DNA of 57,225 nucleotides from Sphingobacteriales bacterium (GTDB lineage: Bacteria > Bacteroidota > Bacteroidia > Chitinophagales > JADIYW01), in assembly GCA_043757615.1 (NCBI GenBank), contig JAYVPA010000138.1:1-57225 (forward strand). Reading direction: 5' to 3'. The number at the start of each line of letters is the position of its first letter. Position 1 is the stretch's first letter. The notes beneath the pieces were generated by a model. That model ran no database searches. It was not told where the DNA came from and saw nothing but the letters and a program-made list of their open reading frames with translations. This document shows, one piece after another, positions 1-57,225 of this stretch. Made by a program: the position numbers and the translations under genes.

Positions 1-564
1 TGCAGATGGATTGTATACGATTTCCGCACCGTTTAAACCCAAACATCTTGCACCATCCGGGAAGTGACGGTCGTAACAAATGTACACGCCGATTTTTGCA
101 TACTTAGTTTGGAAGACAGGGTAGCCTAAATTGCCCGGTTTGAAGAAAAACTTTTCCCAGAAACCACTAGTGTGCGGAATATGGTTTTTTCTGTATTTAC
201 CTAAATAAGTTCCGTCTGCATCAATCACTGCGGCAGTATTATATAATACACCGGACTGTTCTTTTTCATACACGGGAACGATAATAACCATGTTGTATTT
301 TTTTGCATATTCTGCCATGCGGTCAGTTGTAGGACCGGGAACAGTTTCTGCAGACTCATACCATTTTCTATCTTGTCCCGGACAAAAATAAGGGGTGTTA
401 AAAATTTCCTGTAAGCATAAAATCTGTACGCCTTTTTTTCCGGCTTCTTCTATGTATGGAATATGTTTTTGAATCATCGCTTCTACAATTTCTGCAATGG
501 TTCCTTCGCCTTCCGTTTTAGGCAAACTCATTTGAATCAATCCTGATTTTACAATTCTTGGCAT
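1..564 (-). CDS. beta-ureidopropionase / N-carbamoyl-beta-alanine amidohydrolase (nitrilase-superfamily CN hydrolase); C-terminus cut by window edge
   Basis: Absent from the ORF track because it is open at the edge. My minus-strand translation from the ATG at 562-564 reads MPRIVKSGLIQMSLPKTEGEGTIAEIVEAMIQKHIPYIEEAGKKGVQILCLQEIFNTPYFCPGQDRKW...PVFQTKYAKIGVYICYDRHFPDGARCLGLNGAEIVYNPSA. It is open for all 188 codons. LCLQE and ICYDRHFP match the Glu and Cys motifs of beta-ureidopropionases. It lies next to dihydropyrimidinase. Confidence 0.8.
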   Translation of the reverse strand, partial: MPRIVKSGLIQMSLPKTEGEGTIAEIVEAMIQKHIPYIEEAGKKGVQILCLQEIFNTPYFCPGQDRKWYESAETVPGPTTDRMAEYAKKYNMVIIVPVYEKEQSGVLYNTAAVIDADGTYLGKYRKNHIPHTSGFWEKFFFKPGNLGYPVFQTKYAKIGVYICYDRHFPDGARCLGLNGAEIVYNPSA

Positions 565-638
565 GTTGTTTCTATTTTAATGTTGAATATTATTTTTTAT
601 TTTCACGCAAAGGCGCAAAGTTTTAAGACACAAAGTCA

Positions 639-2021
639 TTAAATTTTTCCTTGTACTTTATTCCGTTTTACAAATTGTCCGTAGCCTTTTTCTACCAGAC
701 ATTGATTATTATCTATCGCTACTATTCCTCTTAATAAAACTGTTTTTACTTTTCCTGTTACCTCCCATCCTTCATACGCAGAATAGTCTACATTCATATG
801 ATGTTTATCGACAGATAAGGTGTGTTTCTCATTCGGATCAAATAATAAAATGTCTGCATCACTACCCACTGCAATAGTTCCTTTTTTTGGAAACATACCA
901 AATATTTTTGCAGGATTTGTACAGGCTACTTCTACATATTTATTTAAAGTAATTTTTCCTTTGTTCACGCCTTCACTGAATAATAATTCCATTCTGTTTT
1001 CTATTGCAGGATGTCCGTTTGGTATTTTGGAGAAATCATCCTTCCCCATTAATTTTTGTTCCCATTTAAATGGACAATGGTCTGTTGCCACCACATTCAC
1101 CAATCCCTGGTTGATACCTGCCCATAATGTCTCCTGGTCTTTTTTCTCACGCAACGGCGGACTCATCACCCATTTTGCGCCTTCAAAATTTTTCTCATAT
1201 AAAGATGCATCCAGAATTAAATACTGAATACAGGTTTCCACAAATACTTTTTGATTTCTGCGCGTAGCATTGCGGACAGCATTTAATGCACCTTCACAAG
1301 TCATGTGCACAATATACCCGGGACAGCCTGTGTAATTTGACATGTCAGCAAAACGACCACTGGCTTCTGCTTCGGTTACTTCCGGTTGTGATAAATAATG
1401 ATATAACGGCTCTAATTTTCCTTCTGATTTATGTTTCGCAATCAAGAAATCAATCATATCACCGTTCGTCGCATGCACATTAATAAGACCGCCATGTTTT
1501 TTTACTTCCTGCATCAATCCTATCATCTGGCAATCGTCAATCATCAGAGCACCTTTATACGCCATAAATGTTTTAAAAGAAGAAATGCCCTCTTCTTCAA
1601 TCATTCCCTGAATTTCTTTTTTGGTGTCTTCATTGAAATCCGTAACCGCCATGTGAAAACTATAATCACCTACTGCATTGTTATCGCTTCTGCCTTTCCA
1701 TTCACTCAAAGCAGATTGCAAACTTTTGCCTTGTGTCTGCAATACAAAATCTATCACCATGGTCGTGCCGCCAAATAATGCAGCGCGTGTGCCTGTTTCA
1801 TAATTATCACTTGAATAGGTTCCCATAAACGGCATGTCCAAATGAACGTGCGGGTCAATACCGCCCGGCATTACCAATAAACCTTTTGCATCAATTACAG
1901 TATCTGCTTGCTGCGACAGATTTTTACCAATAGCAATTACTTTCTCCCCTTCAATATAAATATCTGCGACATAGTCATCCGTTGCAGTAATTACTCTTCC
2001 GTTTTTTATTAAAGTTGACAT
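639..2021 (-). CDS. dihydropyrimidinase / D-hydantoinase (cyclic amidohydrolase)
   Basis: 460 aa. Has the DPHVHLDMP metal-binding HxH motif and FKTFMAYK (carbamylated-Lys region). N-terminus MSTLIKNGRVITA and length are typical of dihydropyrimidinases. Confidence 0.85.
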   Translation of the reverse strand: MSTLIKNGRVITATDDYVADIYIEGEKVIAIGKNLSQQADTVIDAKGLLVMPGGIDPHVHLDMPFMGTYSSDNYETGTRAALFGGTTMVIDFVLQTQGKSLQSALSEWKGRSDNNAVGDYSFHMAVTDFNEDTKKEIQGMIEEEGISSFKTFMAYKGALMIDDCQMIGLMQEVKKHGGLINVHATNGDMIDFLIAKHKSEGKLEPLYHYLSQPEVTEAEASGRFADMSNYTGCPGYIVHMTCEGALNAVRNATRRNQKVFVETCIQYLILDASLYEKNFEGAKWVMSPPLREKKDQETLWAGINQGLVNVVATDHCPFKWEQKLMGKDDFSKIPNGHPAIENRMELLFSEGVNKGKITLNKYVEVACTNPAKIFGMFPKKGTIAVGSDADILLFDPNEKHTLSVDKHHMNVDYSAYEGWEVTGKVKTVLLRGIVAIDNNQCLVEKGYGQFVKRNKVQGKI

Positions 2022-2057
2022 TTCAATTTTATTTAAATTAACTCATAATTTTATTTT

Positions 2058-2215
2058 TTAAACCACATAGGCACATAGGATTTAAGTCAAATCGTTTGGT
2101 ACAATTCTATTTGTTTGCCATAGTCACACAATAGCATCTTGTCTTTGACAAGATTACTCTGTGTTTCTCTAATTATCTTTCTATTGCTCATAACACTATG
2201 TGTCTATGTGTTTAA
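2058..2215. repeat. intergenic element copy 1 with 20-bp terminal inverted repeats (TTAAACCACATAGGCACATAG ... CTATGTGTCTATGTGTTTAA)
   Basis: Both arms read directly. Central hairpin atcttgtc-tttg-acaagat at 2136-2154. Fills the spacer between the cytosine deaminase stop and the dihydropyrimidinase start. Confidence 0.85.
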
Positions 2216-2225
2216 ATTAATTATT

Positions 2226-2663
2226 TTAAAGTTCACCAATATCTTCATTCCATAATGCTGGATTCTTTTCTATAAAATCTTGCATGATGTGAATGCATTC
2301 TTCATTATTCAAATCTATAACCTCTACTCCATGTGACTGCATAAATTCTTTAGCGCCGGGAAAGGTTTTTGATTCTCCGACAATCACTTTTTTTATTCCG
2401 AACTGTACTACTGCACCCGCGCATAAGTAACATGGCATCAATGTAGAATATAACACAGCATCCTTATAGCTTCCTACACGACCGGCATTACGCAGACAAT
2501 CAATCTCCGCGTGTGTAATCGGATCGCCATCCTGCACACGTTTGTTATGACCACGTCCAACTATTTTTCCGTCTTTTACCAGTACGCTGCCGATTGGAAT
2601 TCCTTTCTCGCTCAAGCCTGCTTTCGCTTCGTTAATCGCAGCTATCATAAATTCATCTGTCAT
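2226..2663 (-). CDS. cytosine deaminase, FCY1-type (CMP/dCMP-type zinc deaminase fold)
   Basis: 145 aa with HAE...PCYLCAGA zinc motifs. The C-terminal stretch ...IMQDFIEKNPALWNEDIGEL closely resembles the yeast Fcy1 tail (KQFIDERPQDWFEDIGE). Its start overlaps the permease stop by 1 nt (TAATG). Confidence 0.75.
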   Translation of the reverse strand: MTDEFMIAAINEAKAGLSEKGIPIGSVLVKDGKIVGRGHNKRVQDGDPITHAEIDCLRNAGRVGSYKDAVLYSTLMPCYLCAGAVVQFGIKKVIVGESKTFPGAKEFMQSHGVEVIDLNNEECIHIMQDFIEKNPALWNEDIGEL

Positions 2664-4117
2664 TATTTTTTGTTTTTATTTAAGATGTAATAAATGCTTC
2701 CTGAAAGTATAAACCCAACAAACCACGCAAAATTGTACAAGCCTAAAATCCATTTCGGAATTGCAGTTGCATCAATCACTTTTATTGTAGCTAAAAAACC
2801 GGGAACATTGGGTGCAATACCCACTAACAATGCAATAATTGCTGCATAATTAATTCCATTGGAAAAGCTATATATACCTGTTGGATTGTATAATTCTGTT
2901 GTGTTTAATTCTTTGCTGCGGATGAAATAATAATCGACAATCATGATGCCGCCGACAGGGCCTAATAAACTTGAATATCCTACCAGCCATGTAAAAATAT
3001 ATCCGCTCGGGTCTGCAATTAATTTCCATGGGAAAATTAAAACGCCAATTACGCCGGTGATATAACCTCCAGCCCTGAAATTAATTTTTGAGGGCGCGAG
3101 ATTTGCAAAATCATTTGCCGGACTTACAATATTTGCTGCAATGTTAGTGGCTAATGTTGAAATAGCAACAGCAATCATCGCTGCGCTTACCAATAGTTTA
3201 CTTTCAAATTTTCCTGCTAATACTAATGGATCCCAGATAGTTGTTCCGTAAATAATTGTTGTAGCAGATGTAACCACTACACCGATAAAAGAAAATAAAG
3301 TCATGGAAGATGGCAGTGCAATTGCTTGTCCGACTACTTGTGCTTTCTGACTTTTTGCATAGCGCGTAAAGTCAGGAATATTTAAAGAAAGTGTTGCCCA
3401 AAAACCTACCATGCCTGTTAATGCAGGAAAAAAGAATTTAAAAAAATCTGCTGTTGTTGAAAATTTGGAAGATTGATGCAAGATTGGTCCTAAACCATGT
3501 CCTGCGCTGATTGCCCAGAATAATAAGGCTAATGCAGCTGCCGGCAAGAAGAATGCTTTAAAAATTAATAATTTTTTTATGCTTTCTACACCCAAATAAA
3601 CCACAAACATATTCAACAACCAAAAAGCAAAAAAGCAAATTGCTGGTCCTGTTTGTAAATCAAATGATGGTGGAAAAATTTGCGGTAATGTTTCTAAAGA
3701 TGGAATCCACAAACGCAGCATTTGATAAATTGCAAAACCTCCAATCCATGTTTGTATGCCGAACCAACCGCAGGCAACTATCGCGCGCAACATAGCAGGA
3801 ATATTTGCGCCTTTTGTACCAAAACTTGCTCTTGCAAAAACAGGAAAAGGGATACCGTATTTAGCGCCGGCATGACCATTCAATATCATTGGAATTAATA
3901 CGACTAAGTTTCCTAAAAAGATAGTCAGGATTCCCTGCCACCAATTCATGCCGCCTTCTATTAAAGAACTTGCGAGCATGTAGGTCGGTATGCACAAACT
4001 CATGCTTATCCATAAAGCGGCGTAGTTCCAGGTGTTCCATGTTCTTTTACTTTCCGGAATGGGCGCTAAGTCTTCGCTATAGAGAGACGATGTTGTTATG
4101 TTTTGATTCTCTGTCAT
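2663..4117 (-). CDS. NCS1 family nucleobase:cation symporter (cytosine/uracil/allantoin permease type)
   Basis: 484 aa, polytopic. N-terminal motif DLAPIPESKRTWNTWNYAALWISMS and GAKYGIPFPVFARASFG are typical of NCS1 permeases. Confidence 0.8.
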   Translation of the reverse strand: MTENQNITTSSLYSEDLAPIPESKRTWNTWNYAALWISMSLCIPTYMLASSLIEGGMNWWQGILTIFLGNLVVLIPMILNGHAGAKYGIPFPVFARASFGTKGANIPAMLRAIVACGWFGIQTWIGGFAIYQMLRLWIPSLETLPQIFPPSFDLQTGPAICFFAFWLLNMFVVYLGVESIKKLLIFKAFFLPAAALALLFWAISAGHGLGPILHQSSKFSTTADFFKFFFPALTGMVGFWATLSLNIPDFTRYAKSQKAQVVGQAIALPSSMTLFSFIGVVVTSATTIIYGTTIWDPLVLAGKFESKLLVSAAMIAVAISTLATNIAANIVSPANDFANLAPSKINFRAGGYITGVIGVLIFPWKLIADPSGYIFTWLVGYSSLLGPVGGIMIVDYYFIRSKELNTTELYNPTGIYSFSNGINYAAIIALLVGIAPNVPGFLATIKVIDATAIPKWILGLYNFAWFVGFILSGSIYYILNKNKK

Positions 4118-4175
4118 TTATTTTTTTTAGCAAATTAATTGTTGTGATATTATATTGATACAGTGACTATGTTTA

Positions 4176-4667
4176 TTAATTATTATTTTTCAATACCAAG
4201 TATACATATCCATATAAACCATCTTCATTCCCATTTTTCATTCTTTTCATAATTTTTTGTCCAGGAAAAACTATTCCGTCTCCAATCTCAACGGCAATAT
4301 TTAATTCACCAGCCTTGTCATTGTCATCTGTTTTCCATTTACTATTTGTAGAATTCTTTATAATAACTTCACCAATGTATGAACTCATAGCAAAAAGTTT
4401 ATAACCAAGCTTATCAGATAATTTCGAATTTTCTTTTGGACTTCCATCTGAAGAATTTTCTTCGATAAATTGATCTATAAATTTTACGCTTTCTATTGAA
4501 TAGTCCAAATCTATATTATTCTCTTTTTTGAAATAATCTATTATCCATCTGCTTGCAATCGGGATGTCTGTTGCTAATTTCGAACCAAATTTATTTCTTA
4601 GTAATTTATTCAATAAAAAAAGCAACATAAATATTACTACACTAGTTACTATTTTTAAAGTATTCAT
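4176..4667 (-). CDS. hypothetical membrane-anchored protein (orphan, AT-rich)
   Basis: 163-aa ORF with an N-terminal hydrophobic helix (IVTSVVIFMLLFLLN). I recognise no family. Composition is visibly AT-richer than both neighbours. Confidence 0.5.
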   Translation of the reverse strand: MNTLKIVTSVVIFMLLFLLNKLLRNKFGSKLATDIPIASRWIIDYFKKENNIDLDYSIESVKFIDQFIEENSSDGSPKENSKLSDKLGYKLFAMSSYIGEVIIKNSTNSKWKTDDNDKAGELNIAVEIGDGIVFPGQKIMKRMKNGNEDGLYGYVYLVLKNNN

Positions 4668-4688
4668 GTCTTTTTGCTTTTTATGCTC

Positions 4689-6044
4689 TTATACTAAATT
4701 CTCATCTGCAATCTTCAGTGCTTCGCTGATGATTGCCAAGCCTTCATCAATTTCTTCTTTGTTTATTGTTAGAGGTGGTGCGATGAAAATGTAACCCCAT
4801 CTTACAAACGTATACATTCCCAAAGCTCTGATTTTTGCCGCAATCTGGTTGGTGATTTTTAATTCATCACCGCTTGCATTATACGGTGCCATTAATTCAC
4901 CCGTACTTTTATTCTTTAGTACATCTAAACAACCCAGCAATCCTGTATTTCTGAAAGCACCCATGCTCGGATGTTTTGCTCGCATTGCGTCAATTCTTTC
5001 TTCCATATAAGCGCCCATTTCGCGGGCGTTTTCAATCAGGTTATCACTTTCATAAATATTGATAACTGCTAATGCCGCCGCCAATGAAACAGGATGTCCG
5101 TTGTAGGTCAAGCCAATCATCATCGGTGTGTTTTCAAATTTTGCAGCAATCTTATCTGACACCATCAAACAACCTAAAGGCAAATATGAAGAAGTTAATC
5201 CTTTCGCCATGCAAATCATATCCGGAACAATGTCGTGATTTTGAAAACCAAACCATTTGCCCGTTCTGCCAAATCCGCTCATCACTTCATCTGCAATAAA
5301 AAGAATTTCATATTTTTCACAAAGCGATTTTATACCTTTTAAATACCCTTTTGGATAATGCAAACAACCCGAGGAACCGCTTTCGCCTTCCATAATAAAA
5401 GCAGCAATATTTGCCTTTCCTTCAAAATGAATTGTTCTTTCTACATATTCTAAACTTAATTGCAACTTAGTCGCCTCATCCAGATCTTTCATTCCAAAGA
5501 AATAATATGGGTCATCCAACAAAACTGTATTTGGCATTTGTTGTGCATCATTCGCTATTTTTCTCGGGTCGCCGCCAACTGACATACCGCCGATAGAACC
5601 GCCATGGAAGGCTCTGTAGCGACCAACAATTTTATGTCTACCTGTATACAGTCTTGCTAATTTTATTGCATTGTCTACAGAGGACGTTCCGCATAAAGTA
5701 TAGAATGCTTTGTTCAAATCACCGGGACATATCTCCGCTAATTTCTTGGATAATTTTGCTCGGATTTCTGTTGTACAAGTTGGTGCTACGAAACTTACTT
5801 TCTGCATTTGTGCTACAACTGCAGCCGTTACACGCTGGTCGCCATGACCAATATTTACTGATATTAAGCCAGAAGAAAAGTCGATTACTTTATTACCGTC
5901 ACAATCATATAAATAAACTCCTTCTGCTCTTTCTACTGCCAATGGATTTACACTTCCCTGTGCCGACCAGGAGAATAAACTGAATTCTTTGCTGTCACTT
6001 ACTATTTGTTCTTTTGTCATTGTATCTATTTCTAAATTTGGCAT
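4689..6044 (-). CDS. class III (omega) aminotransferase, probable beta-alanine:pyruvate/2-oxoglutarate transaminase
   Basis: FIADEVMSGFGRTGKWF and MAKGLTSSYLPLG (PLP-Lys region) are class III motifs. The track ORF runs to 6092 but that extension enters the repeat element. Likely start is the ATG at 6044 (MPNLEID..) or 6020 (MTKEQ..). Confidence 0.8.
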   Translation of the reverse strand: MPNLEIDTMTKEQIVSDSKEFSLFSWSAQGSVNPLAVERAEGVYLYDCDGNKVIDFSSGLISVNIGHGDQRVTAAVVAQMQKVSFVAPTCTTEIRAKLSKKLAEICPGDLNKAFYTLCGTSSVDNAIKLARLYTGRHKIVGRYRAFHGGSIGGMSVGGDPRKIANDAQQMPNTVLLDDPYYFFGMKDLDEATKLQLSLEYVERTIHFEGKANIAAFIMEGESGSSGCLHYPKGYLKGIKSLCEKYEILFIADEVMSGFGRTGKWFGFQNHDIVPDMICMAKGLTSSYLPLGCLMVSDKIAAKFENTPMMIGLTYNGHPVSLAAALAVINIYESDNLIENAREMGAYMEERIDAMRAKHPSMGAFRNTGLLGCLDVLKNKSTGELMAPYNASGDELKITNQIAAKIRALGMYTFVRWGYIFIAPPLTINKEEIDEGLAIISEALKIADENLV

Positions 6045-6084
6045 CTTATTTTTTCTAATTATTACAATATATGGTATAACTTTT

Positions 6085-6242
6085 TTAACCACATAGAAAC
6101 ATAGTAAAACTATCTTCTTTTAAAGAATTTCATAGGAATTTAAAAATTCTCACATATCAGATAATGATTTTAAGCTATGTAAAAATTTATTTTCTTATGT
6201 TCTCCTTTTTATTCACAAAAAACTATGTCTCTATGTGGTTAA
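6085..6242. repeat. intergenic element copy 2 (TTAACCACATAGAAACATAG ... CTATGTCTCTATGTGGTTAA)
   Basis: Arms are complementary at 19 of 20 positions. 158 bp, the same length as copy 1. Inner hairpin agaattt...aaattct at 6124-6150. Lies between the mmsA stop and the aminotransferase start. Confidence 0.9.
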
Positions 6243-6248
6243 AATTAA

Positions 6249-7706
6249 TTAACTCATCCAGTTCACGCCTGCTTCCGGATTCCATTTCGTGGTGCTTTTT
6301 TTCAATTTCGTCCAAAATTCTATAGAACTTTTACCTGTGATATCACCCACGCCAAATTTACTTTCATTCCATCCGCCAAAAGAAAAAGGTTCGCGAGGTA
6401 CGGGCACGCCTACATTCACGCCAATCATACCTGCACTTGCATGATCAATGATATATCTCGCCATGCTGCCATTTTGTGTAAATACACTCGCAGCATTTCC
6501 ATAAGGATTTGCATTTTCTATCGCTAATGCTTCATCTACAGTATTCGTACGCATAATGCTGATAACCGGTCCGAAGATTTCTTCTCTCGCCACCGACATA
6601 TCCTGTGTTACAAAATCAATTACTGTTGGTCCTACGTAAGTCCCATTTTCTTTTCCGGCAACTTTTGTATTTCGGCCGTCTACTAAAATCTTGGCTCCGT
6701 TTTGTTCTGCTTCTGTAATATATTGTTCAATTCTTTGTTGTGATTCTTTATTAATCACTGCACCTAAGTTTTTTCCGGGCACGATTTTTTTTGCTTCCTC
6801 ACAAATTTTATCTATGATGTTATCTACATTTCCTACTGCAATCATGGCACTTGCCGCCATGCAACGTTGTCCCGCACAACCACTCATAGACGCTGCCACG
6901 TTTTGAGCCGTCATTTCAGGCTTTGCATCCGGCAATACTAGTAAATGATTTTTTGCACCACCTAAGGCGAGGCACCTTTTAAAATTATGAGTCGCACGCT
7001 GATATACAATTTTAGCAATTTTAGTAGAGCCTACAAATGACACCGCTTCAATATCCGGATGGTCGCAGATTGCATTTACGATTTCTACATCACCATGAAC
7101 TACATTAAATACGCCGTCAGGCAAACCTGCTTCCTTTAATAATTCTGCCAATCGTCCGCAGCTCAATGGTACTTTTTCAGATGGTTTGATAATCATGCAA
7201 TTTCCTAAAGCAATAGCATTTGGAATGGTCCAGTTAGGAACCATGGATGGAAAATTGAACGGAACAATAGATGCCACAACACCTAGCGCCACATGTTCGG
7301 TACGGCATTCCACTCCTTTACTTACTTCTAAAATTTCTCCTGTAACTAATTGCGGTAATGAAGTAGCAAATTCCGTAAGCTCAATACATTTTTCTATTTC
7401 GGCAACTGATTCACCGTAGGTTTTGCCATTTTCTTCGCTGCACAATTCAGCTAATTCTTTCAAATATTTTTCGAGTAAATGTTTATATCTGAAGAAAACC
7501 TGTACTCTTTCTTTAATTGGTGTTTTGCTCCAGGCAGGAAATGCCGCTTTTGCTGCTTTTACTGCATCATCTAAATCTTTAGAAGTTGACATGGGAACTG
7601 TCGATAAAAAATTTCCATCCAACGGAGAAATCACCTCCATTTTTCTATCTGTTCCCGCAGGCACAAACTGTCCATTGATGTAATTGTGGATCGCTGAATA
7701 CTTCAT
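6249..7706 (-). CDS. mmsA: CoA-acylating methylmalonate/malonate-semialdehyde dehydrogenase
   Basis: ALDH superfamily with FVGSTKIAK, catalytic Cys in CAGQRCMA and EEIFGPV. Likely start is MKYSAIHNYINGQFV at 7706 (track ORF extends to 7751). Confidence 0.85.
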   Translation of the reverse strand: MKYSAIHNYINGQFVPAGTDRKMEVISPLDGNFLSTVPMSTSKDLDDAVKAAKAAFPAWSKTPIKERVQVFFRYKHLLEKYLKELAELCSEENGKTYGESVAEIEKCIELTEFATSLPQLVTGEILEVSKGVECRTEHVALGVVASIVPFNFPSMVPNWTIPNAIALGNCMIIKPSEKVPLSCGRLAELLKEAGLPDGVFNVVHGDVEIVNAICDHPDIEAVSFVGSTKIAKIVYQRATHNFKRCLALGGAKNHLLVLPDAKPEMTAQNVAASMSGCAGQRCMAASAMIAVGNVDNIIDKICEEAKKIVPGKNLGAVINKESQQRIEQYITEAEQNGAKILVDGRNTKVAGKENGTYVGPTVIDFVTQDMSVAREEIFGPVISIMRTNTVDEALAIENANPYGNAASVFTQNGSMARYIIDHASAGMIGVNVGVPVPREPFSFGGWNESKFGVGDITGKSSIEFWTKLKKSTTKWNPEAGVNWMS

Positions 7707-8003
7707 GTTTGTTTTTATTTTTTTGTTACGACATAAAAAATCGCACAACAATTCGTGTGATTATTATGCAAAAGGTTCATTCTCATTCTACTTTCCCTAG
7801 AAGTGAGCCAACTAATATATGAAAAAGTTTTTTAAATAGAAGCGTTTTTAGGAAATTTTCACTTGTTGTAAAATCTAAGAAAGAACCAATCTAAATTAAT
7901 AAAACAGATTTGGTTGATTATTTTTCTGAGATGCTTTTCATCCCAAAAAGTTCGTCCGCCATATTATTTATATTCAAATTGTTAAAAGACGGAATTCAGA
8001 CAT

Positions 8004-8034
8004 AAAAAAACTGCTTAGAAAATTCTAAGCAGTT
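8004..8034 (-). terminator. rho-independent terminator downstream of the DUF3127-like gene
   Basis: Stem ctgcttag/ctaagcag with a 6-nt loop. It is followed on the minus strand by a 7-T run (plus-strand aaaaaaa at 8004-8010). Confidence 0.6.
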
Positions 8035-8061
8035 TACATTCATTTGGTTTATATAAAAATC

Positions 8062-8445
8062 TTAAAATGGTAAATCATCATCGATCTGATCAGCAGGAAC
8101 ATCTGCTGTTGTATAAGCAGGTGCTGCATTTTGAACCGGAGTTGCTTTAGCTGCATTATTGTTTGAAGATGTATTATTATTGTTATTATTAATTCTCCAT
8201 GCTTTTACATCTGTGTACCACTTTCCATTATACTCACGGCTTTCTACCTCAAATTCTACGGAAATATCTCTGCCTTCTGCAAATGAATCGCTATTCACTA
8301 AATCACCCCAAAATACAACTGCTACTTTCTTAGGATATTTTCCATTATCAATTTCAAGAACTACCTGTTGTTTTTTCCAAACGCCGTTTTTCCCTTCTCC
8401 TGATTCTACAGGATTTACTTTGTACACTTTTCCGCTTAATTCCAT
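8062..8445 (-). CDS. DUF3127-like small protein with low-complexity Asn tract
   Basis: MELSGKVYKV...GVWKKQQVVLE...KYPKKVAVVFWGD matches my memory of the DUF3127 family. Contains an NNNNNNTSSNNN tract. Confidence 0.6.
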   Translation of the reverse strand: MELSGKVYKVNPVESGEGKNGVWKKQQVVLEIDNGKYPKKVAVVFWGDLVNSDSFAEGRDISVEFEVESREYNGKWYTDVKAWRINNNNNNTSSNNNAAKATPVQNAAPAYTTADVPADQIDDDLPF

Positions 8446-8630
8446 TGTAACTTATTTTTTACAAAAGTAAAAAATAGTAATGAGTAATAAGTAATGAATA
8501 ATGAGATTTTATTCACCATTTCCACAATAAAACTAACACATTGGTTCATTTATTAATTTATACATAAGCTATAGGTGGAATTCTAATGCATTGGTTAATG
8601 TTACTAATAAAAAAATACTATTTTTAACTT

Positions 8631-9284
8631 ATGGATACAACAATTATTCAACATGTTTCAAAAGATACCTTGCATTTTTTTAGTGATAATAAAGTTCTGC
8701 TGAGCCTGGTTATGGGTCTGGGTTTAAGCGCCAGCTGCGGATTCAGGGTTTTTGTGCCGCTGTTGGTGGCAAGTATTGCTACTAAAATGGGTTTGCTTCA
8801 TTTGGGGTCAGGTTTTCAATGGATGGGCAGTATGGCTGCTATTATTTGTTTTGGTGCCGCTACACTTTTTGAAATTGCGGGTTACTATATACCGTTTGTA
8901 GATAATATTTTAGATACTATCACAACACCGGCGTCCGTGATTGCAGGAACGATTCTTACGGCTTCTGCGATTTTACCGGATATTGACCCTATGCTGAAAT
9001 GGGGATTGGCGGTGATTGTCGGGGGTGGAAGTGCCGGCATCATACAAGCAGGAACTGCATTAACACGGGCAACATCCAGTGCCACTACTGCCGGTGTGGC
9101 TAATCCGATTGTAGCTACCGTAGAACATATTTTAGCGATTGTAGGAAGTATTTTCAGTATTCTTATTCCATTTGTAATTGCAGCAATAGTTTGTGTGGTA
9201 ATTGTTGTTTTATTATTTCTTGTAATAAGATATTTCAAAAAACACATTCCGAAAACGGAAGTGGTGTCTAAACAGAAAAAATAG
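8631..9284 (+). CDS. DUF4126-like integral membrane protein
   Basis: 217 aa with multiple TM helices. GLGLSASCGFRVFVPLLVASIA is typical of DUF4126. Confidence 0.6.
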   Translation: MDTTIIQHVSKDTLHFFSDNKVLLSLVMGLGLSASCGFRVFVPLLVASIATKMGLLHLGSGFQWMGSMAAIICFGAATLFEIAGYYIPFVDNILDTITTPASVIAGTILTASAILPDIDPMLKWGLAVIVGGGSAGIIQAGTALTRATSSATTAGVANPIVATVEHILAIVGSIFSILIPFVIAAIVCVVIVVLLFLVIRYFKKHIPKTEVVSKQKK

Positions 9285-9288
9285 CTTT

Positions 9289-9465
9289 TTAACCACATAG
9301 GCACATAGTTTTTTTAGATGAGCAATTCGGGTTTTGCAATTTATAATCGGACTGTGAAGAAGTATAGTGCAAGCTTTGCTTGCTCTATATTAAACTATTG
9401 ACTGCTGCTAATTATTATCTGACCTTTAAACTCTTTACTTTGTTTCTATGTATCTATGTGGTTAA
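9289..9465. repeat. intergenic element copy 3 (TTAACCACATAGGCACATAG ... CTATGTATCTATGTGGTTAA)
   Basis: Arms read directly. Inner hairpin gcaagc-ttt-gcttgc at 9369-9383. Lies between the DUF4126 stop and the radical SAM start. Confidence 0.9.
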
Positions 9466-9472
9466 TAATTAA

Positions 9473-10546
9473 ATGTCATGTATCTTGCATCTTGATTCTA
9501 TTAGTCATTTAATGAACGCTTCCACACAAAATAGTCTTAACTTTTTTTCGAAACTTACAGTTCGGAGATTGTGGAATATGGGTCTGATTTATCTTTCTTT
9601 TTATCTCACTAAATTTCTGAAAAAACCGATTCAACTCGGAATGCCTTTTTCCATTTCGTTTGAGCCAACTACTTCCTGTAATCTGCGTTGTCCGGAATGT
9701 CCAAGCGGTTTGCGTTCTTTTACCAGGGAAACTGGAATGCTGAAACAGGACTTTTTTCAAAAAACTATTGATGAAATTTCGAAAGATTTAATTTACCTCA
9801 CTTTTTATTTTCAGGGAGAACCTTATCTACATAAGAATTTTCTGGAAATGGTTTCTTATGCAAAAAAGAAAAAAATCTATACTGCAACGTCTACAAATGC
9901 GCATTATCTAACGGATAAAATGTCGAAGAAAACCATTGAAAGCGGTTTGGACAGATTGATTATTTCTATTGACGGTACTACACAGGAGACGTATCAAAGT
10001 TATCGTGTGGGTGGCCATTTAGATAAAGTGATTGAAGGCGCAAAGAATATTGTGAAATGGAAGAAAGAACTGAACGCAAAAACACCATATATTATTTTTC
10101 AGTTCTTAGTGGTGAGGCCAAACGAACACCAGATTGATGAATTAAAATTGCTGGCAAAAGAAATTGGTGTGGATGAAGTGATTTTAAAAACGGCACAGGT
10201 GTATGATTATAAAAATGGCAACGAACTGATTCCTGAAAACGAACAATATTCCCGTTACAGAAGAAATAATGACGGCACTTATTCCATCAAAAATTCATTG
10301 GAAAATAACTGCTGGAAATTATGGCATAGCTGCGTAATTACCTGGGATGGAAAAGTAGTTCCCTGTTGTTTTGATAAAGATGCGCAATATCAGTTAGGGG
10401 ATTTGCATACACATACATTTTCACAAATCTGGAACAATGATTTGTATAAAGATTTTCGTATAAAATTAGTGAAAGGCAGAAAAGAAATTGACATCTGCAC
10501 GAACTGCAGCGAAGGTTGTGAAGTCAATTTTAATTACGAAGTGTAA
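9473..10546 (+). CDS. radical SAM / SPASM-domain protein
   Basis: Has the CNLRCPEC (CxxxCxxC) radical SAM cluster motif and a Cys-rich C-terminus (CWKLWHSCVITWDGKVVPCCFD...CTNCSEGC) typical of SPASM. The real start may be MNAST at 9512. Confidence 0.75.
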   Translation: MSCILHLDSISHLMNASTQNSLNFFSKLTVRRLWNMGLIYLSFYLTKFLKKPIQLGMPFSISFEPTTSCNLRCPECPSGLRSFTRETGMLKQDFFQKTIDEISKDLIYLTFYFQGEPYLHKNFLEMVSYAKKKKIYTATSTNAHYLTDKMSKKTIESGLDRLIISIDGTTQETYQSYRVGGHLDKVIEGAKNIVKWKKELNAKTPYIIFQFLVVRPNEHQIDELKLLAKEIGVDEVILKTAQVYDYKNGNELIPENEQYSRYRRNNDGTYSIKNSLENNCWKLWHSCVITWDGKVVPCCFDKDAQYQLGDLHTHTFSQIWNNDLYKDFRIKLVKGRKEIDICTNCSEGCEVNFNYEV

Positions 10547-10553
10547 TCAGAAA

Positions 10554-13541
10554 TTACTTCCCAATCGCATCATAAATCACCTGCTGTATTTTAGGGCGAA
10601 TACCTTGTTTTGCTAATGTATTTACATCCGCACTTGGATAGACGCGATTACACAAGAAAATAAATACCAGATTATTTTTCGGGTCAGCCCAAGCGATAGT
10701 ACCTGTAAAACCTGTATGTCCAAACGATTCAGGAGAAGCAGCATCACAGGTTGGTCCATCTTGTCCTGCTGGTGTTGGCTTATCAAAACCAATGGCGCGT
10801 CTATTATTTGGATATTGTTTTGAAGTGAAGTTCTTTATTGTGGACGGCTCATAATATTTATAACCTCCATAAGTTCCGCCATTCAATAACAACTGAAAAT
10901 ATTTTGCTAAATCATTTGCATTAGTAAAGATGCCTGCGTGTCCACCCACGCCGCCCAACAGTGCTGCCCCCTGATCGTGCACAGTTCCTAATAATAAAGA
11001 TTTCCGGAAATTCTTTTCGATTTCTGTTGGCATGATTTTATTCAAATCATATCCATTCCATCGCGGATTGTATTGTGTGTAGTTCATTCCTAACGGAGAA
11101 AATAAATATTTCCTTGCAATATTCTGCAGTGAATCCTTATACGTTTTTTCTACAATCTGTTTTAATAAATAATAACCTAAATCGCTGTACTTATATTCTT
11201 TCACCGGCGATAAACCACAGTTATAAATCATGCTCCAAACAGAATCCTGAAACGATTTTTTTAAATACAAACTATCTAAAATTTTTACAGAAAAAACAGA
11301 ATCTTGCACTTTAGCATACCACAAACTATCAGGATTTCCTGCTGAATCCAGCGTGTTTTTATAAAACGGAATCCATGCTGGCAAACCTGCCTGATGACAC
11401 AGCATTTCTTTAATGATAATATCTTTTTTGTTAGAACCTTCGGGATAAGTATAATAATCACCCAATTTTTTCTCGACATTAATCTTTCCTTGTTCCTGCA
11501 TCTTCATAATTAATGGCAACACTGCTGTGACTTTACTCACAGATGCAATATCAAACAAATCTGTTGTTTTTGTAGCAAGTGTATTATCATAGGTGTGGAA
11601 ACCATATGCTTTTTCATAAATCACATTTCCGTCTTTAGCAACCAGCAATTGCGCACCGGGAAAAATCCTGTCTTCAATGGCTTTGTAAATAATCGCATCC
11701 ACTTTTTGCAAAGTCTTTGGATTCATATTCACTTCCAGCGGACTGCCATATTTTAAACGCATGTTCGGGTTTGTACATTCACCATCACCATACTGGAATT
11801 TACCAACCGTAACAGGCAAAGTGCCTTCTGCACCGCGCGCACCAAAGATGATTTGTGCAGTAATAGTTTCCGCTTCCTCCTCTTCATTATATCCAACAAT
11901 CACCGTATTAAAATCCTGGAAATATTTTAAGCTGTACGGTGAACCCATTACTGCCAATATCGTTTGATTTTGCTTATTGACTTGTTTTAAAAACGAGATT
12001 GAATTTTCTGTCAGGCCAAAATTCTTGGCGGCAAAACGACTCATATCCTGCACATCAATAATCACTAAATGATATGCTTTTAATTTTGTCAGAACATCAT
12101 TAAATGTTGCCAGAGAAGCATCTTTCGGAACAAAGAAATGGTCTACTTGTGTATATTTATCAAGCGTCGCAGAGAAGATAGTTGGATTGCTGCTGCCAAT
12201 TCCAACATGTGCAATTCGTTTTTGTAAGTTCAAAATTGGAATCATAAATGCGGAGTCTTTTACGACTGTAATCGCATTTTCCATCAACTTAAATTTCAGG
12301 AATTTTGCATTTTCGTTATTAATATCCGCATCAATGCCTTCTAATTTTATGGGTTCATATTTATTTAAACCCAACCAGTATTTTGCAGCTAAGATTTTGC
12401 GTACTTTTTGGTTAATTACTTCTTCTGAAATTATAGAATCCTGTAGCACGGCACAACGAACGCCTGCTATAGCAGCATCCACATCATCCGGAAATAACAT
12501 TACATCATTACCCGCTATAATTGCCATCACTTCTGCCACACCTGACGGATAAAATTTAGTAATGCCTTTCATGTTCATCGCATCGGTAAACACCAATCCT
12601 TTAAAACCCATGGAATCAATCAATTTTTGCTGCACAATTTTGGGTGATAAAGTTGCTGGAAAATTTGGTGCCCCATCCATTGCCAACACATTTAAATGCG
12701 ACACCATGAGACTGCCAACGCCATAACGGATAAACTGCCTGAACGGATATAACTCTACGGATTCCAGTCTTTCTATAGAATGTTTTACAACAGGTAAATC
12801 TTTATGCGAATCCACATCCGTATCGCCATGTCCCGGATAATGTTTACCACTTGCAAGAATTTTATTATCCTGCAAACCCATCATATACATCAATGCTCTG
12901 TGCACTACGCCAAATTTATTGTCTCCGAAAGAACGGTCGTTAATCACAGGATTATTCGGATTACTGTTTACATCAATATCGGGCGCAAAATTGATATGGA
13001 TGCCAATGCGTTTCATCTGTCGCGCAATTTCTTTACCCATGTCATATATCAAATCCTGATTATCAACCGCGCCCAATGTAAGCTGACGCGGATAGGAAAT
13101 CGTATTATCCAAACGCATCCCCAATCCCCACTCACCGTCGAAACCAATCCACAGCGGCGTTTTACTTTCTGCCTGATAACGGTTGGTTAATTCTGCCTGT
13201 TTTTGCGGTGTTCCCTGAAAAAAAATCAAGCCGCCAACTTTATAATCTTTAATGTATTTATCAATTGCCTGATAGCTTGTTTCATCTTTATTGGAATATG
13301 CTGCCACCATAAATAATTGCCCGATTTTTTCATCCAACGTCATATTTCTCAACATAGAATCCACCCAAATATTAGAGGTATCTTTTAGATAAGGAGGATT
13401 AATTGCTTTAGAGTACACAGCATGCAGTAATAAGTATGCAGTCAATAATTGTATAATTACAGTATTATTGAATGGTAGAATATTTTTCAATTTTTTTAAA
13501 AATATGTTTGTGTCTTTGTCTTTCATTGTATAATTATCCAA
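10554..13541 (-). CDS. fusion protein: glycoside hydrolase family 3 (NagZ-like beta-N-acetylhexosaminidase) N-terminal half plus beta-lactamase-fold serine hydrolase C-terminal half
   Basis: GH3 motifs are KHYPGHGDTDVDSH and FTDAMNM. The C-terminal half has the SxxK motif (DIASVSKV) and GHTGFTGT, typical of class C/AmpH-like serine hydrolases. Confidence 0.8.
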   Translation of the reverse strand: MDNYTMKDKDTNIFLKKLKNILPFNNTVIIQLLTAYLLLHAVYSKAINPPYLKDTSNIWVDSMLRNMTLDEKIGQLFMVAAYSNKDETSYQAIDKYIKDYKVGGLIFFQGTPQKQAELTNRYQAESKTPLWIGFDGEWGLGMRLDNTISYPRQLTLGAVDNQDLIYDMGKEIARQMKRIGIHINFAPDIDVNSNPNNPVINDRSFGDNKFGVVHRALMYMMGLQDNKILASGKHYPGHGDTDVDSHKDLPVVKHSIERLESVELYPFRQFIRYGVGSLMVSHLNVLAMDGAPNFPATLSPKIVQQKLIDSMGFKGLVFTDAMNMKGITKFYPSGVAEVMAIIAGNDVMLFPDDVDAAIAGVRCAVLQDSIISEEVINQKVRKILAAKYWLGLNKYEPIKLEGIDADINNENAKFLKFKLMENAITVVKDSAFMIPILNLQKRIAHVGIGSSNPTIFSATLDKYTQVDHFFVPKDASLATFNDVLTKLKAYHLVIIDVQDMSRFAAKNFGLTENSISFLKQVNKQNQTILAVMGSPYSLKYFQDFNTVIVGYNEEEEAETITAQIIFGARGAEGTLPVTVGKFQYGDGECTNPNMRLKYGSPLEVNMNPKTLQKVDAIIYKAIEDRIFPGAQLLVAKDGNVIYEKAYGFHTYDNTLATKTTDLFDIASVSKVTAVLPLIMKMQEQGKINVEKKLGDYYTYPEGSNKKDIIIKEMLCHQAGLPAWIPFYKNTLDSAGNPDSLWYAKVQDSVFSVKILDSLYLKKSFQDSVWSMIYNCGLSPVKEYKYSDLGYYLLKQIVEKTYKDSLQNIARKYLFSPLGMNYTQYNPRWNGYDLNKIMPTEIEKNFRKSLLLGTVHDQGAALLGGVGGHAGIFTNANDLAKYFQLLLNGGTYGGYKYYEPSTIKNFTSKQYPNNRRAIGFDKPTPAGQDGPTCDAASPESFGHTGFTGTIAWADPKNNLVFIFLCNRVYPSADVNTLAKQGIRPKIQQVIYDAIGK

Positions 13542-13730
13542 TTCTCTAATTCACTCATTGTCCTCAAAAATCAGTCCTAAATGTGCTCAAACATAAGAAA
13601 ATCTGTTGTTTATTAATCAGCAAAATGTACACCTTTGTGAAAACGGCATTTTTGATGATAATTTAATGGATCAAATAACAGCATTTAACACGTTGTAACG
13701 GGTACAATTTCGTATTATTGTGTACGTATT

Positions 13731-15620
13731 ATGTCTGATATTATAAAACTTTTACCTGATGCTATTGCCAACCAGATTGCTGCCGGTGAAGTGATTCAAC
13801 GACCGGCTTCGGTGGTGAAGGAATTGCTGGAAAACAGTGTGGATTCAGGTGCAAAAAGTATTCAGTTAATCATTAAAGATGCAGGTCGTGCGCTGATACA
13901 AGTGGTAGATGACGGCTGCGGAATGAGTGAAACGGATGCACGCATGTGTTTCGAACGACATGCTACTTCTAAAATTAAAAAAATTGAAGATTTATTTTCA
14001 TTATATACGTTTGGTTTTCGTGGTGAAGCAATGGCAAGCATTGCTGCTGTTGCGCAGGTGGAAATGAAAACCAAACTGCATGACAAAGAAATCGGAACGA
14101 TATTGATTACAGAAGGCTCAAAAGTAATTTTGCAGGAACCAACCGCGACAAATTCCGGCACATCTATTTCTGTGAAAAATTTATTTTACAATGTACCTGC
14201 ACGTCGTAATTTTCTGAAATCAAATTCTATTGAAACCAAACATATCTTCGATGAATTTGTGCATGTGGCATTAGCAAATCCATCTGTCTTCTTTTCTTTG
14301 CATCATAACGGTATTGAAGTGTATCATTTGAAAGCTGCCAATATCCGTCAGCGTATCGTAAATATTTTTGGAAAAAATCATAACGAAAGGCTGGTTCCGA
14401 TAGAAGAAATTACTGATTACGTTAGTGTGCGCGGTTTTATCGGTAAACCGGAAGTAAGCAAGAAAACGCGCGGTGAACAATTCTTTTTTGTCAACAATCG
14501 TTTTATAAAAAATAATTTCCTGAATTACGCTATTTCTAAAGCATATGAAGGACTAATTACTGATAAAAATTTCCCTTTTTATTGTTTGTTTATAGATATC
14601 GAGCCTGGCGCTATTGACATCAATGTACATCCGACGAAACAGGAAATAAAATTTGAAGATGAGAAGTCTATTTATTTATTACTGAATGCTGCCGCGAAAC
14701 ATGGTTTATCGCAATACAGTGTGATGCCTACGATAGATTTTGAACATGAATCTACTTTTAATCAGTTAGTGGATGAACGCGTTTACACTGAACAGCCTTT
14801 TAAAGTGGTGCAATCGAAGCTGAATGCAGAGAGCAATACGCGAGGTTCGTATCATTCACCATTTGATAAAGATATTCCGGTTACACATCAGAGGGATTTC
14901 TCTGAAAATAAAAACGGCAATTTTGATGACTGGAAAAAACTGTACGAATTTGATGAGGAAACACAGGAGCGTTCTGTAACGATTCGCAGTAAAATGGATC
15001 AGTTGCAGGCATTGGAAAATGAAAATGAGATTTCCAATAATCCTTTTAAAGATGAACGTTTTGAACCGATTCAATTACATGAACGTTATATTCTTACTCA
15101 AATAAAAAGTGGTTTCATTTTAGTGGATCAGCACAAAGCACATCAGCGTATTTTATTCGAAAAGTATCTAAGAAATTTATCAAATCAGCCCGCTTCTACG
15201 CAGCAAACTTTATTTCCTAAAACACTGGAATTAAATAACAGCGATTCGGAAATACTAAAAGAAATCATTCCTGAATTAAAAGCATTGGGTTTTGACATAC
15301 AGTTTTTTGGCGGCACTACTTTTGTCGTGCATGGTATGCCCGCAGATTTACGCGATGAAAATGAAACTCTATTGATAGAAAAATTGTTAGAAGATTTTAA
15401 AACGAGCAATAAAACGGATAATTTTGATAAACGTAAAAATGTAGCAAAAACATTTGCTTACCAGACAGCGACAAAATCAGGAACAACACTGGATAAAAAT
15501 TCCATGCAGCAATTAATAGATGAATTATTCGCATGCGAACAACCGACTATAAATCCTGCGGGTCTGGCTACGTTTATACAATACTCATTCGACGAAATTG
15601 AACGGAAATTTGGTAATTAA
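13731..15620 (+). CDS. mutL: DNA mismatch repair protein MutL
   Basis: Canonical MutL N-terminus: IANQIAAGEVIQRPASVVKELLENSVDSGA, DDGCGM, FGFRGEA. 629 aa. Confidence 0.95.
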   Translation: MSDIIKLLPDAIANQIAAGEVIQRPASVVKELLENSVDSGAKSIQLIIKDAGRALIQVVDDGCGMSETDARMCFERHATSKIKKIEDLFSLYTFGFRGEAMASIAAVAQVEMKTKLHDKEIGTILITEGSKVILQEPTATNSGTSISVKNLFYNVPARRNFLKSNSIETKHIFDEFVHVALANPSVFFSLHHNGIEVYHLKAANIRQRIVNIFGKNHNERLVPIEEITDYVSVRGFIGKPEVSKKTRGEQFFFVNNRFIKNNFLNYAISKAYEGLITDKNFPFYCLFIDIEPGAIDINVHPTKQEIKFEDEKSIYLLLNAAAKHGLSQYSVMPTIDFEHESTFNQLVDERVYTEQPFKVVQSKLNAESNTRGSYHSPFDKDIPVTHQRDFSENKNGNFDDWKKLYEFDEETQERSVTIRSKMDQLQALENENEISNNPFKDERFEPIQLHERYILTQIKSGFILVDQHKAHQRILFEKYLRNLSNQPASTQQTLFPKTLELNNSDSEILKEIIPELKALGFDIQFFGGTTFVVHGMPADLRDENETLLIEKLLEDFKTSNKTDNFDKRKNVAKTFAYQTATKSGTTLDKNSMQQLIDELFACEQPTINPAGLATFIQYSFDEIERKFGN

Positions 15621-15641
15621 ATCTCCGCTGACAAATATATT

Positions 15642-15748
15642 TTAACCACATAGAGACATAGTCTTATTTTATAATGAAAAAAAGAAGAATTATAGAAAAT
15701 CAGAGTTTTCATCTTCGATGAAAATATTTTGTGTCTTTGAGTGAAAAT
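15642..15748. repeat. intergenic element copy 4, right arm degenerate (TTAACCACATAGAGACATAG ... ttttgtgtctttgagtgaaaa)
   Basis: The left arm is perfect for the family. The right arm matches at ~13 of 20 positions. Inner hairpin ttttcatc-ttc-gatgaaaa at 15706-15724. Lies between the mutL stop and the rhomboid start. Confidence 0.65.
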
Positions 15749-15766
15749 AAATAAACAAGAAAATAC

Positions 15767-16501
15767 ATGTCACAATTTGGAAATAATTTTAGTCTGAATA
15801 ATACTACCCCTGTTGTAAAAAACCTCATTTTACTGAATATTTTTGTATTCATTGCCTGCCTTATATATCCGAGTCTTACAGATATTTTAGCTATGCACTA
15901 TCCAACTAATCCTTCGTTTAAGCCATGGCAAATTATAACGCACATGTTTACGCATGCAAATCCGCGGGAAAACTTCAGTAACATCTTTCACATTTTATTC
16001 AACATGTATGCTTTATATACTTTTGGTGCCATACTCGAAAACGAAAAAGTATTAGGCAGCAAGCGTTTTGCATTTCTGTATTTATTTTCAGGGCTGGGCG
16101 CTATTGCTTTTCATTTAGCAATAAGTGCCCTAACAACTTATCATTATACAGGAACAGTTTTTCTTAACAATGACACTGTTGCTCATCTCAATTTAAGTGA
16201 AAGTGCATTAAAAAATCTGGGTGCTATTTACTTTCAAAGTTTAATCGGTGCCAGTGGCGCGATTTATGGATTACTTGCGGGCTTTGGTTATCTGTTTCCC
16301 AACGCGCCTTTGATGTTCTTATTTGTACCTGTTCCTATAAAAGCAAAATACATGATTCCCTTAGTAATTATCTCCTACGACATTGCATTTGCACAAGTTG
16401 GTTTAGATAATGTAGCGCATTATGCGCATATCGGCGGTGCAGTATTCGGATTTTTATTAGTTTTATTCTGGAACAAGACGAACCAAAAAACGTTCTATTA
16501 A
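15767..16501 (+). CDS. rhomboid family intramembrane serine protease
   Basis: HMFTHAN, GASGAIYGL (catalytic Ser) and HIGGAVFG (catalytic His), with multiple TM segments. Confidence 0.8.
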   Translation: MSQFGNNFSLNNTTPVVKNLILLNIFVFIACLIYPSLTDILAMHYPTNPSFKPWQIITHMFTHANPRENFSNIFHILFNMYALYTFGAILENEKVLGSKRFAFLYLFSGLGAIAFHLAISALTTYHYTGTVFLNNDTVAHLNLSESALKNLGAIYFQSLIGASGAIYGLLAGFGYLFPNAPLMFLFVPVPIKAKYMIPLVIISYDIAFAQVGLDNVAHYAHIGGAVFGFLLVLFWNKTNQKTFY

Positions 16502-16503
16502 TA

Positions 16504-17409
16504 ATGAATATCTGGCACGACATAAAATGGCAATACAGATACGGCTCAGATTTAATCAAATTAATCCTGATCAACATAGCTGTTTTTATTATTATCAACT
16601 TAGTCAACATTCCATTTATTCTTTTCTCAAAGAGCATTCCTTTTAATATTGTAAACTTTCTTTCCTTATACGCATCTCCTTATAATTTGCTGCGCCACCC
16701 CTGGGGAATTTTTACTTACATGTTTATCCATGAAGGTTTTTTTCATCTTCTATTTAATATGCTTGGGCTGTATTGGTTCGGACAAATTGTGCAGGACATG
16801 ATCGGCAAACGTAAAATCCTTCCAATATTTATTTTTGGCGGAGTCTTTGGTGGACTCGTATATGTTTTAGCATACAACACTTTTCCTGTATTTAGTTCTG
16901 TAGTTGCAAGTTCTTTAAATATGGGCGCATCCGCCGGAGTAATGGCCATTGTTGTAGCAGCAGCTACTATTGCACCTGATTATGAAATCAGGTTAGCGAT
17001 ATTTGGTCCGATAAGAATAAAATGGATTGCATTTGCTTACGTACTGTTAGATTTGATTAATATTCAAAATGGAAATGCCGGTGGTCATATAGCACATTTA
17101 GGCGGTGCATTGTTTGGTTTTATCTTTATCAAATTACTGCAAAACGGAACTGATTTATCAAAACCTTTTTATGCAGTTACAGACTTCTTTCCAAATCTTT
17201 TTAAAAAGAAACCGAAATTAAAAGTAGAGTATAAAAAAGAATATGCGTATACCCATACGCAAACTAAAAGCAATACCAAACCTCAAAATGATATTGTCAA
17301 TAAACAGGAAAAACTAGACGCCATTCTGGATAAAATTAACCGATCGAGTTATGATAGTTTATCCAAAGACGAGAAAGATTTTTTATTTAAAATAAGCCGG
17401 GAAGATTAA
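16504..17409 (+). CDS. rhomboid family intramembrane serine protease (second paralog, with charged C-terminal tail)
   Basis: FIHEGFFHLLFNM, GASAGVMAI and HLGGALFG. Starts 2 nt after the stop of the upstream rhomboid. Confidence 0.8.
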   Translation: MNIWHDIKWQYRYGSDLIKLILINIAVFIIINLVNIPFILFSKSIPFNIVNFLSLYASPYNLLRHPWGIFTYMFIHEGFFHLLFNMLGLYWFGQIVQDMIGKRKILPIFIFGGVFGGLVYVLAYNTFPVFSSVVASSLNMGASAGVMAIVVAAATIAPDYEIRLAIFGPIRIKWIAFAYVLLDLINIQNGNAGGHIAHLGGALFGFIFIKLLQNGTDLSKPFYAVTDFFPNLFKKKPKLKVEYKKEYAYTHTQTKSNTKPQNDIVNKQEKLDAILDKINRSSYDSLSKDEKDFLFKISRED

Positions 17410-17510
17410 TCGCTGATTACACTGATTTTAATGATATTAAAATGGGTATGATGATATGATTTTAAAGAAATAAAGAAAGTTTTATATCTTTCTAAAATCT
17501 AAATAGAAAA

Positions 17511-18632
17511 ATGAAACTTATAAAATGGCTCATATCGTTTACTTCACGCACAGTGAATATTGTCTTTGTAGCATTGCTCCTGATTAGTTTATCTGCTTCT
17601 TATATTAGCCCTGAAAGAATATGGTTCTTACCATTTAATGGAATGACACTTCCACTTTTCATATTGATTAATCTGGTTTTTGTTATCATCTGGATATTAC
17701 GCAAAAGACATTTTGCCGTAGTTTCCTTACTCAGCATTGCAGCCTGTCTGCCGCAATTATTTAAATTATTTGCAACAAATTTAGGGAAACCAAAAATTGA
17801 AACACAGCTGACAAAAACAATCAAAGTCATGTCATATAATGTACGAGATTTTGATTTATATAACTGGAGTGAAAATGCAAATTCTAAAGAAAAAATATTT
17901 CAAACTATAAAAGAAAAAAATCCGGATGTGATTTGCTTTCAGGAATTTTATAATGACACTACACAAGAATTCAATACCATACAACAATTACAAAAATTAG
18001 GTTATAAAAATTATTCTTTTACAAGAGAACTCGTGTTACGAAATACTGATGAATGGGGAATTGCATTATTTTCAAAATTTCCTATCAAAGAGCAAGGCAA
18101 TATTATAAAACAACCTTTTAAAACAGGTTACGGCAAAAAACCATTTAAAGGTTTATATGCTGATATTGTGATTGGGGATACGGTGATTCGTTTTGTAAAT
18201 GTTCATTTGCAATCTATTTATTTCGGTACACAGGATTATGAAACTATAGAAGAATTCCGCGCTACACAAAATCTGGATGAACATGGTGCAAAAAACATCA
18301 TCATCAAATTAAAGAAAGCATTTCAACGCAGGGCACAGCAGGCAGATGAATTAAAGACATTTCTGAATGAGCAGACCAAGCCAATCATTTTATGCGGGGA
18401 TTTTAATGATTTACCAAACTCATATGCTGCAAATACAGTTTCAAAAAATATGAAAGATGCTTTTTTAGATTACAGTTTTGGACTTGGACATACCTACAAT
18501 GGAAAAATTCCATTTTTGCGTATTGATTATATGCTTCTCACTCCTTCTTTCAATATTCACAAGTTTCAGATTGTGAATAATAAAATCTCCGATCATTTTC
18601 CTGTTTATATGGAATGCAGTCTGGGGAAATAA
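17511..18632 (+). CDS. endonuclease/exonuclease/phosphatase (EEP) family protein with N-terminal TM segments
   Basis: EEP motifs VMSYNV, CFQE, GDFND and SDHFPV. Confidence 0.75.
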   Translation: MKLIKWLISFTSRTVNIVFVALLLISLSASYISPERIWFLPFNGMTLPLFILINLVFVIIWILRKRHFAVVSLLSIAACLPQLFKLFATNLGKPKIETQLTKTIKVMSYNVRDFDLYNWSENANSKEKIFQTIKEKNPDVICFQEFYNDTTQEFNTIQQLQKLGYKNYSFTRELVLRNTDEWGIALFSKFPIKEQGNIIKQPFKTGYGKKPFKGLYADIVIGDTVIRFVNVHLQSIYFGTQDYETIEEFRATQNLDEHGAKNIIIKLKKAFQRRAQQADELKTFLNEQTKPIILCGDFNDLPNSYAANTVSKNMKDAFLDYSFGLGHTYNGKIPFLRIDYMLLTPSFNIHKFQIVNNKISDHFPVYMECSLGK

Positions 18633-18675
18633 TTATAAGAGATTGAACAGATTCCTCACTATGTTCGGAATGACG

Positions 18676-19617
18676 TTAGAGATTAATCTTCTCGCCAATA
18701 TAATATTGATTTCTGTCTGCGCCATTTCGAGCAATGAGTTCGCCTAAAAAGCCTGCAACAAATAATTGCGCACCAACAATTATAGTTAAGATACCAAGAT
18801 AAAAAATGGGTCTGTTGGTCATACCAACGATGCCAAATATAGTTTTTGTGATAGTCAGGTATATTAGGATTAAAATACCAAAAAAGAAGGAAGCAACGCC
18901 AAGTGTACCGAATATATGCATTGGTCTTTTTCCATAACGCGCAACAAAAGTGATGCTCATTAAATCTAAAAACCCATTTACAAAACGCTCCATACCAAAC
19001 TTCGTTTTTCCGTATTTGCGCTCCTGATGCTGCACAGATTTTTCTGTAATTCTTTCAAAGCCTGCCCATTTTGCAATCACCGGAATATAACGATGCATTT
19101 CTCCGTATACTTCAATGCTTTTTACAACCTTACTCTGATATGCTTTCAAACCACAATTGAAATCGTGCAGGTTATGAATACCGGAAACATATCGCGTAGC
19201 AGCATTAAATAACTTTGTCGGAAGTGTTTTAGTAACCGGATCATAACGTTTTTTCTTCCAGCCGGAAACCAACTGATAACCTTCTTCCTTTATCATTCTG
19301 TACAAACCCGGAATTTCATCAGGTGAATCCTGCAAATCAGCATCCATAGTAATTACTACATCGCCTTGCGTGGCTTCAAAACCAACCTGTAATGCGGCAG
19401 ATTTACCGTAGTTGCGTTGAAATTGTATGCCCTTTATGTTTGGATTTTTTTGTGATTGTTCTTTAATCACTTTCCACGAATTATCTCTGCTGCCATCATC
19501 CACCGCAATCACTTCGTACGAAAAATTATTTTCGGTCATTACTTTTTCAATCCATGAAAATAATTCCGGCAACGATTCTTCTTCGTTCAACAATGGTATG
19601 ACAACTGAAATATTCAA
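18676..19617 (-). CDS. family 2 glycosyltransferase (polyprenyl-phosphate glycosyltransferase type)
   Basis: VVIPLLNEEESL, DDGSRD and DADLQD (DxD), plus two C-terminal TM helices as in DPM1/ArnC-like GT2 enzymes. Confidence 0.8.
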   Translation of the reverse strand: MNISVVIPLLNEEESLPELFSWIEKVMTENNFSYEVIAVDDGSRDNSWKVIKEQSQKNPNIKGIQFQRNYGKSAALQVGFEATQGDVVITMDADLQDSPDEIPGLYRMIKEEGYQLVSGWKKKRYDPVTKTLPTKLFNAATRYVSGIHNLHDFNCGLKAYQSKVVKSIEVYGEMHRYIPVIAKWAGFERITEKSVQHQERKYGKTKFGMERFVNGFLDLMSITFVARYGKRPMHIFGTLGVASFFFGILILIYLTITKTIFGIVGMTNRPIFYLGILTIIVGAQLFVAGFLGELIARNGADRNQYYIGEKINL

Positions 19618-19685
19618 CGTACGATATATAATTTATTTTACAAAAATAGATTTATTCATTTGCAGAACCAAATCGAATTTCTATT

Positions 19686-20117
19686 TTATTCTTTTTTAAG
19701 AATTACACCAATGATAATGGACCAGACTAAGCCCAAACCGTTATATAGCATTAACAACATAGCGAATGCTCCTTTTCCCATTAATTGCTGGTGTGTAACT
19801 GAAGAAAAAATGGAAAAAAAAGTGGCAATAAACATCGCCAAAATTAAACTGGACAACCAGCCTATTAATACTGCCTGCAACATAGACAGTTTATCGCCTT
19901 GTATTTTTCTTGATAAAAACTGAGCGGATGCAACCGCAATGATAACAGAAACAATTCCAACTATAACTTGCTGCGGTCTGCCAAACGGCATCTTTTTAAC
20001 GTAGACCAGCATGTTGAAAGAAGCAAAAAAGATGGTTGAAAACAATGCTGAAAAAATCGCTATTGCGAAACCACTTAAAACACCACGTGGATTTGATCCT
20101 TGTACTTCTTCGCTCAT
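19686..20117 (-). CDS. small integral membrane protein (DUF4199-like)
   Basis: 143 aa with four predicted hydrophobic helices. The family assignment is from memory only. Confidence 0.45.
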   Translation of the reverse strand: MSEEVQGSNPRGVLSGFAIAIFSALFSTIFFASFNMLVYVKKMPFGRPQQVIVGIVSVIIAVASAQFLSRKIQGDKLSMLQAVLIGWLSSLILAMFIATFFSIFSSVTHQQLMGKGAFAMLLMLYNGLGLVWSIIIGVILKKE

Positions 20118-20131
20118 TTATTTTTGTAAAA

Positions 20132-21385
20132 CTATTTATTAATAATGAAATTCCCTTTTGAGAAAACAGCTTTCACTTTTCCTTTTAATGGATGACCAAT
20201 ATATGGTGTATTCTTAGATTTAGATTTTATATTTTTTTCTGTTAATGTCCATTCTTCATTAAAATCTAAAATGATGAAGTCGTCTGAACTATGATTTATT
20301 ATTCTCTTTGGATTAATTGACAACTTTGCCATTAATTTTTCTTTTGAGATACTATTTTCTAATTTTTTATTCAGCAAACCAAAAGCCGTTTCCAATCCAA
20401 TTATTCCAAAGTCAGCCACTTCAAACTCTACATTTTTTTCGTCGATGTTTAAAGGAGTATGCTGTGTCGAAATACAATCTATTGTGCCATCTATCAAGCC
20501 ATCTATCAATGCTGATTGGTCGTCCAGCGTTCTTAGAGGCGGAAATACTTTGTAATTTGAATCAAAATTTTTAACATCACTTTCATCACTGATTAAATGG
20601 TGTACAAAAACAGAACATGTTATATTCAGCTTTTCACTTTTTGCTTTTCTTATTAAATCCACGCTTTCTTTCGCAGAGATTCCAACGAAATGAAGTTTAC
20701 CTCCGGTGTATTTCAGCAATTCAATATCGCGCTGCACAATTGCGTATTCCGATAAATTCGTAATGCCTTTCATCCCCATGCGCACCGAAATCTCACTTTC
20801 ATTTACTTGTCCATCGCCAACTAATGTTTTATCAAATGGCAAAGTAATAATCAATCCGTCGAAAGGCTGCACATATTGTAATGCACGTAACAACACACCG
20901 CTGTCTTTAATTCCATGCGACACATCGGAAAAAGCAATCGCACCTGCAGCATGCATATCCAGCATTTCTGTTGGTGTTTTTCCGTCAAAATTTTCTGTAA
21001 CCGCACCAATTGGCAAAATGGTTACCCCTGTATTTTTTGCGTTATTGAGAATATATTCTACTTGTGCTTTGGTTTGTGTAACAGGATGATTGTTTGCTGT
21101 CGCACAAATGGTAGTAAAGCCGCCTGCAATCGCAGCATTCGCCACAGAAGTAATGTCTTCACGATATTCAAAACCCGGGTCACAGATGTTTACATACAAA
21201 TCACAAAAACCTTGTGTAAGATATGCACCTGAGAAATCAAGTTCCGTTGCATCTTTTAAATCATTATCAGAAGGATTGAACTGTGCTTTTCCGTCTTTAA
21301 TCAGGACGTTTACTTTTTTTCCGTTGTACCCGGAAGCTGCATCTAAAACAGTGATATTTTTTATCAGGTAATTGGTCATTTCCAA
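20132..21385 (-). CDS. dihydroorotase-like amidohydrolase, probably non-catalytic (metal ligands substituted)
   Basis: Overall DHOase layout (GGFTTICA, VHHL, FPPLR, DGTIDCIST.H.P...EK). The HxH site reads DLYVNICDPG and the DHAPH site reads TQHTPL. Confidence 0.7.
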   Translation of the reverse strand: MEMTNYLIKNITVLDAASGYNGKKVNVLIKDGKAQFNPSDNDLKDATELDFSGAYLTQGFCDLYVNICDPGFEYREDITSVANAAIAGGFTTICATANNHPVTQTKAQVEYILNNAKNTGVTILPIGAVTENFDGKTPTEMLDMHAAGAIAFSDVSHGIKDSGVLLRALQYVQPFDGLIITLPFDKTLVGDGQVNESEISVRMGMKGITNLSEYAIVQRDIELLKYTGGKLHFVGISAKESVDLIRKAKSEKLNITCSVFVHHLISDESDVKNFDSNYKVFPPLRTLDDQSALIDGLIDGTIDCISTQHTPLNIDEKNVEFEVADFGIIGLETAFGLLNKKLENSISKEKLMAKLSINPKRIINHSSDDFIILDFNEEWTLTEKNIKSKSKNTPYIGHPLKGKVKAVFSKGNFIINK

Positions 21386-23415
21386 AATCTTATCAGCAAT
21401 ACTTCAATCAGCAAAAATAACAATGACAAAATTACGCAAAGTTTCCATAATAAAATGCCATCTTTTATTTGTTTTACTTCTGCCGCTAAATTAGCGCGCG
21501 TATTATCCAGTACTAACTGGTTTTTCTGACAGAAAATATTTTTTAATGCATCTTTATCTGCGAATTTCAAATTTGATTCTGTTCTGTCGAAATTAAATGC
21601 TGCGATACCTAAATCCTTATTATTAGCAGATATTGCATAATGTCCGTCTGATGATAAGGTCGTGTTTACACGAAGCAAAACTGTATTTCCTACGGAACGG
21701 TTTTCCGGAATAAATTCATTTTTCCCGTTAGATAATTTATACACGCTTTCGCCATTAGCACTTCCCTGCATGTCGGCAGACGGGTCATTTTTTAATTCCA
21801 ACAAATTATCTCTTCCAATTGTGTAATATAAAGGCTGATTATTTTTTTTGTAGACGGCGCAATTATAGACTAATGGTGCGAATATGGCTTTAGCCTGTAA
21901 ATCGGAAAATCCTGAATTTAATGGAACTGCCTGTAAATAAATAAACCCTTTCCCTGCATCGAATTTAGAAACTAACGGCGAGCCGATATTAGTTGATAAA
22001 ATTTCGCGTTCATTATTATTACTATTGAATAATATCGGATAGAATTTAGAAATTTTTGGAGTTTCTACATTCTTTGGTAATTGATTAAATACAGCCTTAA
22101 ACACATCTTCATTCAGATTAATTTTTGTCACTTCACCGGATTTTGTCTGTGTCTCGCCATAAGTTCCGGCATTGTTATTCGCCAAAAATAAATTATAAGA
22201 AGATACGTTTGTACTCGTACCGGGAATTACATAAATATTTCCGCCATTCTCCATGTATTCTTTTAGAGATGAAGATAAACCTGAACTGATTTCCTGCAAC
22301 TGATTTAAAATAATCAGTGAATAATTCTTAAATGCAGAATAATCGATTTGTCCTTTATTTGCTTTATCAAAAATAAAATGTTCGTCGTTGGTAAAGATGG
22401 ATGCGATGTTATTCGGTGTTTCCGCATCTTCTATCGACAATACTTTTTCTTTGGCATTAATATTAAAAGCAAAATAAAATTTATCATCAAAGGTAATCGG
22501 ATAATCATTGAAGGAAATCTCACCGCGCTGCCAACCTGCTTGTGTTGTAGAAAAACTGAATGAATCAATCATGATGCTTTCTGCAGCAATGGTGATATCA
22601 TCAATTGCTTTTACAGCATCGTTTATTTTTACGGAAACACGGATCTTGTCGGCTTGTGTGGTTCCTGCATTTTTTAACCGTACAATTAACTTATTCGTAG
22701 AATTGATAGTAAATACAGGCTGCTCGAACCAGCAGGAATCCACAAACAGATTCTTTTCGGCATCACCTTGTATCAGTAAGAAATGTGCAGTAAAAGAAGT
22801 ATCCTCACTTTTTGTCAGCATATTTTTTTGAAAATCAGAAATGAAAAAGCCGAGTTTGTTTTTTGCGCCAAGCGTTTGAAACAGTGTTGCTTCTTTTTTA
22901 GAAATCTCTTTAACTGTTTTGATATCTGGTGATAATTCTACTTTATCAACGGCATCTAAAAAATCCTGTTTTTGCATCCAGCGCTGATGCGTGCCTTCCA
23001 AATCGTTTGTCAGTAAAGAAAATTTATCACCGGTGTTGAACGCATTGACAATTTCTTTTGCTTTTGTTTTTGCAATGGATAATGCCACTTCACCGCCATT
23101 CTTCAAACCCATAGAATAAGAGTTATCGATATACACACAAACTGCAGAACTTCCCTGATTGAGTTTGTTTTTATTGTTGCCTATGAAAGGCTGTACAAAG
23201 GCTAAGATTAAAAAAAATAATGCTAATAAACGCGACGCCAGGATCAATCGTTTCTTTAGTTTTTCAATGGTGGACTTTTCTTCCTGAACTTGTTTTAAAA
23301 AACGGATGTCAGAAAAATATACTTTTTTAAATCTGCGGAAATAGAAAAGATGAATGATAATTGGAATTGCCAACGTAAACAGCGCGAGTAAAAACCAGGG
23401 AAAAACGAAATTCAT
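21376..23415 (-). CDS. BatA-domain (N-terminal double-TM) aerotolerance-operon-type membrane protein
   Basis: The N-terminus MNFVFPWFLLALFTLAIPIIIHLFYFRRF is the characteristic BatA N-terminal domain. Likely start is 23415 (track ORF extends to 23472). Confidence 0.7.
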   Translation of the reverse strand: MNFVFPWFLLALFTLAIPIIIHLFYFRRFKKVYFSDIRFLKQVQEEKSTIEKLKKRLILASRLLALFFLILAFVQPFIGNNKNKLNQGSSAVCVYIDNSYSMGLKNGGEVALSIAKTKAKEIVNAFNTGDKFSLLTNDLEGTHQRWMQKQDFLDAVDKVELSPDIKTVKEISKKEATLFQTLGAKNKLGFFISDFQKNMLTKSEDTSFTAHFLLIQGDAEKNLFVDSCWFEQPVFTINSTNKLIVRLKNAGTTQADKIRVSVKINDAVKAIDDITIAAESIMIDSFSFSTTQAGWQRGEISFNDYPITFDDKFYFAFNINAKEKVLSIEDAETPNNIASIFTNDEHFIFDKANKGQIDYSAFKNYSLIILNQLQEISSGLSSSLKEYMENGGNIYVIPGTSTNVSSYNLFLANNNAGTYGETQTKSGEVTKINLNEDVFKAVFNQLPKNVETPKISKFYPILFNSNNNEREILSTNIGSPLVSKFDAGKGFIYLQAVPLNSGFSDLQAKAIFAPLVYNCAVYKKNNQPLYYTIGRDNLLELKNDPSADMQGSANGESVYKLSNGKNEFIPENRSVGNTVLLRVNTTLSSDGHYAISANNKDLGIAAFNFDRTESNLKFADKDALKNIFCQKNQLVLDNTRANLAAEVKQIKDGILLWKLCVILSLLFLLIEVLLIRFWK

Positions 23416-23515
23416 CTTATGCGTAAAGATAATAAAACGAAAATAGACTTGACAAGTTTTTAAACTCATCAAGTCTTAAGTATTGTTACGGTTTATTTTT
23501 TAAGAATAAATGGTG

Positions 23516-26500
23516 CTATGGTAATTTCATCAGTTTTCTCATCTCCATCATATCTTTATAATTAAATTGTACCAGATATAATCCTTTAGCTAAATTATTC
23601 ATTTCTAACGTTATTTCTGTTTCTCCTTTATTCAATGGATAAAAATCTTCTTTCACCAAACTACCATCTACCGTAAATATTTTTACACTCATATCCACTT
23701 GTTGCGGACTCATCACTTTGACTACAGATAAATTATAAGTTGGATTAGGCATGAATTCGCTAACGGAAAAATCATTTTTTGCAGATAAAATAGCGCTGAC
23801 AATTTTTGAATACGTGAAATGTCCATTATTATCTACCTGTTTCAATCGGTAGTAATAGATTTGTCCTGCCACCACTTCTTTATCATCTAACACATAGGAT
23901 TTGGTACCACTGCTGTTTCCGGCTCCTTTCTGTTCAGCTATTTTACTAAAATTCTTTGAATCATAACTACGTTCGATTTCAAATTTAGAATTATTGATTT
24001 CAGACGCTGTTGACCAATCGAGTCTGATTAAATTTTCGTCCTGAACAGCAGTAGCTGAAAAGTCGATTAATTCAACAGGCAATGCATAACCGTTTGCCCA
24101 ATAAGTTGGATACAGGTAGAACGTAGCAGACTTATTTGTATTAAACGTTGCTTCCCAGTAACTTCCTACCCGTGCAAACGTAGGTCTGTATACCACTCCA
24201 TTTGGCGTTGCCGGCGGAATGAAAGTATCACTTTTATTCGGATATGCTACCAGCAGTAAACGCGAAGCATTACCACCAAAATCAAAATAACCTCCATTTT
24301 GTGTTGTTTTTGACGTTAACGCAGCCAACTCTTCATCTGTAAAATATAATTTGATAGTCATTGGTGCATCATTTGTCGTATTAATATTCCAGGCTCTTGG
24401 CAAATAAGGCTGTGGCACATTTCCTACATCCCGTATATAGGATGCTACTGATCTCACATCAGCCGCAACAGGGTTTCCTGCTACCGCATAAGGCAGCTGT
24501 CCGCAGAAAGTAGTACTGCCTATAGCTACAGCATCTGCGCTGTCAGTTACTCTTGCCAGCAATTTACCATTAAGGTCATAATAACTGAAAGTATTTCCGT
24601 TTTGTGCGGGGCATGTTAAACAATATTGAGTACTATATTTTGAAACATAAGCGGAATCTATAGCAGGAGGTGCAAGAACAGTTGTTACAGAGTCTCTGCA
24701 GCTTAATGCGTCAATAACAACCCATTTGATGGTAGTTGAAACACCTGTTCTGGATAATGAATCAATCCCTGATAAATAACTTGACGGAGTAGAAATAATA
24801 CCCGGCCCCGAAACAATAGACCATGCCCCCGAATTAGGAGAAGGATTTGTTGCAGTTAATTGTCCTATATAACCTTTCACACTCATACATCCAGCAATAG
24901 TATTGGATGCAGATCCTGCATTAGGTTTTGGAGACAAGGAGAGTTGTGCAGTATCTGCACATCCGTTTACTGTAAAGATATATTTAAACAAGCCTGTAGC
25001 AGCATTTGTGTAAGTAGCAGTTGCATTACCGGCGACGGTGCTGCTTAGTGAGGACCCTGCCGGGTTTCCTGCTTGTGCTGTCCAGACTCCTGTTGTATAA
25101 TTTCCTGTCAAAGCGGCACCTGATCCTCCACAAAACGGAAAATCTTTACCTGCGTCTGGCATTGAGATTATCACACTGGCAGTATCACTCACGTCGCCAT
25201 TCGTCCATATAAAATTATATGTACCTCCATCTGTGAAATTTGTTATAGTGGTTGTTGCCGAGGTTGAGGAAGTAATGGTTGCAGTACCCGGATTGTCGTA
25301 TCTTGGAATCCAGGTTCCCGGAGTTGTAGTAGCTGCCATTGTCACCGTATTTGTACCATATCCATAGCAAGCACTTTTATCTGCTCCTGCATCAGGTTTT
25401 TGTATTCCGAAATTTACTCCGGTAACATTTGAAACACTTCCCATTGTAACTGTGATTGAAGAATTCGGAGTTCCTGCTTCATTACCCGAACCCGCAGTAT
25501 TATTCACTCCGTAATTTTCACCAACACTACCCCATTTACTTGGGAGAGAAACCGAGGGAGCATTGGCTCCTACTGCAACATTTGCAGTAGAAATAAGTAC
25601 AGTATAGGTGGTTAAAATACTTGCTTTTGTAAATTTATAGGTTCCGTTTCCACTATCAAATGTATCTTTTGCCGCTACTTTTCCTGATGAATTTATAAGG
25701 TAGGCATACATAGTAGCACCGGAAGGGTTGTCAAAAGCAGTACCATTGACTAATGCATCGGCAAGACCATTATTATCATTGTATAGTGTTCCGCTAATTT
25801 GTAACGACTTACTTGCTATACCAATATTAAAACGAGTTACACAAGTACCTGCACTGGTAAGAGTAAAGTTTTGTTTATAAGGAGTTGTTGTAACATAATT
25901 AACAGGTACTGCATTTGCTGAATCCAATTTAACAATATAACATTGTGTATACTTAAGATACTTGACAGAGACATTATCAATATACACCGTATCTGCATCT
26001 GTACTGCTGTTTCCCGTTATAAATCTTATATAAGTAGTAGCAGAAGAATAAGGAAGTACATTTAAATTATAGACATTAATATAAGATGCATCGATAGCTG
26101 CATTACCTGTAATTAATAAAATATTTGTAAAGGTGGTACCATTTGAAGATGCCTGTACTTTAACGGTATCAGTAGCAATAAATGTAGTGCTTTTTCTTCT
26201 GTAGGTAAAACTCAGATAGGCAGCGCTGGTGCCGCTTAAATCAACAGTACGCGTAGCTGATCTGTTTTTATCTTTTAATCTTAACGCATACGATATTGCA
26301 CCATCTTTAATAAATTCAACATCTGTATTTGCAACAGTGGCACCGTTATTACAAAATCCAACTGACAATACATCTCCGCCATCTACCCAATCCGAAGCCC
26401 ATGCGGAGTTACCATCTGAACCATTTGCACAAGTTCTGTTTGCACCGGTGGCATCGTTAAAGTCATCTGCTACAGTTTTTTGAGGATAGTAAATAAACTG

Positions 26501-29500
26501 GTAAGTACCCGAAGCATCCACCGTTACAGAATCTGTAAGTTCATTTGCATCTATCGTCGCATTACAATTACCATCAGTATATAAATACACTTTTGCAGGA
26601 GTATATCCCCCTTCGCCATTATTCAGTAATCCATCTTTACTATCATCCAAAAATACTGTTCCGGCGATAAGATTTTTCAAGGGATATGCCGGACATGAAC
26701 TCACTTTTATTATTACGGTTGCATAATCACAGACCGGTGAAGGAGTGGAACAAACCTGATAAACCAAGGTGTCATAACCAATATATCCGGTACTTGGTGT
26801 ATATAATAAAGTTCCATTCGCGTTTACTGAAACTGTTCCGTGTGAAGGTTGTAAAAAACCGGTTGTCGTCACTGTAGTTCTGTCCAGAATTGCAGTAAAA
26901 CCCGTATCATTGGCAAGTATCGGAATGGTAACCGGCATATCCGTTTGTGTTACCGTATAATCATCATTCGCAAGTATTTGTTTGCTTAAGCAGAAAGGCT
27001 GTATGGAAGTTCCTACATCAAGATTTGGGAATCCTATACCACTCGCCAAAGCAGGGTCTTCTCCATAAGCCATTGACAGTTTTACTCCATTACAATCATA
27101 TACAGCTAATCCACTCTGATCCTTATCCGCAGCATCCAAAAGTCTTTGTAACACTAATGCTCCAAGAGTATAAGAAACATCATATTTAAATCCGCATGGA
27201 CTGGTACTTCCTGTTGTGCTATTGACATTTCCATCCCATTTGACATAAATAGTAGTAGCTGCTATGGGCATTACCCAAACGGGAGCAGTGTTTATTGATA
27301 AATCAGAAGAACCAGGTGCCCAGGCTATAGACCCAAAGTCAGTTAACCTGGCTTCAGGTATCAGTGCAAATGACCAGTCATAGTCACCTCCGTTATAAAC
27401 ACCGTCAAATGTCCAGGAGTCTATTAACTCATTTGCAACAAATACTTCTCCTCCTGAGCTTTTAAATTTGTATCCTCTTATACCTAAGGGATAACGAAAA
27501 ATACCTCTTGCGGGGATAACAAAAGAGCCGGCAGAACCCAGAGACGTAGTTGCGTTAATTGTAATAGCCTGACTAAACGGATTATAAAACATCACTACTG
27601 AAGAATCATAATTTCCTGCAGTCTGACTGGTAGGTACCGGTGTGTAGTATGTATCTCCATAAAAAGAAGCAGGAAGCACATTTAATTCTTTAGCATTCCA
27701 GCAATATACGGAGTCACCAAAGAAAACATCCACGCCAACAGGAGATGAACTGGTTACAGCAGCACCTGCTTTTACGCCTCCATTTTGAAAATAACTATCT
27801 CCTTCCTGTAGTGTAACTGTTGTATCCACCACACCATTGTTATCCTTGTCTATGGAAACAGTAGTATTGTTAGTTGCAGCACGAACGAACAGAGCTGTAT
27901 ACTGGAAATCATAATTCGATCCGGTATAACTTCCTATCGGTATATTAAATGAAGTTCCGAATTTCTGGGTATCATAAACATCGGTGGAATACGCCTGCTT
28001 TTCTTTTCTGACAGAAACGTTCCAGGATATCCTGCTTACGGCAATATCTTCTGTAGAAAATATTTTATCTTTTGCATCATAATAAATCTGGGCAGTATTT
28101 CTAGGGTTGGCTCTGAATATATTATCAAGAATAATACTTCCACCCCCGGGAATAATATCTGTCGGATAACCGGGTGCAACACCATTATATATATCTCCGT
28201 CTCCCCAAACTTCTGTTGTAGTTTGCTGAGGGTCTAAAATATTTGATTCATATCCATCTTCCCATTGGTCGTAAAATATTACTACTCCGGGATATGGACA
28301 TTTTAAACTTATTATTGTTCGGAAGGTATCGGTCGGAGTACCAAGTGTATGACAATCTGCTATTGAAAAAGCTGTTTTTAAATCTTTTTCCGGAGCCGGT
28401 ATGTAAAATATATGTGATTTAGATGCCTCTGTGCATGGGTCTGTAACAACAGAAAGTACAGTGATTACAACTTGTGCTGTATCCCATAAAGAAGTCAAAT
28501 CACCAATTCTATAAGTTAGTGTGTCATTTCCGACTGCTACAGGTGTATAAATAAGTACGCCGTTACTTACCAACACTTCTCCTTTTTTGGGTTGTGTTAT
28601 AACTGCAAGGCTGGCAGTGTTAATATTATTATTCGGATCATAATCATTTGACAATACGTTTAAATAATTCGCTGTTCCTAAATAAGAAAGATCATAGTCA
28701 TCGGCGGCTACAGGGGGACAGTTTCCCGCACATGCTGCATAACCAAAATTATTCGCACAATCTGTATTATTAAATGTACTGAAATGCGCTGTTTCAGCGT
28801 TCGTACCTTCCAACACCTTACCTGCGGGAAGCGTTGTAGTAGTAACTGAAATTAAATAGTTGGTATCTAAAACAGCACGCTGAAAAACATAATAACCACC
28901 TGAAGTAGTAGTGGTTGTCTGTATAACATCATCGCCGGGACCATAACTTCCATTATTATTAATATCTTTTGCTATGGTAACCGTTATCCCGCTAACACCC
29001 GTTTCTGCTCCATCCTTAATGTTATTTGTATTTGCATCAGCGTATACATACCCTTCTATATAATTACTGCCCCAATAATTCGGAAACTGATAAGACACTG
29101 CATCTATATCTGCTTTTATACTGGTAGTGGAAATAATTTTCAGATATCTTATTCCTGCGCTTTGTGTCACGGTATAATAAAAATCTGTAAAGTTAGGCTG
29201 AACCATTGTAGTTGTATAGGATTGTATACTGGTAAAAGTGGTATCATTTTTTGATCCTGTTACATCTACATTTGCAATAGTAGCTGCTGCATCTGCAGCT
29301 AAAAATAATTGGATATTGCTTCCATAAGGGACCACTGTTCCTAAATCTAAATAAAGTACTTTTCCGGTAGCATCCAGTTTAGCAAAATTAGCCTGATCAG
29401 GAGCACCTAATGACCTGTCAGGGTTTGCTGCTGTACTTGCGTTAGGGGTTGTAGGATTGGCTGTAGCATATCCCATACTATAAGTTATAGCACCTGACAT

Positions 29501-30028
29501 ACAATAAGGTGTACACGTTTTTTTGTGATAATATACTGCATCCACTCGGGTATCCTTTGTGGCGCTGCTAGAAGTAAAACGAACATATCTGGCACCACTT
29601 GCATTATTGACAACATACGTATACGTTGAAAATGTGCTGAGGTTACTGTTATAACTCTGTACCGCTGAAAATGTAGTGCCATCAGATGAAACACTGACAT
29701 TCCAGGTAGCACCTTTCGTATCCGTTCCGCTAGCTAAAAAATAAATAGTATCAAGATTGGGCACATTATCTGTTAGGTCAATAGTAACCTGTCCTAATTT
29801 TGTCGTGTCGGCATTATGTTTAAGCGTAGTAAATTTAGCATCATCAATACCAAGTGCATTATCAGGAGCTGAAACGTAACCTGTATTGTTTACAGTATAA
29901 TTCTTGCCATATCCTGTATACTTATAAATTAATGAATAGCCGGGCGAACAGCTTACCTGCGCGCTTGTATTTCCCATCCATGCTATCAGGATAAGGAAAA
30001 GGTACTGGTGTAAAAACTTGATCTTCAT
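23516..30028 (-). CDS. giant (2170 aa) secreted adhesin-like protein with T9SS C-terminal sorting domain
   Basis: Signal peptide MKIKFLHQYLFLILIAWMGNTSAQ. Cadherin/VCBS-like modules (NVLSNDYDPNN..., ILANDDYTV...ILANDTG). SdrD-B-like module (GYVYADANTNNIKDGAETGVSGITV). Por-secretion-tail-like C-terminus (FMPNPTYN...KGLYLVQF). Confidence 0.85.
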   Translation of the reverse strand: MKIKFLHQYLFLILIAWMGNTSAQVSCSPGYSLIYKYTGYGKNYTVNNTGYVSAPDNALGIDDAKFTTLKHNADTTKLGQVTIDLTDNVPNLDTIYFLASGTDTKGATWNVSVSSDGTTFSAVQSYNSNLSTFSTYTYVVNNASGARYVRFTSSSATKDTRVDAVYYHKKTCTPYCMSGAITYSMGYATANPTTPNASTAANPDRSLGAPDQANFAKLDATGKVLYLDLGTVVPYGSNIQLFLAADAAATIANVDVTGSKNDTTFTSIQSYTTTMVQPNFTDFYYTVTQSAGIRYLKIISTTSIKADIDAVSYQFPNYWGSNYIEGYVYADANTNNIKDGAETGVSGITVTIAKDINNNGSYGPGDDVIQTTTTTSGGYYVFQRAVLDTNYLISVTTTTLPAGKVLEGTNAETAHFSTFNNTDCANNFGYAACAGNCPPVAADDYDLSYLGTANYLNVLSNDYDPNNNINTASLAVITQPKKGEVLVSNGVLIYTPVAVGNDTLTYRIGDLTSLWDTAQVVITVLSVVTDPCTEASKSHIFYIPAPEKDLKTAFSIADCHTLGTPTDTFRTIISLKCPYPGVVIFYDQWEDGYESNILDPQQTTTEVWGDGDIYNGVAPGYPTDIIPGGGSIILDNIFRANPRNTAQIYYDAKDKIFSTEDIAVSRISWNVSVRKEKQAYSTDVYDTQKFGTSFNIPIGSYTGSNYDFQYTALFVRAATNNTTVSIDKDNNGVVDTTVTLQEGDSYFQNGGVKAGAAVTSSSPVGVDVFFGDSVYCWNAKELNVLPASFYGDTYYTPVPTSQTAGNYDSSVVMFYNPFSQAITINATTSLGSAGSFVIPARGIFRYPLGIRGYKFKSSGGEVFVANELIDSWTFDGVYNGGDYDWSFALIPEARLTDFGSIAWAPGSSDLSINTAPVWVMPIAATTIYVKWDGNVNSTTGSTSPCGFKYDVSYTLGALVLQRLLDAADKDQSGLAVYDCNGVKLSMAYGEDPALASGIGFPNLDVGTSIQPFCLSKQILANDDYTVTQTDMPVTIPILANDTGFTAILDRTTVTTTGFLQPSHGTVSVNANGTLLYTPSTGYIGYDTLVYQVCSTPSPVCDYATVIIKVSSCPAYPLKNLIAGTVFLDDSKDGLLNNGEGGYTPAKVYLYTDGNCNATIDANELTDSVTVDASGTYQFIYYPQKTVADDFNDATGANRTCANGSDGNSAWASDWVDGGDVLSVGFCNNGATVANTDVEFIKDGAISYALRLKDKNRSATRTVDLSGTSAAYLSFTYRRKSTTFIATDTVKVQASSNGTTFTNILLITGNAAIDASYINVYNLNVLPYSSATTYIRFITGNSSTDADTVYIDNVSVKYLKYTQCYIVKLDSANAVPVNYVTTTPYKQNFTLTSAGTCVTRFNIGIASKSLQISGTLYNDNNGLADALVNGTAFDNPSGATMYAYLINSSGKVAAKDTFDSGNGTYKFTKASILTTYTVLISTANVAVGANAPSVSLPSKWGSVGENYGVNNTAGSGNEAGTPNSSITVTMGSVSNVTGVNFGIQKPDAGADKSACYGYGTNTVTMAATTTPGTWIPRYDNPGTATITSSTSATTTITNFTDGGTYNFIWTNGDVSDTASVIISMPDAGKDFPFCGGSGAALTGNYTTGVWTAQAGNPAGSSLSSTVAGNATATYTNAATGLFKYIFTVNGCADTAQLSLSPKPNAGSASNTIAGCMSVKGYIGQLTATNPSPNSGAWSIVSGPGIISTPSSYLSGIDSLSRTGVSTTIKWVVIDALSCRDSVTTVLAPPAIDSAYVSKYSTQYCLTCPAQNGNTFSYYDLNGKLLARVTDSADAVAIGSTTFCGQLPYAVAGNPVAADVRSVASYIRDVGNVPQPYLPRAWNINTTNDAPMTIKLYFTDEELAALTSKTTQNGGYFDFGGNASRLLLVAYPNKSDTFIPPATPNGVVYRPTFARVGSYWEATFNTNKSATFYLYPTYWANGYALPVELIDFSATAVQDENLIRLDWSTASEINNSKFEIERSYDSKNFSKIAEQKGAGNSSGTKSYVLDDKEVVAGQIYYYRLKQVDNNGHFTYSKIVSAILSAKNDFSVSEFMPNPTYNLSVVKVMSPQQVDMSVKIFTVDGSLVKEDFYPLNKGETEITLEMNNLAKGLYLVQFNYKDMMEMRKLMKLP

Positions 30029-30224
30029 AAATAGGGTTATTATGTTAATGTGTTATGTTTCTATCTGAAAAGAACCAAAATCTGACTGAAGGGCTTTGTC
30101 TTTTATCTGTTAATCGAATACTTATAAAGTATTATATTCAAAAACAGTTAACAGAAAAAATAATAAAACTTAGATGTTACAGGTCGTTAAATTTTGTTTC
30201 TTAAATATCAAAAAAGTTTTTAAA

Positions 30225-30256
30225 AAGGGTTTTATAAGGGTTTTATAAGGGTTTAT
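30225..30256. repeat. three tandem copies of an 11-bp unit (aagggttttat x2, aagggtttat)
   Basis: Read directly from the sequence. It lies in the 394-bp divergent intergenic region between the two T9SS cargo genes. Confidence 0.9.
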
Positions 30257-30351
30257 CAACAGCAAAGATAATTGAAATATTTTAATATGTCAACATATTT
30301 GTGAAAAAAAATATAAAATAATCACAAACGAAATTAATCGACGTAAAAAGA

Positions 30352-30382
30352 TTGACATACTCATTATTTTGATATAGCTTTG
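30352..30382 (+). promoter_or_regulatory. candidate Bacteroidota-type promoter for the M14 peptidase gene
   Basis: TTGaca at 30352 and TAgcTTTG (TAnnTTTG -7 box) at 30375-30382 with ~20-nt spacing. About 85-105 nt upstream of the candidate start codons. Confidence 0.35.
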
Positions 30383-30422
30383 CATAAACTCAATTCATAC
30401 AACCCTTTAAACACTTTATCTT

Positions 30423-32651
30423 ATGGGAAAAATCCTTTTAAATCCGGCTGATTGCTGCCGTCGAATTATGTACATAAAAAATTTAAAGATGCTCAATTCT
30501 TTTATTTTGACGTTGTTTTTAAGCGCAACATCTTTTATTTCTTTTGCTCAAAACGTCGAAAAAACTGCTGCATCTGCAGTTAAGCCTTTAGAAATCTATT
30601 CAAGAGTACAAGTTGCTGCAAACGATTTACAGCGTGCAAAAATGTATGAAGCTATCGGATTTGACCATTTGCTGATTCAGCCTGATGGTTCTTTTATCGG
30701 TGAATTTTCACAAAGCGAAATCAGCAAGATGACCGAACTGGGTGCAAAAGTGAAAGTTTTAATCCCCGATGTAGTAAAAGATTTTATAACAAAGAATAAT
30801 AAAAAGAGGATTTCAAATATCAACTCAGACCTTACCTTGCCTAACGGATTTACATATGGCAGCATGGGAGGTTATCTTACATTTGATGAAGTGGTTGCAA
30901 AGCTGGATCAACTTAGAACCATGTATCCTAATCTTATTACAATAAAACAATCCATCGGAAAAAGTACGGAGAACCGTGATTTATGGGTGGTTAAGATTTC
31001 TGACAATCCGGATATTGATGAAAATGAACCAAAGGTGTTTTTTAATGCACTTACACACGCGAGAGAGCCGGCAGGTATGATGCAAATGATTTATTATATG
31101 TGTTATATCCTTCAGAATTATAATGCAGACCCTGAAATAAAACATTTAATAGATAATCGTGAATTATACTTCGAGCCGGTGGTTAATCCGGATGGATATG
31201 AATATAACCGTTCGTTAAATGCAAGCGGCGGTGGTATGTGGCGAAAGAACCGATATAAAGTAACAAATACCACCACTACTGTGAGTAATTGCAAAACGGT
31301 TATTACAGGTACGTTATGTGATACGACATGGAAAACAACCACACCATATACAACCAGTAATTGTCGAAATATTACCACAACAAAATGTGATACTTCCTGG
31401 AATAAATCACACACTACTTATACACTTAAAAATTGCAGAAGCACTACAGTTAAAGTCTGTGATACAACATGGGGAGCTTCTGTAAACACTTATACAACCA
31501 GTAATTGCCGTAATACAACCAAGACTACCTGTGATACTACACGCACTTCCAGCTCTACTGTTTATGGCGTAGACTTAAACAGAAATTACGGATATAAATG
31601 GGGATTTGATAATACAGGAAGCAGTGCTACAAATACGTCCGATACTTACAGAGGTCCGTATGCTTTTTCTGAACCAGAACTAATTGCCGTAAGGGATTTT
31701 AGTATTTTAAAACAATTTAAAGAAGTTTCCAATCAACACACTCCAGGGAATGATCTTACCTATCCTTTTAGCTATAATAATTCAGTTGTAAATCCTGAAC
31801 AGGCATTTTATAATCTCAAGAATAGTTTAGCAACAGAAGATAACCACTTTACCATCGGTCATATGCTGCAGACTCAAGGTTATTTAGCGAATGGTGAAGC
31901 AAGCGACTGGCAATTTGGTGACCAGATTACAAAACCAAAAGCTTATTCCTGGACTCCGGAATTAGGAACCACTTTCTGGCCAACACAAGCCGAAATTGAA
32001 CCGTTGTGCTTAACAAACATTCGAATGAATGATAATATTGCCTGGATGGCTGCTGAATATTTCAGATACTCTGCAAATGCGGGTTTAAATACAACTTCTG
32101 CAACTTTCACTGTACCTGTAACAATTATTAATTACGGTGATAACAGTGGCTCAGTAGAAACTATTAAATTTATACCTTTATCTGTATCAACAAGTACATC
32201 AACCGGAAATGATTCGATATCATTAAATGGTATAACTCCGGGTATGACCACTACCAAAAATCTTACATTAAGTCTTTCAGGCTATAGTGGAACAGGAACC
32301 ATAAGTGGCGTACTGCGAATTTCATACTCCGACGGGTACACACAAGATAAACCATTTAGTTTTACGTACGCACTTCCACTCGGATTGAGAAAGCAAGCAA
32401 CAACAACTGACGCAAAAAAAGTGAATGATATCTATTCTTTATATCCGAATCCGACAGGCAGTTTATTTCATATAAATTCAACAAATAATGAAGTACCTGT
32501 TTCTGTTTCCGTTTATGATATGAATGGAAGTATTATGAAAACAATACAGAACACCAACGACGTTGACTTATCCGGTCTGGCTAACGGTATCTATACAATC
32601 AGAATAGAAACAACAAGTGGGATTATTGACAAAAAAATTACCAAGCAATAA
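30423..32651 (+). CDS. M14 family zinc carboxypeptidase with internal Cys-rich repeat insertion and T9SS C-terminal sorting domain
   Basis: HAREP (HxxE zinc site), WRKNR, GVDLNRNY, and the C-terminal YPNPTGSLFHINS...GIYTIRIET. The more likely start is 30468 or 30489 (MLNSFILTLFLSATSFISFAQN signal peptide). Confidence 0.85.
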   Translation: MGKILLNPADCCRRIMYIKNLKMLNSFILTLFLSATSFISFAQNVEKTAASAVKPLEIYSRVQVAANDLQRAKMYEAIGFDHLLIQPDGSFIGEFSQSEISKMTELGAKVKVLIPDVVKDFITKNNKKRISNINSDLTLPNGFTYGSMGGYLTFDEVVAKLDQLRTMYPNLITIKQSIGKSTENRDLWVVKISDNPDIDENEPKVFFNALTHAREPAGMMQMIYYMCYILQNYNADPEIKHLIDNRELYFEPVVNPDGYEYNRSLNASGGGMWRKNRYKVTNTTTTVSNCKTVITGTLCDTTWKTTTPYTTSNCRNITTTKCDTSWNKSHTTYTLKNCRSTTVKVCDTTWGASVNTYTTSNCRNTTKTTCDTTRTSSSTVYGVDLNRNYGYKWGFDNTGSSATNTSDTYRGPYAFSEPELIAVRDFSILKQFKEVSNQHTPGNDLTYPFSYNNSVVNPEQAFYNLKNSLATEDNHFTIGHMLQTQGYLANGEASDWQFGDQITKPKAYSWTPELGTTFWPTQAEIEPLCLTNIRMNDNIAWMAAEYFRYSANAGLNTTSATFTVPVTIINYGDNSGSVETIKFIPLSVSTSTSTGNDSISLNGITPGMTTTKNLTLSLSGYSGTGTISGVLRISYSDGYTQDKPFSFTYALPLGLRKQATTTDAKKVNDIYSLYPNPTGSLFHINSTNNEVPVSVSVYDMNGSIMKTIQNTNDVDLSGLANGIYTIRIETTSGIIDKKITKQ

Positions 32652-32675
32652 AACAAACTAAAATTATTTTATACT

Positions 32676-32709
32676 AAAAAAAACACTGCTCATGAGCAGT
32701 GTTTTTTTT
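32676..32709 (+). terminator. bidirectional rho-independent terminator after the M14 gene
   Basis: aaaaaaaa-cactgct-catg-agcagtg-tttttttt: a perfect 7-8 bp stem flanked by an A-run and a T-run. Confidence 0.75.
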
Positions 32710-32733
32710 AGTTTTTGATAATGAGATTTAAGA

Positions 32734-32763
32734 ATATTACTTCTCAGGTCACATTTGAGGGAA
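32734..32763. repeat. att-like direct repeat C (degenerate copy of the lysS 3' end), distal island boundary
   Basis: atattacttctcaggtcAcatttgAggGaa matches 43002-43031 at 27 of 30 positions. On the minus strand it reads FFPQM then TGA, so the coding potential is decayed. Confidence 0.75.
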
Positions 32764-32765
32764 AA

Positions 32766-32841
32766 AGAAAAGATGAGTGATAATTGGAATTGCCAATGTA
32801 AACATCGCGAGTAAAAAACAGTGAAAAACAAAATTTATCTT
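32766..32841 (-). pseudogene. fragment copy of the first 24 codons of the batA-like gene (start codon mutated ATG to ATA)
   Basis: 69 of 76 nt identical to 23343-23418 by my manual alignment. Minus-strand reading is INFVFHCFLLAMFTLAIPIITHLFFFPQM*, against MNFVFPWFLLALFTLAIPIIIHLFYF in the intact gene. Confidence 0.8.
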
Positions 32842-32912
32842 GTCTTGTGTTTAAAGATAGGAAATAGTGATTAGATATGAGTTAACAGTTAACAGTTTTT
32901 TTAGGAATTCGA

Positions 32913-33221
32913 TTAATATAAACTCGAAGCTAAGACAATTTGATGCACATAAAGATACTTGCTGTCTGTTTTAAAAATGATAATCCAATTATCAATTGCT
33001 ATACAACTGAAATCATTTGCGGCATAAACCTTATGCCGACATAATGCATATTTAATGGGTTGTGTGTATTTTTTGATTTTCTTTAGAAATCTATCTTTCC
33101 ATCTTTGTCCTGAACCTTTCGTATTGGTTTGTTCAACAAAGAGAGCAACATTTGTAAGTGATTTTTTAGCTAAAGCACTATATTTTACTTGCAAATGATT
33201 TCTTCTTTTGAATTTTTGCAA
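32913..33221 (-). CDS. putative ParE/RelE-family type II toxin
   Basis: ~95-102 aa and overlaps the upstream small ORF. KYSALAKKSLTNVALFVEQ resembles the ParE/RelE N-terminal helix pattern, and WIIIFKTDSKYLYVHQIV resembles the C-terminal beta strands. Assigned by pattern only. Confidence 0.4.
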   Translation of the reverse strand: MQKFKRRNHLQVKYSALAKKSLTNVALFVEQTNTKGSGQRWKDRFLKKIKKYTQPIKYALCRHKVYAANDFSCIAIDNWIIIFKTDSKYLYVHQIVLASSLY

Positions 33222-33396
33222 TTTCTTTATCTATTGATTCTTTCACTTCTTCTTCTGTAAAAAACTCATCATTCTCATGTTCTTTGATAAGTAAAGAAAT
33301 TTCTTCATCAGTAAATTTTCTACCAATGCCGAAAGCCAAATCATGTGCAGTAAGTTTACGAATAGACTCTTTAGTGGATGTTTTAGAAATTGTCAT
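33178..33396 (-). CDS. putative antitoxin (small acidic protein upstream of the toxin-like ORF)
   Basis: 72 aa, charged. Overlaps the downstream toxin-like ORF, which is classic type II TA gene organisation. Confidence 0.35.
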   Translation of the reverse strand: MTISKTSTKESIRKLTAHDLAFGIGRKFTDEEISLLIKEHENDEFFTEEEVKESIDKEIAKIQKKKSFASKI

Positions 33397-33630
33397 AAAT
33401 AAATTTAAGAAGAAAAAGTTAGAATTGCAATGGGGATTTTGTCTGAACCACAGATTATACTGATTTAAGGATAGTTATGATTTTTATTTACTCACTAAAC
33501 ATTTTAGATTTACTGTACAAATCGTCAATATCTAATTTGTCAGTCATTTTTATAAATAATTTCTGCTTTTTATGTTTGAAGTAATTTTAAACAAAAACAA
33601 ATAAATTTCTTGTTTCTTCACTAAATTTAT

Positions 33631-34020
33631 CTATATCAGTAACATATTTAATTCGTGTAGAAAACTGTATATACTTTTTTTATTTAAATCAGGATTTAAG
33701 TAACACCATAAAAGAACTTCTTCATTTTCTATATTATAATGATGAGCGTTGTATTTATTTCGCATATTTATTATTTTATTATGCAAACCACTCATGATAT
33801 TTTTAACATTTTTATTCTCTTCAGAAAATATCGGATTATTATTCAAGAAAGTCAAAATCTGTATCCATTCAATTTTTGTTCCATCACGAGAAGCAAAACA
33901 TTTTCCGTACGTTATTATTGCTGTTATTAATAATTTGTGTTTTAATTTTTTTGATAATTTTTCATCTTTAATTGAACTTAACTTCTGAATATCTTCTATG
34001 CATTCTATACATATATCCAA
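33631..34020 (-). CDS. hypothetical protein, possibly the 3' part of a frameshifted gene
   Basis: The frame is open upstream to 34119 without an ATG (the track start is TTG). A separate short ORF (MDDLGETRYDNELGNILL*) starts at 34163 in another frame and ends at 34107, so one indel in 34110-34119 would fuse them. Confidence 0.35.
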   Translation of the reverse strand: MDICIECIEDIQKLSSIKDEKLSKKLKHKLLITAIITYGKCFASRDGTKIEWIQILTFLNNNPIFSEENKNVKNIMSGLHNKIINMRNKYNAHHYNIENEEVLLWCYLNPDLNKKSIYSFLHELNMLLI

Positions 34021-34182
34021 ATCTTTACAAAGTAAATTATATGCTTTGTATTGTTTTGAAAATTTAGAATTAATTATGACATAATTACATGGCTTGCCAT
34101 CAATTCTTACAACAGGATATTACCAAGTTCGTTGTCATATCTTGTTTCTCCTAAATCATCCATAATAGAAATTGTTTATTTC

Positions 34183-34208
34183 TACTTCTCAGGTCGCATT
34201 TGCGGAAA
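34183..34208. repeat. att-like direct repeat B (copy of the lysS 3' end), left boundary of the integrase-bearing island
   Basis: tacttctcaggtcGcatttgcggaaa matches 43006-43031 at 25 of 26 positions. The minus strand still reads FFPQMRPEK*, with synonymous CGA for AGA and TAG for TAA. Confidence 0.8.
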
Positions 34209-34316
34209 AAAGACCAGTCATTAAGGTAAGAGATTTATTTATAATAGGTTATGAGGATTTTCATTTTTCGAGTTACAAATAAGTAACAAGTTGGTGGAAG
34301 TAATAAGATGTAAAAT

Positions 34317-34739
34317 CTAAGTATATTCAATTTCAAATTTTCCATTAGATGTATCTAAAAATAATTCTGATGTAACATCAATATTTGACCATCTAATAAT
34401 AAATTGACTAGTTGAAAAATATTTATTTAATAAATCTTCGACGTGCAATCTTGCCTCGTTGGTATTATCTATATCAACATCACTTTCTCCAGTTAGGATA
34501 GCTCCTCCACAGGCATAAACTTTAACTAAGTCTTTATTATATCTCTTTAATGAATTAATAATAAACTCCTCCATATCATTGCTATGATTAGGACTTGGTT
34601 GATGTATCATTGAACCTGCCTTTTGAATAGGGTCATAAATACCAACTGCTATACATGGTCCCATACCATTTGAGCAAATTATTTCAGGTGATTTTGCATA
34701 TCCTACTTCAAACATATTAATCTGTATACCATATGTCAT
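34317..34739 (-). CDS. CheD-like cysteine deamidase-fold protein (outside any chemotaxis context)
   Basis: INMFEVGYAKSPEIICSNGMGPCIAVGIYDPIQKAGSMIHQPSP aligns with CheD of T. maritima (IGIGEYAVMKNPGVIVTLGLGSCVAVCMRDPVAKVGAMAHVMLP) and of B. subtilis. The catalytic Cys and His are present, and Thr is replaced by Ser at position -6. The later GGA motif (VYACGGAIL vs KIAGGASMF) is conserved. 140 aa, similar to CheD. Confidence 0.65.
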   Translation of the reverse strand: MTYGIQINMFEVGYAKSPEIICSNGMGPCIAVGIYDPIQKAGSMIHQPSPNHSNDMEEFIINSLKRYNKDLVKVYACGGAILTGESDVDIDNTNEARLHVEDLLNKYFSTSQFIIRWSNIDVTSELFLDTSNGKFEIEYT

Positions 34740-34759
34740 TTTAATAAATATTCATTAAG

Positions 34760-37700
34760 TTAAAAAATAATATTTACAGCTACTGCGCCTTTAAAATTGA
34801 AACCAATATTAAAATTAACGCGTTGATTATATTTAAATTTTGCCCAATCAATATCAGGATTATCTGATTTACTAAAAAAGAGTCTGTCACCTGTTTTATC
34901 TCGTTTTATAAATCCAAAAGAGGATTCAATTTTGGTTATTACACCACTAAATAATTTTTCTCTATTATTTTCTTTTAGAATTAACCTAACCTGACTTCTG
35001 TTTTTAAATTTCACGGTTGACAAGAATTCAAATACATCATTGTATTCTGCTAATTCATCTAAAATATAGCAACACCTACCATACAAGAATTGTTCTTCAT
35101 GGTTATTATCATTCTTAGTAAATGATTTCCTTAAGTAGTGTTTTATATCTATGTAATCAGGATTGGCTTCTCTCATCAAGAATGTGGAATATAGATAATT
35201 TAAATCTTTCGAATTTGGATTTTCTTCTAAACATTTCCTAAGTACTTCTTTGGCTTTGTCTTTTGCATTATTCTTATTATAGAATTTACACAACCGTATT
35301 GCAATATAAACACTATTAGGATTTGCAGTAAAAGCATTTTCAAGTATTTTTAATGCTCTAGGATGTTCACTTATTATTGTATTAAATTCTGCTTCTGTAT
35401 CAGCAATGTAACTTTCCAAAGGAAAATCTCGTTTTGCATTCTTTAAATTCTTTTCAAAATCTTTAATTTTACTTTCTATACTTTCTTGTAACGCGTCTTT
35501 ATTAACTGCATTTTTTATATCTAATACTAAAGCTTTTAGCAGAGTATGATAAGGATATGCACTCTTATTCTTAGCTGAATTTAGTTTGCCACAAATTTCT
35601 TTTATTGTATCAAGATATTTTTTCTGTTTAACTGTATTATCTGTCGTTTCAAACTTTCTTAAATAAAACTCAGCCCTAGAGTGTAAAATATTTGGATTCT
35701 TTTCATCTAATTCTTGAGCCTCTTCTAATAGCTCATTTGCTCTGGTTAAATCTCCATCATGAGAATTCATTTCAAAAATTGCTTCTTGCAAGAATAAATT
35801 AGAATCATTTTTCAAATCCTCTCGAATATTTCTGTATATCAATCTAACATATTTAGGATTGCTGAAAATTGCTTTTAGATTTTTTGCTTTAATCATTGCT
35901 ATATATGCAATCCTGTCACTTTCATAGTCAATATCTAAATTATTGAGTATTCTAATCATTTTATCATATCTATCTTCATCATTTCTTAAGACTTCCTCGA
36001 ATAATATTTCAGCAATATGTTGATGTCTAGTTTCTAATGCATAATCATTTATCGAATACTTCCAATTATAGAATACAATATTCTCTAATGGTTTAAATAA
36101 ATGCTCTTTGAAGTAACTAAATCCAATATTATGAACTCTAGATATTAAGCCTACTCTTGTATAGACACCCAATCTGTGTAGTATAGCAATTGTTAAGTAT
36201 AATTGTTTTGCATCATCATTAGAAATTGATTGATATTCTTTGCTTACGATTTCAGCAAATGGTCTTCCTTGTGTAGCTTCATGTAAAGCAACCAATAATT
36301 GTCTTCCTGCTCTTTCTGATAATTCCTTAATCCTTTCTTCTTTGGATTTACTTGTTAAATAACCAAGAGAATTATTTTTTTCTAATAAATCTAATAGTTC
36401 AATAATTTCTTTATCATTTAGATATTTTAGTTCGTATTCTACAGTTACATACTCCTCTAATGATTTACATTCTGTATTCCAAGTGCTATATCTTTCTGCA
36501 CAAATAATAGTTAGTAATATTTTGTCTTTTTTTGCTTTATCTATTATTTCCTCTATATCATTTACGTGTTCAGAAGGATTGTCTATAAATAAATATATTC
36601 TATCTTTTAGATAGTAATATAATTCGTTAATTGGCTCATATCTTAATTTTACATCATCATTTAAAAACAAGCAAATCTTATCAAAATCAACAGCCGCATC
36701 CCAAGCCAATCTTTTTAATAGAACAGATTTTCCTGATCCAGCCTGTCCTTTAATTAAATAAAAATCATTTGGACTAATTCTGTTTAACTCTTCATCAAGA
36801 AATATCTCTAGTAATAAGTTGTCCTTTATATACCTATTGCAATCCATATTTTTAATTATTGGATCCCAATTATTAAAATAACCCTTATAGAAATTCTTAG
36901 GGTCTGTATCTTTTGATTTAAGATTTGAATAAACATACTCAATATCTAATTCTAAGAAACTTTTTAGACTCTCGCTAATATTAATGTCTTGACGTTGAAC
37001 CTTAAATTTATTAATTATCGGATGAGAAACAGGACTAAGGATTGTAGCCAATTTTCTGTCCGCAATAGAAATTTGACTATTGAGAGTATTAAGAAATTGT
37101 TCAAATGACATCTTTAAAGATGATATTTTTTTGCTTTCCCACAGTTTTGCTTCTTCGTCTTTAATGTATGGTCCAATGAGATATGACCTTGGTACATTTT
37201 CATGAGAAGAGAAGGTTTGTTTAATGATAGTTCTTATATCTACGTCATCAAAACTAAATCCAACAAAGAGAAAAGGATTTTCATACTTGTAATCTTTAAG
37301 CTTATCAAATAACCTATCTCTATTTGTTTTATGGTCTATATATTGTTCTGGAGATAATATCAATGGAATTTCAACATTCTGTGCTTCTGATATACAACCA
37401 TGTAATTTTATGTAAAATAAATCGTTATTGGATTTTATTTGGTCATTTACCTTTTGACCATTCTTAATAAAGGGAACTATATTTTGAATTCTTTCTTTAT
37501 TAGTATCATAAGCCCTTTCAATAGTTAAGTCATAGTTTACAGTAAATATAGCCCTCCATCTGAAATTTGGTATTAACTTATGAAATTCTGTTGGGTTAAA
37601 GCCACTAAATATTTCATAGATATATTTTTGAACATCTAGTAAATCTGATTCACTAGTACATAGTTCTGCTACATGCTGTAAAGAAGCATTTTTAAAATCA

Positions 37701-37858
37701 TCTGATAAATATTTTTCTACTAATAAATCTCTTAAATCATTTCCAAGCGGTATTTTTTTACCATTCATATTAGTTGCCCCAAACGATGCACCTGCACCTA
37801 AAAATAAAACAACATTTCCTGTTTTTATTTGCTCTAAAAGATGCTTAGGTATTTCCAT
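34760..37858 (-). CDS. SIR2-like (SIR2_2 type) / P-loop STAND NTPase / TPR-like repeats / C-terminal cold-shock-like domain protein; candidate anti-phage sensor-effector
   Basis: SIR2_2 pattern: GNVVLFLGAGASFGA, FTVNYDLTIERAY, IKLHGCI, FLFVGFSFDD. Walker A is IKGQAGSGKSVLL and Walker B-like is IYLFIDNPSE. TPR-like helices include NPNILHSRAEFY, NPNSVYIAIRLCKFY and NPNSKDLNYLYSTFLM. The C-terminus FSGVITKIESSFGFIKRDKTGDRLFFSKSD...QRVNFNIGFNFKGAVAVNI follows the CspA pattern. I prefer the start MEIPKHLLEQ at 37858; the track ORF extends to 37963. Confidence 0.75.
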   Translation of the reverse strand: MEIPKHLLEQIKTGNVVLFLGAGASFGATNMNGKKIPLGNDLRDLLVEKYLSDDFKNASLQHVAELCTSESDLLDVQKYIYEIFSGFNPTEFHKLIPNFRWRAIFTVNYDLTIERAYDTNKERIQNIVPFIKNGQKVNDQIKSNNDLFYIKLHGCISEAQNVEIPLILSPEQYIDHKTNRDRLFDKLKDYKYENPFLFVGFSFDDVDIRTIIKQTFSSHENVPRSYLIGPYIKDEEAKLWESKKISSLKMSFEQFLNTLNSQISIADRKLATILSPVSHPIINKFKVQRQDINISESLKSFLELDIEYVYSNLKSKDTDPKNFYKGYFNNWDPIIKNMDCNRYIKDNLLLEIFLDEELNRISPNDFYLIKGQAGSGKSVLLKRLAWDAAVDFDKICLFLNDDVKLRYEPINELYYYLKDRIYLFIDNPSEHVNDIEEIIDKAKKDKILLTIICAERYSTWNTECKSLEEYVTVEYELKYLNDKEIIELLDLLEKNNSLGYLTSKSKEERIKELSERAGRQLLVALHEATQGRPFAEIVSKEYQSISNDDAKQLYLTIAILHRLGVYTRVGLISRVHNIGFSYFKEHLFKPLENIVFYNWKYSINDYALETRHQHIAEILFEEVLRNDEDRYDKMIRILNNLDIDYESDRIAYIAMIKAKNLKAIFSNPKYVRLIYRNIREDLKNDSNLFLQEAIFEMNSHDGDLTRANELLEEAQELDEKNPNILHSRAEFYLRKFETTDNTVKQKKYLDTIKEICGKLNSAKNKSAYPYHTLLKALVLDIKNAVNKDALQESIESKIKDFEKNLKNAKRDFPLESYIADTEAEFNTIISEHPRALKILENAFTANPNSVYIAIRLCKFYNKNNAKDKAKEVLRKCLEENPNSKDLNYLYSTFLMREANPDYIDIKHYLRKSFTKNDNNHEEQFLYGRCCYILDELAEYNDVFEFLSTVKFKNRSQVRLILKENNREKLFSGVITKIESSFGFIKRDKTGDRLFFSKSDNPDIDWAKFKYNQRVNFNIGFNFKGAVAVNIIF

Positions 37859-38262
37859 ATATAATTTGATTAATGCTAATATAGTGAAAATAATATATTT
37901 TAATAGGTAAGCCTTTATATATGCAGGAATTTTTCTAGCAGTCATAACCGCCATTAGTAGCATCGAAAAAAGCCTGGAGAAATAAAAATTAAGGGATAAA
38001 ATTATATTAGAATCTACTTATTAATTTTAAGTAAAAATTTGTGTAAATCCACAAAGCATGGATTTAACTATATGTCGGTGATAGCTCGTGCAAAACAATT
38101 TATTTTAATTATAAAAGCTATAATGCATATAAATAGATAGGAACCCAAATAACATATAATTAGATAATAAAAATGGAATCTTATCTGTATAATAATTACC
38201 TCTGATTATCAGATAGTTTATTGTATATATTCGACAATAAAATTCATCTGTTATAATATTTA

Positions 38263-39111
38263 TTAAGGTTCTGTTACAATAGCTTCATCATTTGCAGACT
38301 CTATATCGTAATATAAATAAAGGCTATTTTCTCTATACATTTTATATCTTGCCTGTTTGAAACGGAATGATTTTAATATTGCCGACATTTTGGTTTGTAC
38401 TTCGCTTATAACTTCTCTATCATAAAATGATTCACCTGTAAAACTAATTACAGTATTTTTGTTTCCTGACAACCCAATAGAAGTACCAATCGTAGAAAAT
38501 TCGTTTGCTGCAATTATTGCATAATTTCGTCTCATTTTAGGAAATTCGTTTCTTTGTAGTATTTGTGCTCGTTTTTTTAATTCTATTGATTTTGACCTTA
38601 TTGATGGATTCGCACTTTGCATGCCAGCATCAATTATTTTACCCCAACCATAAAATATTCCTAGTTCCAATATTAAATTATCAACAGAACCACTAAAGGC
38701 ACTACGATTAAAAGGCTTTTTAAATGATTCTAATTCCATGTTCAATCGTGCTTCATCTACTTCCATTCCGTCAACCGTTATTTCACTATTAACTTTGTAG
38801 TCACTAACTGTATCAGAATAGATTATTGAATTGGTATTACTACTCGTTAAACTAATATTAGTATTAGTATTATCATTAGGATTTGATTTTATAATTAACC
38901 AAAATATGTAGACGAATAATAATACAAAAGCGACTGCTAAAATATTACCACCTTTGCCGAGTGTAATTTCCTTTTTAATAAAATGTTTATTCTTGATAGC
39001 ACCACCGCAGTTACTGCAAGAAACATATTCATTATGGATATAGTTCTCTGTTACTTCGAATTGTTCCTTGCATTTGGAACATCTTACGTTTTTTACTTTT
39101 CTTTTTTCCAT
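38263..39111 (-). CDS. zinc-ribbon / single-TM membrane protein with uncharacterised C-terminal domain
   Basis: N-terminal CSKC...CSNC four-Cys ribbon, a TM helix ILAVAFVLLFVYIFWLII, and a ~200-aa C-terminal region with no family I recognise. Confidence 0.55.
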   Translation of the reverse strand: MEKRKVKNVRCSKCKEQFEVTENYIHNEYVSCSNCGGAIKNKHFIKKEITLGKGGNILAVAFVLLFVYIFWLIIKSNPNDNTNTNISLTSSNTNSIIYSDTVSDYKVNSEITVDGMEVDEARLNMELESFKKPFNRSAFSGSVDNLILELGIFYGWGKIIDAGMQSANPSIRSKSIELKKRAQILQRNEFPKMRRNYAIIAANEFSTIGTSIGLSGNKNTVISFTGESFYDREVISEVQTKMSAILKSFRFKQARYKMYRENSLYLYYDIESANDEAIVTEP

Positions 39112-39232
39112 AATTTATCTTATTAGTTATATCTAAATATAATCAAAAACACATTACCCTATATGTGGGGTGGTATAAAATTGAAAAAATGTTTGCCTTT
39201 ATAATGTGGAAGCCGCTGATAAAAAGTTTTTA

Positions 39233-39445
39233 ATGTTGTTTGGTGCTCATTTAAGAAAAATCCGGGAATCAAAATCTATTTCTCAGGATAACTTATCCTA
39301 TGCATGTGACATTGCCAAAAATCAAGTAGGACTAATTGAACGAGGGGAAATAAATACTTCTATTGATACTGTCCGCAAACTGGCAGAAGCACTAAATATT
39401 CCAATAGAAGCACTATTTAAATTTGAATACAAGAAATCTAAGTAG
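39233..39445 (+). CDS. XRE-family helix-turn-helix transcriptional regulator
   Basis: LRKIRESKSISQDNLSYACDIAKNQVGLIERGEINTSIDTVRKLAEALNI is a canonical HTH_3/XRE pattern. The track start at 39206 is GTG; the ATG at 39233 is more likely. Divergent from the zinc-ribbon gene. Confidence 0.8.
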   Translation: MLFGAHLRKIRESKSISQDNLSYACDIAKNQVGLIERGEINTSIDTVRKLAEALNIPIEALFKFEYKKSK

Positions 39446-39537
39446 TTTCTAGTATACTTTCTTTTAAATAATATAAATACTCTTATTGCATATACATTAG
39501 TTTACTAGCAACATAATAAATACCTAAATTAAGAGAA

Positions 39538-40476
39538 TTATCTGTAAATATTCTTTAATAAATTAACAGCAGTATCGACGTTATAAAATATATTTTCATC
39601 ATCGAACTGCTTATTTGAACTTCTTAGTTCTCTAACATTTGTTCTTAAATTACTTCTTGTGTTCATTTTGTACATACCTTTGTTAAAATTATCTTGTATA
39701 TGTTCTTCAATAAATAATTCTTCTGAACAATTACTTACTGCATAATGTGCTAGTGCGTACATTAATGTTGTTTTATTCTTAAAAGGTAAAAGTTTTTTTG
39801 TGTATATTTTTTCGATATTAAAATAAATAATAAAAAGCTTGTTAATGTAAAAATTGTAGGTATTTGTTTTAAGCAAATCTTTTAAAATTAGTTTTTCACC
39901 ATTCAAATTTTTTATCCGTTGCATTAATCTATTCTCAATCCTTAAAACCCTTTTCATTTTAAAAAAATCTGGAATAGAAATTTTTTTATTTTTCAATTCA
40001 GCTATCTTATCATACAATATAATTTCATTTGTTGTTGATGTAAAATATATTGATGGCGTTTTTGTAGCATACAAAATTTTATCATGGTTGCGATACTTTT
40101 TACACCTTAGTATGTATTTCAGTAAATCTTCACTTACAATTATATTCATTGCTATATCTAAGCGTGTTACAAATGCTTTAGAAAAATCTACTCCAAAATT
40201 CTTAGATAATTTCTTGACTAGAAACTTAAAATCATTTAAGGATGGGCAAGCTAAATTGTTACCTAGTAATAACTTTGTAAAACTTCCCTCAAATAAGATA
40301 GTGAAGGGCATTTGTAGTTTATTAGGATTATTTATTATTCGAAATTCAGCTCCATTAAACAGAAACAGAAACACCTCATTTCCGTTCTTTGAGGTATATC
40401 TCTTCCCCAACTGTACTTTTTCACTTACATCTGGAAATTTATTTAACTGTAGTAAAAGTCTTATTGTATCTATCAT
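39538..40476 (-). CDS. putative replication initiation protein (phage/plasmid gene II/X, Phage_CRI-like)
   Basis: The N-terminus MIDTIRLLL, VTRLDIAMNI and VLRIENRL resemble my memory of Phage_CRI-type Rep proteins. Position in the mobility module supports this. Weak, pattern only. Confidence 0.35.
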   Translation of the reverse strand: MIDTIRLLLQLNKFPDVSEKVQLGKRYTSKNGNEVFLFLFNGAEFRIINNPNKLQMPFTILFEGSFTKLLLGNNLACPSLNDFKFLVKKLSKNFGVDFSKAFVTRLDIAMNIIVSEDLLKYILRCKKYRNHDKILYATKTPSIYFTSTTNEIILYDKIAELKNKKISIPDFFKMKRVLRIENRLMQRIKNLNGEKLILKDLLKTNTYNFYINKLFIIYFNIEKIYTKKLLPFKNKTTLMYALAHYAVSNCSEELFIEEHIQDNFNKGMYKMNTRSNLRTNVRELRSSNKQFDDENIFYNVDTAVNLLKNIYR

Positions 40477-40509
40477 TGTTCATTATTAGCGTGAATAATT
40501 GCAGTATTA

Positions 40510-40956
40510 TTATAAGATAGATGACTTAATCATTTTTTTATTTTTTCTTATTTCTGAAAAAATAAAATTAAACTGTTTGAAAAAAACTGTTTGAAAAATT
40601 AATTGATAATAATTTTTCAAATCTTTAAAAACAAAGATTTCAAAAAACAATTTATTTTTATCAGTTTTTATTATTAATAAATCATCCATACCTATTACAT
40701 AACCATACGCAAAATTAAATGCTCCGGGACATTCTTTCAAGAAAAAGATATTTGCTTTTATTTTTTTTGCAATAGTTAGTTTATAACAATTCATTCTAAA
40801 GCTATAGTTCTTATTTAGACGTTTACTCCGCTTGACAGAAAAATCAATCCATTTCAATTTTACATTTTTTGAAGCAACTATCTTATAAAAATCCTTTGTA
40901 ATTCTTTTGAATAAATAATAATCTGATATTGGGTTACTAATTAATCTATTATTCAT
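40510..40956 (-). CDS. hypothetical protein (island)
   Basis: 148-aa ORF whose start abuts the stop of the upstream HTH gene (40958), suggesting an operon. No recognisable motif. Confidence 0.45.
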   Translation of the reverse strand: MNNRLISNPISDYYLFKRITKDFYKIVASKNVKLKWIDFSVKRSKRLNKNYSFRMNCYKLTIAKKIKANIFFLKECPGAFNFAYGYVIGMDDLLIIKTDKNKLFFEIFVFKDLKNYYQLIFQTVFFKQFNFIFSEIRKNKKMIKSSIL

Positions 40957-40957
40957 T

Positions 40958-41239
40958 TTACTTCTTTTTATTGATTGTTATTGAATTAGCTAATTCCTCC
41001 ACGGTTTTTATCTTTTTTGCGAATGCGTATTTCCTTAGGTCTTTCTTTTTGAAATACATTTGTTTGCCATTGGGTTTGTAGTGAGCAATTTCTCCTCTAC
41101 TAGTTAGCTTGTGGAGGGTACTAATAGAAATACTCAAGAACTTCGCTGCATCTTCTGTGCAAACGGGTTCTTCTGTGTAAGCTCTAAGTCGTCTGTTTAT
41201 TCGCTTGAGGATTACGTCTAATTGATGAATTTTATTCAT
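40958..41239 (-). CDS. excisionase-type (MerR-like, HTH_17) DNA-binding protein
   Basis: AAKFLSISISTLHKLTSRGEIAHYKPNGKQMYFKKKDLRKYAF is the typical excisionase-family HTH pattern. 93 aa, near the integrase. Confidence 0.7.
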   Translation of the reverse strand: MNKIHQLDVILKRINRRLRAYTEEPVCTEDAAKFLSISISTLHKLTSRGEIAHYKPNGKQMYFKKKDLRKYAFAKKIKTVEELANSITINKKK

Positions 41240-41325
41240 TCTTATACAATTGTTGGTGTACCATATAATACTCCAAACTTGAAAGAAAAAACAGGAATTT
41301 TATAAAAAGTTTAGGTAATAGGATT

Positions 41326-41802
41326 TTACATCAGAAAAGGGTAATGTCTTTTGATGTTTTCAAGATGTACTTGAAATGCTTCTGAGGTATCAAAATCTTC
41401 TCTCTGCTCTTTTGTTGTCAAATTGAACATTTTCCATATGTTATATATTGTAGATGGCGGGATAAATATATTCTTCTTTTCTAAGAGTCTACTTAACTCA
41501 TTCTTATTTAATTCATACTTTTCTGCTGATAATTTTAAAACCAATTTTAACTTAGCAAAATCTGTTCTTTGGGTTAATTTGTATTTATTTCTTAATCTTT
41601 CTTTAATACCGTTTTTGCCTTCTTCTTTATATATTTTTTGATAACTATAATAAGTAGTTCTTGAAAGCCTTAAAGATGTTATGTTCTTTTTTAGATACCA
41701 TTTATATATTTTATATTCCGTCCTGATGCATTCAATTAATTCAACTTGACTTATAAACTTAGTCTTAGGGCTTACTACAACTGGAAATCCTTTATTACTC
41801 AT
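41326..41802 (-). CDS. hypothetical HTH-like protein adjacent to the integrase
   Basis: 158 aa and basic. LSRTTYYSYQKIYKEEGKNG resembles transposase/terminase-type HTH. Ends 4 nt before the integrase gene region. Confidence 0.4.
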   Translation of the reverse strand: MSNKGFPVVVSPKTKFISQVELIECIRTEYKIYKWYLKKNITSLRLSRTTYYSYQKIYKEEGKNGIKERLRNKYKLTQRTDFAKLKLVLKLSAEKYELNKNELSRLLEKKNIFIPPSTIYNIWKMFNLTTKEQREDFDTSEAFQVHLENIKRHYPFLM

Positions 41803-41805
41803 AAT

Positions 41806-42864
41806 CTAAAATATACTTGGAATTTTATTTACTGCATCTGTTTTAGTTTTGTCTATAATCTTAGTATAAACCTGAGTACTTTTTATGTCTTTATGTCCTA
41901 ATAATTTTTGTACTGTAAATATATCTACTCCATTATTTAATAATTGTGTAGCTGCAGTATGTCGTGAACTATGAAAAGATAATTGTTTTGTGATACCAGC
42001 TTTCTTTAGCAACTCTTTTGCACATCTATTCACACTTGAATGGTCTTTTGGCAAATCAAATACATAATCATCGTTTTCTTTTCTGTCACCAATAAGTTTT
42101 ACTGCACTTTCACTTAATTCAAAATAGTTAAATGCAGATGTTTTAATCTGTTTTTTCTTAACTCTGCAACCGTTTTCACTTACTTCAATATTACTCCATT
42201 TAAGGCTCATAATATCTGAAACTCGCAGACCGGTATAACATGCAAATAAAAATGCTCTCTTAACTTCATTATTATAAAACTGAGTATTAAATACTTTCTT
42301 CATTTCTTCAATTGTAAGAAAATTCTTTTCTGTTTCTGATTTTTGTGGGGTGTCTATTTTTCTTGTCGGATTTGATGGGATAACATCATCTTTTACTGCT
42401 TGATTTAAAACCGCATTAATTTTCTGATAATACGTTCTGATTGAATTAGGTGACAATCCTTCATCTTTCAAAAAAGAAAAAAAACTCTCAAACCATTTCT
42501 TATCCATGTTCTTAAACTTTATTCTCCTATTAGTAAAATTATTAAGATGTGATAGGACACTATTCCAGCTCTCTTGTGTTTTAGTATTTTTTTTCTTCAT
42601 TTCATATTTGAAATATTCTAAAAAGTCCAAGTCGTTGTCTGATTTCTTTTTAATTCCATAATCCTCATTGATTAACTCTAATTCTCTCGTAGCTACAATA
42701 CGGTTTAATGCTTCTTTTATGAGTCTTCTTTCTTTAGATGTATTAGATTCCTTTATAGTTAATCCTTTTATGGTTTCTGTCCACCTATCATCGCCCATAT
42801 AGATATCCATGTAGAATGAGGTATCTCCATTTTTTAAATTCCTTTCTCTTAATTTAATTGCCAT
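41806..42864 (-). CDS. tyrosine-type site-specific recombinase/integrase (Bacteroidota phage-integrase family)
   Basis: TGLRVSDIMSLKWSNI (box I Arg) and HSSRHTAATQLLNNGVDIFTVQKLLGHKDIKSTQVYTKI (HxxR...H...Y). N-terminal SAM-like domain. 140 nt from the lysS stop. Confidence 0.9.
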   Translation of the reverse strand: MAIKLRERNLKNGDTSFYMDIYMGDDRWTETIKGLTIKESNTSKERRLIKEALNRIVATRELELINEDYGIKKKSDNDLDFLEYFKYEMKKKNTKTQESWNSVLSHLNNFTNRRIKFKNMDKKWFESFFSFLKDEGLSPNSIRTYYQKINAVLNQAVKDDVIPSNPTRKIDTPQKSETEKNFLTIEEMKKVFNTQFYNNEVKRAFLFACYTGLRVSDIMSLKWSNIEVSENGCRVKKKQIKTSAFNYFELSESAVKLIGDRKENDDYVFDLPKDHSSVNRCAKELLKKAGITKQLSFHSSRHTAATQLLNNGVDIFTVQKLLGHKDIKSTQVYTKIIDKTKTDAVNKIPSIF

Positions 42865-43001
42865 ATCTGTCGCATTTACTTATAACAAAAATAACAAATA
42901 AGTAACAAAATCACTCAGAAATAACAAAAAATATCAAGGTATGGTTATTCAGAATAATCATAACTAATTGATAATTAACTAATTTAACTGTCTATTGTTG
43001 G

Positions 43002-43031
43002 ATATTACTTCTCAGGTCTCATTTGCGGAAA
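43002..43031. repeat. att-like direct repeat A (functional 3' end of lysS), right island boundary
   Basis: atattacttctcaggtctcatttgcggaaa. The minus strand encodes ...FFPQMRPEK*. It is repeated at 34183-34208 and 32734-32763. Confidence 0.8.
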
Positions 43032-44534
43032 GAATAAAACTTCCTGTATAGACGACTGATTGCTGAATAACATCGCGAGTCTGTCGATGCCGAAACCAAT
43101 GCCTGAGGTTGGCGGCATGCCATATTCCAAGGCACGCAGGAAATCCTGGTCTATAAACATCGCTTCATCGTCACCGCGCTCCTGAAGTTTTAACTGGTCT
43201 TCAAAGCGTTCACGCTGGTCAATCGGATCATTTAATTCCGTATACGCATTCGCAATTTCCTTTCCATTTATCATCAGCTCAAAACGCTCTACCAAACCTT
43301 CTGTCGTGCGATGTTTTTTTGTCAGGGGCGACATTTCCACCGGATAATCAATAATGAACGTCGGCTGGATATAATTATGTTCGCAGCGTGCACCAAAGAT
43401 TTCATCTATCAGTTTTCCTTTGCCCATGGAACTATCTGTTTCAATATGCAATTGTTTACAGACATCACGCAGTGCAGCTTCATCCATTGCAGAAACATCA
43501 AAACCTGTATACGTTTTTATTGCTTCATAAATGGAAATACGTTTGTACGGCGCTTTAAAGTTTATCATGTTCTCGCCCACTTCCACCGCAGTTGTTCCAT
43601 TTGTATCTACACACGCTTTTTCCAGCAATTGCTCTGTGGTTTCCATCATCCAGAAATAATCTTTATACGCCACATAAAATTCCAGTACGGTAAACTCAGG
43701 ATTATGCGTTTTATCCATTCCTTCATTTCTAAAATTTCTTGAAAACTCATACACCCAGTCAAAACCTCCAACTATCAATCTCTTCAGATATAATTCATTC
43801 GCGACACGCAGATACAAAGGAATATCCAGCGCATTATGATGCGTCATAAATGGTTTTGCAGCCGCGCCGCCGGGAATGCTTTGCAGCACAGGTGTGTCCA
43901 CTTCTAACGCACCTTTATCATTTAAAAATTCACGGATGGAATTCATCATTTTGGTGCGTTTAACAAATGTTTCGCGCACTTTTGAATTCACCACTAAATC
44001 TACATAACGCTGACGGTAACGCAATTCCGGATCAGAAAAAGCATCAAATACATTTCCTTCATCATCTGTTTTTACAACAGGCAATGGACGCAGTGATTTT
44101 GCCAGCAAGGTAAATTCTGTTGCATGAATAGTTATCTCGCCCATCTTTGTAATAAAAGCATATCCTTTTATCCCAATGAAATCACCAAGGTCTAATAATT
44201 TGGAGAAAAGTACATCGTACAAAGATTTATCTTCTGTCGGACAAATATCATCGCGGCGAACATAAATTTGTATACGGCCCGCACTGTCCTGGATTTCCGC
44301 AAACGTTGCTTTTCCTGCAGGGCGTGCAGCCATCAATCTGCCGGCAACACAGACTTCCTGGTAATTCAAACGGTTCTTCGCACCATCTTCCAAAACCTCT
44401 TCCTTGTAATTTTCTTTTATCTCTTTAGAAGTCACACTTACAGGATATAAAGGCGCAGGATATGGATCTACACCTAATGCTTTTATTTTTTCCAGTTTCT
44501 CACGACGTACTTGTTCTTGCTCAGAAAGTTGCAT
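43005..44534 (-). CDS. lysS: lysine--tRNA ligase (class II)
   Basis: 509 aa. RNFRNEGMDKTHNPEFTVLEFY (motif 2) and GIGFGIDRLAML (motif 3), with an OB-fold N-terminus. Confidence 0.95.
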   Translation of the reverse strand: MQLSEQEQVRREKLEKIKALGVDPYPAPLYPVSVTSKEIKENYKEEVLEDGAKNRLNYQEVCVAGRLMAARPAGKATFAEIQDSAGRIQIYVRRDDICPTEDKSLYDVLFSKLLDLGDFIGIKGYAFITKMGEITIHATEFTLLAKSLRPLPVVKTDDEGNVFDAFSDPELRYRQRYVDLVVNSKVRETFVKRTKMMNSIREFLNDKGALEVDTPVLQSIPGGAAAKPFMTHHNALDIPLYLRVANELYLKRLIVGGFDWVYEFSRNFRNEGMDKTHNPEFTVLEFYVAYKDYFWMMETTEQLLEKACVDTNGTTAVEVGENMINFKAPYKRISIYEAIKTYTGFDVSAMDEAALRDVCKQLHIETDSSMGKGKLIDEIFGARCEHNYIQPTFIIDYPVEMSPLTKKHRTTEGLVERFELMINGKEIANAYTELNDPIDQRERFEDQLKLQERGDDEAMFIDQDFLRALEYGMPPTSGIGFGIDRLAMLFSNQSSIQEVLFFPQMRPEK

Positions 44535-44630
44535 ATTTTGATAAATTGAAGTACAAAAGTAAGATTTTTAGTCGATAGTCCACAGTCCATAGATAACGAG
44601 CGGCAGAATTTAAAACATTATGTTTTTTAT

Positions 44631-45248
44631 TTAAAGAGAAATTAATTCAGAAATGTCTTTATCTACTAAAATTGTCTGAATACCTAATTTCTGTGCTTCC
44701 ACTAAATTTTCCTGTTTATCATCAAAGAAAACACAGTATTGTGGTTGTAATTTTTGCTCTTGTAAAACGAATTCATAAATCTCTTTACCGGGTTTTCGCA
44801 ATCCGATTTCCTGTGAATAATAACAGGTATGGAAATGGGTTGATAATATATCTTCACCGAATTCCAGCAGCATATATTGACGGATATAATCCATGTGAAT
44901 ATGATTGGTGTTGCTCAACAAAATCAGTTGGTATTTTTTTGATAAGTCTTTTAATAAGTCAACCCGATGCTGTGGAATATCTTTCAGAATCCCGTTCCAG
45001 TGCTGCATAATTTTTTCTTCAGAAAGATGTTCTTCTATTGCAATATATTTTAATGCTTTCAAAAAATCTTCGGGATTGATTTTACCAGTTTCAAATTGCT
45101 GAAAAAAATTATTCAGGAATAAATCATTTAATTTTTCTGTTTGAAAATTCGGATGTAAATCCTCTTTTATCCAGTCGTCTTCAGTTTTCAGATTAATGAT
45201 TACGCCCCCCAAATCAAAAATTAATGTTTGTATCTCTTCATTTTTCAT
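44631..45248 (-). CDS. HAD-superfamily hydrolase (subfamily IA)
   Basis: LIFDLGGVI (motif I), LLSNTN, FFDDKQENL. Likely start is MKNEEIQ at 45248. Confidence 0.7.
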   Translation of the reverse strand: MKNEEIQTLIFDLGGVIINLKTEDDWIKEDLHPNFQTEKLNDLFLNNFFQQFETGKINPEDFLKALKYIAIEEHLSEEKIMQHWNGILKDIPQHRVDLLKDLSKKYQLILLSNTNHIHMDYIRQYMLLEFGEDILSTHFHTCYYSQEIGLRKPGKEIYEFVLQEQKLQPQYCVFFDDKQENLVEAQKLGIQTILVDKDISELISL

Positions 45249-45368
45249 TCCTAGAAGAATTTTTAATTTGCTTAATTTTCTGTTACGGTAATCCTGCAAT
45301 AAAAAAGGCAAATCCTATAACAAATAACGATAGTTTTTACGGAATTTACTACAACGAAAACAAACCAC

Positions 45369-45845
45369 ATGAAAAAAATAATTTTTATACTCTGCATATT
45401 CATTCTTACTGCGTGTAATTCCCAAAAGGAAAAAGAAAACCATATACGAAAATCACTGAATAAATATTTCAGCAAAATAAAACTTGACAAAGACACGAGA
45501 AAAAATTATGAACTCTTATTTGATGAATATAATGAACGGGATTATATTACTTTTTTAAAAAATGAAAATCTGGTAAATTGTAGTTCTTCAATATCCGATC
45601 GCTCTGCGACAATACTTGAACATAGAAAAAAAATTGAAGCAGGACTGCCATTAACGGAAAATGAAAAAGAGTTCGACAAGATAAAACATACAGATATTTT
45701 TTCCAACATTGATGATTCTCTTTCCAGAATAAAGCCTGATGAAACGAAAACCTATTTTAAGGTTTTTACTTTCCAATTAAAAGACAAAGATACTATCTGG
45801 AAAAATAATTTCTGGATGGATGGGGATTATAAGATAGTGGAATAA
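45369..45845 (+). CDS. hypothetical lipoprotein
   Basis: Lipobox signal MKKIIFILCIFILTAC. No recognised domain. Confidence 0.55.
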   Translation: MKKIIFILCIFILTACNSQKEKENHIRKSLNKYFSKIKLDKDTRKNYELLFDEYNERDYITFLKNENLVNCSSSISDRSATILEHRKKIEAGLPLTENEKEFDKIKHTDIFSNIDDSLSRIKPDETKTYFKVFTFQLKDKDTIWKNNFWMDGDYKIVE

Positions 45846-45872
45846 AAAAGCACTTAGTAATCTAAGTGCTTG
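45846..45872 (-). terminator. rho-independent terminator downstream of tRNA-Met (may also stop the convergent + strand gene)
   Basis: Stem agcacttag/ctaagtgct with loop taat. A T-run follows on the minus strand (plus-strand aaaaaa at 45845-45850). Confidence 0.6.
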
Positions 45873-45876
45873 TGAG

Positions 45877-45950
45877 TGGTCCCGCATGGGCTCGAACCAT
45901 GGACCCCCTGATTATGAGTCAGGTGCTCTAACCAGCTGAGCTACAGGACC
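45877..45950 (-). tRNA. tRNA with CAT anticodon (Met, or Ile2 if lysidine-modified)
   Basis: The reverse complement GGTCCTGTAGCTCAGCTGGTTAGAGCACCTGACTCATAATCAGGGGGTCCATGGTTCGAGCCCATGCGGGACCA folds as a cloverleaf. It has a 7-bp acceptor stem, a D-loop AGCTCAGCTGGTTAGAGC, the anticodon loop CTCATAA and a T-arm GGTTCGAGCC. CCA is not encoded. Confidence 0.9.
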
Positions 45951-46028
45951 GATGAATCAACGATTCATAAAATTGAAGTGCAAATGTACGTTTTTACACT
46001 GAATTTCAAAAAAGGAAATGGATTTATA

Positions 46029-47027
46029 TCAAAAATTATAGATTGTCGCCAAAACCGTTTCACCCACAGCTTGTAAAGTCAGCTTGTCTATGATACTCAT
46101 ATTGTCATCATGCGTGTGCCAATGCGCAGGAAACCCACTGCGTGTATTATACGTCCGGCTGATGATATCAATCGTAGGAATTCTTGCCATTTGATTGATG
46201 TAATAATGATCGTCAATAATCTGGTCTGTATTTTCCTTTATGAAAAAATTTCCATAACCTAATTGTGCAGCATTATTCCATACTTGTTTCATAAATTCCG
46301 GTGCATACTGCATCGAAACTCCTTCATATGTAAAAGTGGCTCCTTTCGCTCCAACCATATCCAGTAAAATTCCGTTTTCTGCTTTATAATTCAGAACATG
46401 AGGATTTTTGCACCAATATTGTGTTCCTAAACAATAAAAATCACCTTGTTTTTGGTTTAAATCATATTCGGGTTGTCCGTAATCCTCCACATCTAAAAAG
46501 ATTAAATCCACGCCGATTTCCGATTTTTTTTGCTGCAGCTGTCTGGCGATTTCCAGTAAAATTGCAGAACCGCTTCCACCATCATCAGCAGCTAAAATCG
46601 GGGCTGCCACCGCACTGTCATCCTGGTCTGCGAACGGACGTGCATCCCAGTGCGTACAAATCATTAGTCTTCTTTTTGCTGTGGTGTTGTAAGATGCAAT
46701 CACATTGATACATGGAACAGATTTACCGTTATACACCACTACATTTGTTTTTTGCATGACAACACTTGCTCCGTAATTTTTTAATTTCTGTTCGAAAAAT
46801 GCAGCACATTTTTGTTGTGCCGGTGTGCCCGGAACACGCGTGCCGAAATCTACCTGTTGTTGTGTAAAAACATATGCTGAATCCGAAGAGAAAGCAGGTT
46901 TTGTTATTTTATTTTCTGTTGATGTTGTTGTTGCGGCTGATTGATTATCCTGATTGTGTTTGCAAGATGAAGCCATTAAGATTGGTAATATTAACAACGT
47001 GACAATTTTTATGAAAACAGATTGCAT
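46029..47027 (-). CDS. M28 family metallopeptidase / glutaminyl-cyclase-like lipoprotein
   Basis: CTHWDARPFAD, DDGGSGSAILLE, FLDVEDYG and HTHDDN are M28 metal-binding motifs. Likely start is MQSVFIKIVTLLILPILMASSC (lipobox) at 47027. The track extension to 47141 overlaps cysS. Confidence 0.75.
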   Translation of the reverse strand: MQSVFIKIVTLLILPILMASSCKHNQDNQSAATTTSTENKITKPAFSSDSAYVFTQQQVDFGTRVPGTPAQQKCAAFFEQKLKNYGASVVMQKTNVVVYNGKSVPCINVIASYNTTAKRRLMICTHWDARPFADQDDSAVAAPILAADDGGSGSAILLEIARQLQQKKSEIGVDLIFLDVEDYGQPEYDLNQKQGDFYCLGTQYWCKNPHVLNYKAENGILLDMVGAKGATFTYEGVSMQYAPEFMKQVWNNAAQLGYGNFFIKENTDQIIDDHYYINQMARIPTIDIISRTYNTRSGFPAHWHTHDDNMSIIDKLTLQAVGETVLATIYNF

Positions 47028-47057
47028 GCCTTGTCGGAAGACATGCTTCGTACTTCG

Positions 47058-47098
47058 CAATGACGACCATTGACTATTGACTATTGACCAATGACTAG
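47058..47098. repeat. TTGAC-word stutter (caatgac gac cattgac tattgac tattgac caatgac tag)
   Basis: Imperfect 7-bp tandem units read directly. Lies between the cysS stop (47095) and the M28 start (47027). Related to 48606-48636 (inverted) and 56539-56565. Confidence 0.8.
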
Positions 47099-48588
47099 TT
47101 AATCTCATATGTTGTTCCATCTTTAGCATCTTTAATTTCAATTCCGGCTTCTTTTAATCCGTCACGAATTTTATCGGAAGTTGTCCAGTCTTTATTTTCG
47201 CGCGATTGTTTTCTGATATCAATCACCAACTGCATCACTTTATCTAATGCTACATTGTTACCTGTCGAAGTATCATCCAGTAAACCTAAGACATCGTACA
47301 AGAATTCGTTATAGGTTTTTTGTAATAAGTTGAAAATAGCCTTCGAAATATTAGTTACCTTTTTTCCATCATTATAATAAATATTTATTTGCGTAGCGAG
47401 TTCATATAATGTTGCAACTAGTTTCGGTGAATTGAAATCATCGTCCATAACTACTTTGCATTCTGCACATAAATCACGGATTATCTTGTTCTGTTTTTCA
47501 TCTGAAGCCGCAGACTCGTCGAATTTTAATTCCTGTAAATATTTTGCTGCGTTTAATAATTTGCGCAAGCCTTTTTCAGCATCCTGCAAACCTTTTATAG
47601 TAATATCCAGTTCTGAAGAATAGTGCGATTGCATAAATAAAAAACGCACCGTCATCGCTGAATACGCTTTATCTAACAAAGGATGATTGCCTGTCAGGAA
47701 TTCCATCGGCAAAATAGAATTTCCTAAAGACTTGCTCATTTTTTGTCCGTTGAAATTAAGCATGTTTGTATGCATCCAGTAACGCACAGGCTCATTGCCG
47801 CAAGCACCAACATTCTGAGCAATCTCACATTCGTGATGCGGAAATTTCAAATCCATGCCGCCTGCATGAATATCAAATTGTTTCCCTAAATATTTTGTAC
47901 TCATCACAGAACACTCGAGATGCCAACCCGGGAAACCACTGCCCCACGGGGAGTTCCACTGCATGATATGATCAGGCGATGCTTTTTTCCATAACGCAAA
48001 ATCTATTGAATTTCGTTTCTCATCCTGTCCGTCCAAATCGCGGTAACCTGCAACTAGTTCATCTATATTTCTGCCGGATAATTTTCCGTAATTATTTCCT
48101 TTTGCGTTGTATGCTTTCACATCAAAATAGACAGAACCATTAGATTCATACGCCACGCCATTGTCAATCAGCTTCTGCGTCATTTCAATTTGTTCAACGA
48201 TATGGCCTGTTGCAGTCGGCTCAATGGTTGGCGGCAATAAATTAAACAACCTGCATACTTCATGAAAACCGACGGTATATTTCTGCACGATTTCCATCGG
48301 CTCCAGTTTCTCTAATTTCGCCTGATCTTCCATGCGGTTTTTTCCTTCACCTGCTTCGTTCGTTAAATGTCCTGCGTCTGTAATATTTCTTACATAGCGA
48401 ACTTTGTATCCTAAAAATTTCAAATAACGATATACCAAATCAAAAGAAATAAAAGTACGTGTATTTCCTAAATGCACATCAGAATAAACCGTTGGACCGC
48501 AGCAATACAAACCCACATACGGCGGATTGATAGCTTCAAATTTTTCTTTTTGTCGTGTAAGTGTGTTTTGAATATGAAGTTCTGACAT
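47095..48588 (-). CDS. cysS: cysteine--tRNA ligase
   Basis: HLGNTRTF (HIGH-type motif), KMSKS present exactly (GQKMSKSLGN), CCGPTVY. Likely start is MSELHIQNTLT at 48588. Confidence 0.95.
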   Translation of the reverse strand: MSELHIQNTLTRQKEKFEAINPPYVGLYCCGPTVYSDVHLGNTRTFISFDLVYRYLKFLGYKVRYVRNITDAGHLTNEAGEGKNRMEDQAKLEKLEPMEIVQKYTVGFHEVCRLFNLLPPTIEPTATGHIVEQIEMTQKLIDNGVAYESNGSVYFDVKAYNAKGNNYGKLSGRNIDELVAGYRDLDGQDEKRNSIDFALWKKASPDHIMQWNSPWGSGFPGWHLECSVMSTKYLGKQFDIHAGGMDLKFPHHECEIAQNVGACGNEPVRYWMHTNMLNFNGQKMSKSLGNSILPMEFLTGNHPLLDKAYSAMTVRFLFMQSHYSSELDITIKGLQDAEKGLRKLLNAAKYLQELKFDESAASDEKQNKIIRDLCAECKVVMDDDFNSPKLVATLYELATQINIYYNDGKKVTNISKAIFNLLQKTYNEFLYDVLGLLDDTSTGNNVALDKVMQLVIDIRKQSRENKDWTTSDKIRDGLKEAGIEIKDAKDGTTYEIN

Positions 48589-48605
48589 ATCGCAAAGATA
48601 GGAAT

Positions 48606-48636
48606 TAGTCAATAGCCATTGGTCAATGGTCAATAC
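48606..48636. repeat. TTGAC-word stutter, inverted relative to 47058-47098
   Basis: The reverse complement is gtattgaccattgaccaatggctattgacta. It lies 18-48 nt upstream of the cysS start. Confidence 0.8.
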
Positions 48637-48658
48637 TTTTTTGCATTTTTGTATTTTT

Positions 48659-48752
48659 GTCTGAACTTTGATTTATGTGATATTTATGATGAATGTGATT
48701 CTTGTTTTTAAATCATGATTATCACATAAATCAAACTAATCACAGTTCAGAC
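48659..48752. repeat. 94-bp imperfect palindromic element between the ruvC stop and the cysS upstream region
   Basis: Left arm is gtctgaac+tttgatttatgtgata. The reverse complement of the right arm is gtctgaac+tgtgattag+tttgatttatgtgata. The terminal 8 bp and inner 16 bp are perfectly complementary. Confidence 0.8.
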
Positions 48753-48754
48753 AA

Positions 48755-49327
48755 TTATTGAACCCGCTTCGCATTATCTTTCACAAAAGCTTCCCAGCCG
48801 CTATATTTTTTTCCTCCACTTGGAACGCCGCGCATAGAAAAATGATGACAAACCGCCACTGCCAGACCATCTGTTGCATCTAATTGTTTGGGCAGTACAT
48901 CTGTTTTTAAAATATGTCCGAGCATCGCAGCAACCTGTTCCTTCGCTGCATTTCCGTTACCCGTAATACTTTGTTTTACTTTCTTAGGAGAATATTCCTG
49001 TACCGGAATTTTTTGTGACAAAGCTGCTGCAATTGCCATACCTTGCGCCCTTCCAAGTTTCAGCATCGACTGAACATTTTTACCAAAAAACGGTGCTTCG
49101 ATAGCCAGCATATTGGGTTTGTAGGCTAAAACTATTTCCAGGATCCTGTCGTAAATACATTGTAATCTGTCGTAATGGTCGTCAAATTTCTCCGTATGAA
49201 TACTGCCGATAGCAATCAGTTCCATCGTATTACCATCAGACAAAATGATACCATAACCGGTTACCTGTGTTCCAGGATCGACGCCAAGGATTATTATTTT
49301 AGGATTTGCTTTATTGACTGCTGCCAC
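48755..49327 (-). CDS. ruvC: crossover junction endodeoxyribonuclease RuvC
   Basis: ILGVDPGTQVTGYGI, the Glu in LAIEAPFFGKNVQS, and DATDGLAVAVCH: canonical RuvC acidic residues and length (190 aa). Confidence 0.9.
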   Translation of the reverse strand: MAAVNKANPKIIILGVDPGTQVTGYGIILSDGNTMELIAIGSIHTEKFDDHYDRLQCIYDRILEIVLAYKPNMLAIEAPFFGKNVQSMLKLGRAQGMAIAAALSQKIPVQEYSPKKVKQSITGNGNAAKEQVAAMLGHILKTDVLPKQLDATDGLAVAVCHHFSMRGVPSGGKKYSGWEAFVKDNAKRVQ

Positions 49328-49409
49328 GTCGTAAAAATAGTAGTTAGTATTGAGTAGTTAGTAATTATTTATCAGAACGCTGGAATAAAATACCCAAACT
49401 AAAATTAAG

Positions 49410-49481
49410 AGAACGCAGATTGAGATGATTTTTAAGATTTCCTCTGTCTTAAATCATAATTATCTTGTAAATCTGCGTTCT
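49410..49481. repeat. 72-bp hairpin element with perfect 11-bp terminal inverted repeat AGAACGCAGAT/ATCTGCGTTCT
   Basis: Read directly. The inner segments atgatttttaag / cttaaatcat are also complementary. It lies in the divergent intergenic region between ruvC and the 49552 gene. Confidence 0.8.
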
Positions 49482-49551
49482 ATTATTGATACTTTTTATG
49501 ATTTATGTAAGATGTCTATTGTAAAAAACAAACTATCTTTGAAGCCCTTAC

Positions 49552-50520
49552 ATGAAGAAGCTTTTTCAAAATAAATTACTGAACACCATTGTCAAAATCC
49601 TGATGTTTGGCGGATTGTTGTTCGTGCTGTACAAGCAATTATTTGTTAACGAAAAAATTGAAATTGCTTACAATCATTTTCTACTCAATTTTCACGGGAA
49701 TTATATATTGCTGAGCATCGTCGTGCTGCTGATGTGCGCCAACTGGACCATTGAAAGCATCAAATGGAAATTATTGATTGACAAACTGCATCCGATTTCA
49801 TGGCTGGAAGCAATTGAAGGAATTTTATTCGGCGTTACATTTTCGTTGTTCACACCCAGCAGAATTGGCGAATTCGGCGGTCGTGTTTTCGCATTGGATA
49901 CAGACAGAAAAGAAGCAATCGTATCCACTATTTTGGGCAGTTTAGCGCAGATTGTAGTGAACCTTTCGTTTGGCGCACTTGGTTTATTGCTTTATTCATT
50001 TTTATATAAAAAGATGGATGCTTATTTCCTGTTTGCATTTATTTTTATTTATGTGTTGATGGTTGCCGCTATCCATTTTTGTTTCTACAACCTGGATGTG
50101 GTCAGCACTAAGTTTTCCAATTTCAGCATTTTCAAAAAAGTCTATAAATACATTCACATTATCGACTTATACAGCAACAGGGATTTTTTACGTTTGGAGA
50201 TTCTCTCCATTGTCCGGTATTTCATTTATTGCCTGCAATTTGTATTGTTGCTAAAATTCTTTGGATTTCAGCTTTCATTCTTCACCGCAATGATTCTGGT
50301 AGCAGCTATTTTCTTTGTACAAACAATTAATCCAATTAATATTGCCCTGATAGACTTTGGATTTCGCGGGAATGTAGCAGCTTATTTTTTAGCTGGTTTT
50401 ACCAATAATCCTATCACCATTATTGCCACAACTATCACTTTATGGTTTATAAATCTGATTATTCCAGCCATAATTGGAGGAATTTCAGCCCTTAGATTTA
50501 GGTTTTTTAAGGAAGAATAA
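49552..50520 (+). CDS. polytopic membrane protein (flippase-like / lysylphosphatidylglycerol-synthase TM-region-like, UPF0104 type)
   Basis: 322 aa with ~8 hydrophobic helices. The family call is from general resemblance only. Confidence 0.4.
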   Translation: MKKLFQNKLLNTIVKILMFGGLLFVLYKQLFVNEKIEIAYNHFLLNFHGNYILLSIVVLLMCANWTIESIKWKLLIDKLHPISWLEAIEGILFGVTFSLFTPSRIGEFGGRVFALDTDRKEAIVSTILGSLAQIVVNLSFGALGLLLYSFLYKKMDAYFLFAFIFIYVLMVAAIHFCFYNLDVVSTKFSNFSIFKKVYKYIHIIDLYSNRDFLRLEILSIVRYFIYCLQFVLLLKFFGFQLSFFTAMILVAAIFFVQTINPINIALIDFGFRGNVAAYFLAGFTNNPITIIATTITLWFINLIIPAIIGGISALRFRFFKEE

Positions 50521-50561
50521 TAGAATATTTTGTATTTTTACGGGTTAATACCAAATTCTTT

Positions 50562-52154
50562 ATGAATAATCAAATCTTTCTAATTTTGATAATGACACTT
50601 TTTTGTGTCGTTATGATTACTATTACTTATTTAACAAATAAGTCAAATCATCCTAAAGCATTATTTCTTTTATTCTTTACTGAAATGTGGGAGCGTTTTT
50701 CTTTTTATGGGATGCGTGCTTTATTAATGCTGTATATGACATCAAAATTGCAGTATCCAGATGCAAAAGCAAGTTTGATTTATGGTACTTATACCTCTTT
50801 AGTATATCTGATGCCGCTTTTTGGTGGTATGATTGCTGATAGAATATTAGGATATAGAAAAGCCGTTATTCTTGGAGGTATTTTGATGGCAATAGGACAT
50901 TTTGTTTTAGCGTTGCCTCCATCATGGTCATTCTTTACAGGAATGGCATTCCTTATCTCAGGTAATGGTTTTTTCAAACCAAATATTTCTTCCATGGTTG
51001 GAAAATTATATGCAGATGGTGACAATAGAAGAGACGCAGCATTTTCAATATTTTATATGGGTGTAAACATCGGTGCTTTGTTAAGTGGTCTTATTTGCGG
51101 ATATATTGGGGAAAAAGGATTCGAAGTATTTACATTTATGACACCTGAAACAAGTTGGCACTTTGGATTTGGTTTAGCCGGTGTTTGTATGGTATTAGGT
51201 GTAATCAATTTTGTTGCATTTAAACATTTATTGGGTGATATTGGCTTAATGCCAGTAATAGAGCGCAAAAAAGATGTTTCGGGCAATGAAATAGAAGGTT
51301 CCAATTTACCTGCAATTAAACCCTGGATGATTTACATATTTTCATTTCTGATAATACCATTGTTTATTATCTTATTTAGAAACTACACAATAATGGGCTA
51401 CATTATGGTTCCATTTTGTATTATTGCTACTGTCGGCATGGTATATTTGTCGTTTACTTTAGAAAGTGTAGCAGCAAGACAAATGATGCAGGCAGCCATC
51501 ATAATGGTCATATTTTCTACACTTTTTTGGGCATTCTATGAGCAGGGCGGTGGTTCTCTTAATTTGTTCGCAAAAAGAAATGTCAATCTTTATGGAATGT
51601 CTGCTGCTTCAGTAAATAATTCAATTAATCCATTTTTGGTAATATTATTTAGTACACCTTTTGCTGCTCTTTGGCTCTATTTAGCGAATAGAAAGAAAGA
51701 ACCTTCAACTCCAATGAAATTTAGCCTTTCATTTATACAATTAGGATTTGGATTTTTAATTTTTGTTTTAGGAGCTAAACTTGCTACTAGTGGTGGCCAG
51801 GTTTCTTTATTATGGTTTATTGTCGGATATATATTACTTACTACTGGTGAGCTTTGTTTATCACCTATTGGTTTATCTATGATTACTAAACTATCGCCGC
51901 CTAAATTTACCGGTTTAATGATGGGTTTTTGGTTTTTGGCATCAGCCATGGGTCAATATCTGGCAGGCGTAATTGGCACATTAATGGCAATTCCTTCTGA
52001 GGGTGGTGCAACCACAGTATCAGCAGTTGAGTCTTTAGCTATATACAGCGGTGTATTTATGAAAATATTTTATGTATCACTGGGTGGTGCTTTAATATTA
52101 CTCTTGTTAGTACCTATTTTGAAAAGATGGTCAGGCAAAACTGCTGTAGAATAA
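50562..52154 (+). CDS. POT/PTR2 family proton-dependent di/tripeptide transporter
   Basis: FFTEMWERFSFYGMRALL (ExxERFxYYG-type signature) and GGMIADRILGYRKAVILGGILMAIGH (PTR2 signature 1 region). 530 aa, polytopic. Confidence 0.85.
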   Translation: MNNQIFLILIMTLFCVVMITITYLTNKSNHPKALFLLFFTEMWERFSFYGMRALLMLYMTSKLQYPDAKASLIYGTYTSLVYLMPLFGGMIADRILGYRKAVILGGILMAIGHFVLALPPSWSFFTGMAFLISGNGFFKPNISSMVGKLYADGDNRRDAAFSIFYMGVNIGALLSGLICGYIGEKGFEVFTFMTPETSWHFGFGLAGVCMVLGVINFVAFKHLLGDIGLMPVIERKKDVSGNEIEGSNLPAIKPWMIYIFSFLIIPLFIILFRNYTIMGYIMVPFCIIATVGMVYLSFTLESVAARQMMQAAIIMVIFSTLFWAFYEQGGGSLNLFAKRNVNLYGMSAASVNNSINPFLVILFSTPFAALWLYLANRKKEPSTPMKFSLSFIQLGFGFLIFVLGAKLATSGGQVSLLWFIVGYILLTTGELCLSPIGLSMITKLSPPKFTGLMMGFWFLASAMGQYLAGVIGTLMAIPSEGGATTVSAVESLAIYSGVFMKIFYVSLGGALILLLLVPILKRWSGKTAVE

Positions 52155-52190
52155 GTGAAACTAAATTGATAAGTTTTTTGTTTAGATATT

Positions 52191-52682
52191 ATGCAAATAA
52201 AGGGTAAAATATTCACTATCGCCGGCATTGTCCTCCTTTTTGGATACTTTATAAAGGATTCTTTTAAAGATCCTTATGATCCGACGCAGGTGGTAATGAT
52301 AGGAAATGATACCTTGGGAAGAGATTGGGGTGCAATGGCAGAACAAGTTGCAAATGCGGGCAAAAATCTGAACTCAGAAGGTGAAGTTTCAAGTGTAAAT
52401 TCCAATTCGGATGTTGCGAGTGTAAATTCTGAAAAAACCGCTAAGGAAAAAGATGCAGAACTTCTCAAAACTCAACAAGATCCTTTCAATAAACAAAAAC
52501 TTAATAAAGACAATTATTCTTCTATTCAATCTCCTGACGGCAGAGAAATTATTACAGGTTATAACCGACCTGAAGATCCTGCTAACAATGATGATGATGA
52601 TGCAGATCCCAACAACATTAAGTTTAAAAGCCGACACCAGATAGAAGCCGGTGAAGAACCTGAAATGAAATACAGAGATTAG
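52191..52682 (+). CDS. hypothetical membrane-anchored, acidic low-complexity protein
   Basis: N-terminal helix IFTIAGIVLLFGYFI. Co-directional with its neighbours, and preferred over the antisense 52389-52730 ORF. Confidence 0.45.
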   Translation: MQIKGKIFTIAGIVLLFGYFIKDSFKDPYDPTQVVMIGNDTLGRDWGAMAEQVANAGKNLNSEGEVSSVNSNSDVASVNSEKTAKEKDAELLKTQQDPFNKQKLNKDNYSSIQSPDGREIITGYNRPEDPANNDDDDADPNNIKFKSRHQIEAGEEPEMKYRD

Positions 52683-52723
52683 TAGGTGTTTTTTCATCTT
52701 AATATTACCTTTTACTACTTTAA

Positions 52724-53422
52724 ATGTCACAAGACAACTTTCTGAATTACTGGCTTAGATCTGAACGCGTCCAGTCTGCTGCGTTGAATCATAATGCTGC
52801 TTTAGAGAAACTGTTTCAAAAATCTGGACTAATTTTTCCTTCCAGGCAGTTATACATTCGTGCTTTTAAGGAAGAAAAAATTCTCGAAATCTGGGCGACG
52901 GATCATTCACAGTATACATTAATCAAAACATACAAATACACTGCAAATTCAGGCAATCCGGGACCGAAGCAATGCGAAGGTGATTTACAGATTCCAGAAG
53001 GGTTTTACCAGATTGCAAATTTCAATCCTGAAAGCAAATTCCATCTTTCTTTCAAAATAAATTATCCGAATCCTGCAGATTCAATTCGCAATAAAAAGGA
53101 ACAGAATCAAGGCGGTGATATTTATATTCACGGCGGAGAATCTACAACCGGCTGCATTCCAATCGGAGATATTGCTATTGCTGAATTATATTGGTTGTGT
53201 GTAAAGTCTCATGCTGTAAACCCAGACATACCGGTTCATATTTTTCCTTGTAAAATGGAAGTAATAAACCTCCGCAACATCTACAATAAATATCCAACGC
53301 AAATTTCCTTTTGGAATTCTATAAAACCAATGTATGAGCATTTTCAGTTGCACAAAACACTTAATGAATTTATTGATTTGGATGAAAATGGTAATTATAG
53401 ACTTTCAAATCACATTGATTAA
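52724..53422 (+). CDS. L,D-transpeptidase catalytic-domain family protein
   Basis: IYIHGGESTTGCIPI matches the H...GC active-site pattern of YkuD-type L,D-transpeptidases. Confidence 0.55.
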   Translation: MSQDNFLNYWLRSERVQSAALNHNAALEKLFQKSGLIFPSRQLYIRAFKEEKILEIWATDHSQYTLIKTYKYTANSGNPGPKQCEGDLQIPEGFYQIANFNPESKFHLSFKINYPNPADSIRNKKEQNQGGDIYIHGGESTTGCIPIGDIAIAELYWLCVKSHAVNPDIPVHIFPCKMEVINLRNIYNKYPTQISFWNSIKPMYEHFQLHKTLNEFIDLDENGNYRLSNHID

Positions 53423-53540
53423 TATCATTTGATATTCTGAATGAAATGAACCTGTCTGCCGACAGGCAGAGAATCATTAATCTATCAATAAATCTGATGT
53501 CCCACTTCTCATATCTCATATCTATTTTTATCTTTATAAA

Positions 53541-54773
53541 ATGGAATTAGTAAACGGACAGTATGAAATCGGCGGTGTGAATGTGCTTGACTTATGCAAA
53601 AAATACGATACGCCTTTATACGTGTATGACGCAGCGGTCATCGAACGGCAATACAACAGATTAAAAAATGCATTTGGCAAAACAAAGATTGATATACATT
53701 ATGCATGTAAGGCATTAAATAATATCAGCATCTTAAAATTCATAAAGAATCTTGGCGGCAGCCTGGATACTGTTTCTATCCAGGAAGTGCAATTAGGTTT
53801 AAAAGCAGGTTTTAAAGCAAAAGATATTATGTACACGCCAAACTGCGTAAATATTGATGAAATTAATATGGCTGTAAAATATGGTGTTGCTATCAATATC
53901 GACAACCTTTCTATTTTAGAACAATTCGGAAATTTATATAAAGATAAATATCCTGTTTGCGTGCGTATTAACCCGCATATTATGGCTGGTGGAAATCAAA
54001 AGATTTCTACAGGTCACATCGATTCTAAATTCGGAATTTCTATTTATCAGTTACGACATTTAGAACGTGTTGTAAAATCAACTAATTTAAAAATTATTGG
54101 TTTGCATATGCATACGGGTTCTGATATTTTGGATGCTGATGTATTTTTGCGGGGTGCCGACATTTTATTTGAAGCTGCACAAAGTTTTAAAGATTTAGAA
54201 TATCTGGATTTCGGAAGTGGTTTTAAAGTAAAATATCATGAGAATGACAACACCACAGATATCGAAGATTTAGGTGCAAAAATCTCTGAGCGTTTCCAGG
54301 AATTTTGTAAAAATTACGGCAGGGAATTGACCCTGGTTTTTGAACCTGGAAAATATCTGGTAAGCGAAAGCGGATTTTTATTTGTGCGCACTAATGTTAT
54401 CAAACAAACGACTGCTACCGTTTTTGCCGGTGTGGATTCCGGACAAAATCATTTGATTCGTCCTATGATGTACGATGCATACCATCACATCACCAACGTT
54501 TCTAATCCAAACGGCATAGAACGTATCTATACTGTAGTTGGTTACATCTGCGAAACGGATACGTTCGGTTGGGACAGAAAACTAAATGAAGTACGAGAAA
54601 GTGATATTCTGGTATTGCATAATGCCGGTGCTTATGGTTATTCGATGGCCTCTAACTACAATTCGCGCTACCGCCCTGCTGAAGTTTTGATACATAACGG
54701 CGAAGCAAAACTCATCCGTCGCAGAGAAAGTATCGAAGATTTACTGGCTACGCAAGTTGAGGTAGAATTGTAA
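53541..54773 (+). CDS. lysA: diaminopimelate decarboxylase
   Basis: IHYACKALNN (PLP Lys), HMHTGS, FGSGF, EPGKYLV, GYICETD and NAGAYG: canonical fold-type III decarboxylase motifs. Confidence 0.9.
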   Translation: MELVNGQYEIGGVNVLDLCKKYDTPLYVYDAAVIERQYNRLKNAFGKTKIDIHYACKALNNISILKFIKNLGGSLDTVSIQEVQLGLKAGFKAKDIMYTPNCVNIDEINMAVKYGVAINIDNLSILEQFGNLYKDKYPVCVRINPHIMAGGNQKISTGHIDSKFGISIYQLRHLERVVKSTNLKIIGLHMHTGSDILDADVFLRGADILFEAAQSFKDLEYLDFGSGFKVKYHENDNTTDIEDLGAKISERFQEFCKNYGRELTLVFEPGKYLVSESGFLFVRTNVIKQTTATVFAGVDSGQNHLIRPMMYDAYHHITNVSNPNGIERIYTVVGYICETDTFGWDRKLNEVRESDILVLHNAGAYGYSMASNYNSRYRPAEVLIHNGEAKLIRRRESIEDLLATQVEVEL

Positions 54774-54817
54774 GAAAATAGAAAATAGATTTTATTCAAA
54801 CATCATAATTCTTTCAA

Positions 54818-55855
54818 ATGATAAAATATATATTTCTATTTGTCTGTTTCTTTACGGCGTTAGCTTGTAAAAAATTTGAAAGTTGCGACAGTATTTTTAA
54901 TACAAAGAAAATTCCGTTAGTTACAAAAATCGCCTTTGGTTCTTGCGCTTCTCAAAATCAGGCTCAGCCCATATTAAATACTATTGTTTCAAAACATCCT
55001 GATTTATTTATTTATCTCGGTGATAATATTTACGGCGATACAAAAATAATGCCCATGCTGGAGCATCAATATTACAAGTTGTGCAGCAAATCTGAATTCC
55101 ATAATTTAATTAGCTCCACCAGAGTAATTGCTACCTGGGATGACCATGATTATGGTCAAAATGATGCAGGGAAAAATTACCCTAAAAAGGAAGATTCCAA
55201 AAATATATTTTTAAAATTCTGGGGAGAACCTTTTGGTACACAAAGATGGTATCGTCCGGGCATTTATACCTCGTATTATTTTGGCGACACTGCTCATTTG
55301 GTACAGGTAATTTTATTGGATTGCAGAACATTTCGGGATGATTTAAAGATTAGTGATAATGATGTCTACCTCCAGAATGATGACCCTAATGTAACTATGT
55401 TGGGAACTGATCAGTGGCGTTGGCTGAAAAGTGAATTACAAAAACCCGCAAAACTCAGAATTATAGGCAGCAGCACCCAATTACTTCGTGAATATAATGG
55501 AATGGAAACCTGGGCTAACTATCCGAAAGAACAACAAAAAATGCTGGATTTAATTAAAGAATTACAAGTCAAAAATTTGTTCATTATTTCAGGAGATATA
55601 CATTTAGCAGAACTTTCTAAAGTTTCTATTAATAACAATACACAGGATGTCTATGATCTTACTGCCAGCGCATTGACAAGCAATAAGATTCAGCATGAAG
55701 ACATTCCTAACTCTACCAGAGTAGGCAATTCAGTCTATAACCAGACAAATTTTGGTTTTATAGAAATCGACTGGAATCAACATCCTATCAAAGTATCTTT
55801 CAAAATTTATAATGGGGACGGCGATGAAAAATTTAAACATGATGTATTTTATTAA
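54818..55855 (+). CDS. PhoD-like alkaline phosphatase / metallophosphoesterase lipoprotein
   Basis: Lipobox FFTALAC. YLGDNIYGD, WDDHDYGQND and SGDIHLAE are metallophosphatase/PhoD-type motifs. Confidence 0.7.
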   Translation: MIKYIFLFVCFFTALACKKFESCDSIFNTKKIPLVTKIAFGSCASQNQAQPILNTIVSKHPDLFIYLGDNIYGDTKIMPMLEHQYYKLCSKSEFHNLISSTRVIATWDDHDYGQNDAGKNYPKKEDSKNIFLKFWGEPFGTQRWYRPGIYTSYYFGDTAHLVQVILLDCRTFRDDLKISDNDVYLQNDDPNVTMLGTDQWRWLKSELQKPAKLRIIGSSTQLLREYNGMETWANYPKEQQKMLDLIKELQVKNLFIISGDIHLAELSKVSINNNTQDVYDLTASALTSNKIQHEDIPNSTRVGNSVYNQTNFGFIEIDWNQHPIKVSFKIYNGDGDEKFKHDVFY

Positions 55856-55934
55856 TTTTTAACGATATCTATTACTCTACAAAACCCATATACTATAAGA
55901 ATTTTAACTGATTTTTTTGTATATTTGTTATCCA

Positions 55935-56537
55935 ATGTCTCAAAAAGCGACCAATATTCATCCGACTTTTAATCAGTTGCTGCAACGCAGCGATAAAGAG
56001 CATTTATTGCAGCAAAGAGCTATATGTATCTGGATGACAGGTTTGTCCGGTTCAGGGAAATCTACCATTGCACAAGGACTGGAAAAAAGACTTTATAAAA
56101 CCGAAATTTTAACGGCTGTTTTAGACGGCGATAATATACGTTCCGGCATCAATAATAATCTTGGTTTTTCTGAAGAAGACAGAACTGAAAACATCCGCCG
56201 CATTGCAGAAATCAATAAACTTTTTTTACAGAACGGAATTATAACTATTAATAGTTTTGTAAGTCCGACAAATGACATTCGTGAGTTGGCAAAAACAATT
56301 ATTGGTACACAAGATTTTTACGAAGTATATATCAATGCAAGTTTTGATGAATGCGCAAAACGCGATGTAAAAGGGTTGTACAAAAAAGCATTGAATGGTG
56401 AAATTAAAAATTTTACAGGTTTAGATGCACCTTTTGAACCTCCAACACATGCTGCTTTAGAAATTAAAACGTCAGAACAAACTATTGAACAAAGCATCGA
56501 AAAAATTTATAACTATTTCATTGGTAAAATAAAATAA
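55935..56537 (+). CDS. cysC: adenylylsulfate (APS) kinase
   Basis: WMTGLSGSGKSTIA (P-loop), LDGDNIR, FSEEDRTENIRR, FVSP. The ATG at 55935 is preferred over the TTG at 55917. Confidence 0.9.
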   Translation: MSQKATNIHPTFNQLLQRSDKEHLLQQRAICIWMTGLSGSGKSTIAQGLEKRLYKTEILTAVLDGDNIRSGINNNLGFSEEDRTENIRRIAEINKLFLQNGIITINSFVSPTNDIRELAKTIIGTQDFYEVYINASFDECAKRDVKGLYKKALNGEIKNFTGLDAPFEPPTHAALEIKTSEQTIEQSIEKIYNYFIGKIK

Positions 56538-56538
56538 C

Positions 56539-56565
56539 TATTGACCATTGACTAATGACTATTAC
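56539..56565. repeat. TTGAC-word stutter immediately upstream of the cysD start
   Basis: ctattgaccattgactaatgactatta. Same word family as 47058-47098 and 48606-48636. Confidence 0.8.
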
Positions 56566-57225
56566 ATGACCAATTATCACTTAAATCACCTTAAAGAACT
56601 CGAAGCAGAATCTATTTTTATTTTGCGTGAAGTAGCTGCACAATTTGAAAATCCGTGTTTGTTATTTTCAGGCGGAAAAGATTCTATCGTTGTTTTACAC
56701 TTAGCCTTAAAAGCATTTTATCCGGCTAGTGTTCCTTTCACTTTATTACATGTTGATACCGGACATAATTTCCAGGAAGCATTAGATTACCGGGATGAAT
56801 TGGTAAAAAAACATGGCTTGCGTTTATTAGTAGCCTCTGTTCAGGAAGCGATTGATAAAGGAACTGTACGCGAAGAAAAAGGATACACTGCATCGCGAAA
56901 TGCATTACAGACAATTCCATTACTGGAAGCATTAGAAAAAAATAAATTCGATTGCGCCATGGGCGGGGCGCGTCGTGATGAAGAAAAAGCCAGAGCCAAA
57001 GAACGCTTTTTTTCACACCGCGATGAATTCGGACAATGGGATCCAAAAAACCAACGACCTGAACTTTGGAATATTTTTAACGGCAGAAAACATTTGGGCG
57101 AACATTTCCGTGTTTTCCCAATTTCCAATTGGACAGAAATGGATGTGTGGCAATATATTTACCAGGAACAGATTGAAATGCCGAGTTTATATTTTTCACA
57201 TAAAAGAAAAGTATTTGAACGTGAT
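56566..57225 (+). CDS. cysD: sulfate adenylyltransferase subunit 2 (partial, runs off the window)
   Basis: Absent from the ORF track (open-ended). My translation from the ATG at 56566 is MTNYHLNHLKELEAESIFILREVAAQFENPCLLFSGGKDSIVVLHLA...HVDTGHNF...GGARRDEEKARAKERFFS... It carries the PP-loop SGGKDS motif and is open for 220 codons to the window end. Confidence 0.9.
   Translation, partial: MTNYHLNHLKELEAESIFILREVAAQFENPCLLFSGGKDSIVVLHLALKAFYPASVPFTLLHVDTGHNFQEALDYRDELVKKHGLRLLVASVQEAIDKGTVREEKGYTASRNALQTIPLLEALEKNKFDCAMGGARRDEEKARAKERFFSHRDEFGQWDPKNQRPELWNIFNGRKHLGEHFRVFPISNWTEMDVWQYIYQEQIEMPSLYFSHKRKVFERD

Follow-up and report, generated by a model that had tools for sequence, protein, structure and literature searches.

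The DNA downstream of lysS in a Sphingobacteriales bacterium (assembly GCA_043757615.1, contig JAYVPA010000138.1) raises the question of how the end of an essential gene came to be present three times, and whether the DNA between the copies derives from one integrative element or from two. The original prediction, made from the sequence of the window (the whole stretch of 57,225 nucleotides analysed here), was of an island inserted in the lysS 3' end by two successive integrations, the outer one since decayed. The site-specific insertion in the lysS 3' end is upheld by the present analysis; the two successive integrations are not. The favoured reading, with a probability of about 0.65, is that the 8.8 kb between the two lysS-proximal copies constitute a complete site-specific integrative element, and that the 1.4 kb beyond represent a recombined lysS-bat interval, not a second such element.

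Repeats of the lysS terminus

The lysS gene (43005-44534, minus strand) is intact and encodes a class II lysyl-tRNA synthetase of 509 aa (Pfam tRNA-synt_2, 3.5e-89, and tRNA_anti-codon) with the same C-terminus as in congeners, FFPQMRPEK. In the 57-kb window, TACTTCTCAGGTCNCATTTGCGGAAA is found in three direct copies, at 32738-32763 (two mismatches), 34183-34208 (none) and 43006-43031 (none); 100 dinucleotide shuffles give an expectation of no copies by chance, and the predicted repeats are thus genuine. The attL-type copy, c3 (43002-43034), comprises the working 3' end of lysS, FFPQMRPEK and stop, with a few nucleotides downstream. The attR-type copy at the distal end of the 8.8-kb element, c2 (34179-34211), still reads FFPQMRPEK and ends in a TAG stop, which is also the stop in the congener G043. 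The third, c1 (32734-32765), reads FFPQM-stop-PEK-stop, with TGA at the Arg codon, and is fused in frame to codon 24 of a bat-like gene in a hybrid junction. Compared with c3 in 30-nt frames, c1 is identical at 27/30 positions and c2 at 26/30. The coding capacity ascribed to c3 and c2, and the 27/30 identity and TGA ascribed to c1, were all reproduced, as was the AT-richness of the DNA between the repeats: its GC content is 27.5% (34209-43004) and 26.1% (32764-34182), compared with 41% in lysS and 36-38% in the flanks. The nearby tRNA-Met gene (45876-45950) is uninvolved, again as predicted.

A composite of this kind might arise artificially, if the metagenome assembly were chimeric and had collapsed at the 26-nt repeats; the genome is in 246 contigs, and contigs may be mis-joined at short repeats. 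However, Logan contigs from four independent runs (SRR23617274, SRR23617272, SRR22198270 and SRR22198271) are 100% identical to the window and cross all three junctions, with c3 spanned by L147 and L148 and both c2 and c1 by L150 and L151, so that a binning or assembly artefact is scarcely credible. These contigs end at 32683, which places the onward link to the M14 gene outside their cover, and those recovered represent the integrated form only; neither an excision product nor a circle, nor an empty site from the same species, was seen.

Genes of the 8.8-kb element

The segment between c2 and c3 (34209-43004) encodes nine open reading frames. A tyrosine integrase of 352 aa (41806-42864, minus strand; Phage_integrase 1.5e-31, Phage_int_SAM_5 6.3e-22) begins 140 nt past the lysS stop, consistent with the description of the two genes as abutting, and its residues R214, K241, H298, R301, H324 and Y333, the catalytic R-K-H-R-H-Y set, are unchanged across a 12-sequence alignment. 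Four further genes follow on the same strand: a 158-aa HTH protein (41326-41802) with weak likeness to the IS481 transposase N-terminus, kept in the closest relative, L044; an excisionase-type HTH_17 protein (40958-41239; HTH_17 3.1e-11, TIGR01764 'excise' 3.8e-9, PHROG excisionase matches), a candidate recombination directionality factor; a 148-aa backbone protein (40510-40956) without family match, with positional counterparts in L044 and L045; and a 312-aa rolling-circle replication initiator of the Phage_CRI (G2P-type) family (39538-40476; PF05144 8.6e-10), which is found at every family locus examined. The XRE/HTH_3 regulator (39206-39445; HTH_3 9.7e-11) is the sole element gene on the plus strand, and is alike in position and orientation in L044, L046, L047 and L048. 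Next to it, a 282-aa zinc-ribbon membrane protein (38263-39111, minus strand) corresponds, by position only, to a 285-aa gene in L044.

The two genes nearest c2, both on the minus strand, are variable cargo, probably anti-phage, a role suggested by domain matches only. The larger product (34760-37963, 1067 aa) is a SIR2-STAND NTPase-TPR-cold-shock-domain protein (SIR2_2 3.7e-24, nSTAND_NTPase5 1.2e-23, TPR, CSD; PADLOC ThsA-type SIR2 2e-19), a candidate anti-phage effector/sensor. The smaller (34317-34739, 140 aa) is a CheD-like protein, matched weakly by NCBIfam CheD models (2.6e-6, far under the family cut-off).

These gene families suggest how the element would move. The integrase would recombine the element-borne lysS terminus with the chromosomal sequence coding for FFPQMRPE, and K and stop where present, with element DNA restoring the end of LysS. 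The HTH_17 protein may direct excision, the Phage_CRI Rep may replicate the excised circle or possibly nick it for transfer, and the opposite-strand XRE protein would act as the switch. The segment 34209-43004 would be mobile in its present host.

Both ends carry a candidate arm-binding site for the integrase. The 15-mer ACAAATAAGTAACAA has only two exact copies in the 57-kb window, both on the plus strand, one 97 nt inside c3 (42894-42908) and the other 67 nt inside c2 (34275-34289). L045, L047 and L048, loci whose integrases are just 43-49% identical, also carry this motif, ~78 nt inward of their distal att. Its family form is TTGTTACTTATTTGT, placed ~70-80 nt inward of the distal att; L067-L071, which are more distant members, did not yield it.

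A lysS-targeting family in Bacteroidota

The element belongs to a previously unnoticed clade of lysS-targeting elements in Bacteroidota. In a FastTree phylogeny of 85 integrases, ten lysS-adjacent integrases fall within a clade of 11 (support 1.0), and the present integrase lies inside it. Clade members are 39-83% identical and are hosted by Chitinophagales and Flavobacteriales, with lysS directly upstream of the integrase gene in L044-L050 and L067-L071. Wherever att pairs could be defined (L045/L046, L047, L048, L067 and L070), the FF codons of FFPQMRPE mark the start of homology. At L047 and L048, whose LysS is extended at the C-terminus, the element supplies a surrogate gene end of 229-231 nt, a clear case in which as much as 229 nt of surrogate coding sequence come with an element and an essential gene stays intact. 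The relatives' elements span 5.0-9.0 kb and finish after their cargo, which across the family includes a SIR2-STAND protein, a giant nSTAND3 protein, and a methylase with a GHKL ATPase. The family is compact and easily recognised (integrase, Xis-type HTH, rolling-circle Rep and XRE switch in 5-9 kb, with interchangeable cargo) and lands in an invariant FFPQMRPE-coding gene end. It offers a fixed genomic address at which to seek new defence genes in Chitinophagales and Flavobacteriales, and an integrase/att pair that is a candidate for building site-specific integration tools for these bacteria, in which genetic work is difficult.

Empty sites are found in relatives, as had been expected. In the ~28 loci examined from relatives, the ~1.5 kb that follow lysS contain no integrase, and a scan of the genus gave none above 39% identity. 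Where the island is missing, lysS adjoins bat or M14; in the congener G006, the M14 peptidase flank follows lysS directly. The island designation thus draws on a catalytic tyrosine recombinase, on c2/c3 repeats that keep LysS at 509 aa and on empty sites in related genomes.

It is also conceivable that a single 10.3-kb island extends from c1 to c3, with c2 as internal sequence that has no role in recombination. The entire 32.7-43.0 kb interval is AT-rich, and c1 and c3, which match at 27/30, have in common an extra ATAT prefix and a TAA stop. Against this, c2 is closer to c3 in the core (no mismatches to the 26-nt pattern, versus two for c1) and has an arm motif as far away as is typical of the family, the size and gene content of relatives fit c2-c3, and c1 runs into a fragment of a chromosomal gene. 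Such a larger island is very improbable.

Relationship of the element to known systems

The lysS 3' end is a documented target of integrative and conjugative elements in Streptococcus, such as ICE_SsuGZ1_lysS (Ambroset et al. 2016, PMC4701971). This weakens the earlier remark that aminoacyl-tRNA synthetase 3' ends are reported as attB sites far less often than tRNA genes. The streptococcal elements are alike in their tyrosine integrase, in targeting the same end of the same gene, and in their short direct repeats of the lysS terminus; moreover, their repeat is more internal in longer lysS genes (PMC4701971), which parallels the 229-nt surrogate end described here. They differ in being large, conjugative and found in Firmicutes, whereas the present element is 8.8 kb, resides in Bacteroidota and has a Phage_CRI Rep, with conjugation or relaxase genes undetected. 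In the nine element ORFs, Pfam and NCBIfam gave no match to a relaxase, coupling protein or type IV secretion system (Rep as a relaxase aside), and the element is not classed as an ICE or IME. Among Flavobacteriales, the 10K genomic island of Riemerella anatipestifer, whose integration and excision have been shown experimentally, is similarly small (~10 kb) and integrase-driven, but targets tRNA-Arg with a 53-bp repeat (PMC6764341).

The combination of integrase, Xis and Rep is reminiscent of actinomycete-type AICEs, though a transfer gene was undetected in the Pfam profile search. AICEs such as pSAM2, and integrative plasmids, have a core of Int, Xis and rolling-circle Rep with an excised replicative form; AICEs also encode an FtsK-like Tra protein and integrate at tRNA genes. 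The integrase, opposite-strand HTH regulator, Xis and Rep likewise resemble the layout of PICIs, which are phage satellites, with a packaging gene undetected in Pfam and PHROGs and three ORFs without family match. An inovirus prophage, suggested by the Phage_CRI Rep, is not supported, as a Zot/pI-type morphogenesis ATPase and small coat proteins were unmatched in Pfam and PHROGs. Among the best 80 IMG/VR loci, lysS is present in none and Rep in one.

Origin of the segment between c1 and c2

Close to half of the 1419-nt segment between c1 and c2 has a chromosomal counterpart. Positions 32786-33430 share 69% identity, over 655 nt, with the native lysS-bat intergenic region of G043, and the gene order (o72, o102, bat 5' end) is common to both; the homologous part amounts to 665 of the 1419 nt. 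It includes two overlapping small ORFs of 72 and 102 aa (32913-33396, minus strand), in a toxin-antitoxin-like arrangement and without family match. At 69% identity, common ancestry of this cassette and the G043 gap is clear. The 752 nt adjoining c2 (23.9% GC) lack a counterpart in the G043 gap and hold a frameshifted gene similar to phrog_8440 (33631-34165, minus strand), consisting of a 129-aa ORF and an 18-codon upstream piece in another frame. This stretch may be all that is left of an older element.

At its other end, the segment carries a dead bat-like 5' end (32766-32860, minus strand), comprising codons 1-24, with ATG changed to ATA, and the upstream region; it is 91% identical to the functional sequence at 23343-23418. 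The functional bat-like gene (21376-23418, minus strand) comes directly after lysS in most congeners (at least 10), and the hairpin-containing intergenic sequence upstream of it (~23446-23480) is that found right after the lysS stop in G044, G011 and G024. Within this gene, TGCGGAAATAGAA at codons 22-26 is a look-alike of att CATTTGCGGAAAGAA, and it is at this sequence resembling the att core that bat codons 1-24 are joined in c1; 11 nt of the look-alike, ATTTGCGGAAA, are exact in G012/G019. Between the lysS terminus copy and bat lies a 9.1-kb block (23516-32651) containing an M14 carboxypeptidase with a T9SS tail (30423-32651, plus strand) and a 2170-aa gene (23516-30028, minus strand), present at the lysS locus only in G006 among the ~28 congener loci examined.

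Under classical tandem accretion, as originally proposed, an older lysS-targeting element would have lost its integrase and most of its genes, leaving a CIME-like remnant between c1 and c2, and the present element would have come second, at the lysS-proximal att; the older element would by then have acquired the bat fragment and small-ORF cassette as cargo. The three direct att-like copies have the right order and orientation for this, the c1-c2 segment matches the element in AT-richness, the phage-associated gene without G043 counterpart adjoins c2, and an element beside a decayed relative at a gene 3' end is well documented (review PMC5704250). However, the G043 gap to which the 665 nt are syntenic is flanked by no repeats, the c1-c2 segment contains neither an integrase or Rep remnant nor an additional att copy, including between the phage-like gene and the cassette, and recombination with the bat look-alike would still be required to explain the bat fragment. 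Furthermore, what adjoins c1 is bat codon 24 and not an element arm, and the window scan found no arm motif near c1, which argues that c1 is not the outer att of an older family element; its anatomy is that expected of a lysS-terminus/bat hybrid junction. Accretion with a decayed outer island is thus disfavoured and appears unlikely.

Tandem accretion itself is known from ICESt1/ICESt3 and CIMEs at the fda 3' end of Streptococcus thermophilus, as outlined in a review (Pavlovic 2004; Bellanger 2011; via PMC5704250). In that outline, three direct att copies likewise lie at a housekeeping-gene 3' end, with an integrase-bearing beside an integrase-less unit. Unlike the S. thermophilus case, the integrase-less unit here is in large part chromosomal flank, has a truncated neighbour gene at its end and is without the arm motif. 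The locus is not classed as a CIME composite: three att copies are present, but the integrase-less unit does not have the make-up of a decayed same-specificity element between genuine att sites. The hybrid c1 junction cautions that a third att-like repeat does not necessarily signify accretion of a second element.

The favoured reading instead takes the 1.4-kb c1-c2 segment to be a stretch of an alternative lysS-to-bat intergenic region, with its truncated bat 5' end joined to c1 through a single recombination of the lysS att sequence with the look-alike in bat codons 22-26. This event would be either integrase-mediated at a secondary site or a homology-facilitated illegitimate recombination, and would leave two lysS-bat intervals in tandem, one G043-like and the other G006-like with the M14 and 2170-aa genes. 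Flank capture of the specialised-transduction type and illegitimate recombination both fit bat codons 1-24 and the cassette being joined at an att look-alike, and, judging from the junction anatomy, either would explain c1. More tentatively, and possible rather than probable, the family integrase may itself recombine the lysS att with ATTTGCGGAAA, such that the element picks up and moves adjacent chromosomal DNA. If so, the lysS-bat interval would be a recombination hot spot, and this would account for its mosaic make-up across the genus, with gaps of 79-967 nt, small cassettes and the 9-kb M14 block. Between c1 and the convergent M14 gene lies a terminator-like 30-nt inverted repeat with perfectly adjacent arms (32663-32722).

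The lysS terminus and its copies

The original prediction placed a composite island in the end of lysS, built by two successive integrations with the segment between repeats c1 and c2 as the older, decayed one; the element between c2 and c3 stands, but a second island of its kind is not supported. Searching the 57-kb window for a 26-nt pattern from the lysS terminus gives exactly three hits, all in one orientation, against none in 100 dinucleotide shuffles, confirming the three direct copies. Copy c3 (43006-43031) is where lysS itself ends (509 aa; minus strand, 43005-44534), c2 (34183-34208) reads FFPQMRPEK*, and c1 (32738-32763), with two mismatches to the pattern, reads FFPQM*PEK*. The reported AT-richness between the repeats is also borne out, with a GC content of 27.5% in the c2-c3 unit and 26.1% in the c1-c2 segment, versus 41% in lysS and 36-38% in the flanks. 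The window is an entire contig of a 246-contig genome assembly, and Logan contigs from four sequencing runs (SRR23617274, SRR23617272, SRR22198270 and SRR22198271) match it with 100% identity; since these span the junctions (L147 and L148 cross c3; L150 and L151 cross c2 plus c1), the arrangement is not an assembly artefact. The Logan contigs stop at 32683, within a hairpin left of c1. Public records assign the LysS proteins of congeners to Chitinophagales.

A complete integrative element between c2 and c3

The unit between c2 and c3 (34209-43004) is a complete integrative element, with putative mobility in its host. In order from lysS, searches of Pfam, NCBIfam, PADLOC and PHROGs show a tyrosine integrase, an HTH protein of 158 aa, an HTH_17 protein of the excisionase type, an ORF of 148 aa that matches no family (Pfam, NCBIfam, PADLOC), a rolling-circle Rep of the Phage_CRI (G2P) type, an XRE regulator encoded on the other strand, a membrane protein with a zinc ribbon, a 1067-aa protein with SIR2, STAND, TPR and cold-shock domains, and a 140-aa protein that weakly matches CheD. 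Alignment of the integrase with 11 homologues shows no variation at the catalytic R-K-H-R-H-Y positions. Pfam, NCBIfam and PHROGs searches detected none of the genes that define ICEs, IMEs or inoviruses and no PICI-type packaging gene, with three ORFs of the element matching no family, and its Int-Xis-Rep core is presumably most like that of integrative plasmids or AICEs.

An exact 15-mer, ACAAATAAGTAACAA, has only two copies in the window, in the same orientation, 67 nt inward of c2 and 97 nt inward of c3. Three other elements, with integrases only 43-49% identical, have the motif about 78 nt in from their distal repeats, and in the closest relative it lies 43 nt upstream of the integrase gene. 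Its position, together with what is known of lambda-type integrases, makes it a candidate arm-type integrase-binding site.

The cargo pair (34317-37963) comprises the 1067-aa protein, with SIR2, nSTAND5 NTPase, TPR and C-terminal cold-shock domains, followed by the 140-aa protein. PADLOC matches only the SIR2 part (ThsA-like) and the CheD-type matches of the 140-aa protein are weak (2.6e-6, far under the family cut-off); the pair is not a catalogued system.

A viral origin of the element was considered and rejected. The 80 best integrase relatives on IMG/VR viral contigs are at most 41% identical and include no close relative of the lysS-targeting clade described below; none lies beside lysS and only one is accompanied by Rep. 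Within the genus, the best integrase relative found in a genus scan is 39% identical, and none is located at lysS. A 10-kb integrase-driven island has been experimentally characterized in Riemerella, at tRNA-Arg (PMC6764341).

A lysS-targeting integrase clade

The element belongs to a first-described clade of a known element kind, with a useful fixed address and variable, probably defensive cargo; the literature searched holds no description of lysS-targeting elements in Bacteroidota, which is no proof of absence. The top integrase homologues (83%, 49%, 45%, 43% and 42% identity) are all encoded directly downstream of lysS, and their loci all share the Int/HTH_17/Phage_CRI backbone, most with an opposite-strand XRE gene too. 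The cargo varies among them, including a DNA methylase with a GHKL ATPase, a GYF_2 protein and a 1414-aa nSTAND3 protein. When one genome per species was scanned, lysS lay upstream in the five closest loci only (39-45% identity), from a Flavobacteriales MAG, Moheibacter, Marixanthomonas spongiae, Flavobacterium macrobrachii and Lutibacter. Ten lysS-adjacent sequences fall within one clade of eleven (support 1.0) in a tree of 85 integrases; the eleventh member (L072, 3224-4237) follows greA and a HIT-family gene, without lysS within 3 kb, a possible target-site switch within the clade.

Both ends are defined at six loci, where the elements measure 8.8 kb (this window), 8.6 kb (L045), 5.0 kb (L047 and L048 each), 5.7 kb (L067) and 9.0 kb (L070). 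In 6/6, repeat-to-repeat homology starts exactly at the FF codons of FFPQM(R/K)PE. LysS of L047 and L048 is extended at its C-terminus by about 60 residues, and the element there carries a surrogate gene end of 229-231 nt (L047 repeat pair, 6611-6839 and 11629-11857). Surrogate and displaced original are identical over the first ~50 nt and then diverge (82% identity overall), and the displaced end remains at the element's distal side as a dead ORF with a weak TrmB hit. Distal repeats also reach beyond the FF codons in L067 (pair at 9603/15278) and L070 (9532/18533), where divergent codons resembling the extension follow. Streptococcal ICEs are reported to target the 3' end of lysS, with a more internal repeat where lysS is longer (PMC4701971). 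In Winogradskyella (L050, 8760-10001) and Lutibacter (L071, ~8700-10001), the distance from the lysS end to the integrase is 1.2-1.5 kb, versus 100-160 nt in other loci, and is occupied by small ORFs; these may be additional genes of the element or a further layered insertion.

Empty sites and the origin of c1

In all of the about 28 lysS loci examined in relatives, the ~1.5 kb downstream of lysS is free of an integrase gene. The predicted empty site, with lysS directly beside the 32.7-kb flank, was found in one fairly distant congener (G006), though its LysS is only 82% identical to that of the window. There, a convergent M14 peptidase gene lies 160 nt beyond lysS, and the order g20132, bat, 2170-aa gene, M14, lysS, HAD is the window order without 32.7-43.0 kb. 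An exact-protein look-up of LysS found no conspecific genome or empty site, the 90% clusters of M14 and Int have one member each with no conspecific, and scanning metagenomes for the c1 flank returned 0 matches.

The third repeat, c1, is a recombination scar with a neighbouring gene. Window positions 32766-32841 are 91% identical to 23343-23418, codons 1-24 of the bat-like gene (21376-23418), with weaker similarity beyond them into the region upstream of that gene. In at least 10 congeners the bat-like gene directly follows lysS, at gaps of 79-967 nt. The 611-nt gap of one of these, G043 (LysS 93% identical), aligns with window 32786-33430 over 655 nt at 69% identity, and both share the order lysS end, 72-aa ORF, 102-aa ORF, bat upstream region, bat start. 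The window downstream of c2 is thus what a congener carries downstream of an intact lysS. This stretch ends after bat codon 24, where c1 continues in frame; at this point bat reads TGCGGAAATAGAA versus CATTTGCGGAAAGAA in att, and bat of congeners G012 and G019 matches att at ATTTGCGGAAA (11 nt exact).

This synteny and the bat fusion argue against a decayed second island between c1 and c2, as do the results of searches for mobility features: no arm motif was found near c1, and no integrase or Rep remnant in any frame of the segment. Only 752 nt beside c2 lack a counterpart in G043, and these hold a frameshifted gene resembling phrog_8440. That an element can accrete beside an integrase-less relative is textbook knowledge for ICESt1-type elements (PMC5704250). 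A mixed form of such accretion, in which an older element that had earlier captured the flank left the 752 nt behind, may account for this stretch; given the same missing motif and remnants, it appears unlikely. Two further candidate att copies were rejected: a fourth decayed copy within 32770-34175 (best Smith-Waterman score 18, reached by 41% of shuffles) and a remnant near 23.5 kb, at the far end of the M14/2170-aa block, whose alignment to congener lysS ends is at chance level.

The broken gene (33631-34165) starts MDDLGETRYDNELGNILL in one frame and continues in that of a 129-aa ORF, whose only match is phrog_8440, of unknown function. This ORF has no other match, and the 72-aa and 102-aa ORFs none at all, in Pfam, NCBIfam or PADLOC; from layout only, the latter pair might be guessed to be a toxin-antitoxin system.

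The lysS-bat interval

Left of c1 lie, in order, a terminator-like hairpin, M14, the 2170-aa gene and bat. The 9.1-kb block (23516-32651), encoding an M14 carboxypeptidase with a T9SS tail and the 2170-aa protein, lies between lysS and bat only here and, among the ~28 relatives' loci examined, in G006 (L063), and its proteins are 57-61% identical between the two, versus 80-82% for flanking core proteins. The hairpin intergenic sequence just upstream of bat in the window is the sequence directly after the lysS stop in three congeners (G044, G011 and G024). The block, which sits exactly between a lysS-terminus copy and this hairpin, itself resembles an old insertion at that same position.

The locus is best read as two alternative lysS-to-bat versions in tandem, one G043-like (cassette and bat start) and one G006-like (lysS terminus, M14, big gene, hairpin, bat). 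A single recombination between the lysS att core and the bat look-alike would yield the c1 junction, by any of three routes. The element might have excised from a G043-like host via the bat look-alike instead of the distal att, taking the flank along, and then integrated with it into lysS of a G006-like host. Alternatively, a chromosomal fragment with the integrated element could have entered by lysS homology and joined illegitimately at the look-alike, or the M14 block could have inserted at the bat site of a G043-like genome, with bat homology as its anchor, and the element could have integrated separately. All three differ from the decayed-island model. They give the same product and are not separable, as both arrangements occur among congeners of similar LysS identity and the duplicate spans only 76-100 nt, the 76-nt copy being too short to root.

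Across the genus, the lysS-to-bat gap is a mosaic hot spot (L005-L013, L052-L060). Congener gaps measure 79-80 nt (hairpin only), 133, 290, 470-475, 611 and 967 nt and differ in their small genes; none contains an integrase or a second att copy. Window 33437-33484, a 48-nt module, is present again in the gap of G012 at 87.5% identity. The G024 bin has two lysS-bat loci, on contigs C6 and C19 (L005 and L056), each 83% identical to the window lysS, one with an 80-nt hairpin gap and one with a 475-nt gap; as bin contamination is 6%, they are probably from two strains or species, with both gap types coexisting in one sample.

Follow-up and report, generated by a model that had tools for sequence, protein, structure and literature searches.

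The integrative element at the 3' end of lysS in this Chitinophagales genome most probably (roughly 70%) carries a self-sufficient antiviral STAND gene of the Avs5-like and SAMD9-like kind, gene 1, beside an adjoining but unrelated gene, gene 2. The element lies in a window of 57,225 nucleotides, which is the whole stretch of DNA that was analysed. The domain order of gene 1, its intact catalytic and Walker residues, the lack of a conserved partner, the defence-island neighbourhoods of its homologues, and EfAvs5 and SAMD9 as its nearest structures were all observed directly. A preliminary description of this DNA had read the two genes as a candidate new two-gene defence module. Both genes are real, as are their 20-nt spacing and the quoted motifs, which are found in the translations of 34760-37963 and 34317-34739: GNVVLFLGAGASFGA, FTVNYDLTIERAY, IKLHGCI, FLFVGFSFDD, GQAGSGKS, IYLFIDNPSE and, in gene 2, GPCIAV. 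The module itself did not hold up: gene 2 is an independently distributed gene rather than a conserved partner of gene 1, and the pair is not a new two-gene system.

The integrative element that has gene 1 and gene 2 as its cargo is 8.8 kb long (about 34.2-43.0 kb) and is inserted at the 3' end of lysS, a gene at 43005-44534 on the minus strand. Two att-like direct repeats enclose both genes (Table 1), and the lysS site is empty in relatives. The AT-rich, integrase-bearing mobile island described earlier is evident from these repeats, from the integrase, and from a GC content of 0.275 against 0.36 in the host flanks. A remnant element (32767-34170) has as cargo a ParE-like pair and a 129-aa ORF.

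Table 1. Features of the lysS element and its surroundings, with positions counted from the first nucleotide of the window
Feature	Position	Strand	Evidence
Third att copy, bounding a 1.4-kb integrase-less remnant element (32767-34170)	32726..32766	.	direct repeats
Left att copy of element 1, repeating the final ~30 nt of lysS, ~105 nt past the gene 2 stop	34171..34211	.	direct repeats
Gene 2, 140-aa stand-alone CheD-fold Cys-His amidohydrolase (predicted)	34317..34739	-	sequence and fold match to CheD
Gene 1, putative single-gene antiviral STAND protein (SIR2, nSTAND5 NTPase, TPR array, OB/CSD)	34760..37858	-	ORF, Pfam, homologues, AF2 model, Foldseek
C-terminal OB / cold-shock-like domain, gene 1 residues 969-1032	34763..34954	-	Pfam CSD E 1.7e-4 (below Pfam cut-off)
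Helical TPR-like repeat array, presumed sensor, gene 1 residues ~613-946	35021..36022	-	TPR_19 E 2.4e-10, TPR_14 E 8.2e-7
STAND P-loop NTPase core, gene 1 residues 322-467	36458..36895	-	Pfam nSTAND_NTPase5 (PF25199) E 1.2e-23
SIR2_2 NADase-type effector domain, gene 1 residues ~1-270	37049..37858	-	Pfam SIR2_2 E 3.7e-24
Rolling-circle replication initiator, G2P / Phage_CRI-like	39538..40476	-	Pfam PF05144 E 8.6e-10
HTH_17 protein, excisionase-like	40958..41239	-	Pfam HTH_17 E 3.1e-11
Tyrosine integrase of element 1	41806..42864	-	Phage_integrase E 1.5e-31, Phage_int_SAM_5 E 6.3e-22
Right att copy, the authentic lysS 3' end	42994..43034	.	direct repeats

The longest ORF of gene 1 spans 34760-37963 on the minus strand and encodes 1067 aa, but since the homologues begin at its Met36 (ATG at 37858), the gene was taken to be 34760-37858, which encodes 1032 aa. 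The four-part architecture proposed for it (SIR2_2, nSTAND5, TPR and a cold-shock-type OB domain) was recovered with Pfam, with a family profile and in an AF2 model with a pLDDT of 86.9. In an alignment of 84 gene 1 sequences the SIR2 catalytic Asn, Asp and His (N108, D110 and H153) are invariant. The same holds for G371, G374, G376 and K377 of Walker A (GQAGSGKS, 371-378), and D426, the last residue of Walker B (LFID), is nearly invariant among the 84 homologues. When the family profile was compared with the PDB, its SIR2 part matched the SIR2 NADases EfAvs5, ThsA and KomC. In the AF2 model residues 613-946 are all helical and residues 969-1031 form a five-strand beta-barrel. The family profile matches the cold-shock domains of CspA, CspB and UNR (E 4e-5 to 1e-3), and PF00313 is precomputed in many of the homologues. 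That gene 1 is a STAND-type sensor whose effector is a SIR2 NADase, as first proposed, is plausible. In PADLOC the only match of gene 1 was to the SIR2 part of ThsA models (E 2e-19); no Avs model matched it, and no model matched gene 2.

Gene 1 adds a member to an already known kind of antiviral STAND protein, for which Avs5 and SAMD9 are the closest comparisons. EfAvs5 (9JAP) is the best PDB sequence match of the family profile (E 6.4e-17) and also the first Foldseek match of the gene 1 model (E 1.3e-24). Human SAMD9 (9ZJR) comes second in Foldseek (E 3.1e-20, TM 0.46/0.43 over ~1180 columns), and DSR2 and ThsA come after these two. The similarity to SAMD9 is global but structural only, as the family profile found no SAMD9 sequence match at E <= 0.01 among PDB chains with HMMER. 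Like Avs5, gene 1 places an N-terminal SIR2_2 NADase-type domain, a central STAND NTPase and a C-terminal repeat sensor in one polypeptide, and like EfAvs5, EcAvs5 and PaAvs5 it is a single gene without a conserved partner. NADase defence by Avs5 has been shown by experiment, and these relatives of gene 1 act as single genes (PMC11897194, PMC12931631). The searched literature contained no experimental study of gene 1's exact family.

Gene 1 differs from the characterised Avs5 proteins in its NTPase, which is nSTAND5 (PF25199), while the type reported for them is nSTAND3 (PF20720) (PMC12931631). Against nSTAND3 it scores 14.7 bits (E 0.025), short of the 27.2-bit cut-off. It is also longer than EfAvs5 (1032 aa against 869 aa for the EfAvs5 chain in the PDB), whose "unusually short" sensor lacks the long TPR array and terminal OB/CSD of gene 1, and it differs again in matching no Avs model in PADLOC.

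The cold-shock-like end of gene 1 had been thought to be without precedent. It is not new, because the core of the SAMD9 family was described in 2017 as SIR2, P-loop, TPR and OB, with an OB "most similar to cold-shock proteins" (PMC5445408). SAMD9 and SAMD9L thus have the same domain order as gene 1. Legrand et al. have also described a bacterial SIR2-type "AVAST type V" protein of ~1000 aa as a SAMD9 analogue (PMC12680541), and the bacterial analogues of SAMD9 comprise "Avs5 from Desulfobacula", Avs6 and Avs9. Gene 1 differs from SAMD9 in lacking the SAM domain and the AlbA_2 nuclease effector; Pfam found no AlbA_2 match in it, and the protein starts directly with SIR2. The demonstrated effector of SAMD9/9L and Avs9 is AlbA_2 and not SIR2, whereas the SIR2 catalytic residues of gene 1 are intact.

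These likenesses suggest how gene 1 might work. In the resting state the protein would be monomeric and its SIR2 domain kept inactive. A phage-derived ligand would be recognised by the C-terminal TPR array, possibly aided by nucleic-acid binding of the OB/cold-shock domain. By analogy with EfAvs5, PaAvs5 and STAND biology in general, NTP-dependent oligomerisation or filamentation through nSTAND5 may then bring the SIR2 domains together, and the activated domains would hydrolyse NAD+ and abort the infection. Ligand-triggered assembly of this type, leading to NAD+ hydrolysis, is what the likeness to Avs5 would lead one to expect of gene 1 (PMC11897194, PMC12931631).

The product of gene 2 is probably active as a Ser/Cys/His amidohydrolase and belongs to an uncharacterised family with the CheD fold. 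The CheD-like core with its Cys and His, which had been recognised by alignment, was corroborated by sequence and by structure. Gene 2 matches T. maritima CheD (PDB 2F9Z_C) with an E of 6.5e-5, or 4.2e-7 with the family profile, and its AF2 model (pLDDT 97.3) matches the same chain in Foldseek (E 3.6e-10, TM 0.76/0.70). Residues S23, C29 and H46 align with the catalytic Thr, Cys and His positions of CheD, which were reportedly identified by Chao and colleagues in 2006. C29 and H46 show almost no variation among 52 family sequences, and S23 is invariant in 12. With Pfam CheD (PF03975), gene 2 gave no match even at E <= 10, nor did any of 52 relatives at E <= 0.01. Among the NCBIfam CheD models, whose cut-offs run from 220 to 370 bits, the highest-scoring one reaches 27.9 bits where 240 are required, and its match is confined to residues 11-56.

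Gene 2 is similar to T. maritima CheD (PDB 2F9Z) in size and the same in fold, but has ~20% identity to it. NTAN1 N-terminal asparagine amidase, PgeF/YfiH and CNF1, at Foldseek ranks 2-20, have the fold and the Cys-His chemistry in common with gene 2. The CNF1/YfiH-fold proteins differ in being larger, with extra elements, and are much weaker matches, with TM scores of 0.4-0.6 at 8-15% identity. A chemoreceptor pathway would not be expected in the host lineage, and no che or MCP domains (CheC, MCPs, CheA context) were found near gene 2 in the island or near its relatives in the family loci examined. The substrate of gene 2 is almost certainly unlike that of CheD, because the contexts of its family are mostly archaeal housekeeping or bacterial defence-island.

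The gene 2 family comprises 167 representative clusters, and about half of its interpretable loci are archaeal housekeeping contexts, in which members adjoin TFB, TFE, Hel308, RNR, IleRS, Cbf5 and Taw1. The remaining interpretable loci raise a different reading, in which gene 2 is a defence-island gene independent of gene 1, a toxic or effector amidohydrolase or an accessory, and the two genes came together through island dynamics. In these non-archaeal loci a type I MTase-S fusion occurs twice as the neighbour of a family member; the other neighbours are a HEPN RiboL-PSP protein, AIPR, RloB/AAA_21, a PIN_12 protein, and a UvrD-like helicase accompanied by an integrase fragment. A rough NJ tree, which has no support values and a small sample, sets members with defence neighbours apart from the archaeal housekeeping members, and in it gene 2 groups with relatives directly 3' of other defence genes, a placement that hints at some defence-related role. 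Deamidase toxins use the CNF1/CheD/NTAN1 fold, which would fit. Nonetheless we consider this reading unlikely, given the quality of that tree, the absence of a PADLOC match and of an evident antitoxin-like partner, the many relatives in core-genome settings, and the absence of the family from plasmids and, apart from one weak partial match, from the phage collection.

A true two-gene system, in which gene 2 acts on or with gene 1, is more doubtful still. By analogy with CheD maturing chemoreceptors, gene 2 might activate or restrain the sensor by deamidating it; alternatively, once STAND has been activated, it might serve as a second effector with a phage or host protein as its target. The local evidence is in its favour. 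The genes are co-directional, and the gap from the gene 1 stop to the gene 2 ATG is exactly 20 nt and contains no terminator-like site, which implies that they are probably co-transcribed in the element. Their GC3 values are near-identical (0.18 and 0.17), which implies long co-residence. The Ser/Cys/His positions of gene 2 are intact and nearly invariant across its family, and other relatives also adjoin a defence gene directly on its 3' side; two loci, L085 and L089, both have a CheD-like gene behind a type I MTase-S fusion, a pair conserved at 54% and 43% identity. Matching GC3 and probable co-transcription make a local, lineage-specific functional link between gene 1 and gene 2 possible.

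Synteny, however, argues against a two-gene system in both directions. The gene 2 family profile found no match within 6 kb of gene 1 homologues (0/80 loci), nor did the gene 1 family profile in independent loci with gene 2 relatives (0/34), and the positive controls worked in both searches. With the partner present in at least 5% of gene 1 homologues, a count of 0/80 would have a probability below 2%. The pair was otherwise present only on contigs L107-L109, which carry the same element, because their gene 2 product is 100% identical and the gene order is the same. Among the loci searched, the pairing is limited to this strain's element. Gene 1 homologues have no conserved neighbour at all, with no neighbour family in more than 6 of the 80 loci. 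The single-gene action of gene 1's relatives and the archaeal housekeeping half of the gene 2 family also weigh against a joint system, as do the varied defence genes beside that family (MTase-S, SIR2-STAND, AIPR, RloB), from which no common substrate can be drawn. The points that run against a self-sufficient gene 1 with an unrelated neighbour are the nSTAND5 NTPase, the lack of a PADLOC Avs match, the co-transcription, the matching GC3 and the grouping of gene 2 in the tree.

The antiviral reading of gene 1 was also considered across its family. It is highly improbable that gene 1 is instead a non-immune regulatory or signal-transduction STAND NTPase, with a SIR2 deacylase and an RNA-binding OB domain and mobile by chance; a large number of STAND clades in prokaryotes have no association with defence (PMC12803255), but gene 1 is carried on an integrative element, its SIR2_2 domain is closest to the ThsA, Avs5, KomC and DSR2 NADases, and the spread and neighbourhoods of its family point the other way. 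The homologue search gave 799 matches; nearly all of the best 120 are full-length proteins of ~1030-1040 aa with 42-50% identity, with named members in Bacteroidota, Deltaproteobacteria and Nitrospirae. Genome loci with homologues add Chloroflexi, Planctomycetota and Proteobacteria. Defence genes typically show such a patchy spread over phyla, here at 30-50% identity. The expected proximity to defence genes was seen as well: homologues often adjoin restriction-modification and DISARM-like genes, and 7 of the 9 large neighbours sampled are of a defence type, including SNF2/PLD DISARM-like proteins, DUF1156, Eco57I and MmeI type IIG enzymes, and AAA_13.

The preliminary description proposed that the SIR2/STAND/TPR/cold-shock-domain protein (gene 1) and the CheD-fold protein directly 3' of it (gene 2) form a new two-gene defence module, which the synteny check did not support. 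The gene 2 family profile was run against the six-frame ORFs of 80 genomic loci carrying gene 1 homologues and found no match at E ≤ 1, while the control, the window's own gene 2, was recovered at 3.8e-54. Conversely, in 34 loci of the gene 2 family, the gene 1 family profile had no match at E ≤ 0.01; as the control, it recovered contigs L107 and L108, which are from the same strain. A partner accompanying 5% of gene 1 homologues would give 0/80 in fewer than 2% of cases. Elsewhere, the pair occurs only on contigs of the same strain (L107-L109). These share the gene order, and their gene 2 product is 100% identical, so they represent the same element seen in three sequencing runs. The pairing is therefore unique to one integrase-bearing element (element 1): the two genes lie side by side on a single mobile element by chance or as a feature of this lineage, and are not a new system. 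The overall picture, to which we give a probability of about 0.7, is that gene 1 is an Avs5-like protein that works by itself and that gene 2 is a separate enzyme, probably co-transcribed with it. The result clears away a false lead, in that the pair looks striking as a new defence system.

Positions of the genes, elements and repeats discussed in the text; positions are in the window unless a locus is named.
Feature	Position	Strand	Description
Gene 1	34760-37858	-	1032 aa; SIR2_2, nSTAND5 NTPase, TPR, OB/cold-shock domain
Longest ORF over gene 1	34760-37963	-	1067 aa
Gene 2	34317-34739	-	140 aa; CheD fold
Zn-ribbon membrane protein	38263-39111	-	282 aa; N-terminal CxxC...CxxC zinc ribbon and transmembrane segment; upstream of gene 1
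Rolling-circle replication initiator	39538-40476	-	Filamentous-phage G2P / Phage_CRI-like (Pfam E 8.6e-10); beside tyrosine integrase
Element 1	~34.2-43.0 kb		8.8 kb; integrase, HTH_17 protein, G2P-like rolling-circle Rep, XRE regulator, Zn-ribbon membrane protein, gene 1, gene 2
Remnant element	32767-34170		1.4 kb, integrase-less
ParE-like pair (weak)	32913-33396		In remnant element
129-aa ORF	33631-34020		In remnant element
att core copies	32726-32766, 34171-34211, 42994-43034		Direct copies; the last is the genuine lysS 3' end
lysS	43005-44534
Repeat just inside both ends of element 1	34275-34289, 42894-42908		Exact, 15 nt
tRNA-Met	45876-45950
M14 carboxypeptidase	30423-32651	+	T9SS sorting tail
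2170-aa ORF	23516-30028	-	Adjoins M14 carboxypeptidase ORF
MTase-S and CheD-like pair, L085	234-3111		Metagenomic locus
MTase-S and CheD-like pair, L089	1-2550		Metagenomic locus
Empty lysS sites, L118 and L119	1-5113 in each		Close host relatives

Gene 2 had been described as CheD-like. The CheD fold and the catalytic positions stood, while membership of the CheD family proper did not: Pfam CheD had no match to gene 2 at E ≤ 10, none of the 52 relatives matched it at E ≤ 0.01, and the NCBIfam CheD models matched residues 11-56 only, at 28 bits versus cut-offs above 220. In phmmer, gene 2 matched T. maritima CheD (2F9Z_C) at E 6.5e-5, and the family profile matched it at E 4.2e-7. The same protein was the best structural match of the gene 2 model (pLDDT 97.3; E 3.6e-10, TM 0.76/0.70), followed by NTAN1, YfiH/PgeF and CNF. 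The catalytic positions of CheD are Thr/Cys/His, and S23, C29 and H46 of gene 2 align with them; C29 and H46 hardly vary across the family, and S23 is invariant in the 12 closer members. Gene 2 is probably an active enzyme with the CheD fold, a predicted Ser/Cys/His amidohydrolase.

The gene 2 family was collected with an exhaustive HMMER search (a word-indexed homologue search returned gene 2 alone), which gave 167 representative clusters, mostly 135-175 aa long, and the neighbourhoods of 34 independent loci were examined. About half of the interpretable loci are core, archaeal-looking neighbourhoods, with TFB and ribonucleotide reductase; TFE and IleRS; a Hel308-type helicase; Taw1, a TFS-like Zn ribbon and a GHMP kinase; or Cbf5, Nep1, Ogg and EndoIII. 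This suggests a predicted housekeeping amidohydrolase role for the CheD-like family in such settings. Six loci (L088, L094, L100, L110, L113 and L121) have CheD-like genes in archaeal-type core settings without chemotaxis genes. The longer members of the family were screened for informative fusions and gave one ankyrin-repeat fusion only. The closest relatives of gene 2, at 45-50% identity, are on contigs of 1-1.6 kb, and the partial neighbours there had no PDB sequence match.

The remaining interpretable loci are mobile or defence settings: a UvrD-like helicase with an integrase fragment, an HTH protein with a PIN_12 protein, AIPR, RloB with AAA_21, and a fused type I MTase-S. In L085 and L089, two divergent metagenomic loci, the MTase-S gene is directly upstream of the CheD-like gene and either overlaps it or lies 7 nt away. 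Between the two loci the MTase-S proteins are 54% identical and the CheD-like proteins 43% identical; in L089 a HEPN RiboL-PSP gene comes after the CheD-like gene. This is a conserved pair, in a defence context other than that of gene 1. A rough neighbour-joining tree, which has no support values, places gene 2 and the other defence-context members apart from the housekeeping-context members. It is unlikely that gene 2 is an independent defence-island gene.

A broader reading would make gene 2-type CheD-fold Ser/Cys/His amidohydrolases an unrecognised defence-island class in bacteria, acting as 3' operon partners of unrelated defence genes. They would modulate immunity through deamidation, either of the defence protein next to them or of a target in the phage or host, and in element 1 gene 2 would adjust the SIR2-STAND response or contribute to it. 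This reading is quite unlikely. It draws on the position of the CheD-fold gene 3' of a SIR2-STAND gene in element 1 and 3' of the MTase-S fusions, and on the CheD-fold genes that adjoin the AIPR and RloB/AAA_21 loci. The family is unannotated, occurs in hosts and gene settings that lack chemotaxis genes, and in bacteria repeatedly adjoins defence genes; what residual novelty there is lies in this CheD-fold family. A phage-derived or anti-defence origin of gene 2 was considered and dropped, as the family is essentially absent from collections of phage records, plasmids and viral contigs. In BFVD, the sole viral proteins with the fold of the gene 2 model are from Mimiviridae-like giant viruses, namely Fadolivirus, Tupanvirus, ChoanoV1 and a Moumouvirus protein annotated 'CheD chemotaxis protein'.

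Both ORFs are as the preliminary description had them, and all the motifs that it quoted were found in the translations. In alignments of homologues (19, then 83 sequences), the gene 1 family begins at Met36 of the longest ORF (MEIPKHLLEQI), and the start of gene 1 was therefore placed there, which matches the length described. The gap between the TAA of gene 1 and the ATG of gene 2 is exactly 20 nt, and no terminator-like hairpin was found across 33.9-38.4 kb. A sigma-70 promoter scan gave background level only, and the Bacteroidota TAnnTTTG motif was absent upstream of either gene. The transcription units are therefore inferred; co-transcription of the two genes is probable. GC3 is almost equal in the two genes (0.18 and 0.17), which have probably moved together for some time. 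A true functional coupling of gene 1 and gene 2 is improbable.

Gene 1 itself has Pfam matches to SIR2_2 (E 3.7e-24), nSTAND_NTPase5 (PF25199, E 1.2e-23), TPR_19 (E 2.4e-10) and, under the gathering score, CSD (E 1.7e-4). The cold-shock domain is real, because the family profile matches the cold-shock domains of CspA, CspB and UNR at positions ~972-1033, many homologues have a precomputed PF00313 match, and the AlphaFold model (84-sequence alignment, pLDDT 86.9, pTM 0.76) has all-helical repeats at 613-946 and then five beta-strands at 969-1031. The active sites are intact, with SIR2 residues N108, D110 and H153 and Walker A residues G371, G374, G376 and K377 invariant in 84 family sequences. 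The family has 799 matches, of which the best 120 are almost all full length (~1030-1040 aa, 42-50% identity). It occurs in Bacteroidota, Deltaproteobacteria and Nitrospirae and, among the genome loci, also in Chloroflexi, Planctomycetota and Proteobacteria; named homologues are mostly annotated 'SIR2 family protein'. The three nearest ORFs per side were clustered across the 80 loci (6-kb flanks); no neighbour family was common to more than 6 of them, so gene 1 has no partners and its family behaves as a single-gene system. The context is that of defence islands: among nine large neighbours, picked by size and not at random, seven are defence-type (three SNF2/PLD DISARM-like helicases, DUF1156, Eco57I-type and MmeI-type type IIG enzymes, and AAA_13). 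With such neighbours, it is very improbable that gene 1 is not an immune gene.

The best solved sequence relative of gene 1 is 9JAP_A (E 6.4e-17), from the EfAvs5 filament (PMC11897194). Foldseek ranked EfAvs5 first for the gene 1 model (E 1.3e-24), then human SAMD9 (9ZJR, E 3.1e-20, TM 0.46/0.43 over ~1180 columns), and after it a STAND-TPR protein, DSR2 and ThsA. PADLOC matched only the SIR2 part of its ThsA models (E 2e-19), and its Avs models had no match to gene 1. Gene 1 differs from the experimentally studied Avs5 proteins in its NTPase subfamily, nSTAND5 versus their nSTAND3 (PMC12931631), in a longer TPR array, and in having a terminal OB domain. The architecture is not described in Kaur et al. 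2020 and 2021, and a literature search on nSTAND5 and on CheD-like proteins in defence found nothing relevant. It had been thought unprecedented, but Legrand et al. 2025 already reported a SIR2-type 'AVAST type V' protein of Desulfobacula, UniProt A0A1F9N8W4, as a full-length SAMD9 analogue, together with Avs6 and Avs9 (PMC12680541), and the architecture is therefore already in print. Gene 1 is an Avs5/SAMD9-like SIR2-STAND protein of established type, and what varies is the NTPase subfamily.

By analogy with EfAvs5 and PaAvs5 (PMC11897194, PMC12931631), gene 1 alone would be the sensor and the effector. Most likely the TPR array, by itself or together with the OB domain, would recognise a ligand, which would trigger NTP-dependent assembly of the protein, activation of the SIR2 NADase and abortive infection. 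The family is very widespread in bacteria and has the same SIR2-P-loop-TPR-OB core as human SAMD9, with the SIR2 site intact, and gene 1 could be a tractable model for infection sensing by that core, its terminal OB domain especially.

Element 1 lies at the 3' end of lysS, a gene assigned from a class II aaRS Pfam match and cluster names ('lysine-tRNA ligase [Chitinophagales bacterium]'). The core TTCTTTCCGCAAATGnGACCTGAGAAGTAA occurs in three direct copies, each matching the final ~30 nt of lysS, and these three tandem att copies imply that two elements integrated in series. In related Chitinophagales contigs the site is empty, as an unrelated gene comes straight after the same lysS end. The GC content of element 1 is 0.275 versus 0.36 in the host, and its inner repeat ACAAATAAGTAACAA may be a candidate integrase arm site. 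No Zot-like or coat genes were recognised in element 1, which seems to be a small integrative element that may replicate as a rolling circle, and not a prophage. Its Zn-ribbon membrane protein was ruled out as a part of the system, being 300-400 nt off and not kept beside homologues; it has weak PADLOC matches to PDC-M14A (E 4.8e-4) and PycTM (E 0.011). The lysS site is also empty in L118 and L119, where another integrase island, with the BREX genes PglZ and BrxL, lies beside a HAD-hydrolase gene; the window's counterpart of that region is near the tRNA-Met gene. The M14 carboxypeptidase ORF has about four copies of a Thr/Cys-rich internal repeat, TSNCRNTT...CDT.

What the first reader, a model, noticed from the sequence alone, without database searches (positions are those of the whole stretch)
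34317..34739. CheD-fold cysteine deamidase outside any chemotaxis context
Seen in sequence: the GMGPCIAVGIYDPIQKAGSMIHQPSP block matches the CheD signature G-L-G-S-C-V-x-V-x-x-x-D-x(3)-K-x-G-x-M-x-H-x-x-L-P. The catalytic Cys and His are in register, and Ser replaces Thr six residues before the Cys. The later GGA motif and the C-terminal beta-rich region also align. Established knowledge: CheD deamidates Gln residues of chemoreceptors, and its fold is shared with the CNF1-type deamidase toxins. No che, mcp or flagellar genes occur in this window. The gene instead lies inside a mobile island, translationally close to a STAND NTPase. A deamidase that irreversibly edits Gln/Asn on a target protein would be a plausible but unreported immune effector or regulator.
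Basis: partly seen in the sequence, partly recalled or inferred. Interest (0 to 1): 0.78.

Follow-up and report, generated by a model that had tools for sequence, protein, structure and literature searches.

The report
Orphan CheD-like deamidase on mobile element
A small gene next to a bacterial immune sensor really does encode a relative of the chemotaxis enzyme CheD, but it belongs to an unnamed family of stand-alone enzymes scattered through defence and mobile regions, and its pairing with this sensor is not conserved.

Summary
Window 34317..34739 (minus strand) encodes a 140-aa protein that is a divergent CheD homologue: profile-profile probability 99.1% over the full length, and T. maritima CheD is the top structural match (TM 0.76, model pLDDT 97). 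Its Ser23/Cys29/His46 triad has the CheD/NTAN1 spacing. It fails the curated CheD models. It belongs to an unannotated family of at least 167 clusters; in 124 aligned representatives Cys is kept in 122 and His in 123. No che, MCP or flagellar genes were found in the window or in the 13 other family contexts, where neighbours that matched no Pfam model could not be classified.

The gene is the last gene of an 8.8-kb integrase/Rep element inserted at the 3' end of lysS. It lies 20 nt behind an Avs5-like SIR2-STAND-TPR-CSD gene. That pairing is not conserved:
- None of the 13 other family contexts has a STAND gene.
- None of 3 STAND-homologue contexts has a CheD-like gene.

Relatives do recur just behind other large defence genes (type III Res, fused methylase-specificity genes). 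Others sit among TIR, HEPN, Schlafen and toxin-antitoxin genes, and some sit alone among housekeeping genes. The most likely reading is an autonomous protein Gln/Asn deamidase with a role in genetic conflict. The substrate is unknown.

The parts
34317..34739 (-). CheD-like Cys-His-Ser amidohydrolase gene (140 aa). Catalytic codons: Ser23 34671-34673, Cys29 34653-34655, His46 34602-34604.
   Evidence: ORF. CheD homology. AF2 model pLDDT 97.4 with 2f9z_C as top Foldseek match. Conservation of the triad.
34740..34759 (-). 20-nt AT-rich spacer between the STAND stop codon and the CheD-like ATG. No terminator-like site, so co-transcription is likely (inferred).
   Evidence: Sequence. No terminator-like sites in 33400-38400.
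34760..37963 (-). Avs5-like SIR2-STAND gene: SIR2_2 (aa 138-281), nSTAND_NTPase5 (aa 357-502), TPR, C-terminal cold-shock domain. The true start is probably Met36 (37858).
   Evidence: Pfam hits at 3.7e-24 and 1.2e-23. PADLOC ThsA-type SIR2 hit. EfAvs5 9jap_A E 5.8e-10. Homologues of ~1035 aa cover 96-97% of the ORF.
34171..34211 (.). Middle copy of the att-like repeat (core 34183-34211), 106 nt beyond the CheD-like stop codon. It marks the distal end of the 8.8-kb element.
   Evidence: the repeat finder family D1; alignment A5.
42994..43034 (.). att-like repeat copy overlapping the 3' end of lysS. It marks the integrase-proximal end of the element.
   Evidence: lysS identified by PDB phmmer, E 5e-145.
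32726..32766 (.). Third, more degenerate att-like copy. It bounds a 1.4-kb integrase-less segment (32767-34182) holding three small ORFs.
   Evidence: ORFs. The 129-aa ORF hits phrog_8440.
41806..42864 (-). Tyrosine integrase of the element.
   Evidence: Pfam Phage_integrase 1.5e-31 and Phage_int_SAM_5 6e-22.
39538..40476 (-). Replication initiator-like protein (Phage_CRI / G2P N-terminal domain) of the element.
   Evidence: Pfam PF05144, 8.6e-10.
39206..39445 (+). Cro/CI-type HTH regulator of the element.
   Evidence: Pfam HTH_3, 9.7e-11.
38263..39111 (-). 282-aa protein of unknown role with an N-terminal zinc ribbon, upstream of the STAND gene. A hydrophobic stretch follows the zinc ribbon (read from the sequence).
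   Evidence: Only weak zinc-ribbon hits. Sequence.

Best explanation
The gene encodes a compact, probably cytoplasmic (inferred from the sequence) cysteine amidohydrolase. It is a genuine but divergent homologue of the chemoreceptor deamidase CheD. It belongs to an unannotated family of ~140-170-aa proteins that has left chemotaxis.

Shown:
- It has the CheD fold.
- It has a Ser/Thr-Cys-His triad that is almost invariant across the family.
- It has no che or MCP neighbours.
- It is the terminal cargo gene of an 8.8-kb integrase/Rep element inserted at the 3' end of lysS, 20 nt behind an Avs5-like SIR2-STAND gene.

Inferred:
- Cys29, activated by His46 and oriented by Ser23, attacks a side-chain amide. 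This converts a specific Gln or Asn of a protein substrate to Glu or Asp (+0.98 Da, irreversible), as CheD, CNF1, BLF1 and NTAN1 do.
- Its neighbours differ from locus to locus (SIR2-STAND here, type III Res, methylase-specificity fusions, or no partner). It therefore most likely works autonomously rather than as a dedicated STAND subunit. Here it probably rides on the STAND transcript.
- Its recurrent placement in defence or mobile regions suggests a role in phage-host or mobile-element conflict, for example inactivating an invader protein. The substrate is unknown.
For: Homology and fold.

Catalytic residues under selection: Cys 122/124, His 123/124, Ser/Thr 115/124, Gly78 124/124, Arg97 111/124. 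Triad spacing is identical to CheD and NTAN1.

Distinct family: 167 clusters at 50% identity with E<=1e-3. None of 124 members matches Pfam CheD.

Autonomy: no conserved neighbour in an all-vs-all BLAST of 13 contexts, apart from the L009/L010 methylases. No STAND gene in any other context. No CheD-like ORF beside three STAND homologues.

Conflict association:
- L005: directly after type III Mod-Res, near DUF6791-ThiF and HTH-M78.
- L009 and L010: directly after N6_Mtase+Methylase_S fusions. L010 is followed by a HEPN RiboL-PSP gene; L009 lies by dNK and DCD-like genes.
- L021: with Resolvase, TIR, DUF4268 and HicB.
- L001: beside Schlafen AlbA_2. L012: beside PDDEXK_4.
- L017: with Polbeta nucleotidyltransferase and Y1 transposase.
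- L003: near SocA_Panacea.

Mobile-element location.
Against: - No biochemical or genetic data exist; the activity and substrate class are inferred from homology alone.
- The defence association rests on about 9 of 14 contexts with no statistical background. Three contexts (L004, L011/L013, L022/L023) show only housekeeping neighbours.
- No PADLOC or PHROG family matches the protein.
- The same superfamily contains non-protein amidases and nucleoside enzymes (YfiH/PgeF, YlmD), which also appear among the fold matches.
- A constitutively expressed 140-aa enzyme with no sensor domain gives no obvious route to infection-specific action.
- In this locus the 20-nt spacing to the STAND gene is compatible with real functional coupling.
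Confidence: 0.5

Rival explanations
1. Dedicated partner of the SIR2-STAND. The deamidase matures, regulates or resets the STAND sensor by Gln-to-Glu editing, as CheD does for chemoreceptors, or it serves as a second effector released on STAND activation.
For: Same strand, 20-nt gap, no terminator-like site between the genes. The identical pair recurs in three metagenomic contigs. CheD's known role is maturation of a signalling receptor (established knowledge; PMC7022378).
Against: The three metagenomic copies are 100% identical in the deamidase and have the same downstream genes, so they are the same element and not independent evidence. None of the 13 other family contexts has a STAND gene. 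None of 3 STAND-homologue contexts has a CheD-like ORF. The closest relatives with usable contigs (45-51% identity) sit by a Schlafen gene or among housekeeping genes. EfAvs5 protected cells when expressed on its own (PMC11897194).
Confidence: 0.12
2. Element-encoded counter-defence or host-manipulation factor. The integrative element carries the deamidase to inactivate a host or competitor protein, for example a defence component or an anti-restriction target, for the element's own benefit rather than for host immunity.
For: It is the terminal cargo gene of a self-contained integrase/Rep element. Some relatives carry ankyrin repeats or long N-terminal extensions that match no Pfam model, as secreted deamidase effectors often do. 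Known CNF1-fold deamidases are offensive toxins (established knowledge).
Against: No family member was found in IMG/VR viral contigs by two probes of limited sensitivity, or in plasmid and phage collections. Three relatives are embedded in restriction-modification operons rather than in invading elements. No secretion signal is evident in the 140-aa protein (sequence).
Confidence: 0.15
3. Small-molecule or peptide amidase rather than a protein deamidase. It might act on a nicotinamide- or NAD-derived amide released by the SIR2 domain, on a muropeptide precursor (as YfiH/PgeF does), or on an N-terminal Asn (as NTAN1 does).
For: Fold matches include NTAN1, YfiH/PgeF and the inosine-binding YlmD. 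The neighbour is a predicted NADase whose product is nicotinamide (mechanism from PMC11897194).
Against: CheD is by far the closest relative in sequence and structure (TM 0.76, against 0.57-0.60 for NTAN1 and about 0.5 for YfiH). The protein lacks NTAN1's C-terminal cap, which confers N-terminal specificity (PMC7022378). It is about half the length of YfiH. The SIR2 neighbour is not conserved.
Confidence: 0.1
4. Neutral hitch-hiker or housekeeping enzyme with no role in conflict. The defence-rich neighbourhoods then simply reflect insertion into variable genome regions.
For: Three contexts are purely housekeeping. There is no conserved partner and no hit in defence-system libraries.
Against: The distribution is patchy, mostly single-member clusters. 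The gene repeatedly sits within 20 nt of, or overlapping, large defence genes. Strong conservation of the catalytic triad argues for a selected enzymatic function.
Confidence: 0.13

Closest known systems
CheD, chemoreceptor glutamine deamidase (Pfam PF03975; T. maritima structure 2F9Z)
   Same: Homologous over the full length (hhalign 99.1%). Same alpha-beta-beta sandwich (TM 0.76). Same [ST]-x2-GLG-x-C ... H ... GG ... R motifs and the same -6/+17 triad spacing.
   Different: Fails every curated CheD model. GLGPC replaces GLGSC. It lacks the ~13-residue insert after the His, the AGGAxMF motif and the NYGRT motif. It has a family-specific W117 and an L-x-LDT-x-TG-x-F C-terminus. No che, MCP or CheC neighbours were found. 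The host appears to be a Bacteroidota bacterium carrying type IX secretion (T9SS) cargo proteins, a group that generally lacks flagellar chemotaxis (own knowledge).
NTAN1, eukaryotic N-terminal asparagine amidohydrolase (6A0E)
   Same: Same superfamily. Second-best structural match (E 1e-4). The third triad residue is Ser in both.
   Different: NTAN1 is ~310 aa, with a C-terminal region that caps the active site and gives N-terminal specificity (PMC7022378). That region is absent here (TM on target only 0.30).
CNF1 / CNFy / BLF1-type deamidase toxins
   Same: [quoted passage not shown] They irreversibly deamidate Gln in a target protein.
   Different: Only weak structural matches (E ~1e-2, TM 0.42-0.47). 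Those toxins are secreted multidomain proteins aimed at eukaryotic GTPases or eIF4A. This is a solitary 140-aa intracellular protein.
YfiH/PgeF and YlmD (DUF152) enzymes
   Same: Same superfamily fold (E 3e-4 to 5e-2).
   Different: About twice the size and zinc-binding (PMC7022378), acting on UDP-MurNAc-peptides or nucleosides. TM is only about 0.5.
Avs5 (AVAST type 5, SIR2-STAND) - for the upstream gene
   Same: N-terminal SIR2 plus a STAND NTPase. Sequence match to EfAvs5 9JAP, E 5.8e-10, over the NOD.
   Different: It has a longer TPR sensor plus a C-terminal cold-shock domain. No PADLOC Avs model matched. In the two Avs5 papers consulted, EfAvs5 was expressed on its own and PaAvs5 genes were cloned under their native promoters, with no companion gene described.

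Membership tests
CheD (chemoreceptor glutamine deamidase, PF03975 / NCBIfam equivalogs) | Scores above the curated family threshold | tested here: not met
   Pfam: no CheD hit at E<=1, and 0 of 124 family members hit at E<=0.01. NCBIfam best 27.9 bits against a cut-off of 240.
CheD (chemoreceptor glutamine deamidase, PF03975 / NCBIfam equivalogs) | CheD fold with a Thr/Ser-Cys-His triad in register | tested here: met
   Foldseek top hit 2f9z_C, TM 0.76. hhalign 99.1%. S23/C29/H46 spacing equals T21/C27/H44.
CheD (chemoreceptor glutamine deamidase, PF03975 / NCBIfam equivalogs) | Encoded with che/MCP genes (cheC, cheA, cheW, mcp) | tested here: not met
   No che, MCP or flagellar domain in the 35 window ORFs scanned, nor among the annotated neighbours in 13 other contexts. 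In contrast, a bona fide cheD in L028 lies next to cheA.
CheD (chemoreceptor glutamine deamidase, PF03975 / NCBIfam equivalogs) | Deamidates MCP Gln residues and binds CheC | not testable with these tools
   Needs biochemistry. The rest of the genome outside the window was not available.
CNF1/YfiH-like cysteine hydrolase superfamily | Alpha-beta-beta sandwich with a catalytic Cys and His | tested here: met
   Fold matches to CheD, NTAN1, YfiH, CNFy and CNF1. Cys 122/124 and His 123/124 in the family.
NTAN1-type N-terminal amidase | Appended C-terminal region covering the active site | tested here: not met
   140 aa against ~310 aa; TM normalised to NTAN1 is only 0.30. The feature is described in PMC7022378.
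   None of 13 other deamidase contexts has a STAND gene. None of 3 STAND-homologue contexts has a CheD-like ORF.
Toxin-antitoxin module | Conserved small adjacent partner gene | tested here: not met
   All-vs-all BLAST of neighbours finds no shared small partner.
Avs5 / SIR2-STAND (upstream gene) | N-terminal SIR2 effector fused to a STAND NTPase with a C-terminal sensor | tested here: met
   SIR2_2 3.7e-24, nSTAND_NTPase5 1.2e-23, TPR, CSD. EfAvs5 9jap_A E 5.8e-10.
Avs5 / SIR2-STAND (upstream gene) | Recognised by defence-system HMMs as Avs | tested here: not met
   PADLOC hits only the ThsA-type SIR2, mad8 and CSD models.

The most novel reading that the evidence does not exclude
The compact CheD-like family is a new class of single-gene conflict enzymes. 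Each is a free-standing protein deamidase that irreversibly edits a Gln or Asn on an invading phage protein, or on a phage anti-defence protein, and is recruited as an add-on behind restriction-modification and STAND immune genes. That would make protein deamidation a mechanism of prokaryotic antiviral immunity, which the paper searches run here did not find described.
Probability: 0.22. Interest if true: 0.78.

Novelty: new variant of a known kind. Interest (0 to 1): 0.45.

Why it matters
CheD-type enzymes are studied almost only as chemotaxis components. This analysis shows a sizeable, unannotated sister family with an intact catalytic triad. It occurs in bacteria and loci with no chemotaxis genes, often on mobile elements and inside defence operons.

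If these enzymes deamidate phage or immune proteins, they would add irreversible protein editing to the mechanisms of prokaryotic immunity. That would parallel the use of deamidation by bacterial toxins and by viruses against eukaryotic innate immunity. Even if they do not, the family deserves its own model so that it is not annotated as a chemotaxis protein, as one member already is in JGI.

The negative result also matters. The attractive STAND-deamidase pairing is a one-off juxtaposition on one element, not a conserved two-gene system.

Tried and rejected
- The word-index homology search with the single protein found only the protein itself. The exhaustive HMMER search was needed.
- Single-sequence AlphaFold gave a useless model (pLDDT 38). 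It was replaced by the alignment-based model.
With A3 it yielded only 1 genome locus and 6 metagenome loci.
- Plasmid tblastn gave no match.
- Phage tblastn gave one hit (MT835847.1). It turned out to be a bona fide cheD beside cheA on an 'UNVERIFIED' scaffold, probably bacterial, so it was discarded as evidence for phage carriage.
- Two IMG/VR probes (an A3 peptide pattern and a degenerate DNA pattern) gave only chance matches.
- Pfam scans of 10 longer family members found only ankyrin repeats in one. The N-terminal extensions match nothing.
- Literature searches for CheD-like, deamidase and anti-phage terms found no prior description of such a family in defence contexts. The 'deamidation' hits in a Druantia preprint were only mass-spectrometry search settings.
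- I tested whether the 129-aa ORF downstream of the gene resembles the HEPN gene that follows the L010 relative. BLASTP found no similarity, and an att repeat separates that ORF from the element, so it was rejected as a partner.
- The sigma-70 promoter scan was uninformative (37 sites against 38 expected).
Full report
**1. The observation**

Window 34317..34739 holds a 140-aa ORF on the minus strand. Every independent test confirms that the resemblance to CheD is real:
- phmmer against all PDB sequences returns a single hit, T. maritima CheD (2f9z_C), at E 6.5e-5 over residues 9-54.
- Eight NCBIfam CheD equivalog models hit the same N-terminal stretch, best E 2.6e-6.
- A profile of 124 relatives hits 2f9z_C at E 6.6e-9 over about 100 positions.
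- hhalign of that profile against an alignment of bona fide CheDs gives probability 99.1%, E 5.5e-19, with 136 aligned columns, essentially the whole protein.
- An AlphaFold2 model built on the family alignment is very confident (pLDDT 97.4, pTM 0.91). Its best PDB match is CheD (E 1.7e-10, TM 0.76/0.70).

Ser23, Cys29 and His46 have the same -6/+17 spacing as CheD Thr21/Cys27/His44 and NTAN1 Ser69/Cys75/His92 (PMC7022378).

**2. A separate family, not an ordinary CheD**

The protein reaches no curated CheD threshold. Pfam PF03975 gives no hit at E<=1. NCBIfam gives 27.9 bits against a cut-off of 240.

An exhaustive HMMER search of 1.84 billion cluster representatives found 167 relatives at E<=1e-3, and 51 at E<=1e-10, mostly 132-176 aa long. 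None of the 124 aligned members matches Pfam CheD at E<=0.01.

Conservation within the family:

| Residue | Count of 124 |
|---|---|
| Cys29 | 122 |
| His46 | 123 |
| Ser/Thr23 | 115 (68 Ser, 47 Thr) |
| Gly78 | 124 |
| Pro28 | 117 |
| Arg97 | 111 |
| Trp117 | 113 |

These are therefore active enzymes under purifying selection. One member (P0010) has lost both the Cys and the His.

Compared with CheD, the family:
- has GLGPC in place of GLGSC;
- lacks a ~13-residue insert after the His;
- lacks the AGGAxMF and NYGRT motifs;
- has its own W...EL-x-LDT-x-TG-x-F C-terminus.

**3. Local anatomy**

The gene lies in a low-GC stretch (0.26-0.28, against about 0.35 for the flanks).

A ~30-nt core, TACTTCTCAGGTCnCATTTGnGGnAAnAA, occurs three times: at 32738-32766, 34183-34211 and 43006-43034. 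The right-hand copy overlaps the 3' end of lysS (43005..44534; LysRS, E 5e-145).

The interval ~34212-43005 (8.8 kb) therefore looks like an integrative element. In order along the minus strand it carries:
1. a tyrosine integrase;
2. an HTH_32 protein;
3. a 148-aa ORF;
4. a Phage_CRI-type replication protein;
5. a divergent Cro/CI HTH regulator;
6. a 282-aa zinc-ribbon protein;
7. the SIR2-STAND gene;
8. the CheD-like gene, which is last.

The middle att copy sits 106 nt past the CheD-like stop codon. Beyond it lies a 1.4-kb integrase-less segment with three small ORFs, bounded by the third, more degenerate repeat. The 129-aa ORF after the CheD-like gene therefore belongs to a different, tandem remnant and is not a partner.

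The upstream protein has four domains: SIR2_2 (3.7e-24), nSTAND_NTPase5 (1.2e-23), TPR repeats and a C-terminal cold-shock domain. It matches ThsA-type SIR2 models in PADLOC. It also matches the cryo-EM structure of EfAvs5 (9JAP) at E 5.8e-10 over the NOD.

Its stop codon is 20 nt from the CheD-like ATG, and no terminator-like site intervenes. Co-transcription is likely but inferred.

None of the 35 window ORFs scanned has a che, MCP or flagellar domain. The flanking genes include type IX secretion (T9SS) cargo proteins (Por_Secre_tail), which points to a Bacteroidota host.

**4. Is the STAND pairing conserved? No**

From the deamidase side I recovered 13 further distinct contexts. The window's own pair does recur in three metagenomic contigs. 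Their deamidase sequence is identical and their flanks are the same, so they are the same element. None of the 13 other contexts contains a relative of the STAND protein (BLAST).

From the STAND side, the protein belongs to a large, length-uniform family: 791 hits at E<1e-10, about 1030-1040 aa, in Mucilaginibacter, Tenacibaculum, Chryseobacterium, Nonlabens, Nitrospirae and Deltaproteobacteria MAGs. Three independent homologue loci were checked:
- a 121-kb metagenome contig;
- Tenacibaculum maritimum;
- Mucilaginibacter.

In these the gene is followed by an IS element, by 1.7 kb with no called gene, or by a convergent gene. A six-frame hmmsearch with the family profile finds no CheD-like ORF in any of them.

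In the Avs5 papers consulted, EfAvs5 was expressed on its own and PaAvs5 genes were cloned under their native promoters, with no companion gene described.

**5. What the other contexts show**

| Locus | Context of the CheD-like gene |
|---|---|
| L005 (Cyclobacteriaceae MAG) | Overlaps the end of a type III restriction Res gene, after Mod; a DUF6791-ThiF gene and an HTH-M78 gene lie nearby |
| L009 | Follows, within a few nt, a fused N6-methylase/specificity gene homologous to that of L010; convergent dNK and dCTP-deaminase-like genes |
| L010 | Follows the homologous methylase/specificity gene; a HEPN RiboL-PSP gene starts at its stop codon |
| L021 | Resolvase, TIR, DUF4268 and HicB |
| L001 | Schlafen AlbA_2 |
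| L012 | PD-(D/E)XK nuclease |
| L017 | Polbeta nucleotidyltransferase and Y1 transposase |
| L003 | SocA_Panacea |
| L007 | HTH, sigma-70 region 2 and PUA-like metallophosphatase |
| L004, L011/L013, L022/L023 | Housekeeping neighbours only |

The L022/L023 protein belongs to the closest-relative cluster (P0002, ~50% identity).

No small neighbour is shared between loci, so this is not a toxin-antitoxin pair. The picture is a solitary enzyme gene that lands in variable regions and is repeatedly appended to the 3' end of large defence genes. I could not compute an enrichment statistic because the context look-ups were exhausted.

**6. Other hints on function**

- One family member is fused to C-terminal ankyrin repeats. 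Eight others have 70-260-aa N-terminal extensions with no Pfam match. This is reminiscent of secreted deamidase effectors.
- Giant viruses encode larger CheD-fold proteins (bioRxiv 10.1101/777854).
- About a fifth of the family carries an acidic C-terminal tail ending in an aromatic residue (...EEEDF...DDY), possibly a docking motif. The window protein lacks it.
- No family member turned up in plasmid, phage or IMG/VR collections with the probes available.

**7. Mechanism**

Shown: the fold, the triad, conservation of the triad, and the genomic setting.

Inferred from the CNF1/YfiH-like hydrolases (PMC7022378): the Cys29 thiolate, generated by His46 and oriented by Ser23, attacks a carboxamide. 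It releases ammonia through a thioester intermediate and converts Gln or Asn to Glu or Asp.

CheD, by a wide margin the nearest relative, acts on Gln side chains of folded proteins. The NTAN1 cap and the extra size of YfiH are both absent here. A protein side-chain amide is therefore the most likely substrate.

The variable or absent partners argue for autonomous action. The neighbourhoods argue, weakly, for a conflict role. Overall confidence in this composite is about 0.5:

| Component | Confidence |
|---|---|
| Enzyme class | ~0.85 |
| Autonomous action | ~0.7 |
| Conflict role | ~0.5 |

The rivals are a dedicated STAND partner (0.12), an element-encoded counter-defence factor (0.15), a small-molecule amidase (0.10) and a neutral hitch-hiker (0.13).

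**8. Comparison and novelty**

The protein works like CheD but is not a member of the curated CheD family. The sequence thresholds and the chemotaxis context were both tested and not met. [quoted passage not shown]

Literature searches found no description of CheD-like enzymes in defence islands or of deamidase-based anti-phage systems. I rate it a new variant of a known kind.

Interest is moderate (0.45). The family and its setting are new and testable. The feature that made the finding exciting, a STAND-linked deamidase, does not hold up as a conserved system, and no substrate can be named.

Noticed in passing
window 32738-32766, 34183-34211, 43006-43034: Three copies of a ~30-nt att-like core, with the right copy overlapping the 3' end of lysS. 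This implies two tandem insertions: an 8.8-kb integrase/Rep element and a 1.4-kb integrase-less remnant.
   Followed up: partly
window 33631-34020 (-): The 129-aa ORF in the remnant segment matches phrog_8440 (unknown function, E 1.3e-7). It contains RNKYNAH, an Rx5H motif like the HEPN RNase signature. BLASTP shows no similarity to the HEPN gene that follows the L010 relative.
   Followed up: partly
window 37858-37963 (-): The STAND ORF as listed (1067 aa) probably starts 35 codons too early. Homologues are about 1035 aa and cover 96-97% of it, which points to Met36 (MEIPKHLL...) as the start.
   Followed up: no
L010 1-3011: An apparent three-gene operon: fused N6-methylase/specificity gene, then the CheD-like gene, then a HEPN RiboL-PSP gene that starts at the CheD-like stop codon. 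It could be a restriction-modification-embedded module.
   Followed up: partly
L005 2997-10522 (Cyclobacteriaceae MAG JBIKRT010000006.1): Type III Mod-Res, then the CheD-like gene, then a 164-aa unknown, followed by a convergent DUF6791-ThiF (E1-like) gene and an HTH-M78 gene. This is a dense defence island.
   Followed up: partly
family members P0125, P0024, P0031, P0036, P0037, P0041, P0061, P0096, P0146: The CheD-like domain is fused to C-terminal ankyrin repeats in P0125, or to 70-260-aa N-terminal extensions with no Pfam match in the others. Several extensions share an ALKIERY-like motif. These may be secreted effectors.
   Followed up: partly
27 of 124 members of alignment A1 (e.g. P0005, P0008, P0013): Acidic C-terminal tails ending in an aromatic or hydrophobic residue (...EEEDF, ...EEDDF, ...DDY), reminiscent of the partner-docking tail of SSB (own knowledge). 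The window protein lacks such a tail.
   Followed up: no
P0010 (L007 8001-8474): This family member has Ser and Glu in place of the catalytic Cys and His, so it is probably a pseudoenzyme.
   Followed up: no
L028 (MT835847.1, 'UNVERIFIED Bacteriophage sp.' scaffold): It carries cheA (E 8e-110 to PDB CheA), then ORFs of 158 aa and 209 aa, then a bona fide cheD. This looks like a bacterial chemotaxis operon, so the scaffold is probably mis-assigned as phage.
   Followed up: partly
BFVD hits A0A7D3V927, A0A6N1NPS2, A0A5B8IFF4, A0A2P1EL59: Mimiviridae encode 250-300-aa CheD-fold proteins (Foldseek E 6e-8 to 1e-6). This is another non-chemotaxis use of the fold.
   Followed up: no
window 30423-32651 (+): An M14 carboxypeptidase with a T9SS sorting tail has a Thr/Cys-rich repeated insert (about four copies of ...SNCRN-T-T-CDT-W...) splitting the peptidase domain.
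   Followed up: no
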